IMG/VR virus record: IMGVR_UViG_3300033066_001054
Strand: one strand, 5' to 3'
Origin: a virus
Lineage: Duplodnaviria; Caudoviricetes
DNA: 64,000 nt
The notes below the pieces were generated by a model. That model was given only the letters and a program-made list of their open reading frames with translations. It was not told the DNA's origin and did no database searches. Positions 1 through 64,000 of this stretch are shown piece after piece (position 1 is the stretch's first letter; every line of letters starts with the position of its first letter). Both the position numbers and the translations under genes were made by a program.

Positions 1-250
1 TATATCCAGGGAAGATTTGATTTTCCTTGGAACTACTTATGCTTCAAAGGCGATGGACACAGTTTATCATCTGTATGCAGCAAATGTAGATGGCAAATCT
101 CAACAAAAGGCATCTGGTGATGGTTCAAGATTGGAGTCAGAAGGCGGCGTGGAGTGGCACGACAGTGCTATGGATTGTGAGGACGCAGTTGCCGCTTGTG
201 CATACTTCAGATTGATTTGGGCCATGTTACACTGGAAACAAGTTAAATGA
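1..250 (+). CDS. Hypothetical protein, probably 5'-truncated by the window edge
   Basis: The frame is open from position 2 to the stop at 250, which overlaps the next ATG (ATGA coupling). Confidence 0.5.
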   Translation, partial: ISREDLIFLGTTYASKAMDTVYHLYAANVDGKSQQKASGDGSRLESEGGVEWHDSAMDCEDAVAACAYFRLIWAMLHWKQVK

Positions 251-1200
251 ACAAACAGAAAGACAGAAATTTCTTCTACCACGAGCGTTCGCTCAACTAT
301 TCATTCGGTGCTACGCACCCATACAATTCTTTGCGGCTGAAAAACGCGGTAAGCAATATCAATGCTCACGGACTGTCGTGTTGTGACTTTAATGACGCAT
401 CAGACGAAGACATACTTTCGATACATACCGGCGACTATATTGCGCACGTAAAACAATGCTCAAGCGGTGCGAAATCAAAGTTCAAGTATGGAATTGGAGA
501 TAGCGACACACCGTCTTTTTTGGGTATGTATGATGCGTGCAAGGCTATTGCCGGCGCCACCAAAGCCGCTGCGGATGTTCTATGTCGAGGTGACGACCTT
601 GCATTTAACATGTCTGGTGGACTGCATCACGCAAGAGCGCATCGAGCGAGTGGTTTTTGTGCTGTTGACGATATCGCGCTTGGTATCAACACACTTCTGT
701 CGCGTTTTGACAAAGTTGCATACTTAGACATTGATTTACACCACGGTGATGGGGTTGAAGAACGATACACTGGTATCAAGCGTGTTTTGACAGCCAGCGT
801 GCATCAATTTGGATTTGGGTTCTATCCAGGCACCGGATGCGATTCTGAAGATGGTGACTATATCAACGAACCACTAGATGCCGGTACGAACGGAAAAGAT
901 TGGTTACGTGCGGTTGACAGGCTGGTGGACGACATCAAAACATACAATCCAGACGCACTTGTGTTACAGTGTGGCGTCGACGCGCACTACTCAGACCCAC
1001 TTGGTTCGCTGAATGTCACTGCGCGAGAATGGTTCGAGGCAGTTCAAAAAGCCAGAGAGATAGGCAAGCCCATGCTGGTGCTGGGCGGCGGCGGATATGA
1101 CCATCGAAACCCTGCTAGAATGTGGCCAGCCGCAGTTTTATCACTTTGTGATATGACATATGATGACACCTGGCTTGATGATGACCGAGGACCTTTTTAA
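247..1200 (+). CDS. Zn-dependent histone deacetylase family protein (AcuC-like)
   Basis: HP, GGLHHA, SGFC, DIDLHHGDGV, YPGTG, QCGVDAH..DPLG and GGGGY motifs of the HDAC/AcuC family. Confidence 0.93.
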   Translation: MNKQKDRNFFYHERSLNYSFGATHPYNSLRLKNAVSNINAHGLSCCDFNDASDEDILSIHTGDYIAHVKQCSSGAKSKFKYGIGDSDTPSFLGMYDACKAIAGATKAAADVLCRGDDLAFNMSGGLHHARAHRASGFCAVDDIALGINTLLSRFDKVAYLDIDLHHGDGVEERYTGIKRVLTASVHQFGFGFYPGTGCDSEDGDYINEPLDAGTNGKDWLRAVDRLVDDIKTYNPDALVLQCGVDAHYSDPLGSLNVTAREWFEAVQKAREIGKPMLVLGGGGYDHRNPARMWPAAVLSLCDMTYDDTWLDDDRGPF

Positions 1201-1763
1201 TGATTGATATTTCCATGTTTTCCGATGCTGTTTCCATTGTCAAAGAGATTGGCAGTGGTGTCGTCAATTTGGCGTCTTTGCCAAAAAACAGGCGTGAGCA
1301 CTACCACGCAATTGTGGATGAAACATTCACATTGCTTGACCATGCACTCTTGTGTGTGATTCATAGGCTTGCAGACTGCGTGCGTATTCAAAAAGAATAT
1401 GGTGACGCTGCGTTCATGACCGAGTTGCGCTCGTTACAATCAGTAAGTGATTGGGAGAAGATTGAGCGAGATGTTCGATTGTGCCATTCTCTGAGGAAGG
1501 CCAGCGGAGAGATGCGCGGTTTGATTTCGAACATCGGAGACAAATTATCACTCAGTGATACTGGTAAGTTCTGGTACCTTGTGAATGTTGTGCTTGAGGG
1601 CGAGACCACAATGGCAAATCAAATTGCTAATATGCTTTACCACTTATCGAATCTTGCTGACCCATCCGAGGCACTAGACACAACCAGCGAGTGCCTGCGG
1701 GGTCTTAAGTCGCTACGGCGTGATTTAATCGAGTCGCAGGTTGAGCTTATGAAACAAGTCTAA
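1200..1763 (+). CDS. Hypothetical helical protein
   Basis: 187-aa ORF coupled to the upstream stop; no motif recognised. Confidence 0.6.
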   Translation: MIDISMFSDAVSIVKEIGSGVVNLASLPKNRREHYHAIVDETFTLLDHALLCVIHRLADCVRIQKEYGDAAFMTELRSLQSVSDWEKIERDVRLCHSLRKASGEMRGLISNIGDKLSLSDTGKFWYLVNVVLEGETTMANQIANMLYHLSNLADPSEALDTTSECLRGLKSLRRDLIESQVELMKQV

Positions 1764-1853
1764 TAGACTATCATGGCAAGCAAATTTAGATGGATTGGTT
1801 TTGGTGGTCATTGGACCTGACTGTGTAATACCATTCGTAGCTTCCGTGAGAAG

Positions 1854-2639
1854 CTAATGACCTGGAATCGGAAAAATCGCAGAAAGCAGTAGATACACTG
1901 GAATGTACGAAATCAGCATGTGTGCAGACCCGCTGTTTTTTACATGCATGATGAAGCTCTTGATGGTGTTCGGCATCTCGTTGGCCCATACGTACTTAAT
2001 GAAATTGGTATTGTGTTCAATTCCAATTTCAATAGCCTTGTCTATGTCTTTGTCGCGTGCTGTTTTTGTAGTGAAATGCTTCTGTAAGAAACCGCCAATG
2101 CTGTTGGAACCCCACGAAGACAGCATAAACGCCGGAATCATAATTCCAATCTGTGCCCAGTGAGCAATGGGCATCTTTCCAATCAATCCCACTAGCAGTC
2201 CGAATACCAAAAACAAGGTCATCAGATTGGTTCCGCATCGTGGATGAACGCGGTCTTGTGATTTGACCGATTCTGGCGTCAGCTCGATTCCTTTTTCAAG
2301 TGCGTGTACAAGTTGATGTTCGGATGCATGCATTGATGCAATTGGTGTAATACGAAGCAAAATCACATACAACGCAACGCCAATGGTTGACTTGACAGAG
2401 GTGTCTATTGTGATTTCATTCATTGTTTGATAGTACCCGGTGGCATATTGGCAAACAAAGATGACCAGTGAGTAGATGATGCCGGTGATGAACATTTGTA
2501 AATCGGTCACGCCGGCGTGCGCTATGGTAGTGTAGATGCGGATTCCAAACGGTGTTGCCATGCCACCATATGACAATTTGGCGTCTCCGATATCGGCGGC
2601 ATACATTTGATTTCCGGCTTTGAAGTGTATTTTAGACAT
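1854..2639 (-). CDS. DUF1385-like membrane protein (putative metal-dependent enzyme)
   Basis: HASEH...HA and HPRCGT motifs plus several hydrophobic segments. Start placed at MSKIH, 7 nt after a CATAAT box. Confidence 0.75.
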   Translation of the reverse strand: MSKIHFKAGNQMYAADIGDAKLSYGGMATPFGIRIYTTIAHAGVTDLQMFITGIIYSLVIFVCQYATGYYQTMNEITIDTSVKSTIGVALYVILLRITPIASMHASEHQLVHALEKGIELTPESVKSQDRVHPRCGTNLMTLFLVFGLLVGLIGKMPIAHWAQIGIMIPAFMLSSWGSNSIGGFLQKHFTTKTARDKDIDKAIEIGIEHNTNFIKYVWANEMPNTIKSFIMHVKNSGSAHMLISYIPVYLLLSAIFPIPGH

Positions 2640-2700
2640 CGCTTGCATTATGTCATGAAAGTGTGGTAGAATGCAAGACCAACAAAAGAAAGGTGAAAAC

Positions 2701-3168
2701 ATGAACGAAACTAACGAACTTGGAATGCAAATCATTGACGGAATCCCGGTTTTCGGTGACCCGGTCGACCAGGGTGCTCTTGAGCAAATCAAGAACGCTC
2801 AGGGATACTACGCGTCAAAAGTTGCACTAATGGCTGACCATCACTTGGGTTTTGGTGTGCCGATTGGTGGTGTTGTTGCGTATCCAGAGCATGTTTCACC
2901 AAGCGGAGTCGGATTCGACATTGCTTGCGGTAACAAGGCTGTATTGACTGATGCGAAGCCGATTAAGACCAAAACCCAAATCCATCGCATTATGGACGAC
3001 GTCTTCAAGAAGATTTCCTTTGGTGTTGGCCGAGTTAACGAAGAGGAGGTCGAGCACGAGTTGTTCGATGACCCTTTGTGGAACGAATTGCCGGTATTGA
3101 AGGCAAACAAGGACAAGGCTGTTGCCCAGCTTGGAACTGTTGGTTCTGGAAACCACTACGTGGATATT
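2701..3168 (+). CDS. rtcB: RtcB RNA ligase, exon 1
   Basis: MADHHLG, PIGGV, VGFDIACGN and QLGTVGSGNHYVDI motifs. RtcB similarity stops at 3168. Confidence 0.92.
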
Positions 3169-3701
3169 GGGCGCTGCATCACGCAGCACATCATCACTGG
3201 TTAAGCCAGTTCATAGTCGGAGAAACCTATGAGGAGCACCCAACCAACTCAAGACCGAAAGGACGAGAGCCAACATAGCCTGTTGGGAAAGCGAGGGTCG
3301 GTGGAAAGCGATACAAGCCGACGCCTTGCAAGCTCCGCGCGTCATGGTGAGGGCTATACTGCTCGAACCCAAGTCTCCAATGGCCCAAACGTAGGCCCGT
3401 TGCTACATCGCTTACAGGCAACGACGACCCATGCGGCGGTCAAATATGTCGGCTACTGCAATCTCCGTGGGTCGGAAATCGTGGACAACGAGTCCACTCA
3501 AGGGGACGAACTGGGCACCTACAACGCGCTATCACGTGATGTGTTGACGGAATGCAGGATGACCTACGGGGCGCGAGCCCTATGGTCACGGAACTCCAAT
3601 AGTAGTCGGGAGGGTCACGTCTCCCCAGGGCGAACGGGAAAGCCGTTCACAGGGCGAAGTGGAGTAGGCAACCTAATGAACAGCTATCGGAGGTACTCGG
3701 G

Positions 3702-5573
3702 ATGAGAACAGCCGAAGATGTGCTGAACATAATCATGGACAGAGGCAGACGAAAACTGCCGCTGGAAGACCTCTACAGACAACTGTTCAATCCGAACCTG
3801 TACCTGCGGGCTTACGGGCGACTGTATCGCAATGCAGGAGCCATGACCAAGGGTGCAACGGATGAGACGGTAGACGGCATGTCGATGGCGAAAATCAACG
3901 CCATCATCGACGCACTGCGAGCCGAAAGGTATCGCTGGACAGCGGTCAGGCGAGTGCACATCCCGAAAAGCAACGGGAAGACACGACCCCTGGGCATCCC
4001 TTCGTGGAGCGACAAGTTGCTGCAAGAAGTTATGCGTTCTCTTCTGGAGGCGTATTACGAGCCGCAGTTCTCTGAGTCGTCCCACGGCTTCCGCCCTGGA
4101 CACGGATGCCACACGGCGCTAACCACGGTCGCAAGAACGTGGGTCGGCACTAAGTGGTTCATCGAAGGGGACATTCAAGGATGTTTCGACAATATCGACC
4201 ACCAGATTCTTCTGGACCGATTGAGGAAGGACATCCACGACAACCGCTTCATGCGGTTGATGGAAGGTCTGCTGCGGGCAGGCTACATGGAGTACTGGCA
4301 CTACAACGAAACACTGAGCGGCACCCCGCAAGGCGGAGTCATCAGTCCGTTGCTCGCCAATATCTACATGGACATGCTCGACAAATTTGTCGAAGGAGTA
4401 CTCCTTCCAGACTACAACCAAGCTACCAAGAGAAGGAAGAACCCGCTGTACAACCGACTGGCTGGACAGGCTGAAACTCTGAGGAAGAACGGGAAGAAGG
4501 CGGAGGCAACGGTGCTCTTCAAACAGTACCAGAAGCTCCCGTCGCTCGACCCCAACGACCCAGACTACAGGCGGCTGCGCTATGTGCGATACGCAGACGA
4601 CTTCCTACTCGGGTTCGCTGGTCCAAAGCACGAGGCAGAAGACATCAAGCAACGCCTGAAAGCGTTTCTGCGGGACAGCCTTCATCTTTCGCTGTCCGAA
4701 GAGAAGACGCTTGTCACGCATGCGCAGACAGGCAGAGCGAGATTCCTCGGCTATGAAATTGGGGTCCGAACAATCAAAGACAAACACGACGACACCAGTC
4801 GGCGAACGATGTCCACGAGAATCGGTCTCTTCGTGCCCAAGGACTTCGTGGACGGTCGGTGCAGGAAGTATGCGAAGGATGGGAAACCCCACCACCGCGC
4901 TGAGTTGCTACACGATGAGGATTACAGCATCGTCAGCACCTACCAGAGCGAGTACAGGGGTTACGTCCAGTATTACTTGCTCGCCGAGAACGTGGCATGG
5001 CTTCAACGCCTCCATTGGTACATGCGAACATCGCTGCTGAAGACTCTTGCCCACAAGCATAAGTCAACGGTGACGAAGATGAACCAGAAGCACGAGGAAA
5101 TCGTGCAGACGGCGCATGGACAGAAGAAGGTGCTCCAAGTCACAGTCGAGCGCGAGGGCAAACCTCCGCTCGTCGCCCAGTTCGGCGGCATTCCGCTCCG
5201 TCGCAAGGTTGAGGCAGTGATACACGACCTCTCAACCCAGGCCTACACTCCTAAGCGAACCGAGTTGCTCAAGCGGCTCCTCGCCGACGAGTGCGAGCTA
5301 TGCCTATCAACAGATGGGGTGGAAGTCCACCACGTCCGAAAACTGGCAGACCTCAAGGTGAAGGGTCGAAGGGAGAAACCGCTATGGGCGCAGATTATGT
5401 CTGCTCGCAAGCGGAAGACCCTCGTTGTGTGTCGTGAATGTCACCTTGACATTCAATACGGTCGGCCCATTAGGGCACTCACCGCGATACAGGTTGCTGG
5501 AGAGCCGTGTGATGCGAAAGTATCCCGCACGGTTCGGAGGGGGCTTGTTGGAAAAGGAGGTGTTCAGTCATGA
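3702..5573 (+). CDS. ltrA: Group II intron-encoded reverse transcriptase/maturase with C-terminal HNH endonuclease
   Basis: RPLGIP, SHGFRP, GTPQGG and YVRYADD RT motifs, a domain X region, and CELC...VHHVR...CREC H. Confidence 0.95.
   Translation: MRTAEDVLNIIMDRGRRKLPLEDLYRQLFNPNLYLRAYGRLYRNAGAMTKGATDETVDGMSMAKINAIIDALRAERYRWTAVRRVHIPKSNGKTRPLGIPSWSDKLLQEVMRSLLEAYYEPQFSESSHGFRPGHGCHTALTTVARTWVGTKWFIEGDIQGCFDNIDHQILLDRLRKDIHDNRFMRLMEGLLRAGYMEYWHYNETLSGTPQGGVISPLLANIYMDMLDKFVEGVLLPDYNQATKRRKNPLYNRLAGQAETLRKNGKKAEATVLFKQYQKLPSLDPNDPDYRRLRYVRYADDFLLGFAGPKHEAEDIKQRLKAFLRDSLHLSLSEEKTLVTHAQTGRARFLGYEIGVRTIKDKHDDTSRRTMSTRIGLFVPKDFVDGRCRKYAKDGKPHHRAELLHDEDYSIVSTYQSEYRGYVQYYLLAENVAWLQRLHWYMRTSLLKTLAHKHKSTVTKMNQKHEEIVQTAHGQKKVLQVTVEREGKPPLVAQFGGIPLRRKVEAVIHDLSTQAYTPKRTELLKRLLADECELCLSTDGVEVHHVRKLADLKVKGRREKPLWAQIMSARKRKTLVVCRECHLDIQYGRPIRALTAIQVAGEPCDAKVSRTVRRGLVGKGGVQS
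5502..5535 (+). ncRNA. Group II intron catalytic domain V
   Basis: GAGCCGTGTGATGCGAAAGTATCCCGCACGGTTC: AGC triad, GAAA tetraloop, 34-nt hairpin. Confidence 0.92.
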
Positions 5574-5602
5574 GCACCCACCTCGCCAGCATTCCACCCT
5601 AC

Positions 5603-6325
5603 TTCATTGACGAACAGGACAGGGTTTGGGTTGGCGTCCACTTTGGCTCTCGTGGCCTTGGTCACGCAATTGCAACCGAGTACATTGACGTTGCAAAGTC
5701 GAAGGGGTATTTCCAAGATGGAATCAGCGTGTTGCATCACCAGTCTGATGCAGGCGAAGAGTACATCAAGGCAATGGACCTGGCAGGACGCTATGCTTAC
5801 GCAGGGCGCGACTGGGTTTGTGCAAAGGTTGCAAAAATCATTGGTGGAGACATCATTGACGAAGTGCATAACCATCACAACTTTGCTTGGCGCGAGACGC
5901 ACGGCGACGAGGATTTGTGGGTAGTCCGAAAGGGCGCAACTCCTGCATTCCCAGGTCAGCGTGGGTTCGTGGGTGGCTCAATGGGCGAGAATGCTGTGAT
6001 TATTGAGGGTATGGGTGGAGACCTCGCGGAACACACCTTGCACTCTACTGTTCACGGAGCAGGCCGCGTTATGAGCCGTACTCGAGCGAAGGGTAATGCG
6101 AAGAAGGGTATTCAGGGAGAAATTTCTGAACGAGCAATGCAGAAGTGGTTGAGCGAAGCTGGTGTCGTCCTTCGGGGCGGCGGAGTTGACGAGGCACCAC
6201 AGGCATACAAGCGTTTGACTGACGTTCTTGGTTATCACGGTGACAGCATTCGTGTTGTCCACACGTTGAAGCCAATTGGTGTTGCGATGGCTCCTTCTGG
6301 CACCAAAGACCCCTACAAGGACTAA
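5603..6325 (+). CDS. rtcB: RtcB RNA ligase, exon 2
   Basis: HFGSRGLG, HNHHNF, RKGATP, GGSMG, HGAGR (nucleophile His) and DEAPQAYK motifs. Confidence 0.92.
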   Translation, partial: FIDEQDRVWVGVHFGSRGLGHAIATEYIDVAKSKGYFQDGISVLHHQSDAGEEYIKAMDLAGRYAYAGRDWVCAKVAKIIGGDIIDEVHNHHNFAWRETHGDEDLWVVRKGATPAFPGQRGFVGGSMGENAVIIEGMGGDLAEHTLHSTVHGAGRVMSRTRAKGNAKKGIQGEISERAMQKWLSEAGVVLRGGGVDEAPQAYKRLTDVLGYHGDSIRVVHTLKPIGVAMAPSGTKDPYKD

Positions 6326-6333
6326 GTCTTTAT

Positions 6334-6373
6334 TTGGCATTCTGTATTTGTCTGTATAAAGACAGAATGCCAA
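6334..6373 (+). promoter_or_regulatory. Hairpin occluding the endonuclease start codon, with TGTATAAA in its loop
   Basis: 12-bp perfect stem TTGGCATTCTGT (6334-6345) / ACAGAATGCCAA (6362-6373). ATG 6367 lies in the 3' arm. Confidence 0.7.
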
Positions 6374-6837
6374 TAGGACTGAAACACACAAAGGAAGCTA
6401 AAGACAAGATATCTGCGGCGGCAAAAAAGACGATGTCTCAACCAAATGCAGGGTTTAGACAACGTGTTAAATGTCAATTTTGTGACCAAGAAATGAGTCC
6501 GGCGAACATGGGCAAGCACGCCAATAGATGTCGAGACACACGTGGTATTGAACTCAACGGCCAACAGTTGACAGTAAGAGAGATTAAGCGATTGCGAACA
6601 CGACTTAAACCACTTGGGTGGACTGTTGAAGATTATGTCCGTGTGTATCGCGAACAGCAAGGTCGTTGTTTCTTGTGTAACTCAGAACCGCAGAGAAGTT
6701 TGTCAGCAGACCATTGTCATACAAGCGGTAAATCAAGAGCATTGTTGTGCGACCAATGTAATCTTGGATTGGGTTCGTTCAAAGACGACCCAAATTTGAT
6801 GATTAAAGCAGCAGAATATATTAAGAGCTTTATGTAG
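6367..6837 (+). CDS. Free-standing endonuclease VII-family (His-Me) homing-type endonuclease with NUMOD3-like N-terminus
   Basis: KHTKEAKDKIS (NUMOD3-like); QQGRCFLC...DHCHTSGKSRALLCDQCNLGLG.FKDD (EndoVII). Confidence 0.85.
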   Translation: MPIGLKHTKEAKDKISAAAKKTMSQPNAGFRQRVKCQFCDQEMSPANMGKHANRCRDTRGIELNGQQLTVREIKRLRTRLKPLGWTVEDYVRVYREQQGRCFLCNSEPQRSLSADHCHTSGKSRALLCDQCNLGLGSFKDDPNLMIKAAEYIKSFM

Positions 6838-6838
6838 A

Positions 6839-7090
6839 ATGAACTGTCCAAAGTGCAATGCAAATAATTGGGCCATGGGTCCAGAAGGCGGAGGAAGCCA
6901 AAACATCCTGTGTCGCAATTGTCACACTGAGTATTGTGAATCGGCATTTGGTCTTGAAGAAATGAAGTACGACATAGGTCGTATTCAACGACTGTATTGG
7001 ATATTTGAGCCGCCGGTATTCCAGGCAAACCAATCAAAATATTCAATCATTGATGACATGCTCAGCGAGATTGAACATGAAATGCCCTGA
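6839..7090 (+). CDS. Small zinc-ribbon protein
   Basis: CPKC...CRNC. Confidence 0.65.
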   Translation: MNCPKCNANNWAMGPEGGGSQNILCRNCHTEYCESAFGLEEMKYDIGRIQRLYWIFEPPVFQANQSKYSIIDDMLSEIEHEMP

Positions 7091-7280
7091 GTGCGGTTCA
7101 AATAAATGGCACAAAGAACCAGAGCGCGGTGGATTTATTGACATCGCGTGTAAAGTGTGTGATTATCAATCATGTGAGCCCGAACACGTGTTCAGAAAGC
7201 GCAAATCAACCGGCATAATCAAAGTCCGCAGACCTAAGAAAATATCCATCATTGACACGATGCTTGATGGCGTGTTATAA
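7077..7280 (+). CDS. Small zinc-ribbon protein
   Basis: MKCPECG...CKVC; overlaps the previous stop. Confidence 0.65.
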   Translation: MKCPECGSNKWHKEPERGGFIDIACKVCDYQSCEPEHVFRKRKSTGIIKVRRPKKISIIDTMLDGVL

Positions 7281-7281
7281 T
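7252..7281 (+). promoter_or_regulatory. Sigma70-consensus promoter, leaderless
   Basis: TTGACA (7252-57), 18-nt spacer ending in TG-T, TATAAT (7276-81), ATG 6 nt later. Confidence 0.75.
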
Positions 7282-7287
7282 CTGGTC

Positions 7288-7716
7288 ATGGAAAAGTTGC
7301 CTTTGTATGACGATGCGGTTTCGGTGTTCGTCAGAGAAAAAGAACCTGTAGTAAGCATTCACCCAAGGTGTGAAAGATTCTTGGTGTTTCAGGGTGTTGA
7401 AATCCCGGTTGTTGATGACATGATTGAAATGCTTGAGGAATTCGAAAATTGTGACGGTTACATGTCAAGGTTTGTTTTTAATGGCAACATGGGTGTCATC
7501 TTAGAGAACGCCGGCCTTGCAACACGCAGTTCGCGCGGGAGCTACAGTCCTACGCAATTGTTCAGAGATGTATATGACCAATTGATTGAAAAAACCACCG
7601 AGGTTCGCGGCATACGGTCGCAGTTGACCTGGAAGCCTACGGAATCCAATATTCAGGCATTACCAGAACCAATCAGGGAATACATCGAAGCACTGAGGTC
7701 ATCTCGCCAGGAGTAA
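7288..7716 (+). CDS. Hypothetical protein
   Basis: ORF directly after the consensus promoter. Confidence 0.6.
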   Translation: MEKLPLYDDAVSVFVREKEPVVSIHPRCERFLVFQGVEIPVVDDMIEMLEEFENCDGYMSRFVFNGNMGVILENAGLATRSSRGSYSPTQLFRDVYDQLIEKTTEVRGIRSQLTWKPTESNIQALPEPIREYIEALRSSRQE

Positions 7717-8557
7717 ACTGAGACTCACATGCATCAACCAAGTTGGACATTAGTGTGGCAACCGTCATTGGTCCAACACCGCCAGGCACCGGAGTGATAT
7801 ATGAAGCCTTCGGTGACACTTCATTATAGTTGATGTCACCGATTGGTTTTCCATCAACGATTGCATATCCACAGTCGATTGCCACAACACCTGGCTTAAC
7901 GTCTTCACCGTTAATCAAATGTGGCACACCTGTTGCAGCCACAATGATGTCTGCGTTTCTGAGCAATTCAGAGCGGTTTTTGGTGTATCGGTGTGTCATA
8001 GTGACTGTTGCGTCACGCTCAATCAACATCAATGCCATCGGGCGACCAAGAATAATACTGCAGCCGGCGACAACGACATTGGCACCTCTGATGGGGATGT
8101 CGTATGCATCAAGTAGGCGAATGATGCCCAGCGGTGTGGCAGCCCTGTGTCCTTGCATTCTGCTGGCTAGTTTGCCGATGGACAATGGTGAAATCCCATC
8201 TACGTCTTTGTTTGCATCTACTGCGGCCAAGATGCGTGATTCGTCAATATGCTGTGGCAATGGGTGTTGCACCATAATGCCGTGTACGCCGTGGTTTTTA
8301 TTGAGCCCTTCGATGTGTTGCAGCAGGCTCTCTTCGGTGGTTTCGCTTGTGACTTCAAATCTGCTGCTAGTGGCGCCAATTTTCGTTGCCCATTTCTGTT
8401 TCATTTTAGCATAGGCTACACTAGGCGCATCCTGACTAGCAACCACAATTGAGATGTGTGGTGCGACTCCGATTGTCGCTACTCGTTGTTTGAGTTCTTC
8501 CATGGTTTCATCGGCCAATTTTCGACCGTCTAAAACCTTTGCTAAAGTCGATTCCAT
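7673..8557 (-). CDS. folD: Bifunctional methylene-THF dehydrogenase/cyclohydrolase
   Basis: LDG, VHGIMVQHPLP, KDVDG, ATPLG, GRPMA and TPVPGGVGPMT motifs. Confidence 0.96.
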   Translation of the reverse strand: MESTLAKVLDGRKLADETMEELKQRVATIGVAPHISIVVASQDAPSVAYAKMKQKWATKIGATSSRFEVTSETTEESLLQHIEGLNKNHGVHGIMVQHPLPQHIDESRILAAVDANKDVDGISPLSIGKLASRMQGHRAATPLGIIRLLDAYDIPIRGANVVVAGCSIILGRPMALMLIERDATVTMTHRYTKNRSELLRNADIIVAATGVPHLINGEDVKPGVVAIDCGYAIVDGKPIGDINYNEVSPKASYITPVPGGVGPMTVATLMSNLVDACESQFTPGEMTSVLRCIP

Positions 8558-8633
8558 GGGTTAAGTATACCAGATTTGTTTTTTGTGCGCAACCTTGCGC
8601 GAGACCGTCGAAATATGCGATAATAGAAACGAC

Positions 8634-9602
8634 ATGGCTAACGGCAACGACATCCGTATTTTTTGTGGCAATGCTCATCGTGGTCTGGCAGAAGAAGTCG
8701 CCTCTCATTTGGGTGTGAGGGTTGGCAAAATGACATGTAGTCGTTTCAGCGATGGTGAAATTCGAGTAACCATTGATGAATCGGCGCGAGGGAATGATGT
8801 GAATATCATTCAGCCAACATGTGCCCCCACCAATGACAACCTTATGGAGCTGTTAATTATCCTTGATGCTTTCCGCAGGGCATCAGTAGATGAGATTAAC
8901 GTTGTCATTCCATACTTTGGGTATGCGCGTCAGGATAAAAAGGTCAAGCCCCGAGAACCAATCACGTCTGCGCTTGTGGCGGATTTGATTCAGACTGCCG
9001 GCGCGACTCGAGTTATGGTTGTCGACATTCACGCCGAACAGATTCAAGGCTTCTTCCGAATTCCTGTTGACCACTTATATGCCGGTCCTGTGATTGTAGA
9101 TTATTACGAGCAGATTGGCTACGTGGAACGAGACGACATTGTTATCGTTTCACCGGACGTTTCTGGTGTTGCTCGTGCGCGAAATCTTGCAGAAGCTCTC
9201 CATGCCCCTATCGCCATTATTGCCAAGCGACGCCCAGATGCCAATGTTGTGGAAATCGTTGAGGTTATCGGTAATGTTGCAGGCAAGCACTGCATCATGA
9301 TTGATGACATGCTTGACACAGGTGGAACAATTTTGGCTGGTGCCGAGGCATTGATTAAGAATGGTGCAATCAGTGTTGAGGTTGCTGTGACGCACCCAGT
9401 TCTTAGCGGGAATGCATCACAAAGGCTACAAGAATCCGATGTCATTACACGAGTGACGTGTCTAGACACTGTACCAATTCCATTTGAGAAACGATTCGAC
9501 AAGCTCAATGTCTTGTCTGTCGCGCCTCTGATTGGTGCTGCCATTCAGCGATTGCACGATAACAAGTCCGTGAGTGAGTTGTTTAGCAAGTGGCGACAGT
9601 AG
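8634..9602 (+). CDS. prs: Ribose-phosphate pyrophosphokinase (PRPP synthetase)
   Basis: FSDGE, NDNLMEL, PYFGYARQD, DIHAEQIQGFF, VSPD and DDMLDTGGT motifs. Confidence 0.96.
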   Translation: MANGNDIRIFCGNAHRGLAEEVASHLGVRVGKMTCSRFSDGEIRVTIDESARGNDVNIIQPTCAPTNDNLMELLIILDAFRRASVDEINVVIPYFGYARQDKKVKPREPITSALVADLIQTAGATRVMVVDIHAEQIQGFFRIPVDHLYAGPVIVDYYEQIGYVERDDIVIVSPDVSGVARARNLAEALHAPIAIIAKRRPDANVVEIVEVIGNVAGKHCIMIDDMLDTGGTILAGAEALIKNGAISVEVAVTHPVLSGNASQRLQESDVITRVTCLDTVPIPFEKRFDKLNVLSVAPLIGAAIQRLHDNKSVSELFSKWRQ

Positions 9603-9633
9603 GTGTGTGGTCTTTGTTGGCTAAATCCATATT

Positions 9634-10410
9634 ATGGGAACTGCCAAGGTCGGCATACTTTATGTGCATGGAATAGGCACACAAGGTCATAACTTTGCAG
9701 ACAGAGATATAGCTCTGATGCAGAAGATGCTTGGAGAACATGCCGAGCATGTTGCTTTTTCATCTTATTGCTGGCAGTCGCTTATTGAGCCAAGAGAACG
9801 TGAATTGATGCAGAAAAACCAGCGTGTGGGCTGGAGGTTCTTACGAAGACTATTGGCATCTTATGGTGGAGATGCGCTCTGCTATCAGCCAAGACACGGA
9901 CTGGATTCGTTCTATAAAGAAGCACATCGTGGCCTAGACAATGCGCTGCTAATCCTTCATCACAAGATGGCCAAAGACGGCAAGCTGATTATTGTTGCGC
10001 ACAGTCTTGGAACAATCATTGTCAACAACTTCATTTGGGATTACCAGAATGAGGGTTCGGTCGGAGCCGCTGCATATGAACCCGCTGGTAGTGCGCTCGA
10101 TAGACTGAGCGTGCTTTATACTCTTGGTTCTCCACTTTCAGTTTGGTCGATGAGATTCCCAGATGGTGGTACACCAATCTCACTGCCTAGTGGCTGTCTC
10201 TGGAGAAACATCTATAGTCCAGCCGACATTATTGGTTGGCCAATTCGCACAATCAATTCTGCATACATGACATTGTCTGGTTTGCGCGATTTCAGAATGT
10301 GGGTGGGTGGTATTTTGACCAGGTGGAATCCGGGGTCGCACCTGGCCTATGCAAGAAGCAAGAAGGTAGTCAAAATGATTGCCGATGACGTAGTCCGTAT
10401 TATGGAATAA
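9634..10410 (+). CDS. Alpha/beta-hydrolase-like protein
   Basis: VHGIG, AHSLG nucleophile elbow, TLGSP, D and terminal SH. Confidence 0.7.
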   Translation: MGTAKVGILYVHGIGTQGHNFADRDIALMQKMLGEHAEHVAFSSYCWQSLIEPRERELMQKNQRVGWRFLRRLLASYGGDALCYQPRHGLDSFYKEAHRGLDNALLILHHKMAKDGKLIIVAHSLGTIIVNNFIWDYQNEGSVGAAAYEPAGSALDRLSVLYTLGSPLSVWSMRFPDGGTPISLPSGCLWRNIYSPADIIGWPIRTINSAYMTLSGLRDFRMWVGGILTRWNPGSHLAYARSKKVVKMIADDVVRIME

Positions 10411-10915
10411 CGTCAATCTCAACAACTTTCATTGACGTGTATTTACCTTCGCAATGATACTCATACTCGTCTGACACAGGGATGTCGTTTTCTTCTGCCC
10501 AGTCTTCATACGTGAAACTGTCCATCAACTTTCCTGCCTCTGCTCGTGCTGTTTCAAAATCTGGATATGGGCCGCAGAAAAACTCACAATCACCATTTCT
10601 GGTGTACTCGTCGTTGTAGTAATCTGAGAACCCGGTGTTGACAAGAACCATGAATCGTTTTTCGGTTTTTGGCGAATCTACAAATTCATACTGATATTCT
10701 CCAGCGCCTGTTGGGAAATACTTGTCTGGTTTCAAGTTCCAGTCATCAGATGCAAACCACATGGTTTGGCTTTTGATGACTCGATTGCGGACAAGTTCAG
10801 ACATTGCTTCATCTGCTGGCTTGTCGGTGTGAACTGGCAACACTTGTGTGAATGACTCTGAAAGTGTTTTGCCTTGGTGTACGATGGTTTTTGTCGTGCG
10901 CGTGAGCGTAAGCAT
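10400..10915 (-). CDS. Hypothetical protein
   Basis: 171-aa ORF with TGG-TATCAT 6 nt before the ATG. Confidence 0.65.
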   Translation of the reverse strand: MLTLTRTTKTIVHQGKTLSESFTQVLPVHTDKPADEAMSELVRNRVIKSQTMWFASDDWNLKPDKYFPTGAGEYQYEFVDSPKTEKRFMVLVNTGFSDYYNDEYTRNGDCEFFCGPYPDFETARAEAGKLMDSFTYEDWAEENDIPVSDEYEYHCEGKYTSMKVVEIDVIP

Positions 10916-10952
10916 TTGATTATGATACCATGTTTTGTGGTATCATTTGGGC
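10916..10952. promoter_or_regulatory. Back-to-back divergent leaderless promoters
   Basis: Inverted repeat ATGATACCA (10922-30) / TGGTATCAT (10938-46). Each TATCAT lies 6 nt before an ATG (10915 on -, 10953 on +). Confidence 0.7.
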
Positions 10953-11636
10953 ATGTTGAAAAACATCGTAGCGGTCAATGAAATGCTCCCAAGTTCGCTT
11001 CAGGGCGAGTATCGAGCATTTGTTTTTGCGCACGTTGGCCCGGACGGTTGTGTTTTGCACATATATGGCGGTCCTGAGCTTCAAAATGTAAATGAAAAGT
11101 ACTTAGAGGATTGCGTTTTCATTGGTGGCATGCATCGCCTCAACCCAGACAGGATGACAATTATCAAGTCTTTGGTTGCGATTCCTGTACGAGAAACGTC
11201 AACTCATGCCGGCATTGAGCTTGCACAAGAATGCATTTCTGAAAGTCCATCAAGGTCTACCGACTTTGGATTCAACGAACCAATCTTGTTTGAACACTCT
11301 GACAAATACCGCATCAATATTGCCGGTCGCAATCCCAATCCAGAATTCTTCCATAAGTGCCCGTCGTTTCAAGAGACAGACAACCAACATCATCCATTTT
11401 TGTTGTTTGAGATTGAGTCAAAACAGTCCGAAGTTCGTATCATACACAACCCACAACAATTACTTCAATATCCAAAGCACACTCAAGTGATGGTTCAGTG
11501 GCCTGGTAAATGGTCTAGTCACTTTTTTACGTTCAAAATCGGTGAATTGTTGGATTACATGTGCGACAATAATATAGACGTGTCAAAGCTGGGAACACCG
11601 GCATTTGCCGCTGGACAACAAGAATGGAATATCTAG
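10953..11636 (+). CDS. Hypothetical protein
   Basis: Long ORF overlapping the speD start. Confidence 0.6.
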   Translation: MLKNIVAVNEMLPSSLQGEYRAFVFAHVGPDGCVLHIYGGPELQNVNEKYLEDCVFIGGMHRLNPDRMTIIKSLVAIPVRETSTHAGIELAQECISESPSRSTDFGFNEPILFEHSDKYRINIAGRNPNPEFFHKCPSFQETDNQHHPFLLFEIESKQSEVRIIHNPQQLLQYPKHTQVMVQWPGKWSSHFFTFKIGELLDYMCDNNIDVSKLGTPAFAAGQQEWNI

Positions 11637-12025
11637 GTCATCATATTGTTCTCGACTTTCACGGCTGTAGCCCAACAGTACTTGCCGATTGTGAACTCAT
11701 GCGCAAAATCATGTCTGAGGCAGCAGTTCGCGCAGAGTGTCATGTAGTTGGTGAATTCTATCACGAATTCGAACCGCATGGCATCAGCGGATGCACGATT
11801 ATCAGCGAGTCGCACCTGACAATTCATGCGTGGCCAGAACACGGCTATGCTGCGGTCGATTTCTTCTATTGCGGCAATTCGGTTTTGGCAGATTTGGCCA
11901 TTGATTACATGAGCGAAATGTTTCAGTCTGGTCGCGTTGACAGGCACGAATTAGGGCGAGGCGCAGTCGACAAATCTGGAGTTTTTGGTTCGGTTTTAAT
12001 TGCCGGCGACGATTTTGACAAATGA
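11624..12025 (+). CDS. speD: S-adenosylmethionine decarboxylase proenzyme
   Basis: GHH...HEFEPHGISG..ISESHLTIHAWPEHGYAAVD..C, with the E|SH self-cleavage site. Confidence 0.92.
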   Translation: MEYLGHHIVLDFHGCSPTVLADCELMRKIMSEAAVRAECHVVGEFYHEFEPHGISGCTIISESHLTIHAWPEHGYAAVDFFYCGNSVLADLAIDYMSEMFQSGRVDRHELGRGAVDKSGVFGSVLIAGDDFDK

Positions 12026-12093
12026 CACCACGAGTCGCAAGAAATGTGGTATCATAATGATGCAAGGGCTTAAAAACCCTGGAGAAACAAACA

Positions 12094-12912
12094 ATGAATG
12101 TACATCTTCTGATTATTGACCCGCAGAACGACTTCTGCGACCCAACAACAGGCGCATTGTACGTTGGCGGTGCAGACCAGGACATGAATCGTCTGGCAGA
12201 TATGATTGACCGGCTAGGTTCTTCCATCTCTGACATTCACGTGACACTGGACTCGCATCATCTTAACGACATCGCCCATCCTAACTGGTGGAGAGACAGC
12301 GCAGGCAACCCTCCTTCCCCTTTCACCATCATCACAGCGGCGGATGTCGAGAACCAAGTTTGGACTACTACAGTCCCAGGACTCTACCGTCGCTCTCTCG
12401 AGTATGTTCGGTCTCTTGAATCGAACCAGCGATATCCTCTGTGCATTTGGCCTCCGCACTGCCTTATCGGCACCAATGGCGCGGCAATCTGGCCTCGACT
12501 CATGACCAGCCTTAACAAGTGGGCGGCATCAGAGAACAGCACTATTGACTTCGTCACAAAGGGTTCAAATGTGTTTACGGAGCACTACTCGGCTGTCAAG
12601 GCAGACGTTCCAGACCCGCTTGACCCCACAACTCAAATCAACACTCGCCTGATTGACGTTCTGCAGAGCGCAGACATGATTGCCATTGCCGGCGAAGCAT
12701 CTTCTCACTGTGTTGCTAACACTGTTCGAGACATTGCTGACGCTTTTGGCAACGACAGTTACGTCAAGAAGCTGGTGTTCATTTCCGACGCATCAAGTCC
12801 CGTTACTGGCTTTGAGCAGTACAGCGATTCGTTCATCAATGAGATGACCGCACGCGGAATGCAGATGAGCACAACGGCAGACTTTCTGGTTCGCCAGATG
12901 GCCACGGTTTAA
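12094..12912 (+). CDS. Nicotinamidase/isochorismatase-family cysteine hydrolase (PncA-like)
   Basis: IDPQNDF, D-S-H, WPPHC, TKG and GEASSHCV give the Asp/Lys/Cys triad and metal ligands. SD GGAGA. Confidence 0.88.
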   Translation: MNVHLLIIDPQNDFCDPTTGALYVGGADQDMNRLADMIDRLGSSISDIHVTLDSHHLNDIAHPNWWRDSAGNPPSPFTIITAADVENQVWTTTVPGLYRRSLEYVRSLESNQRYPLCIWPPHCLIGTNGAAIWPRLMTSLNKWAASENSTIDFVTKGSNVFTEHYSAVKADVPDPLDPTTQINTRLIDVLQSADMIAIAGEASSHCVANTVRDIADAFGNDSYVKKLVFISDASSPVTGFEQYSDSFINEMTARGMQMSTTADFLVRQMATV

Positions 12913-12921
12913 GGAGAAACA

Positions 12922-13665
12922 ATGCCAAAAATCTTTGACCCTACTCTCGAAAACCACACCTTGGCCACCAGTCATTATGGATTTTCGGCTGAGAGCATCA
13001 ACAACCTTGGTGCAACCGAGTACACGCTTGTCACAGTTGCCGCTGATACCAGCAGCAGCGTTCATGGATTCGCAAATGAAATCGAGGAATGTCTCAAGAA
13101 CATTCTCCGCGCATGTCGCTACAGTCCGCGAGCTGATAACCTGATGGTTCGCGTTGTTGAATTCAACGACCAAATCAACGAACTTCACGGCTATACTCTT
13201 CTTGAGAAGCTGAAGGAAGACGATTACAATGGAGCGATTCGTCCCAGAGGCAGCACCGCACTGTACGACGCTTCATACAACGCCATTGAGGCCGCGAGTA
13301 CTTACGGAAAGCACCTTAATGACATGGACTACACTGTGAATGCTATTGTTGTTGTGCTGACAGATGGCGAAGAGAACGCCAGTTCTATTCGCTCGGCGCA
13401 GATGATTGCTGACCAGGTATCCAACATCACTCGCACAGAGACCCTTGAGTCCGTAAGGACTATTCTTGTTGGTCTCAACGCCTCGTCTCAACTGAACTCG
13501 TATCTGACCGACTTCAAGGATAACGCGAAGTTTGACCAGTACGTTTCGGTTCAGGATGCCAGCCCGAAGAGCATTGCCAAAGTCGCAGACTTTATCTCGC
13601 GCAGTATTTCTGCTCAGAGCCAGAGCCTCGGCACTGGTGGGCCTTCTGTGCCGTTGACATTCTAA
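12922..13665 (+). CDS. vWA (TerY-like) MIDAS domain protein
   Basis: DTSSS (DxSxS), GSTALYDA and VLTDGEEN motifs. SD AAGGAG. Confidence 0.88.
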   Translation: MPKIFDPTLENHTLATSHYGFSAESINNLGATEYTLVTVAADTSSSVHGFANEIEECLKNILRACRYSPRADNLMVRVVEFNDQINELHGYTLLEKLKEDDYNGAIRPRGSTALYDASYNAIEAASTYGKHLNDMDYTVNAIVVVLTDGEENASSIRSAQMIADQVSNITRTETLESVRTILVGLNASSQLNSYLTDFKDNAKFDQYVSVQDASPKSIAKVADFISRSISAQSQSLGTGGPSVPLTF

Positions 13666-13671
13666 CGACTA

Positions 13672-13699
13672 GAGCGTGCCGGCTGGAACCGGCACGCTC
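13672..13699 (+). promoter_or_regulatory. GC-rich intergenic hairpin without U-tract
   Basis: GAGCGTGCCGG-ctggaa-CCGGCACGCTC, an 11-bp perfect stem. Confidence 0.6.
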
Positions 13700-13711
13700 A
13701 TACAAACGCTA

Positions 13712-14578
13712 ATGCCAGCAGATTCTTACTACACCAAAGGTTGGACTCACACAGTTTGCCAGGATTATGCAATCCATGGTTCTCTGGTGACATTGTCTGA
13801 CAACGAAAAGACGCGAATGGACTATGGTCTAGTGTCTGATGGTTGTTCATCGAGCGATGACACAGATATTGGTTCGCGATTGATTTTGCGTTCTGCATAT
13901 TGTCATTCTGGTTGCATGCAAAACATATTGCGTTGCGTGGATGCCGAAGGCGGCAACTACATGGGTAACGCCAATGGTTTGTGGACTGATTTTGCTCACA
14001 AAGTTGCTATGTACGCCGGTAAATGGGTTAGTGAAATGGAGCTAGACCAAACCGCGTTAGATGCCACGCTACTGGGCGCATTTGCAGACAATAAATGGGC
14101 ATGTACAGCCAGTTACGGCGACGGTTCTCATATTGTTTGTCGAAGAGTTGGAACAGAGCGAGTCATTGAAATCGAACACATTGATTTCTTGGCCAATGCG
14201 CCACCCTATCCTGTGTATTTGACAGACAATGAATTGCAAAGCGCATTTGCCAATTACAGTGGAAACACGAAGCGCGTTATGCGTTGGACATCCAAGGGCG
14301 AGTTCGAAGAGAGACTTGGTGGTGAACCAAGTCATGTTCTCGTGTATCCCGCCGAAGAAGTTGAGTTTGTCGCAGTGGTTTCAGATGGTGTTTCGTCATT
14401 TGGCGATATTGGATGCTTTGAAGTAATTCAGGCATTCACGGCATTCAGAAACTATGCTGGCGAATTCGTCAAAAGGCGAATGATGCGAGCTCTTGACGAA
14501 TATCAAAAGAGCCAGCATGTCCCATCGGACGATGTTTCGATGGCTGTTGTTTACGCACGATACGGTCATGCAATATAA
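13712..14578 (+). CDS. PP2C-family protein phosphatase (TerY-P type)
   Basis: H..CQD, VSDGCSS, DATL, GDG, VSDG and DDVS motifs. Confidence 0.88.
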   Translation: MPADSYYTKGWTHTVCQDYAIHGSLVTLSDNEKTRMDYGLVSDGCSSSDDTDIGSRLILRSAYCHSGCMQNILRCVDAEGGNYMGNANGLWTDFAHKVAMYAGKWVSEMELDQTALDATLLGAFADNKWACTASYGDGSHIVCRRVGTERVIEIEHIDFLANAPPYPVYLTDNELQSAFANYSGNTKRVMRWTSKGEFEERLGGEPSHVLVYPAEEVEFVAVVSDGVSSFGDIGCFEVIQAFTAFRNYAGEFVKRRMMRALDEYQKSQHVPSDDVSMAVVYARYGHAI

Positions 14579-16229
14579 GGTTGGTTCCAAGACTGTTACC
14601 CTCTCCAACAAAGACCTAAAGGGTTCTGGCGGAGAGGGCAGTGTGTATGTCAAGGGCAGTTCTGCTTACAAAATCTACCATGACCGCAACAAGATGTTGC
14701 CACTTGGTAAGATTCAAGAATTATCCGCAATTCAAGACCCGAGGGTTATCAGGCCACTCGAGGTTGTTTCTGATGCCCAAGGACCGGTTGGGTACAGCAT
14801 GATTGCAACACCACAAGACGCATGTGTGCTGTGTCAATATTTTCCGCGTGCATTTCGAACCAGGTTCAGTCTTGACAGCGCTTTCTCAAATGCGCTTGTA
14901 GAAGAAATCCGCTCTGGTGTTGAAAACATTCACAAAGCTGGCGTGTTGTTGGTCGACCTTAATGAAATGAATTTTCTTTTTAAGACACAGAGTCCAAATG
15001 TGTTTTTCATTGATGTTGATTCATACCAAACCCCGCACCACAACGCCACAGCTTTGATGGAGAGTGTTCGTGACAGGCACGCAAAGCAAAACCAATTCAA
15101 CCTTGGCACAGACTGGTTTGCGTTTGCGATTGTGAGCTTCCAGATTTTTACCGGCATTCACCCGTACAAAGGCAAGCACCCTAGCCTCAAGACAATTGAT
15201 GAGAGAATGCTTGCAAACATTTCTGTATTGAATTCATCTGTAAATGTTCCTGGTGCGTGTCTGCCGTTTGATGTAATACCGGCCAATTATCGTGATTGGT
15301 ACGAAAGAGTTCTCGAGAAGGGTGAGCGAAGTGAGCCGCCTACATGCACGACTTCACCAGTGGTCATACTCAAAACCGTTAGTCTTGCTGGTGGTGGAAA
15401 GATTCGGATTATCCATGTTATGCAAGCGCAGTCAGATATCGCAGATTACTATAACGGCGCATATGTCTTTTCTGGCAACGTGTGTGACGCACACGGTATC
15501 AGGAAGGCGTCTAATCTCGTTGGTGAGGTTCGATTGTTTGGAACCAAGACCGGCACCGCAGCGGCTTATGTCAAATACGGAATTCTTCACGTAGTAGACC
15601 TGAACACTGGCAATGATATTGACAGCGGTGTTGCATGTAGTTCTATGTCGTTGTGTGATGGCAAGCTGGTTTACCAATCTGGCGAATACCTTTATGCGGC
15701 CGATTTGATGCCGGCAGGCAGTAATATTTTGTTCACCAAAAAGCAAATAGCAAACGTATTGCCCCTTGGCACACAGCTTTATGACGGTGTTGCAATGCAA
15801 GATTTGCTTGAGGCCAAATATGCAACGATTCTTTCCAAAGACGGAGCGCACCAAATCAAACTGGCTGAGATTTCTGGACACCGAGTAATCTCGGCAAAGT
15901 GTCTTGGCAGAGTCCTTGTTGTTATTGCGGAGTCCAAGGGTGTTTACAATCGTCACGTATACAGGTTTGATGACACGTTCCAGAAATATGACCACAGAGT
16001 TGTAGATGATGTTGGTGTTGGCGAGGCAAACTTCTGCGTATTGGACAGTGGTGTCACATTGCTTATGTGTAATGATGATTCACTTGAGGTGTTCTCGTCC
16101 AAGATTCATTCTGGCAGCATCAGCACCGTGAATGACCCCGCAATCAACAGCAACTGTAGTCTGTTCTCTGTCGGTTCGAAGGCAATGTACATTTACGGAA
16201 ATAAGGTTGACCAGTTCACAATGTCTTAG
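14568..16229 (+). CDS. Ser/Thr protein kinase-like protein with beta-rich C-terminal region (TerY-P type)
   Basis: GSGGEG, AYKIY, DLNEMN, IDVDSY, TDWFAF and GIHPY motifs. Confidence 0.88.
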   Translation: MQYKVGSKTVTLSNKDLKGSGGEGSVYVKGSSAYKIYHDRNKMLPLGKIQELSAIQDPRVIRPLEVVSDAQGPVGYSMIATPQDACVLCQYFPRAFRTRFSLDSAFSNALVEEIRSGVENIHKAGVLLVDLNEMNFLFKTQSPNVFFIDVDSYQTPHHNATALMESVRDRHAKQNQFNLGTDWFAFAIVSFQIFTGIHPYKGKHPSLKTIDERMLANISVLNSSVNVPGACLPFDVIPANYRDWYERVLEKGERSEPPTCTTSPVVILKTVSLAGGGKIRIIHVMQAQSDIADYYNGAYVFSGNVCDAHGIRKASNLVGEVRLFGTKTGTAAAYVKYGILHVVDLNTGNDIDSGVACSSMSLCDGKLVYQSGEYLYAADLMPAGSNILFTKKQIANVLPLGTQLYDGVAMQDLLEAKYATILSKDGAHQIKLAEISGHRVISAKCLGRVLVVIAESKGVYNRHVYRFDDTFQKYDHRVVDDVGVGEANFCVLDSGVTLLMCNDDSLEVFSSKIHSGSISTVNDPAINSNCSLFSVGSKAMYIYGNKVDQFTMS

Positions 16230-16243
16230 GGTATACTAACAAC

Positions 16244-18037
16244 ATGCAAGTAAGTATGGCGCAAATCAGAGTCAAATCTGGTGACATCGAAGGTAATCTC
16301 AGTCGTATTCTCGGCGCACTCGAAGAGGTTCCTGAAAGCACCGATGTCGTCCTCTTCCCAGAAATGTGTATCTCTGGATACAACGTTGGGTGTTTGTTTG
16401 AATACGAACAATTCATCCAAGACTGCACCAACGCAGTTGAACGAGTTGCGCAAGCAGCCAGGTCGATTAGAGAAAATCTGATTGTGGTTGTTGGTGCCCC
16501 GCGATTTGCCAACAATCCTGTAGATGACCAGGGTAATGTTCGACTTCACAATTCGGCCTTTGTTATCAAAAACGGTCAGGTCATCCACATTTATGACAAG
16601 CACATTCTTGCAAACGATTATCACCACGAAGACCGCAAGTATTTTGTGCCAGGTACTACTTCGCCTATCGTGCCAGGCCACCCGCTTGCCGTTCTAATTT
16701 GTGAAGATATTTGGCACAAGGAAACTCTCGAGAGTTTGACTGACAATATTCGTTCTGCTGAGCTCAATGGACAACCAAGGGTCAGCGAACTATTGGTTCT
16801 CAACTTTTCGTATTACTGCGCGGACAAACTCCCGTCTCGACACTCAAACGCACAGCTTATTGCCACTAATGCTGACATTAACGTGTATTACTGCAATGCC
16901 ATTGGTCTTGGCGACATTAGCAAGAACATCCTGGTATATGACGGTGCGAGTTTTGTTGTCTACTCTGACGGTGGTCGCCTGGACGCGCCCAGATACACTT
17001 CCGGTGTCTATCACAATGGCAACATGTGGCCTGCTCCGTACCCCTCATGGGAAGAGGAAACCATGGAGTCTTTGGTTTACGCCGTGCGCTATGCTTGGGA
17101 AGAATTTGGACTCAAGTGTGCGCAAGTACACCTGTCTGGTGGTGTAGATAGCAGTGTGGTCGCTGTAATCGCCGTAGAGGCACTTGGAAAGAAGAATGTG
17201 ACATTCGTTACCAACCCAGGCGAACACACGTCTAAAACGACTCTCAAGCTGGCAAAGCAGGTTGCTCATGGACTCGATGTGCCATTGACAGTATTGCCTG
17301 TCAAGACCATGGAAAGCGCACTTGGCAAAGTGTTCGCGAAGATTGGCAACGTCGCATCAATCACCAAGTCGACAATCTCTGCTGTTGGTCGCACAGTTGT
17401 TGGTCTTGCGATGACCAACCAGCAATTTGCAGACGGTAAGCCAACTGGAATTTTAGCAACAGGCAATCACACCGAGAACTATCTTGGTTGGTGTAACTTC
17501 CATGATATTGGAAGCATTGGCGTCATGCAACCCATTGGAGACTTGACAAAGACTGAACTCTTTGCGCTTTGTCGATATATCAACTCCATGAATGAAACCA
17601 ACTTGATTCCAAGAGAGTTGATTGATGGCCGTGTTAAGCCGATGGCAGAGCTGGCTGACACAGACGTGGACCCATTCGACTACTATCTATGTTCTGGTAT
17701 TTGCGCCGAAATGCTCCGTGCTCGAGCGACGCCTCGTCAGCTTCTTGAGCAGTTCGACTCAAAAACCCTAAATCCGACTTCGTTCCCTGGCCCAGAGGTA
17801 TACGAGTACAGTCGTGCGTTATTTGCGTCTACTTGTGAGGACGTAGCGCGACGTGCGCAACGCTCGGTATACAAGTCTGCACAGCATGCTCCTGTGTTGG
17901 TGTTAAGCAAGCGAACTCGAGGTTTCAGCGCAAGAGAAACACTTATCAATCACTACAAGTGGAGTTCGGCTCGGCCCACCGGCAGAAGTGCTAGTGTAAG
18001 CGACCAAGACTCAAATAAGTCCATCCTTGTTGTTTGA
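16244..18037 (+). CDS. nadE: Glutamine-dependent NAD+ synthetase
   Basis: CN-hydrolase domain (FPE, YDK, ICED) fused to an NAD synthase domain (LSGGVDSS, TGN.TE, PIGDLTKT, P.AEL). Confidence 0.92.
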   Translation: MQVSMAQIRVKSGDIEGNLSRILGALEEVPESTDVVLFPEMCISGYNVGCLFEYEQFIQDCTNAVERVAQAARSIRENLIVVVGAPRFANNPVDDQGNVRLHNSAFVIKNGQVIHIYDKHILANDYHHEDRKYFVPGTTSPIVPGHPLAVLICEDIWHKETLESLTDNIRSAELNGQPRVSELLVLNFSYYCADKLPSRHSNAQLIATNADINVYYCNAIGLGDISKNILVYDGASFVVYSDGGRLDAPRYTSGVYHNGNMWPAPYPSWEEETMESLVYAVRYAWEEFGLKCAQVHLSGGVDSSVVAVIAVEALGKKNVTFVTNPGEHTSKTTLKLAKQVAHGLDVPLTVLPVKTMESALGKVFAKIGNVASITKSTISAVGRTVVGLAMTNQQFADGKPTGILATGNHTENYLGWCNFHDIGSIGVMQPIGDLTKTELFALCRYINSMNETNLIPRELIDGRVKPMAELADTDVDPFDYYLCSGICAEMLRARATPRQLLEQFDSKTLNPTSFPGPEVYEYSRALFASTCEDVARRAQRSVYKSAQHAPVLVLSKRTRGFSARETLINHYKWSSARPTGRSASVSDQDSNKSILVV

Positions 18038-19271
18038 GCTTTTCCGAGTCCATGGCGTTGCGTGCATCCAGAAACACAGGATTGCGCATTTGCTCAAAGA
18101 TGTCGCTGGTGTCGGTGTTCATGAATTCTGGCCATTCGGTAAGAAGACATATTGCATCGGCACCATCTGCTGAATCATAAATGTTTTTCGATTGCTTGAT
18201 AAGCCCGGTTTCTAGAGTTGCCACAGGGTCATATGCAGTGACATTCGCGTCTCTTTCAAGCAATAGATTGATGAATTTGATAGCCTGAGAATCACGGGTG
18301 TCGTCTGTTCCTGGTTTGAATGACAGCCCCCACACTGTAATGTTCCTTCCTTGAAGACCGCAAAGTTCCTCTTCTAGCAAACTCATGTACAGTTTTGGCA
18401 TATATCGGTTAATGTCTCGTGCCGACTTCAATATGCCACAGTCGATGAATGCACTGTCAGACATGTGTATAGCAGCACTGACGTCTTTGGGGAAGCAAGA
18501 GCCGCCATAACCAATGCCGGCGTTTAAGAATTCGTGACCAATTCGATGGTCACTACCCATTCCCTTGGTGACTTCGGTGACATCAGCACCATAGTATTCA
18601 GACATTTGGGCAAGCCAGTTCACGAAGCTAATTTTGGTGGCTAGGAACGAATTGCTCGCGTATTTGATGAGTTCTGCGGATTCAACCGAGCACACCTCAA
18701 TTGGTGCCTCAAGTTTGTCATACACTTTTGTCATCGCCATGATTGCATTGAGGCTTTTTGCACCAATGATAATTCGGTCAGGGTGCAGTGTGTTTTGCAA
18801 TGCGCGGCCTTCTTGTAGAAATTCTGGGTTGCTAACCACCTCGCAAGGCATTCCTGGTCTGATTTGTTTGATATATTCTTGCGCCCATTTTGCGGTACCG
18901 ACAGGAACCGTCGACTTGTTGACAATGATTTTGGGCTCGTTTAGTGCATGTATGACATCAGTGAGCACCTCTTGGTATTGAGTCATGTCAACGCTTCCGT
19001 CTTCGTTTTGTGGTGTGCCAACACAAATGAAAATGATGTCGCTGCTTTTGACTCCGTGCGCAAGGTCTTGTGTGAATCTGATAGTGTGCGATTTAAGCAC
19101 CTTATTCATCAAAGGCTCAAGGCCAGGTTCATAAATACACGGCTTACCGTTGCTGAGCGATTTCACTTTATCTGCATTTTGGTCGACACAAATGACGTAA
19201 TGTCCCTGGTTAGCCAACACGACGCCAGTTACAAGACCAACATAACCAGTACCCAAAACGCAAATATTCAT
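17991..19271 (-). CDS. ugd: UDP-glucose 6-dehydrogenase
   Basis: GTGYVG, KSTVPVGT, SNPEFL, KYASN, GYGGSCFPKD and FKPGTDD motifs. Confidence 0.95.
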   Translation of the reverse strand: MNICVLGTGYVGLVTGVVLANQGHYVICVDQNADKVKSLSNGKPCIYEPGLEPLMNKVLKSHTIRFTQDLAHGVKSSDIIFICVGTPQNEDGSVDMTQYQEVLTDVIHALNEPKIIVNKSTVPVGTAKWAQEYIKQIRPGMPCEVVSNPEFLQEGRALQNTLHPDRIIIGAKSLNAIMAMTKVYDKLEAPIEVCSVESAELIKYASNSFLATKISFVNWLAQMSEYYGADVTEVTKGMGSDHRIGHEFLNAGIGYGGSCFPKDVSAAIHMSDSAFIDCGILKSARDINRYMPKLYMSLLEEELCGLQGRNITVWGLSFKPGTDDTRDSQAIKFINLLLERDANVTAYDPVATLETGLIKQSKNIYDSADGADAICLLTEWPEFMNTDTSDIFEQMRNPVFLDARNAMDSEKLKQQGWTYLSLGRLH

Positions 19272-19520
19272 TTAGACCGAAGACCATGGCAGCTTCTGAG
19301 GTTGTGGAACTGGTGTGAGTACCGTATAGCCACCTTCAGAATAAATGGTGTAGCTGCCATTGTGACCATTTGGTGTAACAGGGGTTTCTGGCGAGAACAA
19401 CCCGCCGATTTCAGCGCCGTCGACTGTTTGTGACTGACCGTCTGATGTTACTATTCGGACTGATTTTCCGGCCAGTAACTGTTGAAGTTCTCCAATAGTA
19501 AAATGAGGTGCGTTTTCCAC
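19272..19520 (-). CDS. Hypothetical protein
   Basis: GTG start 6 nt after TGTATAAA; its stop abuts the ugd start. Confidence 0.55.
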   Translation of the reverse strand: MENAPHFTIGELQQLLAGKSVRIVTSDGQSQTVDGAEIGGLFSPETPVTPNGHNGSYTIYSEGGYTVLTPVPQPQKLPWSSV

Positions 19521-19541
19521 ACCCCATTTATACAATTCGGC

Positions 19542-20789
19542 TTATTGCGCCACTAGTGCGTTCTGCCAATTCTTTACCGATTCAGAATATTTGCAGAACG
19601 GGCAATCTGGATTTGATTCTGGTGGCTCGGTTTGCATCAGCAATTCCGCCACATCGTGCAGCATTTGCCTAAACCATTTCTTGTCCATTTCCAGTTCAGT
19701 CCATGTGATTTTGCCGTTCAACTGCGCTTCTATACCATCGACGTTGAACACTTGTGGTTCGTACACCAAAAGACCGAGTCGTGTTACAGGCGAGAATGAA
19801 ACGGCATTTTCGGCCGCTTTGCTGAACGCGAACGCATAAGAGTGTAGCTGTGCTGCGTAAATGAGCAAGTGCTCTGGTTTTGGCATGCTTGTTTTGTAGT
19901 CTACGATAACATAACCCTTAGAGTCCAAGTCTTCTGCAATACCGTCCGTCTTGCCGTGAACAAACACCTGTGCTCCCAGGTCTTCAAATTGAATTGCCTC
20001 AGAAGTACATGTCATGTTCTTGCCAATGATTTTGATATTTGGCAGGCCTGGGTCAATTTCTGACAGAGTTTTGCCCTGGAAAAACGACTGCATTCCGCCA
20101 TCAATTGTGTTGAAGATTTTTGCCATTGGTGTAAACGGTCTTGGCACAGACTGCGAATACTTGAGCCAATAGCATCGTTTGCACTCCTTCCACAGAAATG
20201 CGAAGTCGCTAGGTGATAGTTTGAAAGTTTTCATTGTGTTCTGCTCATTTAACCACCCTTCAACAATTTGCTTGTGTTCTGGGCGGGCCAGGTTGTATAC
20301 TGGCACGTTGTATTCGCTTGCTATGCGAATCGCTTGACCAGTTCCACCTGTCTTTTTTGTAGTCTCACTTTTAGTTATCGCACCATCGGGCGTCCAACAC
20401 ACAACAAATTCAACTGGACTTTGTAAATCCGGACCCATCACTTGATGTACGTTTCTGGAGTGCAACTTCTGCACAAAATCACCGAGATACATCCATCCTG
20501 GGTGCATTTTGCTGGCTATCTCCATCGCAGGGGGCCAGTCTGGAACAACGTATGGTTCTTTCCGGGGCCGGCGATTCCAGCCAACTGCAGGAAGGAAAAT
20601 AACCATGTTCCCGTTGTTTGATTTGCAGCCGTTCTCAAATGCGGTGTCTGCGCCATCAGCCCCACCAGAATACAAAGTGTATCCTTTTTTGGCCAAGTGT
20701 GCAGCGACGCGCTCCATGAGTGCGATAATATCTGCCGGCGTTTGTCGCGAACCTATTCCGGCGTATTGCACTGAATCACCATTTGACAA
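19542..20789 (-). CDS. SLOG (DprA/YspA-like) domain fused to a PD-(D/E)XK Cas4-like nuclease
   Basis: N-terminus: YAGIGSR.TP, SGGADGAD, GGTGQA. C-terminus: LSPS...CKRC, GKTD, VDYKT, QLHSY, C..C. Confidence 0.8.
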   Translation of the reverse strand: MSNGDSVQYAGIGSRQTPADIIALMERVAAHLAKKGYTLYSGGADGADTAFENGCKSNNGNMVIFLPAVGWNRRPRKEPYVVPDWPPAMEIASKMHPGWMYLGDFVQKLHSRNVHQVMGPDLQSPVEFVVCWTPDGAITKSETTKKTGGTGQAIRIASEYNVPVYNLARPEHKQIVEGWLNEQNTMKTFKLSPSDFAFLWKECKRCYWLKYSQSVPRPFTPMAKIFNTIDGGMQSFFQGKTLSEIDPGLPNIKIIGKNMTCTSEAIQFEDLGAQVFVHGKTDGIAEDLDSKGYVIVDYKTSMPKPEHLLIYAAQLHSYAFAFSKAAENAVSFSPVTRLGLLVYEPQVFNVDGIEAQLNGKITWTELEMDKKWFRQMLHDVAELLMQTEPPESNPDCPFCKYSESVKNWQNALVAQ

Positions 20790-21337
20790 AAATTTAGAAA
20801 CTCATCATATGTTAGGTCGTTTTTCATTCTATTGATTACCCAAGAAGTCCATACTATATTATCGCGCACATATCCAAGATGTGGAATCAATCTATCCACA
20901 GATGGGAATTCTCTGGCCGGGCAATGTTGGATGGTTACCTGTGCAGACAATTTTAATGGTGTTTGAGTGTAATAACACAATCCTGATTGTTTGTACCATT
21001 GAGCTATCAGGTGTTCACCATCAATGTCAAAATCAACACCAATAACCTTAGACCTGTGTCTTAATTGTGCAACCAATCTTGGTGCGTATGTTTCAATATC
21101 CTCTTTGACCTTGAGTCTGTAAGCACGATTCCTTATGTTTGTGCAGGTTTTACAAGAACTGTCTTTTCGATGCCCTGGTCGAGATTTGCCCTTGCTGGAG
21201 AACTCAGATAATGATTTAATTTCATTGCAAGAAGCACATCGACGCAATCCTTGCGGGTGTAATATGTATCTGTTTTCTGACCTCAAATCGAAATTCATTC
21301 TTTGATGAAACTGGTTGTTGTGTGCAAATACTGGCAT
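20753..21337 (-). CDS. HNH-type homing endonuclease-like protein
   Basis: CASCNEIK..SEF...CKTC; Q.GLCYY, SVDR...GY..DN......N.MK. Confidence 0.75.
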   Translation of the reverse strand: MPVFAHNNQFHQRMNFDLRSENRYILHPQGLRRCASCNEIKSLSEFSSKGKSRPGHRKDSSCKTCTNIRNRAYRLKVKEDIETYAPRLVAQLRHRSKVIGVDFDIDGEHLIAQWYKQSGLCYYTQTPLKLSAQVTIQHCPAREFPSVDRLIPHLGYVRDNIVWTSWVINRMKNDLTYDEFLNFCQMVIQCNTPE

Positions 21338-21378
21338 AATAGAGCATAATTATTAAAATCCCTGCATACGACCTGCAT

Positions 21379-21392
21379 CACACACACACACA
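21379..21392 (+). repeat. (CA)7 microsatellite immediately before the methyltransferase start
   Basis: CACACACACACACA-CC-ATG, preceded by a CCTGCAT direct repeat (21361, 21372). Confidence 0.8.
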
Positions 21393-21394
21393 CC

Positions 21395-22648
21395 ATGTTT
21401 ACATTTATTGATTTGTTTTCAGGAATAGGCGGTTTCAGAATCGCTCTCGAGTCTTTGGGAGGAAAATGCGTAGGCAGTTCAGAAATTGCAGGTCCTGCAA
21501 TCAAAGTCTACCATGATAATTGGTCCGAAGACGATAATGTCGGGGACATAACCAAGATTTCCTCTCTTCCAGAGCATGATATCATGGTCGGTGGCGTGCC
21601 TTGTCAGAGTTGGTCAATTGCCGGAAAGATGAAGGGGTTTGAAGACCCTCGTGGTCAGCTATGGGGCGATGTCATTAGGTTACTGAACAAGAATCAACCC
21701 AAGGCGTTCATCTTTGAGAACGTCAAGGGCTTAGCCGACCCAAGAAACACAGTTGAAAGAGAGTTCTTGATTGAGCAGATGAATCTTGCCGGTTACGACG
21801 TTAGATACAAGCTATTGAATGCATATGACTATGGTGTGCCGCAAAACAGAGAGCGCATATTTATCGTCGGAGCAAAAGACTTGACCGATTTTCAGTGGCC
21901 CCAAGAGTGTCGCTCGCAAACAATGCTGCTAGACTACATGGACGGCATGGAGCACCTAAGGGCGCATGCTGTACGCAACAGCGACCCAGAAATCAATCAA
22001 GCCACCACTGGCAACAGATTGACACTGCATGGTGAAAGAAACGAGTTTTTCATCTTCAATGATGTTAGAGATGGTGAAACGGTTATCCACTCATGGGACC
22101 TTAAGGGTTTATCTCATAGAGAGTGTGAAATCTGCAATACGATATTGAAGAACCGAAGAAGTAGCAAATATGGTCCAAAAGACGGCAATCCGCTATCATA
22201 CCAAGACCTTTTGGTGCTGATTCCTAATCTGATGGAAGTCGAACTAGTCAAGCTGCAGAACGCTGGTGTATTGGTAAGATTCGACCAAAGTAAATACGAC
22301 TTTAAGAACAGACGACAATTATCAGGAATTGATGGGGTATATCGCATCTTCTTGCCCAATGCACGATTCTTTTCAACGTTGACCGCATCGGGGACTCCAG
22401 ATTTGATTGCAACCACTCTGATATCAGCCAGCACTGACGAGGAGTATCGTCGCAAATTCATTAAAGAGATATACGATGCCAAGGCATACAGAAGACCCAC
22501 CGCTCGAGAATATGCAAGAATTCAGGGTTTTCCAGACACACATCGCTTGCATCCATCTGCCAGCGCGAATACAAAGCTGATTGGAAATGCCGTGCCACCA
22601 CCTTTAGTAAAGCAAGTGGCACAGCAATTGGTCAAAGTGCTCAGATAG
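21395..22648 (+). CDS. DNA (cytosine-5) methyltransferase
   Basis: DLFSGIGG, GVPCQ, ENVKG, PQNRER, RIQGFP and GNAV motifs. Confidence 0.95.
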   Translation: MFTFIDLFSGIGGFRIALESLGGKCVGSSEIAGPAIKVYHDNWSEDDNVGDITKISSLPEHDIMVGGVPCQSWSIAGKMKGFEDPRGQLWGDVIRLLNKNQPKAFIFENVKGLADPRNTVEREFLIEQMNLAGYDVRYKLLNAYDYGVPQNRERIFIVGAKDLTDFQWPQECRSQTMLLDYMDGMEHLRAHAVRNSDPEINQATTGNRLTLHGERNEFFIFNDVRDGETVIHSWDLKGLSHRECEICNTILKNRRSSKYGPKDGNPLSYQDLLVLIPNLMEVELVKLQNAGVLVRFDQSKYDFKNRRQLSGIDGVYRIFLPNARFFSTLTASGTPDLIATTLISASTDEEYRRKFIKEIYDAKAYRRPTAREYARIQGFPDTHRLHPSASANTKLIGNAVPPPLVKQVAQQLVKVLR

Positions 22649-23282
22649 GCCAGCCTTCTCCGAGCCTGAGATATTCACCGATGTTCTTGTTGAACTCATT
22701 GATTGACTTGTAGTATTCAAATCGCTTCTTGTACCACACCACAATCGGTTCCTGGTTCATTTGCATCAGCGCATAGTTGAGCAAAATTCTACCAGTGCGG
22801 CCATTGCCATCAGCAAAAGGGTGGACAAACTCAAACGAGTGATGAATGCCCCATGCGATTTCCAAGGCATGCTCTGGCGTACCGTCAAACGATGCGAGTT
22901 CTTCTTTGACCTTCGGTGCCCAACGTTCTCGCATTAGGTAATCAACAAACATATGTTTTGGGCATTGGTGACCACCAACCTCGAGTTCTTCCTTCCGATA
23001 GTTACCAGAGAGGGACTGCGTCTCATACCAGTCAATCCCGCGTGTCAGAGCACGATGGATGTCTTTGGCAATATCGCCATAAAACGGCTGAGAGACAAGC
23101 TCTTTCGCCAGTTCAAATGCATTGACAGAGTTGTTGTACATCAATTGCCCAGGCTTGGTGGCCGGCAAGAGACCAACACGCATGTCTCTGTCTTGGTATT
23201 GTGGGTCAATCAAGCACGACTGCGTAACAAATGTATGCAAATCAAACCCATTTTTTCTCGCGACTGTCATGATTCTAGACAT
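22641..23282 (-). CDS. Fic domain protein
   Basis: Canonical HPFADGNGRTGR motif. Start uncertain. Confidence 0.9.
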   Translation of the reverse strand: MSRIMTVARKNGFDLHTFVTQSCLIDPQYQDRDMRVGLLPATKPGQLMYNNSVNAFELAKELVSQPFYGDIAKDIHRALTRGIDWYETQSLSGNYRKEELEVGGHQCPKHMFVDYLMRERWAPKVKEELASFDGTPEHALEIAWGIHHSFEFVHPFADGNGRTGRILLNYALMQMNQEPIVVWYKKRFEYYKSINEFNKNIGEYLRLGEGWPI

Positions 23283-23344
23283 AATACCATATCTGGTGAA
23301 ATCTGTATAAGACAAACAAGAACCAGGAGGTTACTTCGACAAAC

Positions 23345-23767
23345 ATGAACACTAAAGACAAAATCATCACACCACCTGCAATCAATGCTGAGTTCAAAGA
23401 TTCAGGCAACGGCTCCAATGAACTCGTTATTTCAGACGAGCAGTATACTCAACTTAGCGAGGTAACCAATGCCGAGCAAGTTGCCAAGCTGCGATGCTGG
23501 GACATCCAAGAATACATTGACGGTGTTGAGGCACAAAAAGCCCAGCTTGACGCCGCTCTTAGCAGTGCCAGTGGGCAGCTTGAAGAGGCTAAGTCAAATC
23601 TGATTCAGGCACGAACTCAACTGAAATCAACATTTGATGTCATCTTCGGACCGCTGGGTCTTGAAAACAAGATGGTTTCGGTTTCACAATCGTCACCACA
23701 CGTTGTCACGGTTGTCGACCCGCAAGCTGCGGCGCCGGCAGCGGCAAGCGAAGAGTCGTCAGATTAA
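23345..23767 (+). CDS. Hypothetical coiled-coil protein
   Basis: AGGAGG SD, upstream TGTATAA and downstream terminator. Confidence 0.7.
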   Translation: MNTKDKIITPPAINAEFKDSGNGSNELVISDEQYTQLSEVTNAEQVAKLRCWDIQEYIDGVEAQKAQLDAALSSASGQLEEAKSNLIQARTQLKSTFDVIFGPLGLENKMVSVSQSSPHVVTVVDPQAAAPAAASEESSD

Positions 23768-23778
23768 CGAGTCGAGTG

Positions 23779-23822
23779 TAACAAAAAAACGGGACTGAGT
23801 AAGCAGTCCCGTTTTTTTGTTA
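23779..23822. terminator. Bidirectional intrinsic terminator
   Basis: AAAAAAACGGGACTG-agtaag-CAGTCCCGTTTTTTT between convergent genes. Confidence 0.9.
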
Positions 23823-24098
23823 CCTGGTGACAAGTGCAAACGGATATGTATTGCTTGAGCACAAAAGCGCTGGCGGTTTTGAAGTCTTGTCAATGCTTGC
23901 GTCCATGAACGTCATTGTCAAAACCACATCAGTGTCTTCGACAAACAAAAATGAGGCCAGGCTGTTAAGAAGTGTGTCGTCTAGCTTCCACATCATTGGG
24001 CTATCGTTTAACTCTCGGACTAAACGATACATTTTCCAGAAAAGCTCAATATTGTCATCGTCTGGACTGAACTTATTGTCTGTGAATTGAATTAACAT
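23820..24098 (-). CDS. Hypothetical protein
   Basis: GGAG SD before MLIQF. Confidence 0.55.
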   Translation of the reverse strand: MLIQFTDNKFSPDDDNIELFWKMYRLVRELNDSPMMWKLDDTLLNSLASFLFVEDTDVVLTMTFMDASIDKTSKPPALLCSSNTYPFALVTR

Positions 24099-24143
24099 TC
24101 TAACTCCCTGTGTGTTATTATTCAGACTATTCAAACACACTCC

Positions 24144-24719
24144 CTATTTGTTGTTGCGATATTCTTCGTATGGATGGCGCATTCGCCTAATGGCAATCTC
24201 CACTCTTGGGTTTTCAGGACATTTACCGCCGAACCAATGGTGGTCAAGTTCGTTGTGCCAGTGAATGAACTTGTCATTCAATATCACCCCCCAGAACTGT
24301 AGCACGTCACCAATGGCCTGCAAGTACCCCGCGTGGTCGCCAACCTGCCATGTATCCGTGTATACTCGCACATTGATTGCAACACCAAAGTCAATGGGTG
24401 TTTTACCAATCAGTTCCCAGGCTTCTCTGCATTCTCTTTCTGCGCACTTTTCAAAGTATGCATACTGCGGACTGGGTAAAACCCGAGGCATTCCGCCCTT
24501 AAACACGGCTTGCTGGTGCGTCTTTTTTGTGACTGGTTTGTAGTTGATTGTGAACTGACACAGTAGTTCGCCGTCAGGTTTGGTTTCATCTTCTGTAACA
24601 ACACGCGGCGCAGAAGCAACTTCTGCCTCATACTGTTTCATGAATTCTTTTTGCTTTGTGGTTCCGCGCCTGAGACTCCAGTCTTTGTGTGGCACCGGCC
24701 GCTGTATTTTTTTAGCCAT
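24144..24719 (-). CDS. RusA-like Holliday junction resolvase
   Basis: P.TKK, D..GY.QAIGDVL...GVI.ND..I and PRVEI pattern. Confidence 0.7.
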   Translation of the reverse strand: MAKKIQRPVPHKDWSLRRGTTKQKEFMKQYEAEVASAPRVVTEDETKPDGELLCQFTINYKPVTKKTHQQAVFKGGMPRVLPSPQYAYFEKCAERECREAWELIGKTPIDFGVAINVRVYTDTWQVGDHAGYLQAIGDVLQFWGVILNDKFIHWHNELDHHWFGGKCPENPRVEIAIRRMRHPYEEYRNNK

Positions 24720-24735
24720 GTTTGGCTTTGTACAG

Positions 24736-25722
24736 TTATGGTCTGCGGTCTTCGTCTGTTACCAGTGTGCTTGAATTCAAGAACGCCTCAAACGAAACCG
24801 TTGCAGTCGTAAGTGCGCCTGCACTCATCGAGCGGTTTAGGTTGTTTGACACGTATGCACGACCAAAGCGGATAATGTCCCAGTTAGAGCTGTTTCCTAC
24901 TTTGATTTCAAATTGCTTGGCGCGATATGTCTGACTTGCCTTGACTGCGTTGAGAACCCCAGCGGATTGCTTGGGCATAAATCCGCGACCGCTGGTCGAG
25001 GTTAAAAATGCCTCAAACTGCGTAGGAGCAATCAAGAAGGTTATGGTTCCAGAACAGCTATATCCAGAAATTCCGAAGTATGGATACTGGTCGGTGCCAA
25101 TCAGATAGTTTTGATTGATTACCGGCTTGAAGTTGACATCCATGTTGGTAACCTGAAAATCCCCAGAAAAATAGTTCGCAGAGATGTGCAATGTGACATC
25201 ATAATGCCTGGCTGTACGTGCTGCATAGGATACATCGCCCGCTACATAGTCTGGAATGAAAGCGCCTCTGCTGTCTGAGATAAAACTCATTGAAACATTG
25301 ACGCCCTGGTCGTTCATTTTGATTCCGCCAGAATCTAGTAAGTACAACGGTGCGTTGGATGGCGGTATAGGTGACCCTAACAATCCCGAGTTGCTTGCGG
25401 CGATTGGTGTCTGTATGGTGCGCATGGCATACGCGAGCAGTCCAAAAGCGGACTCAACTTTCATGTTGTTTGAGTTGTTCTCGTCGCTGCAGTTGCCTAT
25501 TGGGTTTTCAATGATGAGTACTGGACTGGACACAGTGTATTTCCAATACATGCCACCGATGTCCATAACCCTCACACCAATATCACCTTGAATTAGTGGT
25601 TTTGGTGATGCACTTTGAACCTGGTCCTCTGCCCAAGACTCGAAAATATACGCGATGCTTGGATTCAAAACATTGCGTAGAATATACCAATTTGATATGT
25701 ATTCTGAAGGTAATACGGGCAT
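24736..25722 (-). CDS. Hypothetical beta-rich protein (possibly a virion/tail-tube component)
   Basis: 328-aa ORF. The structural role is a guess from composition only. Confidence 0.5.
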   Translation of the reverse strand: MPVLPSEYISNWYILRNVLNPSIAYIFESWAEDQVQSASPKPLIQGDIGVRVMDIGGMYWKYTVSSPVLIIENPIGNCSDENNSNNMKVESAFGLLAYAMRTIQTPIAASNSGLLGSPIPPSNAPLYLLDSGGIKMNDQGVNVSMSFISDSRGAFIPDYVAGDVSYAARTARHYDVTLHISANYFSGDFQVTNMDVNFKPVINQNYLIGTDQYPYFGISGYSCSGTITFLIAPTQFEAFLTSTSGRGFMPKQSAGVLNAVKASQTYRAKQFEIKVGNSSNWDIIRFGRAYVSNNLNRSMSAGALTTATVSFEAFLNSSTLVTDEDRRP

Positions 25723-25779
25723 GGCTTAGCTCAATCGTTCGAATATCTTGTACAAGTCGATTGTCGGAGAAACAAAAAA

Positions 25780-26553
25780 ATGGACATGACTTATAACAAC
25801 CTACGCGGTATTGAGCAATTTAAGAACAAATTGGCTTCGTCACTGCAAAAGCGTAATCTTTCTAAAATCGACATTGACAAATGCATTTCAAAAGCTGTTG
25901 ACTTGTTTGGAGACAAAATTGGTGTAATGCCAGTCGGCGGTGTCATTTCAGCCGTTGCTGCGGTTTCTGCAATTGAAAAGCACCTAAATGACAATCCAGC
26001 ACACGATATTTTGGATGCTATCGGCTCATTCAGTATTGACGAAGCAACGGCGGCGTCAGCACCATCTGGTTCTTTGCGATTGGCGCTAGACGATGTTAGA
26101 GGCGAAGGAAAAATGGATGACGCTGAGCTGGACGATACAGCACAAGAAATTCACGAGTCTGTTGAAGACAGTGATAATCTAATCACTGTTATGGCCTACG
26201 ATGAACACGGTCGACCGCTCAAGGAATTCCAGGTAAGTAGCATTGACATGATTGATTACATGGAAGAAGAAGACCTGACCGATGAAGGCAGAAGAAGCCG
26301 AGGATTCTTACCGGCTGACTTTGATTCTACAGATGTTTTGTCTGCAACACCGGCGACAAGCGAGGGCAAGACTCGAAATATTGGCAACTACGGACATGAA
26401 ACAGACGGCAGTATTTACATTCAGTGCCCAGGTTGCTCTAGTAAAGATGTGATTCCGGTCGGCGCAGGAACATACATGTGTCTGACATGTGAGCCGTCAA
26501 ACATTTTTGACGTTGATTTGTTGCTTGACGACATCAACCCAGAGATGAACTAA
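25780..26553 (+). CDS. Hypothetical acidic protein with C-terminal Zn ribbon
   Basis: CPGC...CLTC; SD GGAGA. Confidence 0.65.
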   Translation: MDMTYNNLRGIEQFKNKLASSLQKRNLSKIDIDKCISKAVDLFGDKIGVMPVGGVISAVAAVSAIEKHLNDNPAHDILDAIGSFSIDEATAASAPSGSLRLALDDVRGEGKMDDAELDDTAQEIHESVEDSDNLITVMAYDEHGRPLKEFQVSSIDMIDYMEEEDLTDEGRRSRGFLPADFDSTDVLSATPATSEGKTRNIGNYGHETDGSIYIQCPGCSSKDVIPVGAGTYMCLTCEPSNIFDVDLLLDDINPEMN

Positions 26554-26783
26554 TCTTCAACAATTGCCCTGTATACCCAGTCTGTGGTATGGGCTTCGAC
26601 CTTGTCCATCCTCGAGCATAATTTCTCGAGCATGGACAAGATTTCAGATTGCTGTGCCTTGATTTCTTTAAGATGTCTGCTGGTTGATTCAAACATCGCG
26701 GCAAGAACAAAAATTGCGTCATTGATATCGCCATTGGAGCTGCTTGCTTTTTCTACGATATTTTGTAGTTCTTCGGCTTTCAC
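26550..26783 (-). CDS. Hypothetical protein
   Basis: GTG start 7 nt after TGTATAAT. Confidence 0.5.
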   Translation of the reverse strand: MKAEELQNIVEKASSSNGDINDAIFVLAAMFESTSRHLKEIKAQQSEILSMLEKLCSRMDKVEAHTTDWVYRAIVED

Positions 26784-26791
26784 GAACCTGA

Positions 26792-27598
26792 TTATACACT
26801 TAGTGACACAGACTTGTACCAGTCCAAATACGAATCTGGTATTCCATGTAGCTGAGTACCATATGAGTAGTGAACTGCCAATGCCGTGCCACAAATCGCT
26901 TTGGTCATTTGTTTAACTTCTGGCAGTCTGACAGACATTTCTAGTTCCTCGTTTTTGTTGACAAAATCACGACCATCCTGGTACATGTCTTTGCCAAACC
27001 ACGAAATCAGATTGATGCAAATTCTGGTATTTTGCCAATCAATCCATTGGTCAAAATGGTATTTGTCTAGTCTACAGTCTTCTTTGTGTTTTCTAAAACA
27101 GTCATGCGCTTCGCATGCGACATCTGGATTAGCCATAGCGTCTCCGCATGATGATTCGTATGTTAGTGATGCCGAATTGCGCGACATTACACCCATCGCC
27201 TGGTGCAAATATGAACATATGTTGTTGTTCACGATGTTGGCATATACCAGAAAATGTTCTGGATTGTCAATTCTGAACTGCACCAATTTTGATAGACAAT
27301 CATGTGCCATCCAACATATATCATCGTCTATGCGTACATATAGCACGTCTGGGTCACAACAAAACCTCATGAAGTGTCTTATGCTTCCTGAACCCTCGAT
27401 GCCGCCACAGGGCAGCGGTTGAACACTAAACTTGTCACTGTGTTCGTTGGCGAACTTGTGCATGAACTCAATGTCTGCTGGGTTGTTGGTGTTTTCCCAT
27501 ATCTCGAATTCATCAATTCCGTCTTGTTGCAACAAATATGGGAACAGAATCTTCATAAACCGGGTTCTGCCAGCCGGTATGACACCTACAACTTTCAT
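26792..27598 (-). CDS. GT-A fold glycosyltransferase-like protein
   Basis: VIPAGR, YVRIDDD (DxD) and C-terminal VHYSY. Confidence 0.65.
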   Translation of the reverse strand: MKVVGVIPAGRTRFMKILFPYLLQQDGIDEFEIWENTNNPADIEFMHKFANEHSDKFSVQPLPCGGIEGSGSIRHFMRFCCDPDVLYVRIDDDICWMAHDCLSKLVQFRIDNPEHFLVYANIVNNNICSYLHQAMGVMSRNSASLTYESSCGDAMANPDVACEAHDCFRKHKEDCRLDKYHFDQWIDWQNTRICINLISWFGKDMYQDGRDFVNKNEELEMSVRLPEVKQMTKAICGTALAVHYSYGTQLHGIPDSYLDWYKSVSLSV

Positions 27599-27613
27599 GT
27601 TGTATTATGCCAA

Positions 27614-27934
27614 TTATTGTTCGATGTCTAGGTTGAGCGGATTGTTTGAGTGCATCATCAAAGATTGATTTTGCATTGTGTCAAAGTTGGCTATGGCACC
27701 TTGTAATCCGTTGTTCTTTGGTTGAGAACTCGATGTTTGTGCTTGTTGCATTTGCTGAATCTGCGCGGCCAAGTTGGCAATACGGCGATAGATGTCTTGA
27801 ATATACTGTTGTGTGGTCAGTCCAACAGGCGCTACCTGCGACATCCTGACCATGCGTAGGTCGATATCGTCCACTTCTTTTGACAGGCCGTATTTGTCTG
27901 CCAGTTGCGCTATTCGATAGTATACTTCTAACAA
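27614..27934 (-). CDS. Hypothetical protein
   Basis: 106-aa Gln-rich ORF. Confidence 0.55.
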   Translation of the reverse strand: MLEVYYRIAQLADKYGLSKEVDDIDLRMVRMSQVAPVGLTTQQYIQDIYRRIANLAAQIQQMQQAQTSSSQPKNNGLQGAIANFDTMQNQSLMMHSNNPLNLDIEQ

Positions 27935-28110
27935 CGTCTCACCTGAATTCTGGCATGATTATTTTGTAGTTCGAGGTTCGGTGCATGAATAATGTGTTCG
28001 ATGATTTTGCTCAAATGCTCCCTGGCATCAATATTCTCAACTGGAATCTTGGATTTCAGCAAGTATAACTCCTCTACGAGTGAGTCTCTGTCAACTTTAA
28101 CTAATGTCAT
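27928..28110 (-). CDS. Hypothetical protein
   Basis: Short ORF overlapping the next start. Confidence 0.45.
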   Translation of the reverse strand: MTLVKVDRDSLVEELYLLKSKIPVENIDAREHLSKIIEHIIHAPNLELQNNHARIQVRRC

Positions 28111-28131
28111 GTCCGTTCCTAGTGTTGTATT

Positions 28132-28761
28132 ATGAGTGAAGATTTCGAAGACCTTGATATACCAGCAACGGGCGCAATCATTCTCAATGGTGCCGGCGCA
28201 GTGCGTTCTTATGGCAAAACAGTACATGCTTGGATTGCCAGAATGCCATATGTCAATGATGGCGGCATTGTTTTTGACAATGGTGTTGCAACTAAAATCA
28301 GCGTGTCAATGAACGCGCCGTTGTATATCGAAGACGAGGTTATGGGCCGCATTATCAACGGTTCGCGCTCTAGCGATGGTCATTACGTTGTGCGTTCAGA
28401 GGCAGAGCAACTGCCAAAATGGATGCTCAGAAATGATTGTGGATATGCGTTGCCAGAATATGAGCCAAAAACCCTCAAGTGCTCTCGGTGTGGAATCGTT
28501 CACCGGCGTCATTCCACGCCTTGTGAGTGCATATTTTTGGCTCCAGCTTTGATTTTAAGTGATATTTGGGTTGTTGGACTGCGAATTTACAAGCGCAGAT
28601 GCGATGATTATATCAAGGCAGAGCGTGAGCGATTGTTAGACTGGATGTTTGCACCAGTAATGCCTACAACGCCGCATTTCATGCCAGAGTGTAAGAAGAA
28701 TGCAAGAACAACCGAGATATCTGAAGAAAGTACAGATACGGAACTTCCAGAGCCATCGTGA
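28132..28761 (+). CDS. Hypothetical protein
   Basis: 209-aa ORF with CSRC...CEC. Confidence 0.6.
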   Translation: MSEDFEDLDIPATGAIILNGAGAVRSYGKTVHAWIARMPYVNDGGIVFDNGVATKISVSMNAPLYIEDEVMGRIINGSRSSDGHYVVRSEAEQLPKWMLRNDCGYALPEYEPKTLKCSRCGIVHRRHSTPCECIFLAPALILSDIWVVGLRIYKRRCDDYIKAERERLLDWMFAPVMPTTPHFMPECKKNARTTEISEESTDTELPEPS

Positions 28762-29860
28762 CACCGAGGTACACCTTGTGCCCGGTATCAATCTCATTGT
28801 CGGCACAAGCGACATTGGTAAGTCTGCGTTTATGCGTGCTTTGAACCTAGCAATGCACAACGAGATACCAAATAGAGAGTTTGTTACCTATGGCGAAAAG
28901 GACGCAACTGTTATTCTAGAGTTTAGCGACGGTACAGTGGTGGAACGCGTCAAAGGTTCTACCAAGAATGCGTATTACGCCACGTTGCCAGACGGAACAC
29001 GAATTGAAAAAGAAAAGCTGGGAAATACCGCAAACATACCCGAGGAAATCTATAAAGCACTTGGTTCGCCACCAATTGACAAAAAACACGGACCGCTCGC
29101 TTACGCAGACCAACACAGTCCTCTTTTCCTTGTGTCTTTGACCCCCACCGAACTACCACGTTGTATCAGCGAACTAACCGGACTTGATGACTACGAAACC
29201 GCAGCATTAGACCTGGCCAAGAACGCACGAAGATTTGACCGCAAAGTAAAAGAGGTCAAGGAAAGAATTACCTCAATTGAAGCCGAACTAGAGCAATATC
29301 AAGGTCTTGATGCAGAGATACAAGCATATGATGAAATGGCCAAGATGATTGAAGAGGCCGAAGCAGCGCGTATTGAAGCAGAAGATGCCGAGAATCGGTT
29401 GCAAGAATACAATTTGATTCTCGAACAAGGGCGTCAAATCATTGCAGACATCAATGAGGCAAAGAAGATTCTGGTCGTTGAACCAGAGTTTAATTCAGCC
29501 AAAGCTCTCGAGATTGAGATTGACAACATGCTTGAGGCGTTGTCGGAATACAATGACATCGGAGAGCAGATTGACCAACTTGGTGCCGAAATATCGAACA
29601 CTGGAAAGATACTTGAATCCGGGTTACAGGCACTGATTGACGAAGCACAAGACGTAGGCATATTCTTGACCAATGCCAGAAAGGTTTTGAATGAATACAA
29701 CAATGTTTTGGCAGAGGGTTCTAGAACCAAAACAGAAATCTCGGAGGCCGAAGATGAACTGGCACGCCTTGTCAATGAACAAGAACAGATGATTGAGAAG
29801 TTTGCCGCGGCCGGGCTGTTGTGCCCCGAGTGTAAGCAACCACTAGCAGGTGTAGCATGA
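28700..29860 (+). CDS. SbcC/Rad50 ATPase, N-terminal half
   Basis: IRNFQSH, Walker A GTSDIGKS, Q-loop and coiled coil, ending at the CPEC zinc hook. No Walker B. Confidence 0.88.
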   Translation: MQEQPRYLKKVQIRNFQSHRDTEVHLVPGINLIVGTSDIGKSAFMRALNLAMHNEIPNREFVTYGEKDATVILEFSDGTVVERVKGSTKNAYYATLPDGTRIEKEKLGNTANIPEEIYKALGSPPIDKKHGPLAYADQHSPLFLVSLTPTELPRCISELTGLDDYETAALDLAKNARRFDRKVKEVKERITSIEAELEQYQGLDAEIQAYDEMAKMIEEAEAARIEAEDAENRLQEYNLILEQGRQIIADINEAKKILVVEPEFNSAKALEIEIDNMLEALSEYNDIGEQIDQLGAEISNTGKILESGLQALIDEAQDVGIFLTNARKVLNEYNNVLAEGSRTKTEISEAEDELARLVNEQEQMIEKFAAAGLLCPECKQPLAGVA

Positions 29861-30825
29861 GTAAGATAATTCGAGGCATGGTCGTTGGAGACTTACACAA
29901 TGACAACAGGCAACCGAAAATGCGCAAAGACGATTACTGTCTGGCGTGTTTGGAAGAGTTGAACGAAATCATTGATATCGGAGAGCAGAACAAGGTTGAC
30001 TACATTCTGTTTTTGGGCGATATATTCCATCGTATGGACCCGTCTGGTTCATGTCGCAATGGTGTAATTAAGGCACTGCAGCGAAGCACAAGGCGAAAGT
30101 TGATTGTTGTGGGCAACCATGATATCAGCAACAGTTTCTCAAACTTGATGCAGAGTGCGCTTGGCACATTGATTATCGACGGTCATCTGGAGTTTCAGGA
30201 ATACTTCCCAGAATTCGGACTCGGTATGTTGCACTACAAAGAAGGCATCCATCAGCAAATCTACGATGGTGCTGCCACAAAGCACCCCGCACTTATCTGG
30301 GCCGCACATGCATACATTGTCCCAAGTCAGTTCTTTGATGCGGAGCATGTTATCTTTGATGATATGCCACTGAATCCCGAGTGCAAACTGGTCACGGTTG
30401 GGCACCTGCACACACCTATGGAACTACAGAGAGACGACAAGGTCAATCTGATTAACCCAGGAAGCATTGGTAGACCAAAAGCGAGCGCGGAACACCTTGG
30501 ACGACAACCCAGTGTGCTGTTGCTCAAATACACTCTTGAAGGAAACGGAGATGACTTACAACATAAGTATGTGGAACTGTCATGCTCTAGGCCACCCGAA
30601 GAAATCTTTTACTTAGAAGAGGCCAAAGAACAGCGTGTGAACAAAAAGCGTGCGAAGGAGTTCGTCCGCCAAGTAGCCCAGCTTAGCGCATGGACACAGG
30701 GTGAAGACAAATATCTTTCTTTGCGCAATAGCGGTAAACAGAAAGAGGTTCCAGATGAGATAATTGATATTGCCGAGGCCGCTTTACGCGCAGCCAATGA
30801 AGGGCACGCAATGATTAACGACTGA
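29857..30825 (+). CDS. SbcD/Mre11-like metallophosphoesterase nuclease
   Basis: GDLH, GDIFH, GNHD, GHLH and NPGS motifs. Confidence 0.9.
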   Translation: MSKIIRGMVVGDLHNDNRQPKMRKDDYCLACLEELNEIIDIGEQNKVDYILFLGDIFHRMDPSGSCRNGVIKALQRSTRRKLIVVGNHDISNSFSNLMQSALGTLIIDGHLEFQEYFPEFGLGMLHYKEGIHQQIYDGAATKHPALIWAAHAYIVPSQFFDAEHVIFDDMPLNPECKLVTVGHLHTPMELQRDDKVNLINPGSIGRPKASAEHLGRQPSVLLLKYTLEGNGDDLQHKYVELSCSRPPEEIFYLEEAKEQRVNKKRAKEFVRQVAQLSAWTQGEDKYLSLRNSGKQKEVPDEIIDIAEAALRAANEGHAMIND

Positions 30826-30833
30826 GGTTACAA

Positions 30834-31130
30834 ATGAACGAATCAGAAATTCAACAATTCGAAGAATGCAAATCGACACTAGACGCACTTGAGAAATCCA
30901 TAGGCAAGGCGCAGACAACTGTGGCTGTCTTGACCAAGCAAATGGACACACTGAAGGCAAGACGCAAGCAAATAGAAGAATCGTGTGCCAACGACCTTGG
31001 TGTACCAATCAAGGAACTACAGAACACGGTTGCCGAGAAATTCGAGAGCTATGTGAACCTCACAAAGCAAGCGTCAGAAATGTTTGAGCAAATCAACCAA
31101 GAACAGGACCTGGATGGAAAATCTAACTAA
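30834..31130 (+). CDS. Small coiled-coil protein
   Basis: GAGG SD and heptad pattern. Confidence 0.65.
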   Translation: MNESEIQQFEECKSTLDALEKSIGKAQTTVAVLTKQMDTLKARRKQIEESCANDLGVPIKELQNTVAEKFESYVNLTKQASEMFEQINQEQDLDGKSN

Positions 31131-31836
31131 AGACATTGCACGCAAGGTTGACTCTTGGGGCAAGCGTTTGGCCGAGCGAAAGGGCGCACGAGACCAGTTG
31201 GTTCGCAACCTAGAGCGCGAACAAACTGAGCAAAATACTCTGATTGAAGACCAGCAGAAGTACAAAAAAGCCCATACGTTCATGATGTCTGAATTGAGCG
31301 AGAGAAGAGCCCTGGCAATCTCGAGTATTGAAGAGATTGCCACCAGTGGCTTGCGCATGGTGTACGACAACAGCTACGGACTTAAGTTTGACACCTTTGA
31401 CGAGAAGCGGTCTGAAGAAGGAATTGCAACGTACAAAATGGAGATTCGCGTGAATGGCATATTTGATGGACAGGAGCGCAGCTTTATTCTCCAGGGTGGC
31501 AAAGGTGGCGGTCTGCATGACGGTATCGCGTTGATTTTGAGAGACGCGTCTTTGACTTGGAAACGATACAATGGATTTATGATGTTTGATGAGGCGTATA
31601 AGTTCATGAGTAGAGATGACAAGATTGAAAACGTTGCTTCATTGTTGAGACAAACAGCAGACCTGAACAATCGACAGTACATCTTTTCGACTCATATGCA
31701 GGATTCATTTGCGCCTGTTGCCGACAACATCATCCGTTTTTCACAACAAGACGGAATCGTTAAATGCGAGTATCTTTCACCGCACGACATTGTAGAAATA
31801 GAGGAAGAATATGGCAACGAAGAAGACGATGAGTGA
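31114..31836 (+). CDS. SbcC/Rad50 ATPase, C-terminal half
   Basis: Short coil, signature-like KGGG, Walker B MMFDE and H-loop STH. Confidence 0.8.
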   Translation: MENLTKDIARKVDSWGKRLAERKGARDQLVRNLEREQTEQNTLIEDQQKYKKAHTFMMSELSERRALAISSIEEIATSGLRMVYDNSYGLKFDTFDEKRSEEGIATYKMEIRVNGIFDGQERSFILQGGKGGGLHDGIALILRDASLTWKRYNGFMMFDEAYKFMSRDDKIENVASLLRQTADLNNRQYIFSTHMQDSFAPVADNIIRFSQQDGIVKCEYLSPHDIVEIEEEYGNEEDDE

Positions 31837-32674
31837 AGACGAAAAAGTGTTGCACGCACTAGTTGATGAAATCATGACAATGCCAATACCACCACCCACT
31901 TCACTTAGCAACCCACTAGCAAACAACAAGCGCAAGGTCAAAATGTCCGAACACGGCACCATTTCAAGACCTGACAATATCGAAGACTGGAATGTCCGTC
32001 ACCTGCTGGACTACTTTGCTGAAAGATATAAACAAGAGCTTGGAAAGCAATACCGAAAGGCTTTTCAGGCCGACCAACATGTCTTTCACCAGGTCACTGC
32101 ATTTATGTCTTCAAACGGCTTAGACAAAATGGAATGGTCTAAGAAATTGGTCGACTGGGGTTTTGACAACCTAGAGCGCGTTATTCTGCATCAGAAGCAC
32201 ATTTCTCCGCAATCGCTTTTGCGCATGGTGAACTACTTCATGCAAGAAGAGGTTATGCCATTGGTCGAAGACGAGAAGATTGAGCGAGACAAATATGACG
32301 AGTCGCTGATTGATGAAATCAATGCGGCCGTTGAGGCTGGCAAGCGAATGGAAATCTTCAGCCGGCATGGCATCCCTGTTGGCATAACATATCTTGTAAA
32401 CTGCAAGAAATACGACGAAGAGCAAACCGTTGAGTCATTCTCGAAGTTCCTGAAAGATTTGCAAAAGACCGAAGAGGGCAGAGTGAGAATCAGGCGCATG
32501 ATTATGGCGTCAATTCTTGGCTCGCCATACCCAAAGGAGTTTCGATTACTAGATTGGCGCAAGCATTTTTCGTTTGTGTGCGATGCGTTCTATGCAGAAT
32601 CGTGGTGGAGAGACATTGACTACAGCGGCAAGCCGATGAGCAAGTATTATGCGCTGCTCGAGGAGAACGAATGA
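31811..32674 (+). CDS. Hypothetical protein
   Basis: 287-aa ORF in the replication operon. Confidence 0.65.
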   Translation: MATKKTMSEDEKVLHALVDEIMTMPIPPPTSLSNPLANNKRKVKMSEHGTISRPDNIEDWNVRHLLDYFAERYKQELGKQYRKAFQADQHVFHQVTAFMSSNGLDKMEWSKKLVDWGFDNLERVILHQKHISPQSLLRMVNYFMQEEVMPLVEDEKIERDKYDESLIDEINAAVEAGKRMEIFSRHGIPVGITYLVNCKKYDEEQTVESFSKFLKDLQKTEEGRVRIRRMIMASILGSPYPKEFRLLDWRKHFSFVCDAFYAESWWRDIDYSGKPMSKYYALLEENE

Positions 32675-34296
32675 GCCTTCATCAAGACGCGCAACACGAA
32701 TTGGATTGTCAAATTTGTAGCAATCGACCTTTGATTTATGTTTGCACATACGAAGAGCAGCGTGTGGTTGACGCAATCAGAGAGGTCTGCACCTCCAGGT
32801 CAGACTCAAAGAATTGGAATCTTGTTAGCTGGGACCTTGGGGCTCAGCTAAATGTCATTGCCGGAGATATTGCGTTGCCGAACGGCGGTGTACCAGACCA
32901 ACTGTCGGTGCTCCAGTGGTTCAATGAATTAGACAGCACACAAACCTATACAGTTCTGATACTCAAGGACTTTCACAAGTTAATGGGCGCAGATGGACAC
33001 CCTGGCCAGGCCGAATATCGCGTTATACGATTGTTGAGAAACATGGTGCAGAGCATGATTGGTGAATACAAATGTATCGTTATCATGGCACCGGCTCTGT
33101 TCTTACCAAAAGAGCTTGAGCGAACTTGCGCTGTAATTGATTGGCCATTGCCAGAAGAAGAAGACATCAAAGATAAAGTTACTAATCTACTGAGTGCTGC
33201 AGGCGAAAAGCCAGAGATTGCATCTAGGTTCAAAACCGAGTACACCAACGAAGGCATGCAAGAGTCAGTACATGCATTCAAGGGCTTAACCCTTGAGCAA
33301 ATTCAACTGCTCTCAACATACTTGATGCTGACAACAGACGAACTGAATGCGACAAATATCTCTAGCCACAAGCGTGATGCAATACGCAAATCAACAGCAC
33401 TAGAATGGATTCCCACCAACGAAAACATGGACGCCATAGGCGGTATGAAAGGCATCAAAGAGTGGCTTAATCGGCGCAAAGAGGCATTCGGAGACGAAGC
33501 ACGACAATATGGTCTTCCGTATCCAAAAGGCGCATTACTGGTTGGAATTCAGGGTTGTGGAAAGAGTTCACTCGCCAAGGCTGTTGCAACCACGTTCAAG
33601 CAACCATTATTGAGGCTTGACTTTGGTCGCCTTTACAACAGCCTTCTCGGTTCTACAGAAGAGAACGTTCGTAATGCGATTAAGATTGCAGAATCTATCG
33701 CGCCTTGTGTTTTATGGGCAGACGAATTGGAAAAGGGTGTATCTGGCGCATCACACGGTATTAGTGACGGTGGCACAAGTTCGCGTGTTTTTGCAACATT
33801 TTTGACCTGGATGCAAGAAAAAACTGCGCCAGTGTTTCTTGTTGCCACAGCTAATGATGTGTCACAATTACCACCAGAAATGTTGCGCAAGGGGCGTTTC
33901 GATGAAATCTTCTTTGTGGACTTGCCGGATGTTAATGAGCGCGAAGAGATATTCAAGATTCATCTTCGACGGGCGGGAGTTTCGCTAGAAGACCTGGATA
34001 AGTCAGAACTGCTCGGTACCACAGAGGGCTTCACTGGTGCCGAAATTGAAGCGGTGATTATTGAGGCGATGCACGATGCGTTTCTTGACGGTCAACGAAA
34101 GGTGCAAACCAATGACCTGTTATTGGCCGCATCAGAAACTGTACCATTGTCTCAAACCATGAATGAGCGCATTACAGCCTTGAGAAATTGGGCGCAAACC
34201 AGAGCGCGTGCCGCCAATAGCGTGCGCAATACCAAATCTCGTGGTAAACTACAGAATGCCCCCATTGTGGTTATGGACGAAGACGATGAGTTGTGA
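32671..34296 (+). CDS. AAA+ ATPase, Ycf46-like
   Basis: LKDFH, GIQGCGKS, WADELEK, TAN and LPPEMLRKGRFDE motifs. Confidence 0.9.
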   Translation: MSLHQDAQHELDCQICSNRPLIYVCTYEEQRVVDAIREVCTSRSDSKNWNLVSWDLGAQLNVIAGDIALPNGGVPDQLSVLQWFNELDSTQTYTVLILKDFHKLMGADGHPGQAEYRVIRLLRNMVQSMIGEYKCIVIMAPALFLPKELERTCAVIDWPLPEEEDIKDKVTNLLSAAGEKPEIASRFKTEYTNEGMQESVHAFKGLTLEQIQLLSTYLMLTTDELNATNISSHKRDAIRKSTALEWIPTNENMDAIGGMKGIKEWLNRRKEAFGDEARQYGLPYPKGALLVGIQGCGKSSLAKAVATTFKQPLLRLDFGRLYNSLLGSTEENVRNAIKIAESIAPCVLWADELEKGVSGASHGISDGGTSSRVFATFLTWMQEKTAPVFLVATANDVSQLPPEMLRKGRFDEIFFVDLPDVNEREEIFKIHLRRAGVSLEDLDKSELLGTTEGFTGAEIEAVIIEAMHDAFLDGQRKVQTNDLLLAASETVPLSQTMNERITALRNWAQTRARAANSVRNTKSRGKLQNAPIVVMDEDDEL

Positions 34297-34304
34297 GGTC
34301 AAAC

Positions 34305-35048
34305 ATGAGTGACGGATTAGACGGTTGGTTGTCAGAAGATATCGACATATCTCGCAGTAGGGTACAAGCACGTCCCGAAGCAGACCCTGATATGTCAGAA
34401 CGATGGCATCGTGACAGATACAAAGAGTGCCACCTCCCGGCAGAATTTTGGAACCTCACTCTGGACGACAACTGGATTTCCAAGCAAGATGTGCGTGGTC
34501 ATGACCTAACACCCCAACAGGCACGCAAGAAGCAGTTTGCTGTTGACTTTGTCAGAAAGTACATCAGTGTCATCGCATACGTTTGTCGTGGCAAGGTGCT
34601 GAAAATGCAAACCAGGGACGCACAACGCTCTCAAGGGTTTCATTCTGTGATAGTCGTTGGTGGTAGCAGCAGTGGCAAGAGTTTTCTTGCGGCCGAGATT
34701 GCCAAGGCCGCGATATTGCGCGGAGAAGATGTGCGATGGTATGACTATTGCGCACTAAGCAACTTGATGTTGAGTCGCAGCTATTCTGTTGAAGAAGAAC
34801 AACATCAAACGATTAAAGAATTCGAGTCAATGGCATTGATTGTGATTGATGCCGTAGAAACAGACAAGATTGATGACAAGGGGCGTTTGGCACTAAAAGC
34901 ACTGGCTCGGGCTCGGCGCAGTTCTGGTCTACCTTGGATTATCACATGCAAGCACGACGTATTGCAGGCTAACGACCACCCATTGTCAGAACTCATCAAT
35001 TCGCAATACGCGAAGCGATTGGTATTACCGACCAGCAATATCGCATAG
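34305..35048 (+). CDS. DnaC/IstB-like helicase loader ATPase
   Basis: GGSSSGKSFLA, LIVID, R....LP.IIT; adjacent to dnaB. Confidence 0.7.
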   Translation: MSDGLDGWLSEDIDISRSRVQARPEADPDMSERWHRDRYKECHLPAEFWNLTLDDNWISKQDVRGHDLTPQQARKKQFAVDFVRKYISVIAYVCRGKVLKMQTRDAQRSQGFHSVIVVGGSSSGKSFLAAEIAKAAILRGEDVRWYDYCALSNLMLSRSYSVEEEQHQTIKEFESMALIVIDAVETDKIDDKGRLALKALARARRSSGLPWIITCKHDVLQANDHPLSELINSQYAKRLVLPTSNIA

Positions 35049-35077
35049 GACGATGCGATAACTAACATTGAGTCATT

Positions 35078-36676
35078 ATGGAACAAGGCAAATTAGAGAA
35101 AGAGTTTTTGTGTCAGCTTCTGAGTAGTTCAGAGGCGATGATTCGTGCGCAGTCTGCCAATGTTTCCAGCGAGTGGTTCACGTATGCAGAAGAGAACGAA
35201 GACCGGTCATATACCCAGGTTTTGTTCTTGTTGGCAGAAGAGTATTTCAAAGAAAGCGACGGGCTTTTGCTCACACTGAAGAATCTTGGAGAGAAAGCGG
35301 CCAAACACGGACTAAAAGAGAGTGTCAAGCGAAAGCTGTTTGCGCTTTTTGGCGAAGTCAAAGAGATTGACACTGACGAAAATGACTTTCACCTATTGCT
35401 CACAGAACTGAAAGAGCGATTGATGATGCGCATGTATGGCAGTGCCATTACAAAGGCGCACGAAACCATGACAGAGTCTGGTGTAGTAGATGCCAGAACC
35501 ATACTCCGAGAGCACTTAGACCGCATGGACGAGGTGGACAACGAGGGTTACTTAGGCATCACCGAAATCAATATCGCAGAGTCTTCTGAATTCTTCAAAG
35601 AAGAAATCAAGCGAAAGCGAGAAATGGGTGATGACGAGGGCATCTTCTGCGGAATGCACGAGATTGACGATATAACTCAGGGCTGGCGGCCTGGTCAATT
35701 CGTGGTCACAGTTGCGCGTTCGTCTGGTGGTAAGTCGATTCTATTGTTGAACTGGAGCGCACACGCACACTTGGTTCAGGGCAAAAACGTTCTGTATTTC
35801 TCGCTTGAAATGCCGGCTTGGCAGTGCTATCTCAGGCACCTTTCATATCTCACAAGGCCAAGCAACGAAGCAATAGAAGACGGTATCACACACAAGCAAC
35901 TCAAGTCAGCCAAGATTACTGATGCACAGATTGATGGTATTGCAGACAAGCTACAAAAGTTGTCTGGTGGTGCGTACTTCCTATATGCCGACATCATGGC
36001 AGAACCAACCGCAGCCGCAATTGAAAGAAAGATTCGAATGGTGACTCGAGAAATGGGTCGACCGGACTTGATTGTTGTGGACTATGTTGGTAAGATGACG
36101 TCCAACGATGTTCGCAGGAACGCGGCTTTGTGGGAGAGGTCTGCACATGCCGGTGTTGAACTTGACCGAATTGCTAAGAAATACCAAATTGCAATCCTTA
36201 CCGCAGCGCAGCTAAGTAAATCTAGTATCGGAGAGCACAGAAAGCAGAAACAAGAGGGCAAATCTGCGCTTGTTTCAATGGACCAGGACATGGTTGCTGG
36301 TTCACACCAATTGGTTTCAGATGCCTCGTATGTATTTGGATTCGACTCAAACCGAGAAGCAAGCACTATGACGTTCTTCTCTCTGAAGATGCGCGAAGGC
36401 GGCTGGTTGGTTCCGTTCCAGGCAAAGGTAAAACCAGAGTACAACTATATCTGTGACCCAACTCACGCAGAAATTCTTGACTTTAGAGAAACCAATGGGT
36501 TGTTCACTGGGCTTGCATCGCCAGATGCCGCCGCGGCCGGCGCACACAGCGATTATTCAGCAGAACCATATGTCAAACGCAATGATGACAATACGATTAC
36601 TGTTGGGGCGCCTGGTGGCAAACAGGACTTTACCGAAGATGACCTGATATTCCCATTTGGTGATGATGAGATATGA
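35078..36676 (+). CDS. dnaB: Replicative DNA helicase
   Basis: ARSSGGKS, FSLEM, VVDY, AAQL and KMR motifs. Confidence 0.9.
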   Translation: MEQGKLEKEFLCQLLSSSEAMIRAQSANVSSEWFTYAEENEDRSYTQVLFLLAEEYFKESDGLLLTLKNLGEKAAKHGLKESVKRKLFALFGEVKEIDTDENDFHLLLTELKERLMMRMYGSAITKAHETMTESGVVDARTILREHLDRMDEVDNEGYLGITEINIAESSEFFKEEIKRKREMGDDEGIFCGMHEIDDITQGWRPGQFVVTVARSSGGKSILLLNWSAHAHLVQGKNVLYFSLEMPAWQCYLRHLSYLTRPSNEAIEDGITHKQLKSAKITDAQIDGIADKLQKLSGGAYFLYADIMAEPTAAAIERKIRMVTREMGRPDLIVVDYVGKMTSNDVRRNAALWERSAHAGVELDRIAKKYQIAILTAAQLSKSSIGEHRKQKQEGKSALVSMDQDMVAGSHQLVSDASYVFGFDSNREASTMTFFSLKMREGGWLVPFQAKVKPEYNYICDPTHAEILDFRETNGLFTGLASPDAAAAGAHSDYSAEPYVKRNDDNTITVGAPGGKQDFTEDDLIFPFGDDEI

Positions 36677-37296
36677 CGGAAACACAAAGACTCATACTCT
36701 CAGACCTTAAGACAGAGATACTGTCGAGCATCAATATGGTTGAGTATATCGAAGATGAGTACGGTGTATACATGGAGCCGTCTTCAAATGGCTGGTATCA
36801 AACCAACTGCTTGATGCCCAAGCACAGAGACAACAATCCGAGTTTTGGCGTCAATCCAGACATAGGAAAGTTTAAGTGCCTGAGTTGCGGCAGCAAGGGT
36901 GATTTGATTGAATTAGTTCGAGCGGTTGAAGGCTTGTCGTTTTTTGAGGCACTACAGCGATTGGCAGAATACGCAGGCATCGCATTAGACCAGAGCACCG
37001 ATGCCCAACTCAACAGGGTAGTTCGCCAAATTACCAGAGATGTCAATGGGTATTTGACAGGAAGCCCGGATGCGATGTACCCAGCACAGATGAGCGAACC
37101 CGCATTTATGTGCGCGGTAGCCGCAAGACTTCGTAGATACGAAACAGAAACCCATGACACAACATGGGTAGATGAAAAGTATTCACAGCTTGACGCCATG
37201 ATAGAAGAACTGGACTATAATGGCTGTGAGAAGTTTTGGAATAGACTCAGTGACGACATTAAACTGCGCAAGCGAGAGCTGGCACAAGGAGCATAA
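36673..37296 (+). CDS. Stand-alone primase CHC2 zinc-binding domain protein
   Basis: CLMPKH.D.NPSF.....FKCLSCG.KGD...EAL..LA; no TOPRIM domain. Confidence 0.85.
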   Translation: MTETQRLILSDLKTEILSSINMVEYIEDEYGVYMEPSSNGWYQTNCLMPKHRDNNPSFGVNPDIGKFKCLSCGSKGDLIELVRAVEGLSFFEALQRLAEYAGIALDQSTDAQLNRVVRQITRDVNGYLTGSPDAMYPAQMSEPAFMCAVAARLRRYETETHDTTWVDEKYSQLDAMIEELDYNGCEKFWNRLSDDIKLRKRELAQGA

Positions 37297-37302
37297 TAAC
37301 AC

Positions 37303-37554
37303 ATGGACGACAAGATTCAAACATCACTCAGGCAGGGCGCAGGCATTGTCGCTCAACAGATGTCTCAAGCATTCAACGAAACCGAAGATTTCGAATTCAA
37401 GGTAAATCTCAACGGAGAACTTGCAAAGCGCGTGGCTGCGTTGTGCAAGATGATGGAAGTCGCATATGGCACACCAGTGGAAGAGGTGTGCGAGTACATC
37501 GTTTCGGTTGGGGTTCAGAACATTCGACAAGGCACAGAACAAACCCAAGAATGA
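37303..37554 (+). CDS. Hypothetical protein
   Basis: AGGAG SD; 83 aa. Confidence 0.55.
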   Translation: MDDKIQTSLRQGAGIVAQQMSQAFNETEDFEFKVNLNGELAKRVAALCKMMEVAYGTPVEEVCEYIVSVGVQNIRQGTEQTQE

Positions 37555-38315
37555 ACAAGCATTGGCCTGTTGTTATCTATCCAGAGGTCGCGGCATCTGC
37601 ACTAAAGGCTAAAGTGCATGCTGCGTATGCGGTGTTTGTAATTGTCAAAGTTTATGACTCGCGCCGAGGTGGCTCGGGGCTTGTCGCTATCAACGAACTT
37701 GTAGAGATAGCACAGAAAACCCTTGGTGTTAGTAAAAGCCAGGCATACCGGGTTATTTCAAGTGGAGTTGGTGTTTTTTGGAGGGAACCAAGGCACAAAA
37801 CTGTTGGACTGTTTTCTCATCTCAGGGCATATTACAATCTTGGCATTGAAATGTTTTCGTCCAAACCAGTTCGGCTCACTGTAGCACAGATTGGATACGA
37901 TTCAGACAATTACAGCGGCTCTTACATTAAGGATTTGATGGTGGGTTGCGTGGCTTCTTGGGATAGTGGTGGTTCAGCGATTGCAGTTGAAACCATTGCC
38001 GAGCTTACTGGTGTTTCAACCAGAACAGTTCGCCGGCAAATCAAGTATATGTCATGTCGTCCTAATGGAATTGTCCTTGATGTTTCAACATGCTACAAGG
38101 TAAAGTGCGATAATATCAATCAGATAGAGGCCAATGCGCGTGTTCAGCAATTGAACTCGAATGGCATGGTCAAATATCATTCGGCTCCAAAAGACGGTCA
38201 GTACGCGATACTGGAAAGGGTTGGAAACATATACAACCTGGCTGGTGTAGAGAGACTGGGAAGAAAGCGCAGGCATAGGCACTTGAAGCATGTGTCAAAC
38301 TGGAGAAGAGATTAA
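37551..38315 (+). CDS. Putative HTH DNA-binding protein
   Basis: Two HTH-like segments (LGVSKSQAYR; IAELTGVSTRTVRR). Confidence 0.6.
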   Translation: MNKHWPVVIYPEVAASALKAKVHAAYAVFVIVKVYDSRRGGSGLVAINELVEIAQKTLGVSKSQAYRVISSGVGVFWREPRHKTVGLFSHLRAYYNLGIEMFSSKPVRLTVAQIGYDSDNYSGSYIKDLMVGCVASWDSGGSAIAVETIAELTGVSTRTVRRQIKYMSCRPNGIVLDVSTCYKVKCDNINQIEANARVQQLNSNGMVKYHSAPKDGQYAILERVGNIYNLAGVERLGRKRRHRHLKHVSNWRRD

Positions 38316-38316
38316 C

Positions 38317-41300
38317 ATGTGTAATAGCAAACAGAATTTCGTACACCTGCACAACCACACTTGGTATTCAGTCCAAGACGCATTGCCGTCACCAACCGAC
38401 CTTGCTATGACTGCCAGAAAAGAGGGCTTTCCAGCAGTGGCTATCACAGACCACGGCCGAATGGGCGGGTGTATTGAGTTTTTTGAGGCATGCAACAAGC
38501 CGATTGACGGCCTTGACCCAATTAAGCCAATTCTTGGCTGTGAGATGTACGTTGTTCCAGACCGCTTTGACAAAGACATGGTCGTGTACGAATACGGCAA
38601 CAAGCGACGGAGAAAGACATGGCACTTGACCATGTTGGCTAAGAACCAAACTGGATACCGCAATCTGCTGGCACTAAGTCGCCTCGGAGCAGAACAGGAC
38701 GCATATCACTACTTCCCACGTATTGACTGGGATGTGATTACAAAGCACAGCGAAGGCGTCATATGTTTAAGTGGGTGCTTGGGTTCCGAGGTTAATCAAC
38801 AGTTGTCTAGAGAAGACGTTGACGGCGCAAGAGAAACCATGCGTCGATACAAAGAGGTCTTTGGTGAAGACTATTATGGTGAGTTGCAATACCATGGTAT
38901 TGATTTACAAAAGCACAACTTGCCATTGTTACTTGACTTATGCAAAGAACTAGACATTAAGACTGCGTGTTCTAATGACATCCACTATCTACAGAAAGAA
39001 CAGTGGGAGCTGCATGACGTTCTGATTCACATGCGCGAATCACTTACCAAGGATAGTGCAGAGGTAAAAGAGAGCGGCAAGCGCGAAGCATACGGCAGCC
39101 ACGAGTTCTACATGAAAACAGAAGCGCAAATGCGCAAGATGTTCGGTAAGGTCGAAGAGTGTGTCGACAACACTCTGGAAATCGCAGACAAGGTCGAGAA
39201 TTTCATGAAGGTCAATGTGCCACACATGTTGCCCAGTGCAGAGATTCCAACCAATGACCAGATGTTCAATGATTTCAAGTCAAAGCACTATCCATATCAC
39301 AAACCAAACGAAGCATACCTTGCCTATTTGGCTATTACTGGACTAAAAGCACTTGGTCTAGTAGACAATCCTGTTTACAAGGCCAGACTGAAGTATGAAT
39401 TAACTACAGTATGGAACATGGGTGTAACAGACTACTTCTTGATTCAGCGCGAGCTGGCTGAATTTATGAAGCAAGCGCATATTCGATTTGGTATTCGTGG
39501 TTCTGGAGTCGCCAGTTTAATCAATTACTGTCTTGGAATCAGTGACATTGACCCGGTGCGATGGAATCTGATGTTTGAGCGATTTTTGAACCCAGGTCGT
39601 GGCACCAAATACAAGCTGGAGTTCCCAGAGAAGCCAGCCAAAGAATGGTTTGACGAACATGGAAAACAGCCCCAGCAAGAAGCGTGTGAGCGGATTAAAA
39701 CCGTTGCAAAGCAAGCGATATCCGAAGACGCCGGCCTCAAGCCACTGCAACCGCAGATTCAAAAGGAAATCTGGGCACTAGAGGGTCAAAAACTTGCTTC
39801 ATATATCTGTGACTTGGCAGACTCGGGATTCAAAACCGACAAAAACGCCCCAAATCTCTGGAGTGCATACTTCTTGGGTATAACGCCAGAGAAGCCAAAG
39901 GGTGATATGGTTGTTGGTCAGGTCGCGACGCTACCAGACGTTGACACCGATATTGACGACCGATATCGAGACACTGCTATTGAGTGGGCAAGAAGAAGGT
40001 TCGGAGATGAGCATGTAGCAATCGTTGGCAACTGGGGCACATACGCAATCAAGGCCGCTGTTACTGCTTGTTTGAAGAGCTCCAAGAAGTTCCAACAACG
40101 ATATGGTGAAAAGTCTCATATTGTTGCGCAATCAATCTCAAAGTCTATTGCGGTTCAGCCGGCACACACAGAAGACCCTGAGGAACCGCTGGAGTTTGCA
40201 CTCAAACAAAATCCAGACTTGCAACAGTATGTTAAACAGTTCCCAGACGAGTTTGATGCCGCACGCAAGTTGATTGGCGTAGTGTCAAATCTTGGTGTTC
40301 ATGCCTCTGCCGTTGTTATTGCCAGCGAGCCAATCAATTGGCACACGCCTCTCGAGCGCTCAAACAAAGGCATGGTCACAGCATATGACATGAACGATGT
40401 TGAAAAGATAGGGATGGTCAAATATGACTTTCTCGGTCTGGCCATGCACCAAAAGATTGAACGTGCTCTGAAGTATATCAAGGAGCGCCATGGCAAAGAG
40501 ATTGACTTGCGTAACATTCCAATGGACGACAAGAAGGTCTTGAATCTATTCAATGAAAAAAAGACCACAACGCTGTTCCAGTTTGGAAGCGATGGTATGA
40601 AGGATTCTTTGAGCAAGGTGCAAGTTAGTGATGTCGAAGACCTGATTGCTGTTGTGTCTTTGTTCAGACCAGGCCCGCTTCAGTTCATTCCCGACTACGC
40701 ATCATACAAGCGAAACCCTAACACTGTACGTTATCCACATGAAATCATCAAGCGACACCTTGGTGTTACATATGGCATCCCGGTGTACCAGGAACAGGTC
40801 ATGCTTGTCTGTAGAGACATGGCTAACTTCGACCACGATGAGGTCGACAGCATGCGCAAAGCTGTGTCAAAGAAGAATCCTGTAGCTTTTGAGAAATGCT
40901 GTAAACTCTTCAAAGACAAAGCAACTAAGGCTGGCATTGACGGTAAAGTCGTTGACATGACGCTGGAAAGCTGGAAAGGATTTGCTGGATACGCTTTTAA
41001 CCGAGCGCATGCCGCATCATATGCTATTTTGGCTTACCGTGGTGCTTACTTGAGAGCGTACTACCCGGTTGAATGGCTTGCGGCGTGTATTCAGACAGAC
41101 ATTACAGGCAACAAACAAGACAGGGTTGGTGACCACATTCACGAGTGTGATTCAGAGCGGCCGCGAATTGTGGTGTCCGGACCAGATGTCAATACATCCA
41201 AACTTGAAGTGTCCATTACTGAAAAGGATATCATAGTGTTGCCACTTACGTATATTAAGGGCATTGGTGCCAATGGGTGTGAATTCATGGATGGCGCTCC

Positions 41301-41616
41301 GTATGCAGACATCAAGGATTTCATCATACGCGGCGAACCATCAAGGACGATGCTTCGAAACCTGGCTGAAGCCGGCGCACTTAGAAGTTTGCCTGATTAC
41401 AAGGGCGGCGACATTGACAGATTCATGGAGCGCGTTGAACCATACTATGCAGAACTCGACAGTATAAAACGAGAGGCAAAGAAGGCTGAGAAACAGCGAT
41501 ATACTTCAATGTCACCGTTGCAAAAGACAAGCACTGCGACTGCGCGACCTGTTCGTCCTGCCGGTAAGCCGTTTAGGCCAAAATCCAAGCCGTCAATCTT
41601 GGATAGTTTTGAGTGA
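38317..41616 (+). CDS. dnaE: DNA polymerase III alpha subunit
   Basis: PHP domain (HLHNH, TDHG, NDIHY), RGSG, FERFLNP, PDVDTD, KYDFLGL, RPGP, YQEQ and FNRAH motifs. Confidence 0.96.
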   Translation: MCNSKQNFVHLHNHTWYSVQDALPSPTDLAMTARKEGFPAVAITDHGRMGGCIEFFEACNKPIDGLDPIKPILGCEMYVVPDRFDKDMVVYEYGNKRRRKTWHLTMLAKNQTGYRNLLALSRLGAEQDAYHYFPRIDWDVITKHSEGVICLSGCLGSEVNQQLSREDVDGARETMRRYKEVFGEDYYGELQYHGIDLQKHNLPLLLDLCKELDIKTACSNDIHYLQKEQWELHDVLIHMRESLTKDSAEVKESGKREAYGSHEFYMKTEAQMRKMFGKVEECVDNTLEIADKVENFMKVNVPHMLPSAEIPTNDQMFNDFKSKHYPYHKPNEAYLAYLAITGLKALGLVDNPVYKARLKYELTTVWNMGVTDYFLIQRELAEFMKQAHIRFGIRGSGVASLINYCLGISDIDPVRWNLMFERFLNPGRGTKYKLEFPEKPAKEWFDEHGKQPQQEACERIKTVAKQAISEDAGLKPLQPQIQKEIWALEGQKLASYICDLADSGFKTDKNAPNLWSAYFLGITPEKPKGDMVVGQVATLPDVDTDIDDRYRDTAIEWARRRFGDEHVAIVGNWGTYAIKAAVTACLKSSKKFQQRYGEKSHIVAQSISKSIAVQPAHTEDPEEPLEFALKQNPDLQQYVKQFPDEFDAARKLIGVVSNLGVHASAVVIASEPINWHTPLERSNKGMVTAYDMNDVEKIGMVKYDFLGLAMHQKIERALKYIKERHGKEIDLRNIPMDDKKVLNLFNEKKTTTLFQFGSDGMKDSLSKVQVSDVEDLIAVVSLFRPGPLQFIPDYASYKRNPNTVRYPHEIIKRHLGVTYGIPVYQEQVMLVCRDMANFDHDEVDSMRKAVSKKNPVAFEKCCKLFKDKATKAGIDGKVVDMTLESWKGFAGYAFNRAHAASYAILAYRGAYLRAYYPVEWLAACIQTDITGNKQDRVGDHIHECDSERPRIVVSGPDVNTSKLEVSITEKDIIVLPLTYIKGIGANGCEFMDGAPYADIKDFIIRGEPSRTMLRNLAEAGALRSLPDYKGGDIDRFMERVEPYYAELDSIKREAKKAEKQRYTSMSPLQKTSTATARPVRPAGKPFRPKSKPSILDSFE

Positions 41617-41620
41617 TATT

Positions 41621-42298
41621 ATGAGCGAATCAGAAACCGAAGTCGTTATTGAAGTTGAAATCCCACAAGATTTCAAATCGTTGATTCATGTAGATTCAAC
41701 AGCTCTTATAGCCCACATCATGAGCCTGGATGGAGTTCACGACTTCAACGAAGAGTTTATGATGTGGCAAGAGTATTTGTCTCGTTTGGAACAATATGAC
41801 GACGATACAATTAGTGAAAAGCTACGGGACGTAGACCTTACCAATCTAATGCCGCCAGAACGAAGCAATAGCGCAGAAAACGCATATCAGGCATATTACC
41901 GCCTTGTTGAAACCCAGAGATACCTTTACAGTCTTCAAAAACCGGTGTCAAACAGGGTTGAAATGCTCAAAGACGCCATCAAATCATTAAGGTCTGCTGC
42001 GCGTGGAATGTTTAAGGGTACAGATAAAGACAAAGAAGCCCATTCCGACAGAATGGTGCGCAATTTCACAGCCGAACTTAGCAGAGCAAAGTGCCTGCTT
42101 GGTTCAATCAATGCATCTATTGAGACTGTTGAGTTTGCGGCCATGCAGGCTTCCAGAGTTATCAAGGAAAAAGAGTTTGAACTCAAGGTTAACGGCTCGT
42201 ATACTTCGCAGGGCCAGTCAAGCATCTACAACAGGCATTTACAAGCTGAAGAAGAAGATGATGACAGCCCAGTTCCATCAAAATATCGCAGACAATAG
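41621..42298 (+). CDS. Hypothetical helical protein (possible recombination mediator)
   Basis: Helical ORF between dnaE and the ssb/recA genes. Function inferred from context only. Confidence 0.55.
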   Translation: MSESETEVVIEVEIPQDFKSLIHVDSTALIAHIMSLDGVHDFNEEFMMWQEYLSRLEQYDDDTISEKLRDVDLTNLMPPERSNSAENAYQAYYRLVETQRYLYSLQKPVSNRVEMLKDAIKSLRSAARGMFKGTDKDKEAHSDRMVRNFTAELSRAKCLLGSINASIETVEFAAMQASRVIKEKEFELKVNGSYTSQGQSSIYNRHLQAEEEDDDSPVPSKYRRQ

Positions 42299-42479
42299 TG
42301 AATTTCCTGGCACGATGTGCGATAAGTAGATTGTAGGCGAAAAAAGTCTACAAAGTCGGCAAGTCGAAGGGATTTCTTCGGAAAATCTTGTATAAGACTA
42401 ACGGCACGAAATAGACAGACGAGGAAATGCGGATGAATTCCAAAAGCCATTTCCACACTGCACATAGCCAGGAGAAAAC

Positions 42480-43478
42480 ATGTCATACAGTAACACAAAC
42501 CAACGCATTGCCCAGGGTCAAATGGGCGGCAACAATCGCAACAGCCTGAAAGACGGCTACGTCGACCTTAAGGTCAGCAAGGATGCCACCGAAAAGGAAG
42601 TTTGCATCCGTCTCATTGGTCTCCCCTACGCATTTACTCAGCATCAAGCTAAGACATACAATGAGGAGCTCAAAAAGCGAGTGGATTTTCCATTCCCCGA
42701 CCACGAAGAGAAGCAGAAGTTCTCAAGAAACTGGCTCAGTCCTGACACCAAGGACGACCGTTATCCAGATGTCAACCCATGGGCTGAAGCCGGATATTCG
42801 GGTTCTCTTCGATATGCACAAAACGTGCTGGTGAGAAACCCTGACGGTTCGTTCAGTGTCAAGATTCTTGAGAAGGGCAAGATGCTCTTCGACCAATTCA
42901 CAGACATCGAGAAGATGAACATGCGTCGCAATGAGCAACGCAAGAACAACAACTTGGTGACATGTCTTGGTGGAGAAGTCACCCACGACATTTACGTGCT
43001 TGCTCAGTTCAACCCCAAGAAGCCGTTGATTCCAGACCTTAAGGTGTCTCTCGAGACTGAAACCTGTGAAATCACAGACGAAGAAATCGAGGCACTGAAG
43101 AAAATCGGATACCCAACCGAAGAGGAACTCGAAGAACTGTTTGCTCGCGAACCATTCCTCGAAGAATTGCCTCGCTGGTTCTGGTATGGATACCAGCTTC
43201 ATCGCATCTATAAGCCAGACCTGTTCCCAGGTTCTGAAGAGGTAACTGGTCGTGCAACCACATCTCGTGGTGAACTCGACATGAGCGATGCCACGAACGA
43301 TGATGATGAAGAGGAAGCGAAGCCAGCGGCACGTTCTACTCGTTCGTCTTCGACGGCAACTGCTGTGGCTACAAAGCCGGCTTCTAAGACCGCACCGGCC
43401 AAAGCAACAAAGGCTGAGGAAACAACAGAGGACGAGAGTGCCTTTGATTCCGAAGAACCCAGCGAAGAAGACTGGTAA
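42480..43478 (+). CDS. Putative single-stranded DNA-binding protein (gp32-like)
   Basis: Directly upstream of recA; low-complexity linker and acidic tail ending EEDW; AGGAG SD. Confidence 0.65.
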   Translation: MSYSNTNQRIAQGQMGGNNRNSLKDGYVDLKVSKDATEKEVCIRLIGLPYAFTQHQAKTYNEELKKRVDFPFPDHEEKQKFSRNWLSPDTKDDRYPDVNPWAEAGYSGSLRYAQNVLVRNPDGSFSVKILEKGKMLFDQFTDIEKMNMRRNEQRKNNNLVTCLGGEVTHDIYVLAQFNPKKPLIPDLKVSLETETCEITDEEIEALKKIGYPTEEELEELFAREPFLEELPRWFWYGYQLHRIYKPDLFPGSEEVTGRATTSRGELDMSDATNDDDEEEAKPAARSTRSSSTATAVATKPASKTAPAKATKAEETTEDESAFDSEEPSEEDW

Positions 43479-43493
43479 TCTCGACACAAATCT

Positions 43494-43522
43494 AAGGGTG
43501 CCTGTTTCGACACGGCACCCTT
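43494..43522 (+). terminator. Hairpin after the ssb-like gene
   Basis: AAGGGTGCC-TGT-ttcg-ACA-C-GGCACCCTT with a weak U-tract. Confidence 0.55.
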
Positions 43523-43546
43523 ACTTGCCCAAAATGCACCAAAATT

Positions 43547-44785
43547 ATGTCAAAAAATAACACAAAAACAGAAAGCCAAGACTTGGCAAAACGCATAGAG
43601 GAGCGGAGAAAGGTCGTTGAGGCTCGTCAGAAGAAATACGGAATCCCAAAGAGCACACTGTTAGTTGGCGGAGAGCACGAGAAATACGATTTCGTACCGC
43701 TTGGTATTTCAGAAATCGACTCTAAGCTCAAGACCAAATCTATTACCGGAGAAGAACACTTTGGACTCTTGCGCGGTACTATTGTAGAGTTTTGCGGACC
43801 ATCTATGTCTGGTAAAACCTATGCCGCATATCATTTAGCCAAAGAACATCAGAAACTCGGTCTTAGGGTGCTCTTTGTCGATATTGAGCGCGGTTACTAT
43901 GAGCCACGGGCAGTACAGCTCGGGGTAAATATTGAAGACCCAGACCTTTGGGAAGTCCAGAAAGTCACGTTTGCCGCAGGTACAGTTGGCGACTATGTCG
44001 TTGAGTGTGTCAACAGCGGTGACTACGGACTCATTATTGTTGACTCAATTGCCACTCTTATCCCAGATGCTGACTTTGACAAGTCGCTAGAAGACAACGC
44101 CAAAGTGGGTGCTCACGCCATGTTCATGGGTCAGTTTTTGAGAAAGCTGGTCTCGAGCAAAATGGAAGAGAACTTGACCACTGTGGTACTCATCAATCAG
44201 TTCAGAACAGGTTCTGGCGCAATGCCTAACAGTTTCACAGACAAATCGTCTGGTGGTAAAGCTGTGGAGTACTGGTCTCGTATCAGACTATGGTTTGCTC
44301 GAATTGGCGGAAAAGACGGATGGGTAATGGATGGCAAAGGCAACCGCGTTGGCGGTCGTTCTCGATGCACCATCTACAAAACCAAAACAGGTGGCCAAGA
44401 CGAAATCGCAGAATTCCCTGTGTATTTTGTTCCTGCTGACAATGACTTGGTAGGAGAGTTCCTGCACAGAACAATCAACAACAAGGACTTCGAGGGCATT
44501 GTAACACACACTGCGCCTCGTGGAAGCCGTGAGAAGCTATTCCGATATGTTGATGAGACTACTGGCGAGCTTATTGCCACTCCAGACAAGTATGAGTTCT
44601 GTATTGCAATGATGCACGCTGGTCCGCCTGAAAAGCGACCGCGCACTGATAAATCAGACACCATGTTTGAGTACATGTGCGCCAGGTTGAAACTCAAGGA
44701 AGACCAGATTGAGGCACTTGTAGAGCGCATCAAAAACCCACCTGCTGATGATAATGACTCAGGTCTTGAAAGTGAACCAGACTAA
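43547..44785 (+). CDS. recA: RecA-like recombinase
   Basis: GPSMSGKT, DIE, IIVDSIA, INQFR and SGGKA motifs. Confidence 0.9.
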   Translation: MSKNNTKTESQDLAKRIEERRKVVEARQKKYGIPKSTLLVGGEHEKYDFVPLGISEIDSKLKTKSITGEEHFGLLRGTIVEFCGPSMSGKTYAAYHLAKEHQKLGLRVLFVDIERGYYEPRAVQLGVNIEDPDLWEVQKVTFAAGTVGDYVVECVNSGDYGLIIVDSIATLIPDADFDKSLEDNAKVGAHAMFMGQFLRKLVSSKMEENLTTVVLINQFRTGSGAMPNSFTDKSSGGKAVEYWSRIRLWFARIGGKDGWVMDGKGNRVGGRSRCTIYKTKTGGQDEIAEFPVYFVPADNDLVGEFLHRTINNKDFEGIVTHTAPRGSREKLFRYVDETTGELIATPDKYEFCIAMMHAGPPEKRPRTDKSDTMFEYMCARLKLKEDQIEALVERIKNPPADDNDSGLESEPD

Positions 44786-45533
44786 TGTCAATGGACAATC
44801 AATGATGGCGTCTTTCTGCCAGTCGCTGTCCCGTTCTCAGAGCGGGATGGCATATCTGGCAGAAAGAAACATCCCCGAGTCACTTGTTGAGCAAGGAATG
44901 CTCGGTTACATACCTCCCTATTCAAATCATTGGTTTCCATTGTTGAAGGGTAGACTAGTTACGCCTATTTGCGACGCCGCTGGTAACATCAAAGCACTAG
45001 CAGGAAGACAGTTGCCCTTTGCACGAGACTCTGTTGTTAAGGCATATCGAGAATATAACTCAAGCAAACAAGCACAAGAACTAATTGACAAATGGGACCG
45101 CGCAAAGTGGATAAACGAGCCATATCCAAAGCGCAAATTGCTTTACAACCTGCACCGCGCCAAAGAGTTTGCACGAGAGCGCGGATACATCAATCTGGTA
45201 GAGGGTTACCTAGACGCAGGAGTTTTGTCGTGCAAACACATGGAAAACACAGCAGCTTTGTGCGGAATCTCGTTAACAGAGCACCATGCTGCGATAATAT
45301 CTAGATACTGCGATACCGTCGTGCTTCTTTATGATGGCGACCAAGCGGGTGTAGACGCAGGGACTGAATCCAGACGGGTTGCAGAACAATATGACTTGAA
45401 ATGTCATGCAGTGTTGTTGCCAACTGGGTGGGACCCGGACGATTTTGTAGTGAAAAAGGGCGGCAAGAATTTGCGCCGAGCTATTGAGGGAATGATAGAA
45501 AGAAATGAGTACGAACTCGAAATCAAAATCTGA
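44748..45533 (+). CDS. DNA primase catalytic core (TOPRIM) lacking the zinc-binding domain
   Basis: YLAERNI, GRLVTPI, AGR, KWIN, LYNL, VEGYLD, YDGDQAG and DPDD motifs. Start uncertain. Confidence 0.88.
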   Translation: MIMTQVLKVNQTNVNGQSMMASFCQSLSRSQSGMAYLAERNIPESLVEQGMLGYIPPYSNHWFPLLKGRLVTPICDAAGNIKALAGRQLPFARDSVVKAYREYNSSKQAQELIDKWDRAKWINEPYPKRKLLYNLHRAKEFARERGYINLVEGYLDAGVLSCKHMENTAALCGISLTEHHAAIISRYCDTVVLLYDGDQAGVDAGTESRRVAEQYDLKCHAVLLPTGWDPDDFVVKKGGKNLRRAIEGMIERNEYELEIKI

Positions 45534-47247
45534 AGCAAAATTGCCGACTGAGTGGATTTACAAAGATGCCGACTACGGCACCACGTTGCGACTTGCACGA
45601 GACCTAAGAATGGTTCGGCCAGTTGCTGAAATCCTTGCCGGCAGGGGTTTTGAAGACGCACACCAGGTGCGTGAGTTCACCGAGTTTAACATCAGCCAGT
45701 TGCGCAATCCGATGTTATTACCGGATATGAAGCCAGCCTTGGAGCGACTTGAGGCGGCTCTAGATGCTGGAGAAAGCATATTTGTTTGGGGAGATTATGA
45801 TGTTGACGGAATCACCTCAACTGCCATTATCATCCACGGCATCAGAATGCTAGGCGGCGAGGTTCATTATTACATCCCGCATCGCATCAAGGACGGTTAT
45901 GATATCAAGCCAAAGGCGGTTGATATGGCATTAAGCAATAACTGCGGGTTGTTGATGTCTGTTGACTGTGGAATCAAGGCACTAGAAGTTGGTGAATACG
46001 CCAAAGAGAAAGGAATGGACTTGATTATCACAGACCACCACCATGCACGCACAGACGGACTTATTCCTGAGTGCATAGCTGTAATCAATCCAAACCGAAT
46101 TGACGCAACATATCCATTCAAAGGCATGGCTGGTTGCGGTATTGCGTTCAAGCTAATCGCACAGTTAGCAAAACGAAGAAAGTTTAGCGTACAGAAGATT
46201 TGCACTGAACTTCTAGAGTATGTTGCGCTTGGAACCATCGCAGACGTTGCACCAATGCTAGATGAGAACCGATACATGGTTCACACCGGGCTGACGCTCA
46301 TGGGCGATACTCAAAAGGCTGGTATGCGTGCGTTGTTGGATGAAGCCAATGTCAAGAACAGCGTAGACACCATGGCGGTTGGATTCAGACTTGGCCCGCG
46401 GCTCAATGCAATGGGTAGGATTGGCGATGCCACAGACTCACTGCATTTGATTCTTGAACAAAACCCACATCATGCCAGGCGGCTCGCAGAACAAGCCAGT
46501 CGTCTCAACAAGAATAGACAGGGTATGCAAGAGCAACAGTTGCGCGAAGCAATTGCGCTGGTAGAAGAATCACAATTGGACAATGACATTATTGTTGTGT
46601 CAAGCAATAATTGGCACCCTGGCGTTGTTGGTCTTATTGCAAGCCAATTAACACAGACATTTGGTCGACCAGCGATGGTTGGTGTTGATATGCCAAATGG
46701 AGAAACTAAAGGTTCATGTCGTTCATATAGAGATTTCCATATTCTCAATGCAATGGAGTCTGATGGTGTTCGCGAACTGTTTATCAAGTATGGCGGCCAC
46801 GCCATGGCCGCTGGGTTTGCAATCAAGACCGAAAAGATGCCAGAACTTATGGCTAATATCAATCAATACGCTAATGGTCAAATCCCAGAAGAGAAGGCCA
46901 GAGTGATTGAAATTGATGCCGAGGTTATGTTCAATGAAATCAACAACGCCTTGTATCTAGATTCCAAAAGACTGGAACCATATGGAAACGGGCATCCTTC
47001 TCCAATATTTGGCTGTGTTGAGGCATTGGTTCACAAGATTGATACCATTGGTGAAAAGCACCTTAAGCTGATATTCAAAGAGCCCAATGGAAACCAAACC
47101 ATTCAAGCAAGATGGTGGGGCAATGGTCCAAGGGTTAACGAGTTTCCAGTAGGCAGCAAGGTCACAATTGCATTCAAATTAGAGCATAGTGACTTCGGTG
47201 GTCAAGATTACTTACAAATGACTGTTGAAGACATGAAATTGTTGTAG
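45505..47247 (+). CDS. recJ: ssDNA-specific exonuclease RecJ
   Basis: GDYDVDG, VDCG, TDHH, GTIADV, PRLNAMGR and GGHAMAAG motifs. Confidence 0.96.
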   Translation: MSTNSKSKSEAKLPTEWIYKDADYGTTLRLARDLRMVRPVAEILAGRGFEDAHQVREFTEFNISQLRNPMLLPDMKPALERLEAALDAGESIFVWGDYDVDGITSTAIIIHGIRMLGGEVHYYIPHRIKDGYDIKPKAVDMALSNNCGLLMSVDCGIKALEVGEYAKEKGMDLIITDHHHARTDGLIPECIAVINPNRIDATYPFKGMAGCGIAFKLIAQLAKRRKFSVQKICTELLEYVALGTIADVAPMLDENRYMVHTGLTLMGDTQKAGMRALLDEANVKNSVDTMAVGFRLGPRLNAMGRIGDATDSLHLILEQNPHHARRLAEQASRLNKNRQGMQEQQLREAIALVEESQLDNDIIVVSSNNWHPGVVGLIASQLTQTFGRPAMVGVDMPNGETKGSCRSYRDFHILNAMESDGVRELFIKYGGHAMAAGFAIKTEKMPELMANINQYANGQIPEEKARVIEIDAEVMFNEINNALYLDSKRLEPYGNGHPSPIFGCVEALVHKIDTIGEKHLKLIFKEPNGNQTIQARWWGNGPRVNEFPVGSKVTIAFKLEHSDFGGQDYLQMTVEDMKLL

Positions 47248-47314
47248 TTTTTTAGGTCTCTGTATAAGCTATCTCCGCAGACACTATTAAAGTGTAGGCG
47301 ACGCACGGTCGCGT

Positions 47315-48286
47315 TTGGAGATATCAGTGGCAACAAAAACAAAAAGCAACAAGGAGACTGTTGCTTCAGCATATTATGACCATGCTGAACTAGAGTCTGA
47401 AATCCTAGCATATCAGCAATCTCTTGTGGACAAAGACACGATGTCACAGGAGCGTCATTTCAAGAACATTTGTGAGATTTACAAGCCGCACGAGTACATA
47501 CCAAAGTGGTACTCCCACTACAAGCATCTTTATGACTCACTAGAAGACTTCGAACAAGATTATATGCGCGTGTTTTGCACCACGCTTGCGGCATGGAAGC
47601 CACGCCATTTGCGCAAGCCGTCAAGATACGGTGGTAAAGGCCACTTCCAGAATTTCTTCTGGGGCGCACTGTCTCATGCATACATTAACGGGGTCAAATC
47701 CGAGGCCGCTGCTAAACGAAATCTACAACAACAATGCCCAATATGCGGTGACTGGTGCAATCCTTTGTCGACCCACTTGCTCAATAACCACATCGACATT
47801 TTATGGGAGCGATTGAATGAAATGGGTTACTCGATGACAGAACTGACTGGATGCCCGTTCTGTCGCTCGTTTAAGTTACCAAAACGCCAGGGACTCAACG
47901 ACGCTGAGTACAGAGAAAAGATTACTACAACTCTACGAAAGCACATGTCATCAATGCACAGCTCTGTATTGTTCGAGACATTCCATGAAAAATTCCCAGA
48001 ACACCTTACAGTAAGTGCTAAGGCAGTATCTGTTTACATCCACGATTCAGATAACGAGGAAGACGCAAATGCATACGATGGATTTGAGTCTAAGCCAGGA
48101 ATGGACAATCTGATGTCACTTAATTTGACACCATTACAGATATTGATTATTGAGCGCATTCTAAATGAGGGGTTAGTGCATTTGCACTATGACGCGCATT
48201 ATGAATGTACAGAAGAAGAATTCCAAGATGCATTGAGTGGCCTGCAAGATGCGTTGGTTATCGCAGGCATTGACACGGGTGTATAA
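47315..48286 (+). CDS. Divergent sigma-factor-like protein with two C2H2-like zinc fingers
   Basis: Region-2-like EDFEQD...LAAWKP...F.NFF..AL...YIN; CPIC..H...H and CPFC..H...H; region-4-like LTPLQ..II. Confidence 0.5.
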   Translation: MEISVATKTKSNKETVASAYYDHAELESEILAYQQSLVDKDTMSQERHFKNICEIYKPHEYIPKWYSHYKHLYDSLEDFEQDYMRVFCTTLAAWKPRHLRKPSRYGGKGHFQNFFWGALSHAYINGVKSEAAAKRNLQQQCPICGDWCNPLSTHLLNNHIDILWERLNEMGYSMTELTGCPFCRSFKLPKRQGLNDAEYREKITTTLRKHMSSMHSSVLFETFHEKFPEHLTVSAKAVSVYIHDSDNEEDANAYDGFESKPGMDNLMSLNLTPLQILIIERILNEGLVHLHYDAHYECTEEEFQDALSGLQDALVIAGIDTGV

Positions 48287-48288
48287 AC

Positions 48289-48690
48289 ATGAAAACAATG
48301 ACAGAAAATCCTGAAGAAATCATTTCAGAAATTGAAGCAGCCACGGCAGTTGAGCCGGGGCCCGGAAAAGACCCACAGGTCATCAGAGTTCGCGCCGGCG
48401 ACCCAAGAAGTGATGACCCCGACAAGAGACCAACAAACCCAGAAGGCCTGTCTCGAAGTATATTGCACGTGCTGAAAAAGCATGACTACGTGCAGGTTTA
48501 CTCAGTAGGGCCTAAGGCACTGAACATTACTATGGCAGGATATCGCGGCGCCAAAGAACGATTTACCAAGGTCTTAGATGGCTGGGTTTTGGTTTGTTCA
48601 CAGTCAGAATATGTTGCTGACATTGGTGGCAAAACCACTCTTGGAATCTGTACTAGGATTTACCCAATTCCCATCAAATTTGCGCAATAA
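48289..48690 (+). CDS. SpoVS-family (Alba-like) protein
   Basis: TNP..L..SI..VL......V.SVGPKALN resembles SpoVS. Confidence 0.7.
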   Translation: MKTMTENPEEIISEIEAATAVEPGPGKDPQVIRVRAGDPRSDDPDKRPTNPEGLSRSILHVLKKHDYVQVYSVGPKALNITMAGYRGAKERFTKVLDGWVLVCSQSEYVADIGGKTTLGICTRIYPIPIKFAQ

Positions 48691-48784
48691 ATTGAGAGCA
48701 ATTAGAAGGACCACGTTGCCAAATCGGATAAAAAGACTGATAAGCCATTAGACCACTGAAGCTATGACCAAAAATCGGATATAG

Positions 48785-49075
48785 GTGGTCGAATATGGTG
48801 AAAAACGTATTCTTCAGCTAATAGCTGAGGGGTTATCGAGAGCACAAAAAATGCGCCAGCTACCCAAAGAACTTCAATCAATTGATTGCCCTGACTTGCA
48901 GCGAGCAATCAAGGAATGTGTCGAGGTAGCCGCTGCCAATTGGGGCATGGATGCAAGCGAGGCATCCGATATAGTGATTGACCGCCTCAAGAGCAACCTA
49001 GTGTCTCGAAAGTCCCTGGTTTCCGCACGTCGATATCTGAGAGAAATCCCAGAGCAAGACTACGGAGACTATTAA
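48785..49075 (+). CDS. Hypothetical protein
   Basis: 96-aa ORF followed by a terminator. Confidence 0.55.
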   Translation: MVEYGEKRILQLIAEGLSRAQKMRQLPKELQSIDCPDLQRAIKECVEVAAANWGMDASEASDIVIDRLKSNLVSRKSLVSARRYLREIPEQDYGDY

Positions 49076-49079
49076 CCCG

Positions 49080-49118
49080 TGGTCCGAATTGCGCAAATAC
49101 GCGATTCGGACCATTTTT
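49080..49118 (+). terminator. Intrinsic terminator
   Basis: TGGTCCGAATTGCG-caaata-CGCGATTCGGACCA-TTTTT. Confidence 0.85.
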
Positions 49119-49182
49119 CGTGTATCAACGCGGCTTTAGGTGCGATAAGTAAAAGAACACAACGCAATCTAACAGGCTCGCA

Positions 49183-51903
49183 ATGGAGCAAAAAGAAGTG
49201 ATAAAAACAATGCCTACAGAATCTGAATCGTCCACCCAGCCCGTCGCACAGCTACCTGTGCCGCAATTTACCGCAGCGCAAGTCATTGCTAGTAGCATCG
49301 AATATTTCGATGGAGACGAAATGGCCGCAACCACGTTTGCCAACAAATATGCGCTGCAAACAAGCCTCGGCGGCCTTACACCATATTGCGAACTAAATCC
49401 TAACGATATGCACGACCGCATAGCTCGCGAACTGCATCGTATAGAAAGCAAGTACCCCAATCCGAGAAAGTACAAAGAGTTTCGAGAAGCACTTCAGGGG
49501 TTTGAGAAAATTGTTCCCCAGGGCTCTCCAATGTACGGAATTGGCAATCCGTATGCTATTGTGTCGTTGTCAAACTGCGTTGTTGTCGAAAGTCCAGAAG
49601 ACAATATGTCGTCAATTTTTGAATCGGGAAAGGAACTAGCTAATCTCTACAAACGACGTGCTGGCGTGGGTTTGTCTCTTGATACGTTGCGCCCAGAGAA
49701 CGCGCCGGTTAGCAATGCGGCGAAGGCATCAACTGGTGCATGGTCATTTGCAGACTTCTATTCAAACGTTACTAGAATGGTTGGTCAAGCCGGCAGACGC
49801 GGCGCATTGATGCTAACCATGAACATGTTGCACCCAGACGTACACAAGTTCATTGGAATGAAGCAAGACATCAGCAATGTCACCGGAGCCAATGTTTCAG
49901 TAATGCTTGGCGACTCATTCATGAATGCGGCAACAACGCCGGGCGCCGAATGGATTACTAGGTGGTCTCAAGACAAGAATATTCAGATGACTGATGAAGA
50001 AGTTGAAGAATTGCTTGCGCTTGGTGGCGAGTGGGTTTATGCAGAAATCAACGTGCCGGTATTACGCGACACTGATGAATCACACCCAGTATTGAAAACA
50101 TGGACATGGAAATCATCTCACCCAGATTTTCCAAGGCTCACTTCATTTAGAAAGTTTGTGGCCGCTGAACTATGGGAGTTTCTTAATCGTTGTGCAAGGA
50201 ACACCGCAGAACCCGGATTGCTTTTCTGGGACAACTACGGCAGAGAACTTCCTGCTAACTATTACCCAGGGTTCAAGAGCACATCTACCAATCCTTGTAG
50301 CGAAATCGCATTGAGCCCATATGACTCTTGTCGATTGACTTCTTTGAACCTCAAGGGCTTCGTCAAGAATCCATTTACGCCAGATGCGTACTTTGATTTT
50401 GAAGAGTTTTCTCACTACGTTCGCCTTGGTATGAGGGTCATGGACAACATTGTTGACCTTGAAATCGAATGCCTGAAGAATATCATTAACATGATTGCCG
50501 AAGAGGATGAGAAAATCCTTTGGGGTAAATTGCTCAATGCGGCTCAGAGTGGTCGTAGAACCGGTCTTGGAACCCATGCACTTGGTGACGCATTGGCGTG
50601 CCTATGCTTAAGATATGACAGTGATGAAGCAATTGCGCAAGTCAACAGCATTTACAACTGCTTGAGAGACAGTGCTTATCGAGAAAGTGTCAATCTTGCC
50701 AAAGAACGCGGTTGCTTCCCGGTTTATGACTGGGAAACAGAGAAGAGTTGTCCGTTTATTCAAAGACTGCCAAGTGATATCACTGAAGAAATGAAGCAAT
50801 TCGGCCGCCGAAACATTAGTTTGTTGACTAATGCACCAACTGGCAGTGTGTCCATTGTGTCGCGCACGAGCTCAGGTATTGAGCCAACATTTAGGCACTT
50901 CTATGTACGACGACAGAAAATCAATCCAAACGACGCTGATGCTCGAGTTGATTTCAAGGATGCAAGCGGTGATTCGTGGCAGCACTTTGATGTGTTTGAG
51001 CGCAATATGCGAGAATTCTTTGAGTTCAATCCAGATATCAAGGCTCAGTGGGATGAGATTTATCACAAGTCGCCACACAAGGAGTTTTCTGACAACATGC
51101 AATTCTGGACAGATGAGTTGAACAAAATCTTGCCAGATTACTTTGTCTATGCAGAAATGATTGACCCACTTCAGAGAGTTAGATTGCAGGGTGTACTTCA
51201 GTCATACATTGACCATGGTGTTTCATCCACAATCAACATGAACAAAGATGTCACATCGGATTACGTTCGTCAAATCTATGAAGAGGCATGGCGATGTGGT
51301 CTAAAAGGCGTTACCGTCTACAGAGATAAGTCACGAAGTGGAGTTTTGGTTACAAGTACTGATTCCAAGGCTCCGACTGGCATTATTGAACATGATGCGC
51401 CTAAGCGGCCGGAAATCCTTCCGTGTCACATTGAGCGTGCTACGGTCGAGGGTGAAAAGTGGACTATCTTTGTTGGACTGCTTGATGGTAAGCCCTATGA
51501 GATTTTTGGCGGGCTGGCTGAGAATATTGAGATTCCAAAGAAGTACACCACTGGGTACATCCGTAAGCGAAAGTGTGAAAAGCGCGAAAACACTGACGAA
51601 ACCTCAAAGAGAAAAGCGTGTTATGACCTTATCGCCGGCGATGATGACGACCCGCTGATTGTCAAGGATGTTGTTATCAACTTCAATGATGACAAATACG
51701 GATGGGGAACCAGGATGCTTTCAACAATGTTGCGTCACGGCGTGCCACTTAGGTACATTGTCGAGCAACTTCGCCGTAGCTATGCCACTTCACTGCACTC
51801 ATTTAACAAAGCCATGGCTAGAGTTTTGGCAAAATACGATGAATCAGATGGTACTGGCGAAATTGAAAAACCAGACAATTGCAGAACAGGAAACTGTGAG
51901 TAA
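49183..51903 (+). CDS. nrdJ: Class II (adenosylcobalamin-dependent) ribonucleotide reductase
   Basis: SNC, RRGALM, TNPCSE, RRTGLG, APTGS, GIEP and KGVTVYR motifs; C-terminal CxxxxC; no beta subunit nearby. Confidence 0.9.
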   Translation: MEQKEVIKTMPTESESSTQPVAQLPVPQFTAAQVIASSIEYFDGDEMAATTFANKYALQTSLGGLTPYCELNPNDMHDRIARELHRIESKYPNPRKYKEFREALQGFEKIVPQGSPMYGIGNPYAIVSLSNCVVVESPEDNMSSIFESGKELANLYKRRAGVGLSLDTLRPENAPVSNAAKASTGAWSFADFYSNVTRMVGQAGRRGALMLTMNMLHPDVHKFIGMKQDISNVTGANVSVMLGDSFMNAATTPGAEWITRWSQDKNIQMTDEEVEELLALGGEWVYAEINVPVLRDTDESHPVLKTWTWKSSHPDFPRLTSFRKFVAAELWEFLNRCARNTAEPGLLFWDNYGRELPANYYPGFKSTSTNPCSEIALSPYDSCRLTSLNLKGFVKNPFTPDAYFDFEEFSHYVRLGMRVMDNIVDLEIECLKNIINMIAEEDEKILWGKLLNAAQSGRRTGLGTHALGDALACLCLRYDSDEAIAQVNSIYNCLRDSAYRESVNLAKERGCFPVYDWETEKSCPFIQRLPSDITEEMKQFGRRNISLLTNAPTGSVSIVSRTSSGIEPTFRHFYVRRQKINPNDADARVDFKDASGDSWQHFDVFERNMREFFEFNPDIKAQWDEIYHKSPHKEFSDNMQFWTDELNKILPDYFVYAEMIDPLQRVRLQGVLQSYIDHGVSSTINMNKDVTSDYVRQIYEEAWRCGLKGVTVYRDKSRSGVLVTSTDSKAPTGIIEHDAPKRPEILPCHIERATVEGEKWTIFVGLLDGKPYEIFGGLAENIEIPKKYTTGYIRKRKCEKRENTDETSKRKACYDLIAGDDDDPLIVKDVVINFNDDKYGWGTRMLSTMLRHGVPLRYIVEQLRRSYATSLHSFNKAMARVLAKYDESDGTGEIEKPDNCRTGNCE

Positions 51904-51905
51904 CC

Positions 51906-51941
51906 AACAAGAGTGCCGGAGCAATCCGGCACTCTTGTTTT
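51906..51941 (+). terminator. Intrinsic terminator
   Basis: AACAAGAGTGCCGGA-gcaa-TCCGGCACTCTTGTT-TT. Confidence 0.85.
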
Positions 51942-51960
51942 GAACTTGTATAAACGCACC

Positions 51961-52401
51961 ATGGCTCACAAAACAATCAAAGCAGTCATTGTAGACGCTA
52001 TGTTCGCAGAAGCGTATGTAGACACACCGAGGGGCGAACAATTTGTAGGTTCTATCGAACTGCAAATCAGAGACATCGCATCAGACGACATCTATATCAA
52101 GAAGCTCACCGAAGCGGATTTGTGTGAAATCTCTGGTATTGACAAGGCATTCTCACCACTTGAAATCATCAAAGTTGCCGAGCACTTGCGAAGGTTCACT
52201 CAACCAATTGAATTGGATGTAGATGACAGGACTCATTTGATTAGCAATGCGATGATTAAGGGCGGCGTTGCAACAGAAGAGGCACCCCCAACACCCGTGC
52301 GTAAAAAGCCACCTGTAACAAAACCGAATTTTGGATTCAACCCAGAAAAGGCAGGTGAGGCAATGGCATCTCGCAAACGAAAACCAAAACCTCAGGCATA
52401 A
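51961..52401 (+). CDS. Hypothetical protein
   Basis: ATG 6 nt after TGTATAAA. Confidence 0.65.
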   Translation: MAHKTIKAVIVDAMFAEAYVDTPRGEQFVGSIELQIRDIASDDIYIKKLTEADLCEISGIDKAFSPLEIIKVAEHLRRFTQPIELDVDDRTHLISNAMIKGGVATEEAPPTPVRKKPPVTKPNFGFNPEKAGEAMASRKRKPKPQA

Positions 52402-52407
52402 TAATGC

Positions 52408-52899
52408 ATGCCCAAATCTGAAACCACATATCGAGAGTCTGTTAACCTATACGCACTTGCGCGTCAATTGCAAGAACGGTATTACATGCATCTCGGGTAC
52501 ATCGACATGGATGCGATATATTTCGCTGACAAAATTGGAGATAAGCCTCAAAAGTCTCCGGTGATTGACGTAAGCGGAGTTCGAAGCCAGTGGGTGCGCC
52601 AAATTCTTAGCCACACATCAAACAACAAGCTGTACTGTATTGCGGCCTGGTTCACCGAATGGAGCGAACTGCCGTACAATCAGCAAGAGTGGTTGATGTT
52701 TGACACGCTGTATTCTATCGGTGTGGAAAATGACGGTAAGATGCGCGGCAAAGATGTATTTGAGCACGGAATCATTGCAGATTTTCTTGGCGTATATTGG
52801 CGCAAAGACCTCGAAGTTCCGTCATTGCTCAACTCTCCAGACCCGTTGCCGATTCCACCCCCTCCGTCACTCCACGAAGACGAAGGCAGCACTCTCTAA
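52408..52899 (+). CDS. Phage metallopeptidase-like protein, probably inactive
   Basis: W..L...QQ..L.(FDTLYSI)...G.MR..D..E pattern; HExxH absent. Confidence 0.5.
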   Translation: MPKSETTYRESVNLYALARQLQERYYMHLGYIDMDAIYFADKIGDKPQKSPVIDVSGVRSQWVRQILSHTSNNKLYCIAAWFTEWSELPYNQQEWLMFDTLYSIGVENDGKMRGKDVFEHGIIADFLGVYWRKDLEVPSLLNSPDPLPIPPPPSLHEDEGSTL

Positions 52900-52968
52900 T
52901 CAAGAAGACACAAATCGCTCAAGACATCGGGTATGATATACACAGACCGGTGTCTTGAGTTTTTCAAT

Positions 52969-54072
52969 ATGTCTACCACATCACTTTACAACAAATACAG
53001 ACCGTATCAGTTCGGTCAAGTCAAGCAAGCCTTCGCGTCGCGCGTATTGCGCTCACAAGTACTGGCGGACAAGTATCCTAATGCATACTTGCTTCAGGGA
53101 CCCGCAGGTACTGGAAAAACCACCCTGGCCAGGATTATGGCGGCCGCGATGTTGTGCGACAACCGGAATAATGATGGTGAACCCTGCGGTGAATGTCAGT
53201 CATGCAAGCTCACTCGTGGCGGTAAGAACCGCGATGTCATGGAAGAGAACTGTGCAGACAATAGTGGTATTGATGACATTCGCTCAATTATTGACGAGCG
53301 TTTACGCATTGCGCCTTCGATTGGCAAGTACAGAATCTTCATCTTAGATGAGGTACAGCGACTGTCTCGGGACGCACAAGGCGCAATGCTTAAGCACCTA
53401 GAAGAACCTCCGGCATACGTCAAGTTCTTCTTATGCACAACAGACCCAGAAAAACTGCTACCTGCCTTACAAACTCGTTGTCAGCGACATGTGCTCAAGC
53501 CGGTCTCTGAGGATGACCTGGTTGATTTGCTCAAAGATGTGAGCGACCAAGAAGGGATTGTGTATGACAATGATGGCCTGCGCATGATTGCTGAATCGTC
53601 TCAGGGCAGTGCTAGACAGGCTTTAGTGTATCTAGAACACGCTGCGACCATTGAGTCTGCTACAACCGAAGCAGTAGGTCAGGTTCTCGGACGCGGGCCA
53701 GTTGGATTTTGCCGAGACCTGTTGAATCATGTGATTGATTGTGAAGATGTCGCTATTCTGCAAATGCTAGATGTAGTCAAGACAGAAGGTTTAGACCGCG
53801 TTGCAATTGCATCTGAGTGCTTGAGATTGTTAATGTCGGTGCAACGTGCCAAAACACTTGGTGAGTCGCTGGACAGTAACCCCATTCTTGAGCCACTGGC
53901 CCAGAAGTACAAAAAGGGCTCAATTAACGCCGTGGCTCAATACCTGGTCGAGTCTTTGACGCACATGCGCGGTGGTGGTGTTATTGATGACGCCGTGTTG
54001 CAGATGAACCTGTTGCGTGCGTCTGAGTTTGTGCGCGTTAAACGCGCTGAAGCCGCCACAAAGAACAAATAG
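52969..54072 (+). CDS. dnaX: Clamp loader gamma/tau subunit
   Basis: KYRP, GPAGTGKTT, C...PCGECQSC, LDE, LEEPP and TRC motifs. Confidence 0.93.
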   Translation: MSTTSLYNKYRPYQFGQVKQAFASRVLRSQVLADKYPNAYLLQGPAGTGKTTLARIMAAAMLCDNRNNDGEPCGECQSCKLTRGGKNRDVMEENCADNSGIDDIRSIIDERLRIAPSIGKYRIFILDEVQRLSRDAQGAMLKHLEEPPAYVKFFLCTTDPEKLLPALQTRCQRHVLKPVSEDDLVDLLKDVSDQEGIVYDNDGLRMIAESSQGSARQALVYLEHAATIESATTEAVGQVLGRGPVGFCRDLLNHVIDCEDVAILQMLDVVKTEGLDRVAIASECLRLLMSVQRAKTLGESLDSNPILEPLAQKYKKGSINAVAQYLVESLTHMRGGGVIDDAVLQMNLLRASEFVRVKRAEAATKNK

Positions 54073-54118
54073 TCCCCCATAGATAGGACGCAGGCACTCA
54101 TGTTGAGAAAAACTCATC

Positions 54119-54529
54119 ATGAGTGCCTGCGATTTTATGAGCGACCTGGGCAAATCATACAACGTTACTAAAGCATATGAGCAAACAGTTGTATGGATGA
54201 ATTCAGTTGAGATTAGCTTTCTTTATGGTCGAACACCCAATGTTGTTTACATTGACAGCATTGTGGCCAAACAGCCTGGTCAGAAAATGGGCACCATGGC
54301 AATCAAAGAACTCACATACTACGCAGACAAACACAACGTAGTGCTTTGGCTTGAGGTCAAACCAATTCCGCATATGTATGGCAATCGGCCGGCATTGACC
54401 GAAGACAAGCTGGTTGAAATATACAAGCGATTTGGCTTCCATCAGATTAGTTTCGGAAATCGAACCGAACTAGGCGGATTTATAGACATGCTCAGGCAAC
54501 CAAAATCCGCGAAAACCCCCAACTTTTGA
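54119..54529 (+). CDS. GNAT-fold acetyltransferase-like protein
   Basis: IDSI......GQKMGT and LVEIYKRFGF motifs. Confidence 0.65.
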   Translation: MSACDFMSDLGKSYNVTKAYEQTVVWMNSVEISFLYGRTPNVVYIDSIVAKQPGQKMGTMAIKELTYYADKHNVVLWLEVKPIPHMYGNRPALTEDKLVEIYKRFGFHQISFGNRTELGGFIDMLRQPKSAKTPNF

Positions 54530-54619
54530 AGTTTTGTGTACAAGTGTTATTACGCAGTAATGCGTATGGCCCGAAAAACACAGACGATGCCGCCTGCCCT
54601 GCGCAGCCGAAGATAAATA

Positions 54620-55321
54620 TTGACGACACTCCGGGCCAAGAGTGGGGTTTATTTGAATTACGACGAAACGCGTCTGATGTTATTGGTCAATAGAGCTCGT
54701 GGTGGCGACGAAAGTGCGTTCAACGAGTTGATGCGCATTTTTGAACCTGAATTGCGCATGATTGCACAGCGACTTTATATTGCTGGCTCGGATATCAATG
54801 ACGTATTGCAAGAAACATACATAGGACTTTGGCGTGCGGTAGTGGATTATCGAGACGACGCAGGAACGTCATTCCACAACTTCGCCATAAATGTTTGTTG
54901 CAAACGCAGGGTTTACACTGCTATTAAGGCGAGTAATGGCAAGAAGTTCAAAATTCACAATACGGCCGAAAGTCTTGACAGACCCATAGTCACAGATGAT
55001 GACGACGGTAGCCAGACATTAGCAGATTTCATTGTTGACCACAATCCGTCTCCGTTAGACATGATTATCAACAAGTCAGAGTACATGGATAATGTTTCAG
55101 AACTCCACTCCAAGATGACAAGCATGGAGCAAACCGTATTTGACAGCTTTACCAAAGACAACACCTACGAAGAGATTGGCAAAGAACTGGACATCAAGCC
55201 AAAAGCCGCAGACAATGCACTTATGCGCATCAGAAAGAAGGCCACCAAAATTTACACAGAGTACAATTCAGAAGAACCCAAGGCTACAAAAAAGCCGAGA
55301 CGAAAAAACAAGTCGAAATAG
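54620..55321 (+). CDS. RNA polymerase sigma factor, SigH-like
   Basis: YIAG....D..QE..IGL..AV.DY, SF.NFA..C..R...TAIK, SLD and YEEI..EL....K..DNALMRIRKK motifs. Confidence 0.9.
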   Translation: MTTLRAKSGVYLNYDETRLMLLVNRARGGDESAFNELMRIFEPELRMIAQRLYIAGSDINDVLQETYIGLWRAVVDYRDDAGTSFHNFAINVCCKRRVYTAIKASNGKKFKIHNTAESLDRPIVTDDDDGSQTLADFIVDHNPSPLDMIINKSEYMDNVSELHSKMTSMEQTVFDSFTKDNTYEEIGKELDIKPKAADNALMRIRKKATKIYTEYNSEEPKATKKPRRKNKSK

Positions 55322-55383
55322 CCACCCGAGATGCGATAATCCATATTGGATATCAGGTATATTGAATCTCGGAGAAATCATCA

Positions 55384-56535
55384 GTGAAGTTTTTCATTCA
55401 ACGTAGCATCGTTTTACCACTACTGGCCCAGGCACTTGAAACATGCAGTGCCGCAAGCAAACAACACTCTTACACCGACTTCCTTATTGAACTTGGCGAA
55501 GGAAAGTTGCGTGTAACCAGCATCAACAACTATGCACAGCAATCAATTGTTGTTGACGTCAAAAACATGGACGGAGATGCAACCGCGTCTTTCACTGTTA
55601 CTGGCAAGAATCTGGTCGACCTACTTCGACAGACACACGACGAAGAACTCGAGTGTACGTACAGCGAAAAGAAACACGCTCTGAAAATTGCCTCTACCAC
55701 ACGCAAAATGGAGTATGTGTTTGTAACTGGAAACCCAGAAGAGTTTCAACCAATCACATTTCAGCCCGGAAAGAAAACATTCTCTATACCAGGCGTTGTT
55801 CTTGCCCAAGCATTTGGGTACACATACCCATCAACTAACAAAGAGAGTTCACAACGACCATTTACAGCAGTCAAGCTCATTATCAACAGTGATAAGCTCG
55901 TTGCTGAGTCAACAGACCGTAACCGAATCGCTATCTATGATTGCGAAATCCAAGACACCGGGACAGAAAACTTTGAGGTTCTTATCCCCAGAGAGGTTGC
56001 AGAGTCGGTATCAAAGATTGTTTCGGGTATCGAGAGCGTAACCGTTCGTCCATGCAACCGACATGTAGTGTTTGAATGGGAAGACACCGAGTTCGTAACA
56101 TCACTTGAGACCGACGAACAAAATGAATTCATTTCACTGAAAGATTTCTTCGATAACCCAGTTGTCGCCTCGTGCCACATCAGTCGCGAAGACCTGATTC
56201 GCTCAATGAAGCTGGCCGCGCTATTAGACTCAGACGCTGAAATCTATGTTTCGTGTGGTCCCGACGGTCTTGAACTCAGGACTGTCGAGAACGAAATCGG
56301 AGCCGGCGTTGATACCTTGCCTGCCAAGGATATTGAGGGAGAGTCAATGTGCTGTCTACCGCTCAAACATCTGCAAAAGGCGGTAGAATCATGTGATGAA
56401 GCGTGGATTACCGTTCATTGGTCTCAGCTTGAGAATGGTGAAATTGGTTGTGGAATCGAAGATGGCAATGGTTCTTTGAGGTTCTACGTATTTCCTGTTA
56501 GAAGCAAGGATTATGAAGAAGAAATCGAAAACTGA
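55384..56535 (+). CDS. dnaN: DNA polymerase III beta sliding clamp
   Basis: MKF.I.R start, EEF.PI, STD..RIA, LIP and three-domain length (383 aa). Confidence 0.85.
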   Translation: MKFFIQRSIVLPLLAQALETCSAASKQHSYTDFLIELGEGKLRVTSINNYAQQSIVVDVKNMDGDATASFTVTGKNLVDLLRQTHDEELECTYSEKKHALKIASTTRKMEYVFVTGNPEEFQPITFQPGKKTFSIPGVVLAQAFGYTYPSTNKESSQRPFTAVKLIINSDKLVAESTDRNRIAIYDCEIQDTGTENFEVLIPREVAESVSKIVSGIESVTVRPCNRHVVFEWEDTEFVTSLETDEQNEFISLKDFFDNPVVASCHISREDLIRSMKLAALLDSDAEIYVSCGPDGLELRTVENEIGAGVDTLPAKDIEGESMCCLPLKHLQKAVESCDEAWITVHWSQLENGEIGCGIEDGNGSLRFYVFPVRSKDYEEEIEN

Positions 56536-57601
56536 TGCCATTGGCATATGGTCTAAAGTCTACGTTATTGAGGGCGAACCCACTGGGTGCGCCCTCGCTT
56601 TAGAAGAACTCAAAGACACTCTCAAAAGCAAAGTGGCGCGAGTGTCTGACGTGGACACACTTAAGTCTACTTGTCAGGCATTTCAGTTTGGCGGAACTGG
56701 CACTATTGTATTGGTACAATCTCCCAAGGCCGAAATGCTTGCGGCAATGCTGGACATTGCCAACTCGCCAGGTGCGCGGTGTACCGCATTGATAGCGTAC
56801 TATCCTGGCGCATATGCTGACCGTCGAACATCGTTCATCTCTGAAGCCAATAAACGAAATCGTACTTATGAATACGCATATCACATTGTTAATGAACCAG
56901 AAGAACTTCGCAAACAACTGACAGACTGGGAGTCTCGGTCTGGTGTTAAGATTGCTGTAAAGGCCAAGCCATGGCTTGTAGAACATGCACCGGTTAAGAA
57001 AGCAGACGTCAGAGGTCCAAAAGGCGCAAAAGAAGAGCTTGTATATGACATACCATCGCTAGAGTCAGACCTCAATAAGCTGGCAGCGCTGGCAACCGCA
57101 GAGGGCAGGGACATCTTGTCGGTTGATGACTTAGAGATGGGTATTTACACCGCATCAATAGATAGTCAATGGGATTATTGTGATGCCTTTATTCTAGGTA
57201 ACGAGGGTATCTTGAAGATGGAACTCCCAGAACAAAATTACGTTGGTGCCACAAGAATGCTTGCGTCACAGTGTCAATTTGCGGCTCAGGTAAAGGCGTA
57301 TGGAGATAGGGCGATTGACAATTCTGACGCCGTGGCAATGCACATTGGTGGTGCAGAAATGGCAGCAAAATATACTTTCCTTGGTGGAACAAGCGAAGGG
57401 TACAAGAAAGCACACCCATTTAGGGTCAAAATGGCCGCACGCAAGTTCAAAAATGTTTCGTTACAGCGCATAGTAAGTTTGATAGAATTGTGTGATGCCG
57501 CAACCAAAGACATGCTTAGTGGTCACGCCCACCAAACGGTATACAATATGATGATACTGGCATCGTTGAATCAAATGCAATACTGCAAGTTCGCCAAATA
57601 A
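56513..57601 (+). CDS. holA: Clamp loader delta subunit-like protein
   Basis: VYVIEGE, AD.R, L.S.L.KL, HPFRVK and D...K motifs; follows dnaN. Confidence 0.7.
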   Translation: MKKKSKTDAIGIWSKVYVIEGEPTGCALALEELKDTLKSKVARVSDVDTLKSTCQAFQFGGTGTIVLVQSPKAEMLAAMLDIANSPGARCTALIAYYPGAYADRRTSFISEANKRNRTYEYAYHIVNEPEELRKQLTDWESRSGVKIAVKAKPWLVEHAPVKKADVRGPKGAKEELVYDIPSLESDLNKLAALATAEGRDILSVDDLEMGIYTASIDSQWDYCDAFILGNEGILKMELPEQNYVGATRMLASQCQFAAQVKAYGDRAIDNSDAVAMHIGGAEMAAKYTFLGGTSEGYKKAHPFRVKMAARKFKNVSLQRIVSLIELCDAATKDMLSGHAHQTVYNMMILASLNQMQYCKFAK

Positions 57602-57630
57602 TGTATAAACTCACTGAGGCTTTCAGTGAG
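57602..57630 (+). promoter_or_regulatory. TGTATAAA motif followed by a hairpin containing the sigma GTG start
   Basis: CTCACTGA (57610-17)-ggctt-TCAGTGAG (57623-30); GTG at 57626. Confidence 0.55.
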
Positions 57631-58237
57631 AACAAGGCACTACGAATACATAGACGAGTTGGTTGTACGCGCAAAAAATGGCGACGATAATGCCTTGTTG
57701 TTGATTATTGACTTCTATCAACCACTACTCAAAACATCAATCAAGTACTGCGTCTCAAGATATCCTGTTGCCGCATGCTATACCGAAGACATTGAGGCTG
57801 ACTTGTATCTCATCATGCGCGAATTAGTTAGGCAATATGATGCCGAACTGTCGTTCTTTTCGTATTTTCTGTCAACTCGTATTGACTTCGTTCTGCAAAC
57901 CCATGTGCGCAAAAGCTATCTCGACAGTAGTGTTGGAGGGAGAAGACCAAAGGAAATCTTCATTGAAGATATGCCAGAAGACTGGGAACCATTCGTAGAC
58001 CAAGACCCTGTTGGTAAAATCATTGCAAGTGCAGACCTTTCTTCTGCGCTTTTGAAACTCGAAGACAAGTATAGGACAGCAGTGCAGTTGTACTTTTTTG
58101 AGGGTATGAATCAACAACAAGCGGCCGATTATCTGTCCATAACACAGTCTTCGTTTTCCAAAAGGCTCAACAAGGCCATAGAGCAACTGAGAGATTTTAT
58201 GTCTGATTTCGAAAAAACCCTTATCACAAAGGAATAA
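57626..58237 (+). CDS. Sigma-70 family RNA polymerase sigma factor
   Basis: LV.RAKNGD..A, regions 2 and 4 (L..L....R....LYFFEGM.Q...A..L.ITQS..SKR). Confidence 0.88.
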   Translation: MRTRHYEYIDELVVRAKNGDDNALLLIIDFYQPLLKTSIKYCVSRYPVAACYTEDIEADLYLIMRELVRQYDAELSFFSYFLSTRIDFVLQTHVRKSYLDSSVGGRRPKEIFIEDMPEDWEPFVDQDPVGKIIASADLSSALLKLEDKYRTAVQLYFFEGMNQQQAADYLSITQSSFSKRLNKAIEQLRDFMSDFEKTLITKE

Positions 58238-58326
58238 TATCGGTCTCGGCATAATACTATAGAATTAGGCTTCTCATATGTGTCATTATCGGCACTGCTT
58301 AGTACGCGCGTGTATTAGGTCATTTT

Positions 58327-59070
58327 GTGATGGAGCCACACGAGGACAATACAGTGGCCACTCAGTCTGAAGAATTTCTTTACAATTGGAACAACCAACT
58401 AGCTTCGGGTACTCAGCGCGAGCGACAAACCCTATTGATACGCGAGGCACAATCATTACGAAAGGCAGGCTATGAGCAACGAGAAGCCCTTGATATGCTC
58501 TTGGCAGACCATCAAGATGTTGTCGCCGTCGAAGGTGCAATTGGATATGTATTTGCCGACGCAAAACCCGAAAATGTGAAAGAGGTGTCCGCAGAGGCGG
58601 TCGTACCAACTTCATACAAAGATATCGCGCCAATCATCGAAAACCGATTGGCAGAAATGGGCCCAGAAAAGTTCATTAGCGCATTGTGCGATGCTGCATA
58701 CCCAATCGTCCGTACTTCACAGCGCGGTCGAGAATCACTGGTTCGCCTGGCTGATTCGGCACTAAGCATGCGTCACGCAATGAGTTCGCTGCATGACACA
58801 CTGGCTCCTTATTTTGAGACCGCCATGCTTGACTCTGTCTTATTGGCAAACAAGCTGGAAACCCGAGTCGCTGAAAAGCAAACGGGTGTCTACGATTGTG
58901 AAACCAAGAAAGGTTCAGTAACAGTAGACATTCGACAAGCCTCTAGCACTAGCGACAGATTCGTAGGTGGAAATTTCTCTGAATTTGGATTAGCCTGCGA
59001 ATACATGGTCAAGGTAGCTGACCATATTTCTCCGCACGAAAGGCTGAGAAAAGCTGTAAATTCAAAGTAA
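58327..59070 (+). CDS. Hypothetical protein
   Basis: 247-aa ORF. Confidence 0.65.
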   Translation: MMEPHEDNTVATQSEEFLYNWNNQLASGTQRERQTLLIREAQSLRKAGYEQREALDMLLADHQDVVAVEGAIGYVFADAKPENVKEVSAEAVVPTSYKDIAPIIENRLAEMGPEKFISALCDAAYPIVRTSQRGRESLVRLADSALSMRHAMSSLHDTLAPYFETAMLDSVLLANKLETRVAEKQTGVYDCETKKGSVTVDIRQASSTSDRFVGGNFSEFGLACEYMVKVADHISPHERLRKAVNSK

Positions 59071-59089
59071 GCTGCTACCAGCTTACTTT
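59065..59089 (+). terminator. Hairpin at gene end
   Basis: AAGTAAGCTG-ctac-CAGCTTACTT-T. Confidence 0.55.
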
Positions 59090-59100
59090 ACAAGTAACGT

Positions 59101-59808
59101 ATGGCCGAAAACAAAGACAAAAAGGTCGTTAGTTCAATAGTAGTACCGGGGATGCGAAAAGCATTTCGTGACTTGCCGGTCGAACAGCGAAAATATATTC
59201 AAGATTTGAAGGGAGACGAGCAACCCTTTCATCCTTTGCCGCCCGACCCATATGAGGGTGTCACCTATGTTACATTTCATGAACCCAAGTGTTCGATTTG
59301 CTCATCGCCGTACAAAACCCAGCTTGAACACGTGTTTCTCGCCAATGGCGAAAGTCCAAGTGCGGTTTCACAGTATTTCTGGCATTACTACGGCGTGATG
59401 GTTAACCCCGCTGCAATCAAGCAGCACATGAATAAGCACTGTGTGCTCAACGAGATAACCACCTCTGGTTTGGCACAGCTTCAGAAACGAGCCGAGGAAT
59501 TTGACTGGTGGCGCTTGCGTAGAAGCGAACTGGTAATTACAGGGTTATTGTCGCAGATTGACCGTATTGAAGGCATACGTACAAAGGGCAATCCGGACCT
59601 AGAACTGAAGAAATCAGCAGAAATGCGTGCGCTGCTTGCATCGTATTCAACAGCGCAAAAACAATTTGAAGAAGAAGCCAATGAGGTCATTAGTGTTCGC
59701 CATGTCTTAGCAGACATCATGAATCTATTGACTGATGAATCTAGTAAAGAAATCATTCGCAAATACGTAAATGACCTCAGAACCAAAATTAGAGGTGATA
59801 TGTCGTAA
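59101..59808 (+). CDS. Hypothetical protein, candidate terminase small subunit
   Basis: CSIC...H...H followed by a helical region; coupled to terL (TAATG). Confidence 0.5.
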   Translation: MAENKDKKVVSSIVVPGMRKAFRDLPVEQRKYIQDLKGDEQPFHPLPPDPYEGVTYVTFHEPKCSICSSPYKTQLEHVFLANGESPSAVSQYFWHYYGVMVNPAAIKQHMNKHCVLNEITTSGLAQLQKRAEEFDWWRLRRSELVITGLLSQIDRIEGIRTKGNPDLELKKSAEMRALLASYSTAQKQFEEEANEVISVRHVLADIMNLLTDESSKEIIRKYVNDLRTKIRGDMS

Positions 59809-61916
59809 TGGCAAAAGACAAAAAACAAGACAGTTTACAGCAGAAAGAAGACTTGTTGCGAGAACTTACAGAGTTCAGCCAAGTTTTTAACACCGATGCT
59901 GAGATTGCAGAAGAAGAAACACTCTTTACGTTTACTTCTCAGGCGCGTAGTGAAACGCCGGCACCACCAGAGCCGGCCAAGTCCCCAAAAAACCCGTATG
60001 GGCTTCATGACATTATTACGTTCTGTGAGCATCCATATTTTCTTGGGCAGACCCTTACACCAATGCAGAAAATCATTCTGAAGGCATGGTGCATGGGTTC
60101 AGAGGGCAACCAGCACTTGCACCTAACCAATGAAATCACGTCTGATTGTTCTGGGTGTGCATGGGATTATGTTCGAGCCAAAGAAGAGGAGCTTTCAAAG
60201 ATTACACTGGGCGAAGGTGTTTACAAACTGCCGCCCGGCAAGGTTCCATCAGAGAACTCACCATGCTTGAGCTGTATTCGGTTTTGCGCTGTGGCACGCG
60301 CCAAGCGATTTGAGCAACTGAAATACGAGGCGATTAACGATTTTGAACTCGAGGACGTAAAACAACGAGAAGAGGCTGAACTGGTCGACCGGTTTGAAAG
60401 TGAAATGATGCTCCTTGAAAGAGAAGGCATTCCACAAAAGACCAGAGACCAAATTGTCAGAAAACTCGGTAGAACATTTACTGAAATGATTCTTGTTATG
60501 GGCCGACGAAGTGGTAAGAGCTATCTGGTTGCCATTCTGGCACTGTATGCCGTTTATCGCTTGATTAAAATGGAGCACCCACAAAAAGCCTACGGATTGA
60601 TGGACTTCGACATTATCACTGTTCTAAACGTCGCTAAGTCAGAAGACCAGGCCAAGGGTGCCGTATTTGAGAAAATCTTCTCACTGGTCCTTACGTCTCC
60701 GTTTTTCGGACCGTTTGTCGCCCACTACACGCAAACTACACTGCACTTTATGACACCAAGAGACTTGGAAGAGCACGAGCGCAGAAAGCGTCGTGGTATT
60801 ACCGAAAAGAAGGGAACCATACACCTGATATCGGGTCACTCTAACTCAAGTTCGCTTGTTGGTAAAACCGTTGTCGTTCTGATTATTGACGAGATGGCCG
60901 AAATGGCCGGCAAGAAGGGCGATGATGGCAAGGACAAGGAACTGTATGAAAAGCTCAAGAAATCGCTTGCTACATTTGGCTCAGATGGCAAAACCATTCT
61001 ACTGTCCAACCCTCTGTATGAAACCGGTGAGTTCTATCGTTTGTATGAAACATCTTTCTCTCGAGACCACGTTTTGATGTTTCAGGTACCGACAGAGATA
61101 TGCAACCCGACTGTTGAAAAGTCTTATCTTGAACAAGAACGCAAGGACAGCCCGGAATCATACTCAATGCACTTCGAGGCACAGTTCGCATCAAGTAGTA
61201 AAGACCCGTTCTTACCACCAGATGTTGTCGCCGCTTCATTCTTTAGGCTCGATAACATAGGTCGTACAGAAATAGGTAAACCTGGTGTGAGTTATTTTGC
61301 ACATCTTGACCCGGCATATAACTCAGATATGTATGTTCTGGCGCTAGTACACGCAGAACCAATGAAGGATGAGAAAGACAAAGACGGTCGACCACTTATG
61401 GAGGTTATAGTAGACCATATTCATATTTGGCGGCCAAAAGATAAACATAACCCAATCAATCCAGAGACAGTAAATCAGTATGTTGTTGACCTTTCGAAGC
61501 GATTTAACATAGTTCAGGTTACATACGACCATTGGAATAGTGAGTCGTCTATTTGGGTACTTAAAAGCCACGGAATCAATGCCGATAAGCGTGTCTTCTC
61601 ACCAGGATACCAAGACATGATTTTCCAAAACCTCAAAGACTTAATGATGGGAGAGCGAATACACTTTTACGGCCTGGATACTTGGACACAAGATAAAGAA
61701 GGCGTTCTGTGCTTGCAAGAAATCACCGAAGCGAAAAAGCAATTCACCTATCTCGAAAAAGTCATTAAGCACAATCGACCGAAGATACAAGCCCCCTATG
61801 GAATCAACGATGACATTGTAGATGCTGTCAGCGCGGCCGCGTTTGAGTGCATTAACACCAAGCAATATAAGTCAATCGCGAGACCTCGCGGTGTTAGAAT
61901 GCCAAGAGCATTTTAA
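59808..61916 (+). CDS. terL: Terminase large subunit
   Basis: Q motif, Walker A GRRSGKS, Walker B IIDE, LSNP, and RNase H-like HLDPA, YD.WNS, DDIVDA. Confidence 0.9.
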   Translation: MAKDKKQDSLQQKEDLLRELTEFSQVFNTDAEIAEEETLFTFTSQARSETPAPPEPAKSPKNPYGLHDIITFCEHPYFLGQTLTPMQKIILKAWCMGSEGNQHLHLTNEITSDCSGCAWDYVRAKEEELSKITLGEGVYKLPPGKVPSENSPCLSCIRFCAVARAKRFEQLKYEAINDFELEDVKQREEAELVDRFESEMMLLEREGIPQKTRDQIVRKLGRTFTEMILVMGRRSGKSYLVAILALYAVYRLIKMEHPQKAYGLMDFDIITVLNVAKSEDQAKGAVFEKIFSLVLTSPFFGPFVAHYTQTTLHFMTPRDLEEHERRKRRGITEKKGTIHLISGHSNSSSLVGKTVVVLIIDEMAEMAGKKGDDGKDKELYEKLKKSLATFGSDGKTILLSNPLYETGEFYRLYETSFSRDHVLMFQVPTEICNPTVEKSYLEQERKDSPESYSMHFEAQFASSSKDPFLPPDVVAASFFRLDNIGRTEIGKPGVSYFAHLDPAYNSDMYVLALVHAEPMKDEKDKDGRPLMEVIVDHIHIWRPKDKHNPINPETVNQYVVDLSKRFNIVQVTYDHWNSESSIWVLKSHGINADKRVFSPGYQDMIFQNLKDLMMGERIHFYGLDTWTQDKEGVLCLQEITEAKKQFTYLEKVIKHNRPKIQAPYGINDDIVDAVSAAAFECINTKQYKSIARPRGVRMPRAF

Positions 61917-61956
61917 TCGTAGGTGCATCACAGTGTATTGCTTAAATTAGACTCTG

Positions 61957-63186
61957 ATGAGTGAGTTTGCTCGATATCTGGATGCCGAACTAAATCGTTT
62001 CTTGTCACGAGAAGCGCAATTTGGTGGGCGAGGCGGTCATCCACAGTCATGGATGACTGGGTTTGGCAATACATCATTGGGTCACGAGCGACGCACTGGT
62101 CCAGGCGGACAAAACAATTTTGCGCCCAATATGAGTCTAGACAGTATTATGGGCAGGACTCGTCGCAACACAGAAGACGCAGACCTACCAGATATTAACA
62201 TGGAAAGGTGGCTAGAAGGCTCACACACGGATGTAGAGGGCGATAGGCGAGGATATGACCTGAGTCCAGAAGAAAGACAGCTACAAAGCCTGAGAGAAAA
62301 GATTCGAAGACGAGAACTGTTTTTGCAATCCGAAAGAAACCCAGAAGCCAAGTTGGATGTTCCAAAGAAATTCAAGGATGGTAGCAATCAAGAGCAACAT
62401 CAAACGATTGAGTCTACGCTTGAACATAGGCACGAAAACGACGGAAAAGAATACAGCGACCAAGCCGCGCCGCAAATACAGCCCACGCGGACGTTTGGTT
62501 ATGCCAACACGTATCAACGCATGTTGAGGCTTGCAACCAAGTCGATATTTGACCAGAACAACAACACTCGCGAAGTAAAGCGCACGCACACCAGCACAGA
62601 GGCCACGCCGGTTATCACATCAAATGAAGAGGGCGACCCAATGAGTGCAGAAGAGGTGTCTAAAAAGATGCCCGCGCTTGGCAAAATGACCACCACTGTA
62701 AACCCAGGAGGAATCCCAACATCTAAGTCTGATTTTGAGCGTGCATTAGATGAATTGGCTCTCGATGATGCTGGAAAAGCAGATTTGGGTATGCAAAACA
62801 AGGACAATACATGGGGCGAGCGAACCTTGACATTCGACTTGCCGGCAGCAGATGAAGTTGGCGACCACTCAGGAAGCAAACTGCTAAACAAGGATATGTT
62901 CAAGGATGACAACGGCGCATTTGATGAAGATGGGTTCGATGGAGACCTAGATGCATTTCTTGATAAAGAACCCGATGAGGCGGTTACCACACTCGAGGAA
63001 CAACTGGAAAAAACCAGACCAAAACGCAAGTTCCGACCGCAAGACTCAGACCAGGTTGATGGATTCAGTGAAACGGAAGCCAAGCATTTGACAAATCCGA
63101 ATTTCCCGAATGTTCCGTGGGGATTGTCAGACTACTATAATGGCGGAGCATTTGCCGACCACGGCGTTCCGCTTCCTAAAATCTAG
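61957..63186 (+). CDS. Hypothetical acidic, likely disordered protein
   Basis: 409-aa ORF after terL. Confidence 0.65.
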   Translation: MSEFARYLDAELNRFLSREAQFGGRGGHPQSWMTGFGNTSLGHERRTGPGGQNNFAPNMSLDSIMGRTRRNTEDADLPDINMERWLEGSHTDVEGDRRGYDLSPEERQLQSLREKIRRRELFLQSERNPEAKLDVPKKFKDGSNQEQHQTIESTLEHRHENDGKEYSDQAAPQIQPTRTFGYANTYQRMLRLATKSIFDQNNNTREVKRTHTSTEATPVITSNEEGDPMSAEEVSKKMPALGKMTTTVNPGGIPTSKSDFERALDELALDDAGKADLGMQNKDNTWGERTLTFDLPAADEVGDHSGSKLLNKDMFKDDNGAFDEDGFDGDLDAFLDKEPDEAVTTLEEQLEKTRPKRKFRPQDSDQVDGFSETEAKHLTNPNFPNVPWGLSDYYNGGAFADHGVPLPKI

Positions 63187-63202
63187 CGTGTATAACCCGC
63201 CA

Positions 63203-64000
63203 TATGGAGCCAAGAAAGTATGACTTTCTGATTGTTGGCGCAGGGTTATTCGGTTCTACATTTGCGCGACATGCAACAGATAGCGGAAAAAAGGTTCTCG
63301 TTATAGATAAACGAGAACACATTGCTGGCAATTGTTACGATGAAGATGTCGATGGCATATATGTGGGCAAATACGGCCCCCACTTTTTTCACACACCAGA
63401 AAGCTCAACATGGGCTTTCGTCAATAGGTTCAGCGATTTCAACAATGTACGCGCTAAACCGAAAGTCAATTACCAAGGCAAGATTTACAGCTTTCCAATC
63501 AATCTGATGACATTTTGTCAAGTATGGGGTGTCACTACTCCTGCTGAAGCCAGAGCGAGAATTGAGGCAGAACGAGTTCAAATTGAAAACCCGTCAAATT
63601 TCGAAGAGTTCGTGTTGTCGAAAGTTGGTCGACAAATCTACGAAATGTTCTTCGAGGGATACACCACAAAACAATGGGGCAGGCACCCATCAGAACTCCC
63701 GGCATCTATTGCAAAAAGAATTCCCATTCGATTTACCTACGATGACAACTACTTTCCAGACAGCCATGTGTATCAGGGGATTCCGTCCTTAGGATACACT
63801 AATATGTTCAAAAACATGCTAGATGGAATTGAGGTCGAACTTGGGGTTGATTATCTTGCCAACAGAAAATCATTGAGTAAAATGGCAAAACAGGTCCTAT
63901 ACACTGGACCGTTGGATGCCTTGTATCACTACAGATTTGGTAAGCTCGAATACCGTAGTTTGAGATTTGAAACCGAAAGGGTTATTGGTGATTTTCAAGG
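63203..64000 (+). CDS. glf: UDP-galactopyranose mutase, truncated by the window end (not in the ORF track)
   Basis: Translates MEPRKYDFLIVGAGLFG...HIAGNCYD...YGPHFFHT...YT.KQWG...RIPIR...YQGIP..GYT...LEYRSL. Confidence 0.93.

Follow-up and report, generated by a model that had tools for sequence, protein, structure and literature searches.

NAD+ depletion is a major bacterial strategy against phages, and the rebuilding of NAD+ by phages is an active field of study. To our knowledge, the NAD+-rebuilding routes described in phages so far are bare enzyme sets. These include NARP1 (Adps and Namat), NARP2 (NadV and NMNAT) and NARP3 (PnuC and NadR) (10.1101/2024.02.11.579819; PMC13464706), and genes for Preiss-Handler or salvage synthesis of NAD+ have already been published for jumbo phages (PMC11662467). 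In bacteria, nrtR-pncA-pncB operons are listed in the NrtR regulons, and ADP-ribose is the effector of NrtR (Rodionov et al. 2008, PMC2330246). The combination of vWA protein, PP2C phosphatase and kinase is known as the TerY-P triad (Anantharaman, Iyer and Aravind 2012, summarized in PMC11090510), the kinase of which by definition ends in a zinc ribbon (classic type) or an OB fold (defence type) (PMC11090510). The studied example is yegL-pphC-yegI of E. coli (10.1101/819920, 10.1101/303594), where YegI is an experimentally active eSTK and PphC is its partner phosphatase (10.1101/819920).

The locus reported here lies in a window of viral DNA, namely the whole stretch of 64,000 nucleotides that was analyzed. 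Like the TerY-P triad, it contains a TerY/YegL-like vWA protein with an adjacent PP2C and an adjacent YegI-type Hanks kinase. Unlike the triad, its kinase ends in a 7-bladed beta-propeller and has no Zn ribbon, OB fold or YegI-type membrane segment, the cassette has a nicotinamidase as its fixed fourth member, and its surroundings relate to NAD salvage and to the NrtR regulon instead of tellurite resistance, DNA processing or defence islands. As in the jumbo phages with NAD+ synthesis genes, pncB, nadD and nadE are encoded and often clustered, with the full set present in the lineage of the window, whereas kinases, phosphatases and vWA proteins go unmentioned in the published account (PMC11662467), which contains neither a fixed nicotinamidase-vWA-PP2C-kinase unit nor a bacterial counterpart.

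The likeness to the NARP routes is that NAD+ rebuilding is encoded by the phage and that nicotinamide, the product of NADase defence, would be the input. The present route differs in its four deamidating steps through nicotinate (PncA, PncB, NadD and NadE), and the NARP pathways have no attached kinase/phosphatase/vWA module. None of the NARP1-3 enzymes (Adps, Namat, NadV, NMNAT/Nudix, PnuC, NadR) was found in the cluster or its neighbors, and the score of the Prs encoded at 8583-9602 is that of an ordinary ribose-phosphate diphosphokinase. As in the NrtR regulons, the bacterial form of the cassette adjoins nrtR directly, often together with pncB, although genes for vWA proteins, PP2C or protein kinases are absent from the published regulons (PMC2330246). 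The preliminary description of this DNA knew of no such arrangement in a phage; this holds for the coupling of kinase, phosphatase and vWA protein to a nicotinamidase, for which we found no paper, but not for NAD+ synthesis by jumbo phages, which has been published.

Genes and predicted proteins of the locus

The window was confirmed to belong to a huge phage, with PHROG matches to DNA polymerase, large terminase, RNR, clamp loader and a RecJ-like protein. A relative with 95% identity (G001), whose genome is complete at 478,840 bp, was used as the stand-in for the whole genome. The five co-directional, tightly packed genes with intact motifs that had been described at 12094-18037 were confirmed as ORFs on the + strand, and their catalytic residues are intact and conserved. 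These genes, together with the nearby Prs gene, are as follows.

8583..9602, + strand: ribose-phosphate diphosphokinase Prs (NCBIfam NF002320, 427.5 bits vs. a cut-off of 297)
12094..12912, + strand: PncA-type nicotinamidase, long form, 272 aa (Isochorismatase Pfam; nicotinamidase as best NCBIfam match)
12922..13665, + strand: YegL/TerY-like vWA protein with intact MIDAS, 247 aa (Pfam VWA)
13676..14578, + strand: PP2C-type Ser/Thr protein phosphatase, 300 aa, GTG start (Pfam PP2C_2)
14568..16229, + strand: YegI-like Hanks-type Ser/Thr kinase with beta-propeller, 553 aa (profile matches, AF2)
16244..18037, + strand: glutamine-dependent NAD+ synthetase NadE, 597 aa (Pfam CN_hydrolase and NAD_synthase)

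The intergenic distances across the five genes are 9, 10, -11 (an overlap) and 14 nt, the overlap being based on a kinase start at ATG 14568, which was chosen over the alternative ORF start at 14493 because it fits the N-terminus of the homologues. The region around the cluster is an auxiliary mix that includes FolD, SAM decarboxylase, UDP-glucose dehydrogenase, Fic and a methylase. Two upstream ORFs (9634-10410 and 10935-11636) had no match in Pfam, PHROG, NCBIfam, PADLOC or the PDB sequences. A promoter/terminator scan of 11500-18600 gave only background levels, the TGTATAAA motif does not occur near the cluster, and the window carries no tRNA genes. A DNA-level search of the phage collection returned only one weak match of 174 bp, and the relatives of the cluster were found by protein-level searches.

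By sequence and modeled fold, the first gene encodes a PncA-type nicotinamidase, with the conversion of nicotinamide to nicotinate as its predicted activity. The protein scores 30.5 bits against Pfam Isochorismatase (cut-off 27), and its best NCBIfam match is nicotinamidase (NF008623) at 45.5 bits; this does not reach the equivalog cut-off of 174, and therefore free nicotinamide may not be the substrate. A search of PDB sequences gave Mtb PncA and yeast Pnc1 as the best matches, with WPPHC aligned, and the AF2 model (pLDDT 95) retrieved nicotinamidases at all Foldseek ranks from 1 to 14 (target-normalized TMt 0.52-0.81, and about 0.76-0.81 in 13 of the 14). The catalytic triad D9/K156/C206 and the metal ligands D53/H55/H122 align to both of these enzymes and are 99-100% conserved in 133 sequences. 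The protein belongs to a divergent long subfamily with an insertion of about 50 aa at residues ~64-115 and with the family-specific invariant residues Y104, L108, E163, H164, T180 and N183. Its oomycete homologues carry the source annotation "nicotinamidase".

Conservation was counted over 116-133 non-identical orthologues of the cassette proteins, and the catalytic residues were 94-100% conserved overall. The vWA protein (Pfam VWA, 27.8 bits, cut-off 23.8) has the MIDAS residues D42-x-S44-x-S46, T112 and D148, conserved at 94-100%, and a Ser-rich C-terminal tail that is also conserved (S226, S228, S233); its hhalign match to E. coli YegL includes this tail, at E 7.9e-5 and a probability of only 61%. 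The phosphatase (PP2C_2, PF13672, 29 bits, cut-off 24) retains the metal-binding Asp residues D30, D55, D149, D237, D285 and D286 at 98-100%, and pairwise BLASTP against PphC gave no signal. The kinase scores 23.3 bits against Pfam Pkinase, under the cut-off of 31.7; its identity was nevertheless accepted because profiles match RSK2/NEK2 and E. coli YegI (hhalign probability 97.5%, E 6.3e-12, 255 columns), and its G-loop and catalytic residues (G21, G22, K35, D130, N135, D149) are conserved. In the AF2 model (pLDDT 89.9), a kinase domain (1-262) is followed by a flexible linker and a C-terminal half of 28 beta-strands forming a 7-bladed beta-propeller (279-553), and the LRRK2/LRRK1 kinase-WD40 structures were the top Foldseek matches. 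When the nicotinamidase was paired with the vWA protein in a complex prediction, both supplied as alignments, the score was 0.01, which speaks neither for nor against binding.

NadE catalyzes the last Preiss-Handler step and is a lineage-specific neighbor rather than a fixed member of the cassette. It scores 55 bits against CN_hydrolase, 83 bits against NAD_synthase and 67.3 bits against TIGR00552 (cut-off 63.65), and does not reach the full-length equivalog NF010588 (235.9 vs. 479). Residues 2-473 align to the Gln-dependent NAD+ synthetase 5kha (E 3.5e-40), with FPE, KH, CEDIW and SGGxDS inside the aligned region, and both the E-K-C motifs (FPE, DKH, ICEDIW) and the PP-loop SGGVDSS are present. 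The gene directly follows the kinase on its 3' side only in the window, L005 and L090, and in other loci it is nearby at a variable position, distant or absent; the conserved unit is of four genes, not of five. Prs is kept at its position in L005 and L090 only, and is regarded as an associated gene that supplies PRPP to the PncB step from outside the cassette. In G001, PncB and NadD are encoded elsewhere in the genome, so the lineage has a full Preiss-Handler set.

Distribution of the cassette in huge phages and bacteria

The conserved unit consists of the nicotinamidase, vWA, PP2C and kinase-propeller genes. Among the 73 distinct loci of huge phages, 60 carry the whole quartet on the same strand, and the order PncA>vWA>PP2C>kinase is found in 57 of these 60, the other three being cyclic permutations in which the PncA-vWA and PP2C-kinase pairs are kept. 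The tightest and most persistent pair is that of nicotinamidase and vWA protein, since the vWA gene directly follows the nicotinamidase gene in every bacterial locus that is complete and in 46 of the 60 phage loci. PncB (which passes TIGR01514), NadD (which passes NF000840 and TIGR00482) and NadE are recurrent neighbors in phages and are often placed between the cassette genes. The cassette has PncB no more than 10 kb away in 16/30 phage contigs (3.2 expected) and NadE in 16/31 (3.5 expected), statistics that are inflated because the contigs are not phylogenetically independent. Among the 18 phage records with a completeness of 90% or more, PncB was present in 14, NadE in 14 and a NadD-type gene in 13. 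Three loci (L058, L067 and L076) keep the nicotinamidase and NAD genes and have no triad; therefore, the triad is dispensable for the nicotinamidase. An NrtR-like gene is mostly absent near the phage cassettes (present in 5/80 loci).

The cassette had been presented as a phage arrangement, but it also occurs as a tight chromosomal operon in Armatimonadota, Acidobacteriota and Myxococcota. The search through the kinase yielded 80 further loci, all bacterial except L090 and L091 (a phage-like region), with the vWA gene in 66, a PncA-like gene in 64 and PP2C in 57; loci without one of the cassette genes are mostly truncated contigs. NrtR adjoins in 27 of the 80 and PncB in 16, and the bacterial operon often starts with NrtR, an ADP-ribose-sensing NAD regulator, and has PncB after it. 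These cassettes are considered chromosomal operons because housekeeping genes flank them in Capsulimonas corticalis and in a 4.1-Mb contig (a closed Capsulimonadaceae MAG chromosome). In phages and bacteria alike, the kinase family is found almost only beside this nicotinamidase subfamily, and the kinase tree (FastTree, midpoint root) does not fix the direction of transfer between them. The synteny suggested for PncA-vWA-PP2C-kinase is therefore conserved in both phages and bacteria, while NadE is not a constant part of it.

A candidate phosphorylation switch on nicotinamide salvage

The data support a tie between the triad and NAD/nicotinamide metabolism, because PncB and NadE cluster with the quartet and the close relative has the full Preiss-Handler set. 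Such a link had been suspected at the outset, and it was borne out by the PncA-like gene beside the triad in nearly all relatives and by the NrtR/PncB or PncB/NadD/NadE genes around it. The cassette belongs to the Preiss-Handler (nicotinamide-to-NAD+) salvage gene set in huge phages and bacteria, and since the quartet sits among NAD+-recycling genes, NAD+ recycling may be under a phosphorylation control not described before. With moderate confidence, we interpret the locus as a conserved four-gene cassette accompanied by a lineage-specific NadE, in which the kinase, the PP2C and the vWA protein act as a switch on the nicotinamidase step of NAD+ salvage.

In this mechanism, the nicotinamidase would convert nicotinamide to nicotinate, and NAD+ would be completed by PncB and NadD, encoded elsewhere in the lineage, and by the adjacent NadE, with PRPP given by Prs. 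The kinase and PP2C would form a reversible Ser/Thr phosphorylation switch turning the nicotinamidase step on and off, most likely via the vWA protein, which would be a MIDAS adaptor with its conserved Ser-rich tail as candidate phospho-acceptor, and the beta-propeller of the kinase would be a sensing or docking domain. NAD+ would be kept available for phage replication, possibly by rebuilding it from nicotinamide freed by host NADase defences. We infer that the triad regulates the nicotinamidase, with the phospho-target and input signal proposed here, and that it may have a counter-defence role against NADase systems. The further proposal, in which a TerY-P/YegI-type switch cued by NAD+ breakdown gates the nicotinamidase and provides a fourth phage NAD+ route overcoming NADase immunity, is possible but doubtful.

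In more than 70 contigs of huge phages, and in chromosomes of several bacterial phyla, the enzyme that opens the deamidating route is firmly linked with a kinase, a phosphatase and a vWA adaptor. Should the nicotinamidase be under the control of this triad, this would be the first post-translational control of NAD+ salvage in bacteria or phages, would give the poorly understood TerY-P/YegI-PphC-YegL family its first metabolic role and concrete candidate substrates, and would widen the picture of NAD+ in jumbo phages from gene content to regulation. Capsulimonas corticalis would then be a tractable test system because it is a sequenced isolate with the operon.

Alternative readings of the cassette

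The triad may instead be co-regulated with NAD salvage as a signaling or takeover module aimed at different targets, such as other proteins of the host or phage or enzymes that consume NAD, with the nicotinamidase as a co-expressed partner and not the regulated enzyme. The kinase propeller could dock many partners, and no substrates are known for YegI/PphC, the related pair of E. coli (10.1101/819920); still, the adjacency of nicotinamidase and vWA genes in 46/60 phage loci, their pairing even in permuted loci, and the near restriction of the kinase family to this nicotinamidase subfamily make such a target unlikely. It is quite unlikely that the isochorismatase-fold enzyme works on something else than free nicotinamide, for example NMN, nicotinamide riboside or an immune signal derived from NAD, which would make the cassette a signal-processing or anti-defence device instead of the salvage entry step. 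The score under the NCBIfam nicotinamidase cut-off and the distinct long subfamily, with its ~50-aa insertion and invariants, would suit that reading, whereas the nicotinamidase catalytic and metal residues are all kept, the top structural matches are nicotinamidases, PncB, the user of the nicotinate product, is the commonest neighbor, and the oomycete homologues are named nicotinamidase by their sources.

The preliminary description had also considered a captured defence module, that is, a stand-alone TerY-P-type defence or superinfection-exclusion triad lying beside NAD genes by accident. The domain triad is the same, the kinase and vWA protein are distant homologues of YegI and YegL, and TerY-P-like modules act against phages (Gao et al. 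2020, summarized in PMC11090510). However, no PADLOC family matched the vWA protein or PP2C at E<=0.01, and the kinase gave only weak, unrelated matches (PD-T4-6 and others). As the kinase also ends in a propeller instead of a Zn ribbon or OB fold, and the coupling to the nicotinamidase is near-obligate, with NrtR/PncB and housekeeping genes and no defence island as the bacterial context, this reading is disfavored and very unlikely.

It is highly improbable that the vWA protein serves the metal-dependent nicotinamidase as a chaperone for metal insertion or assembly, with the kinase and PP2C tuning the chaperone. PncA enzymes require a bound metal, the metal ligands are conserved here, the two genes are tightly adjacent, and vWA proteins act as co-chaperones in several systems (PMC7824862, PMC9503650), but the cassette has no MoxR-type AAA+ partner. 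The surroundings do consist of mixed auxiliary genes, yet a chance gathering of five unrelated auxiliary genes in a gene-dense region is hardly credible, and for the four-gene cassette it is refuted by the gene order, which 57/60 phage loci and the bacterial operons of several phyla retain. Regarding the chaperone, we know of no canonical PncA enzyme that requires one.

In the homologue searches, neither the nicotinamidase nor the vWA protein was found fused to the kinase or phosphatase, and no vWA protein of greater length turned up. One NadE-nicotinamidase fusion (P0160) was seen, on a 9-kb contig of only 0.4x coverage and without the triad, and was set aside as too weak. The extra sequence in longer relatives of the nicotinamidase is an N-terminal domain of unrelated type (Patescibacteria), a homing-endonuclease domain or a eukaryotic extension, and a vWA domain is present in none of them. 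The usual place of PP2C is taken by an ADP-ribosylglycohydrolase in Capsulimonas species, an occurrence that a simple kinase/phosphatase pair does not predict.

Gene layout and encoded proteins

Since genes for a DNA polymerase, a large terminase, a ribonucleotide reductase, a clamp loader and a RecJ-like exonuclease are present, the window represents phage DNA. The five co-directional, tightly packed ORFs of the preliminary description were present, with intergenic spacings of 9, 10, -11 and 14 nt, as listed below together with auxiliary genes around the cluster.

Features in the window
247-1200, histone-deacetylase-family amidohydrolase, auxiliary gene
11624-12025, S-adenosylmethionine decarboxylase, directly 5' of the nicotinamidase gene
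12094-12912, + strand, nicotinamidase (Pfam Isochorismatase; best NCBIfam match nicotinamidase)
12922-13665, + strand, vWA protein (Pfam VWA)
13676-14578, + strand, PP2C phosphatase (Pfam PP2C_2)
14568-16229, + strand, kinase (Pfam Pkinase, under its cut-off)
16244-18037, + strand, NadE (Pfam CN_hydrolase and NAD_synthase; best NCBIfam match NAD+ synthase)
22641-23315, Fic-domain protein, auxiliary gene

The kinase most likely starts at the ATG at 14568, judging from its agreement with the N-terminus of homologues. In the 68-nt gap 5' of the nicotinamidase gene, a possible extended -10 promoter element (TGgTATCAT, 12047-12058) and a putative Shine-Dalgarno sequence (GGAG, 12083-12086, 8 nt 5' of the ATG) were recognised on reading the sequence alone. 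Elsewhere in the window, the RtcB RNA ligase is encoded by two ORFs (2671-3204 and 5570-6325) interrupted by a reverse-transcriptase ORF (3702-5573, PHROG), an arrangement consistent with a group II intron, and an endonuclease VII gene (6334-6837) comes after it. Near the NAD genes, a single ORF on the minus strand (19542-20789) combines a DprA/SLOG-like N-terminal domain with a PD-(D/E)XK nuclease domain.

The nicotinamidase aligned with M. tuberculosis PncA and yeast Pnc1 at the WPPHC metal motif and at all three catalytic residues (Asp, Lys, Cys), and the top 14 Foldseek matches of its AF2 model (pLDDT 95) were without exception solved nicotinamidases. It belongs to a long subfamily that carries an insertion of about 50 residues; its score lies far under the NCBIfam equivalog cut-off. 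The same subfamily was observed in Patescibacteria (P0129-P0147), where the proteins are about 515 aa long and begin with an unrelated domain of about 250 aa, and in oomycetes, Pythium and Phytophthora among them (P0149-P0153; 544-718 aa).

In the vWA protein, the MIDAS site is complete and the Ser-rich C-terminal tail is conserved; the PP2C retains all metal-binding aspartates. In the model of the kinase (pLDDT 89.9), residues 1-262 form the kinase domain, and a disordered linker leads to a beta-propeller of seven blades and 28 strands (279-553); the closest structures are the kinase-WD40 portions of LRRK2 and LRRK1. The claim that the catalytic motifs of all five genes are intact was borne out, as catalytic residues were 94-100% conserved in each of the four cassette proteins among 116-133 non-identical orthologues, and NadE, which aligned over residues 2-473 with a glutamine-dependent NAD+ synthetase, has both active sites.

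Conservation in huge phages and linkage to NAD salvage genes

A search of a phage collection recovered the kinase in just three uncultured huge phages and the nicotinamidase in four records, and a search of IMG/VR yielded 80 loci, with contigs as long as 548 kb. One of these, L005, is 95% identical to the window; its 478,840-bp contig carries direct terminal repeats and has a completeness rating of 100%. The conserved synteny that was to be sought in phages and bacteria was found in both: the four genes were on the same strand in 60 of 73 distinct phage loci, and operons occurred in several bacterial phyla. The order nicotinamidase, vWA, PP2C, kinase was kept in 57 of the 60 complete phage loci; the remaining three showed a cyclic permutation that left the nicotinamidase-vWA and PP2C-kinase pairs intact. 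The closest-knit pair was nicotinamidase-vWA (adjacent in 46/60), and other genes interrupted the cassette in many phage loci, not in the window.

Only three loci, the window, L005 and an Armatimonadota locus (L090), have NadE immediately 3' of the kinase; therefore, the five-gene arrangement is lineage-specific. Thus, of the five-gene unit originally described, the four-gene cassette held across phages, whereas the adjacency of NadE did not extend beyond these three loci.

Clustering of all ORFs around the phage cassettes revealed PncB (28 loci) and NadE (21) as the top neighbours, followed by NadD (9), NAD-dependent DNA ligase (7) and a Nudix protein (6), and representatives of PncB and NadD exceeded the NCBIfam equivalog cut-offs. 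These NAD genes were frequently interleaved with the cassette, as in phage locus L024 (vWA..PncB-NadE-PP2C-NadD-kinase). The distance to the nicotinamidase was at most 10 kb for PncB in 16 of 30 phage contigs (3.2 expected) and for NadE in 16 of 31 (3.5 expected), a statistic that is inflated because the contigs are non-independent. Among the 18 phage records at least 90% complete, PncB was present in 14, NadE in 14 and a NadD-type gene in 13.

Neither PncB nor NadD was found within the window. The complete genome of the 95%-identical relative (G001) carries both away from the cassette, and a canonical Prs lies in the window 2.5 kb 5' of the nicotinamidase; therefore, this phage lineage holds a complete Preiss-Handler set. 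In G001, a small RelA/SpoT-family hydrolase-like ORF (L086, 2036-2662) was observed directly 3' of the NadD gene.

Cassette loci in bacterial chromosomes

The cassette is not confined to phages and also occurs in bacterial chromosomes. A large protein database contains at least 1857 members of the kinase family, some on megabase contigs. On the 7.6-Mb chromosome of Capsulimonas corticalis, a locus between housekeeping genes encodes NrtR, nicotinamidase, a vWA-sized ORF, ADP-ribosylglycohydrolase, kinase, a nucleoside-deoxyribosyltransferase-like protein and PncB, and on a 4.1-Mb contig nicotinamidase, vWA, PP2C, kinase and PncB adjoin leuA, leuB and P-II. A scan of species genomes gave 76 loci, distributed over Armatimonadota, Acidobacteriota, Myxococcota and a small number of further groups. 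Together with four others, including the two just described, these formed a set of 80 loci with tightly packed genes, containing vWA (66), nicotinamidase (64), PP2C (57), NrtR (27) and PncB (16), in which loci missing a member were mostly on truncated contigs.

In Capsulimonas species, ADP-ribosylglycohydrolase occupies the PP2C position (L087, the C. corticalis locus; L088; L097-L099), which counts against a simple kinase/phosphatase picture. A Nuc_deoxyri_tr2-family protein lies between kinase and PncB in L087, L088, L097 and L098, and was not detected in L099. In L087, the ORFs concerned are at 8932-9990 and 11669-12118. In Pyrinomonadaceae, ADP-ribosylglycohydrolase is found 5' of NrtR, divergently transcribed.

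In the kinase tree, Acidobacteriota and Armatimonadota copies formed clades following taxonomy, and phage copies were deep and paraphyletic; the tree is midpoint-rooted only, a root that does not fix the direction of phage-bacterium transfer. L090/L091, on a 1.36-Mb contig of an Armatimonadota MAG (JAFDWS010000002.1), share the gene order of the window (RtcB, Prs, SAM decarboxylase, cassette, NadE, UGDH, PD-(D/E)XK nuclease, methylase, Fic), with 61% identity between the kinases. A terminase in this MAG is 74% identical to that of the window; if it is also on JAFDWS010000002.1, its coordinates would separate it from the cassette by about 45 kb, matching the spacing in the window. These data suggest that a related huge phage is integrated into, or co-assembled with, an Armatimonadota genome, and offer a possible clue to the host.

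Proposed role and comparison with known systems

Because of its linkage to NAD genes, the cassette is most likely part of nicotinamide-to-NAD+ salvage. The kinase profile matched E. coli YegI (97.5% probability, 255 columns), and the vWA profile aligned to E. coli YegL, Ser-rich tail included. YegI was experimentally shown to be an active Ser/Thr kinase with the PP2C-like partner PphC, although its substrates are unknown (10.1101/819920), and a phosphorylation switch has been proposed for modules of the YegL-PphC-YegI type (PMC11090510). Based on this homology and the NAD linkage, we infer that the triad probably acts as a reversible Ser/Thr switch coupled to nicotinamidase action. The kinase and PP2C would carry out the reversible phosphorylation, the vWA protein would be an adaptor and probable phospho-acceptor, and the beta-propeller could be a sensor or docking domain. 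In the phage, NAD+ might thereby be sustained or rebuilt, possibly following host NADase attack. Two further observations count against a simple switch: three phage loci retain the nicotinamidase with the triad absent, and no fusion proteins joining cassette members were found.

The cassette shares its three domain families (vWA, PP2C and Ser/Thr kinase) with TerY-P, but differs in the C-terminal domain of the kinase, in matches to defence models and in genomic context, and on these counts falls outside TerY-P. The known NARP1, NARP2 and NARP3 pathways rely on other enzymes (10.1101/2024.02.11.579819; PMC13464706). NrtR is an ADP-ribose-responsive repressor of NAD salvage genes, whose published regulons include pncA-pncB and leave out kinase, phosphatase and vWA genes (PMC2330246). 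NAD+ synthesis genes of jumbo phages, including pncB-nadD-nadE clusters, have already been published in a report that makes no mention of kinase, phosphatase or vWA (PMC11662467). Two wide-ranging surveys covering jumbo phages and viral NAD systems are silent on nicotinamidase and on kinase/phosphatase/vWA coupling, and our literature search for nicotinamidase combined with vWA/PP2C/kinase found no description.
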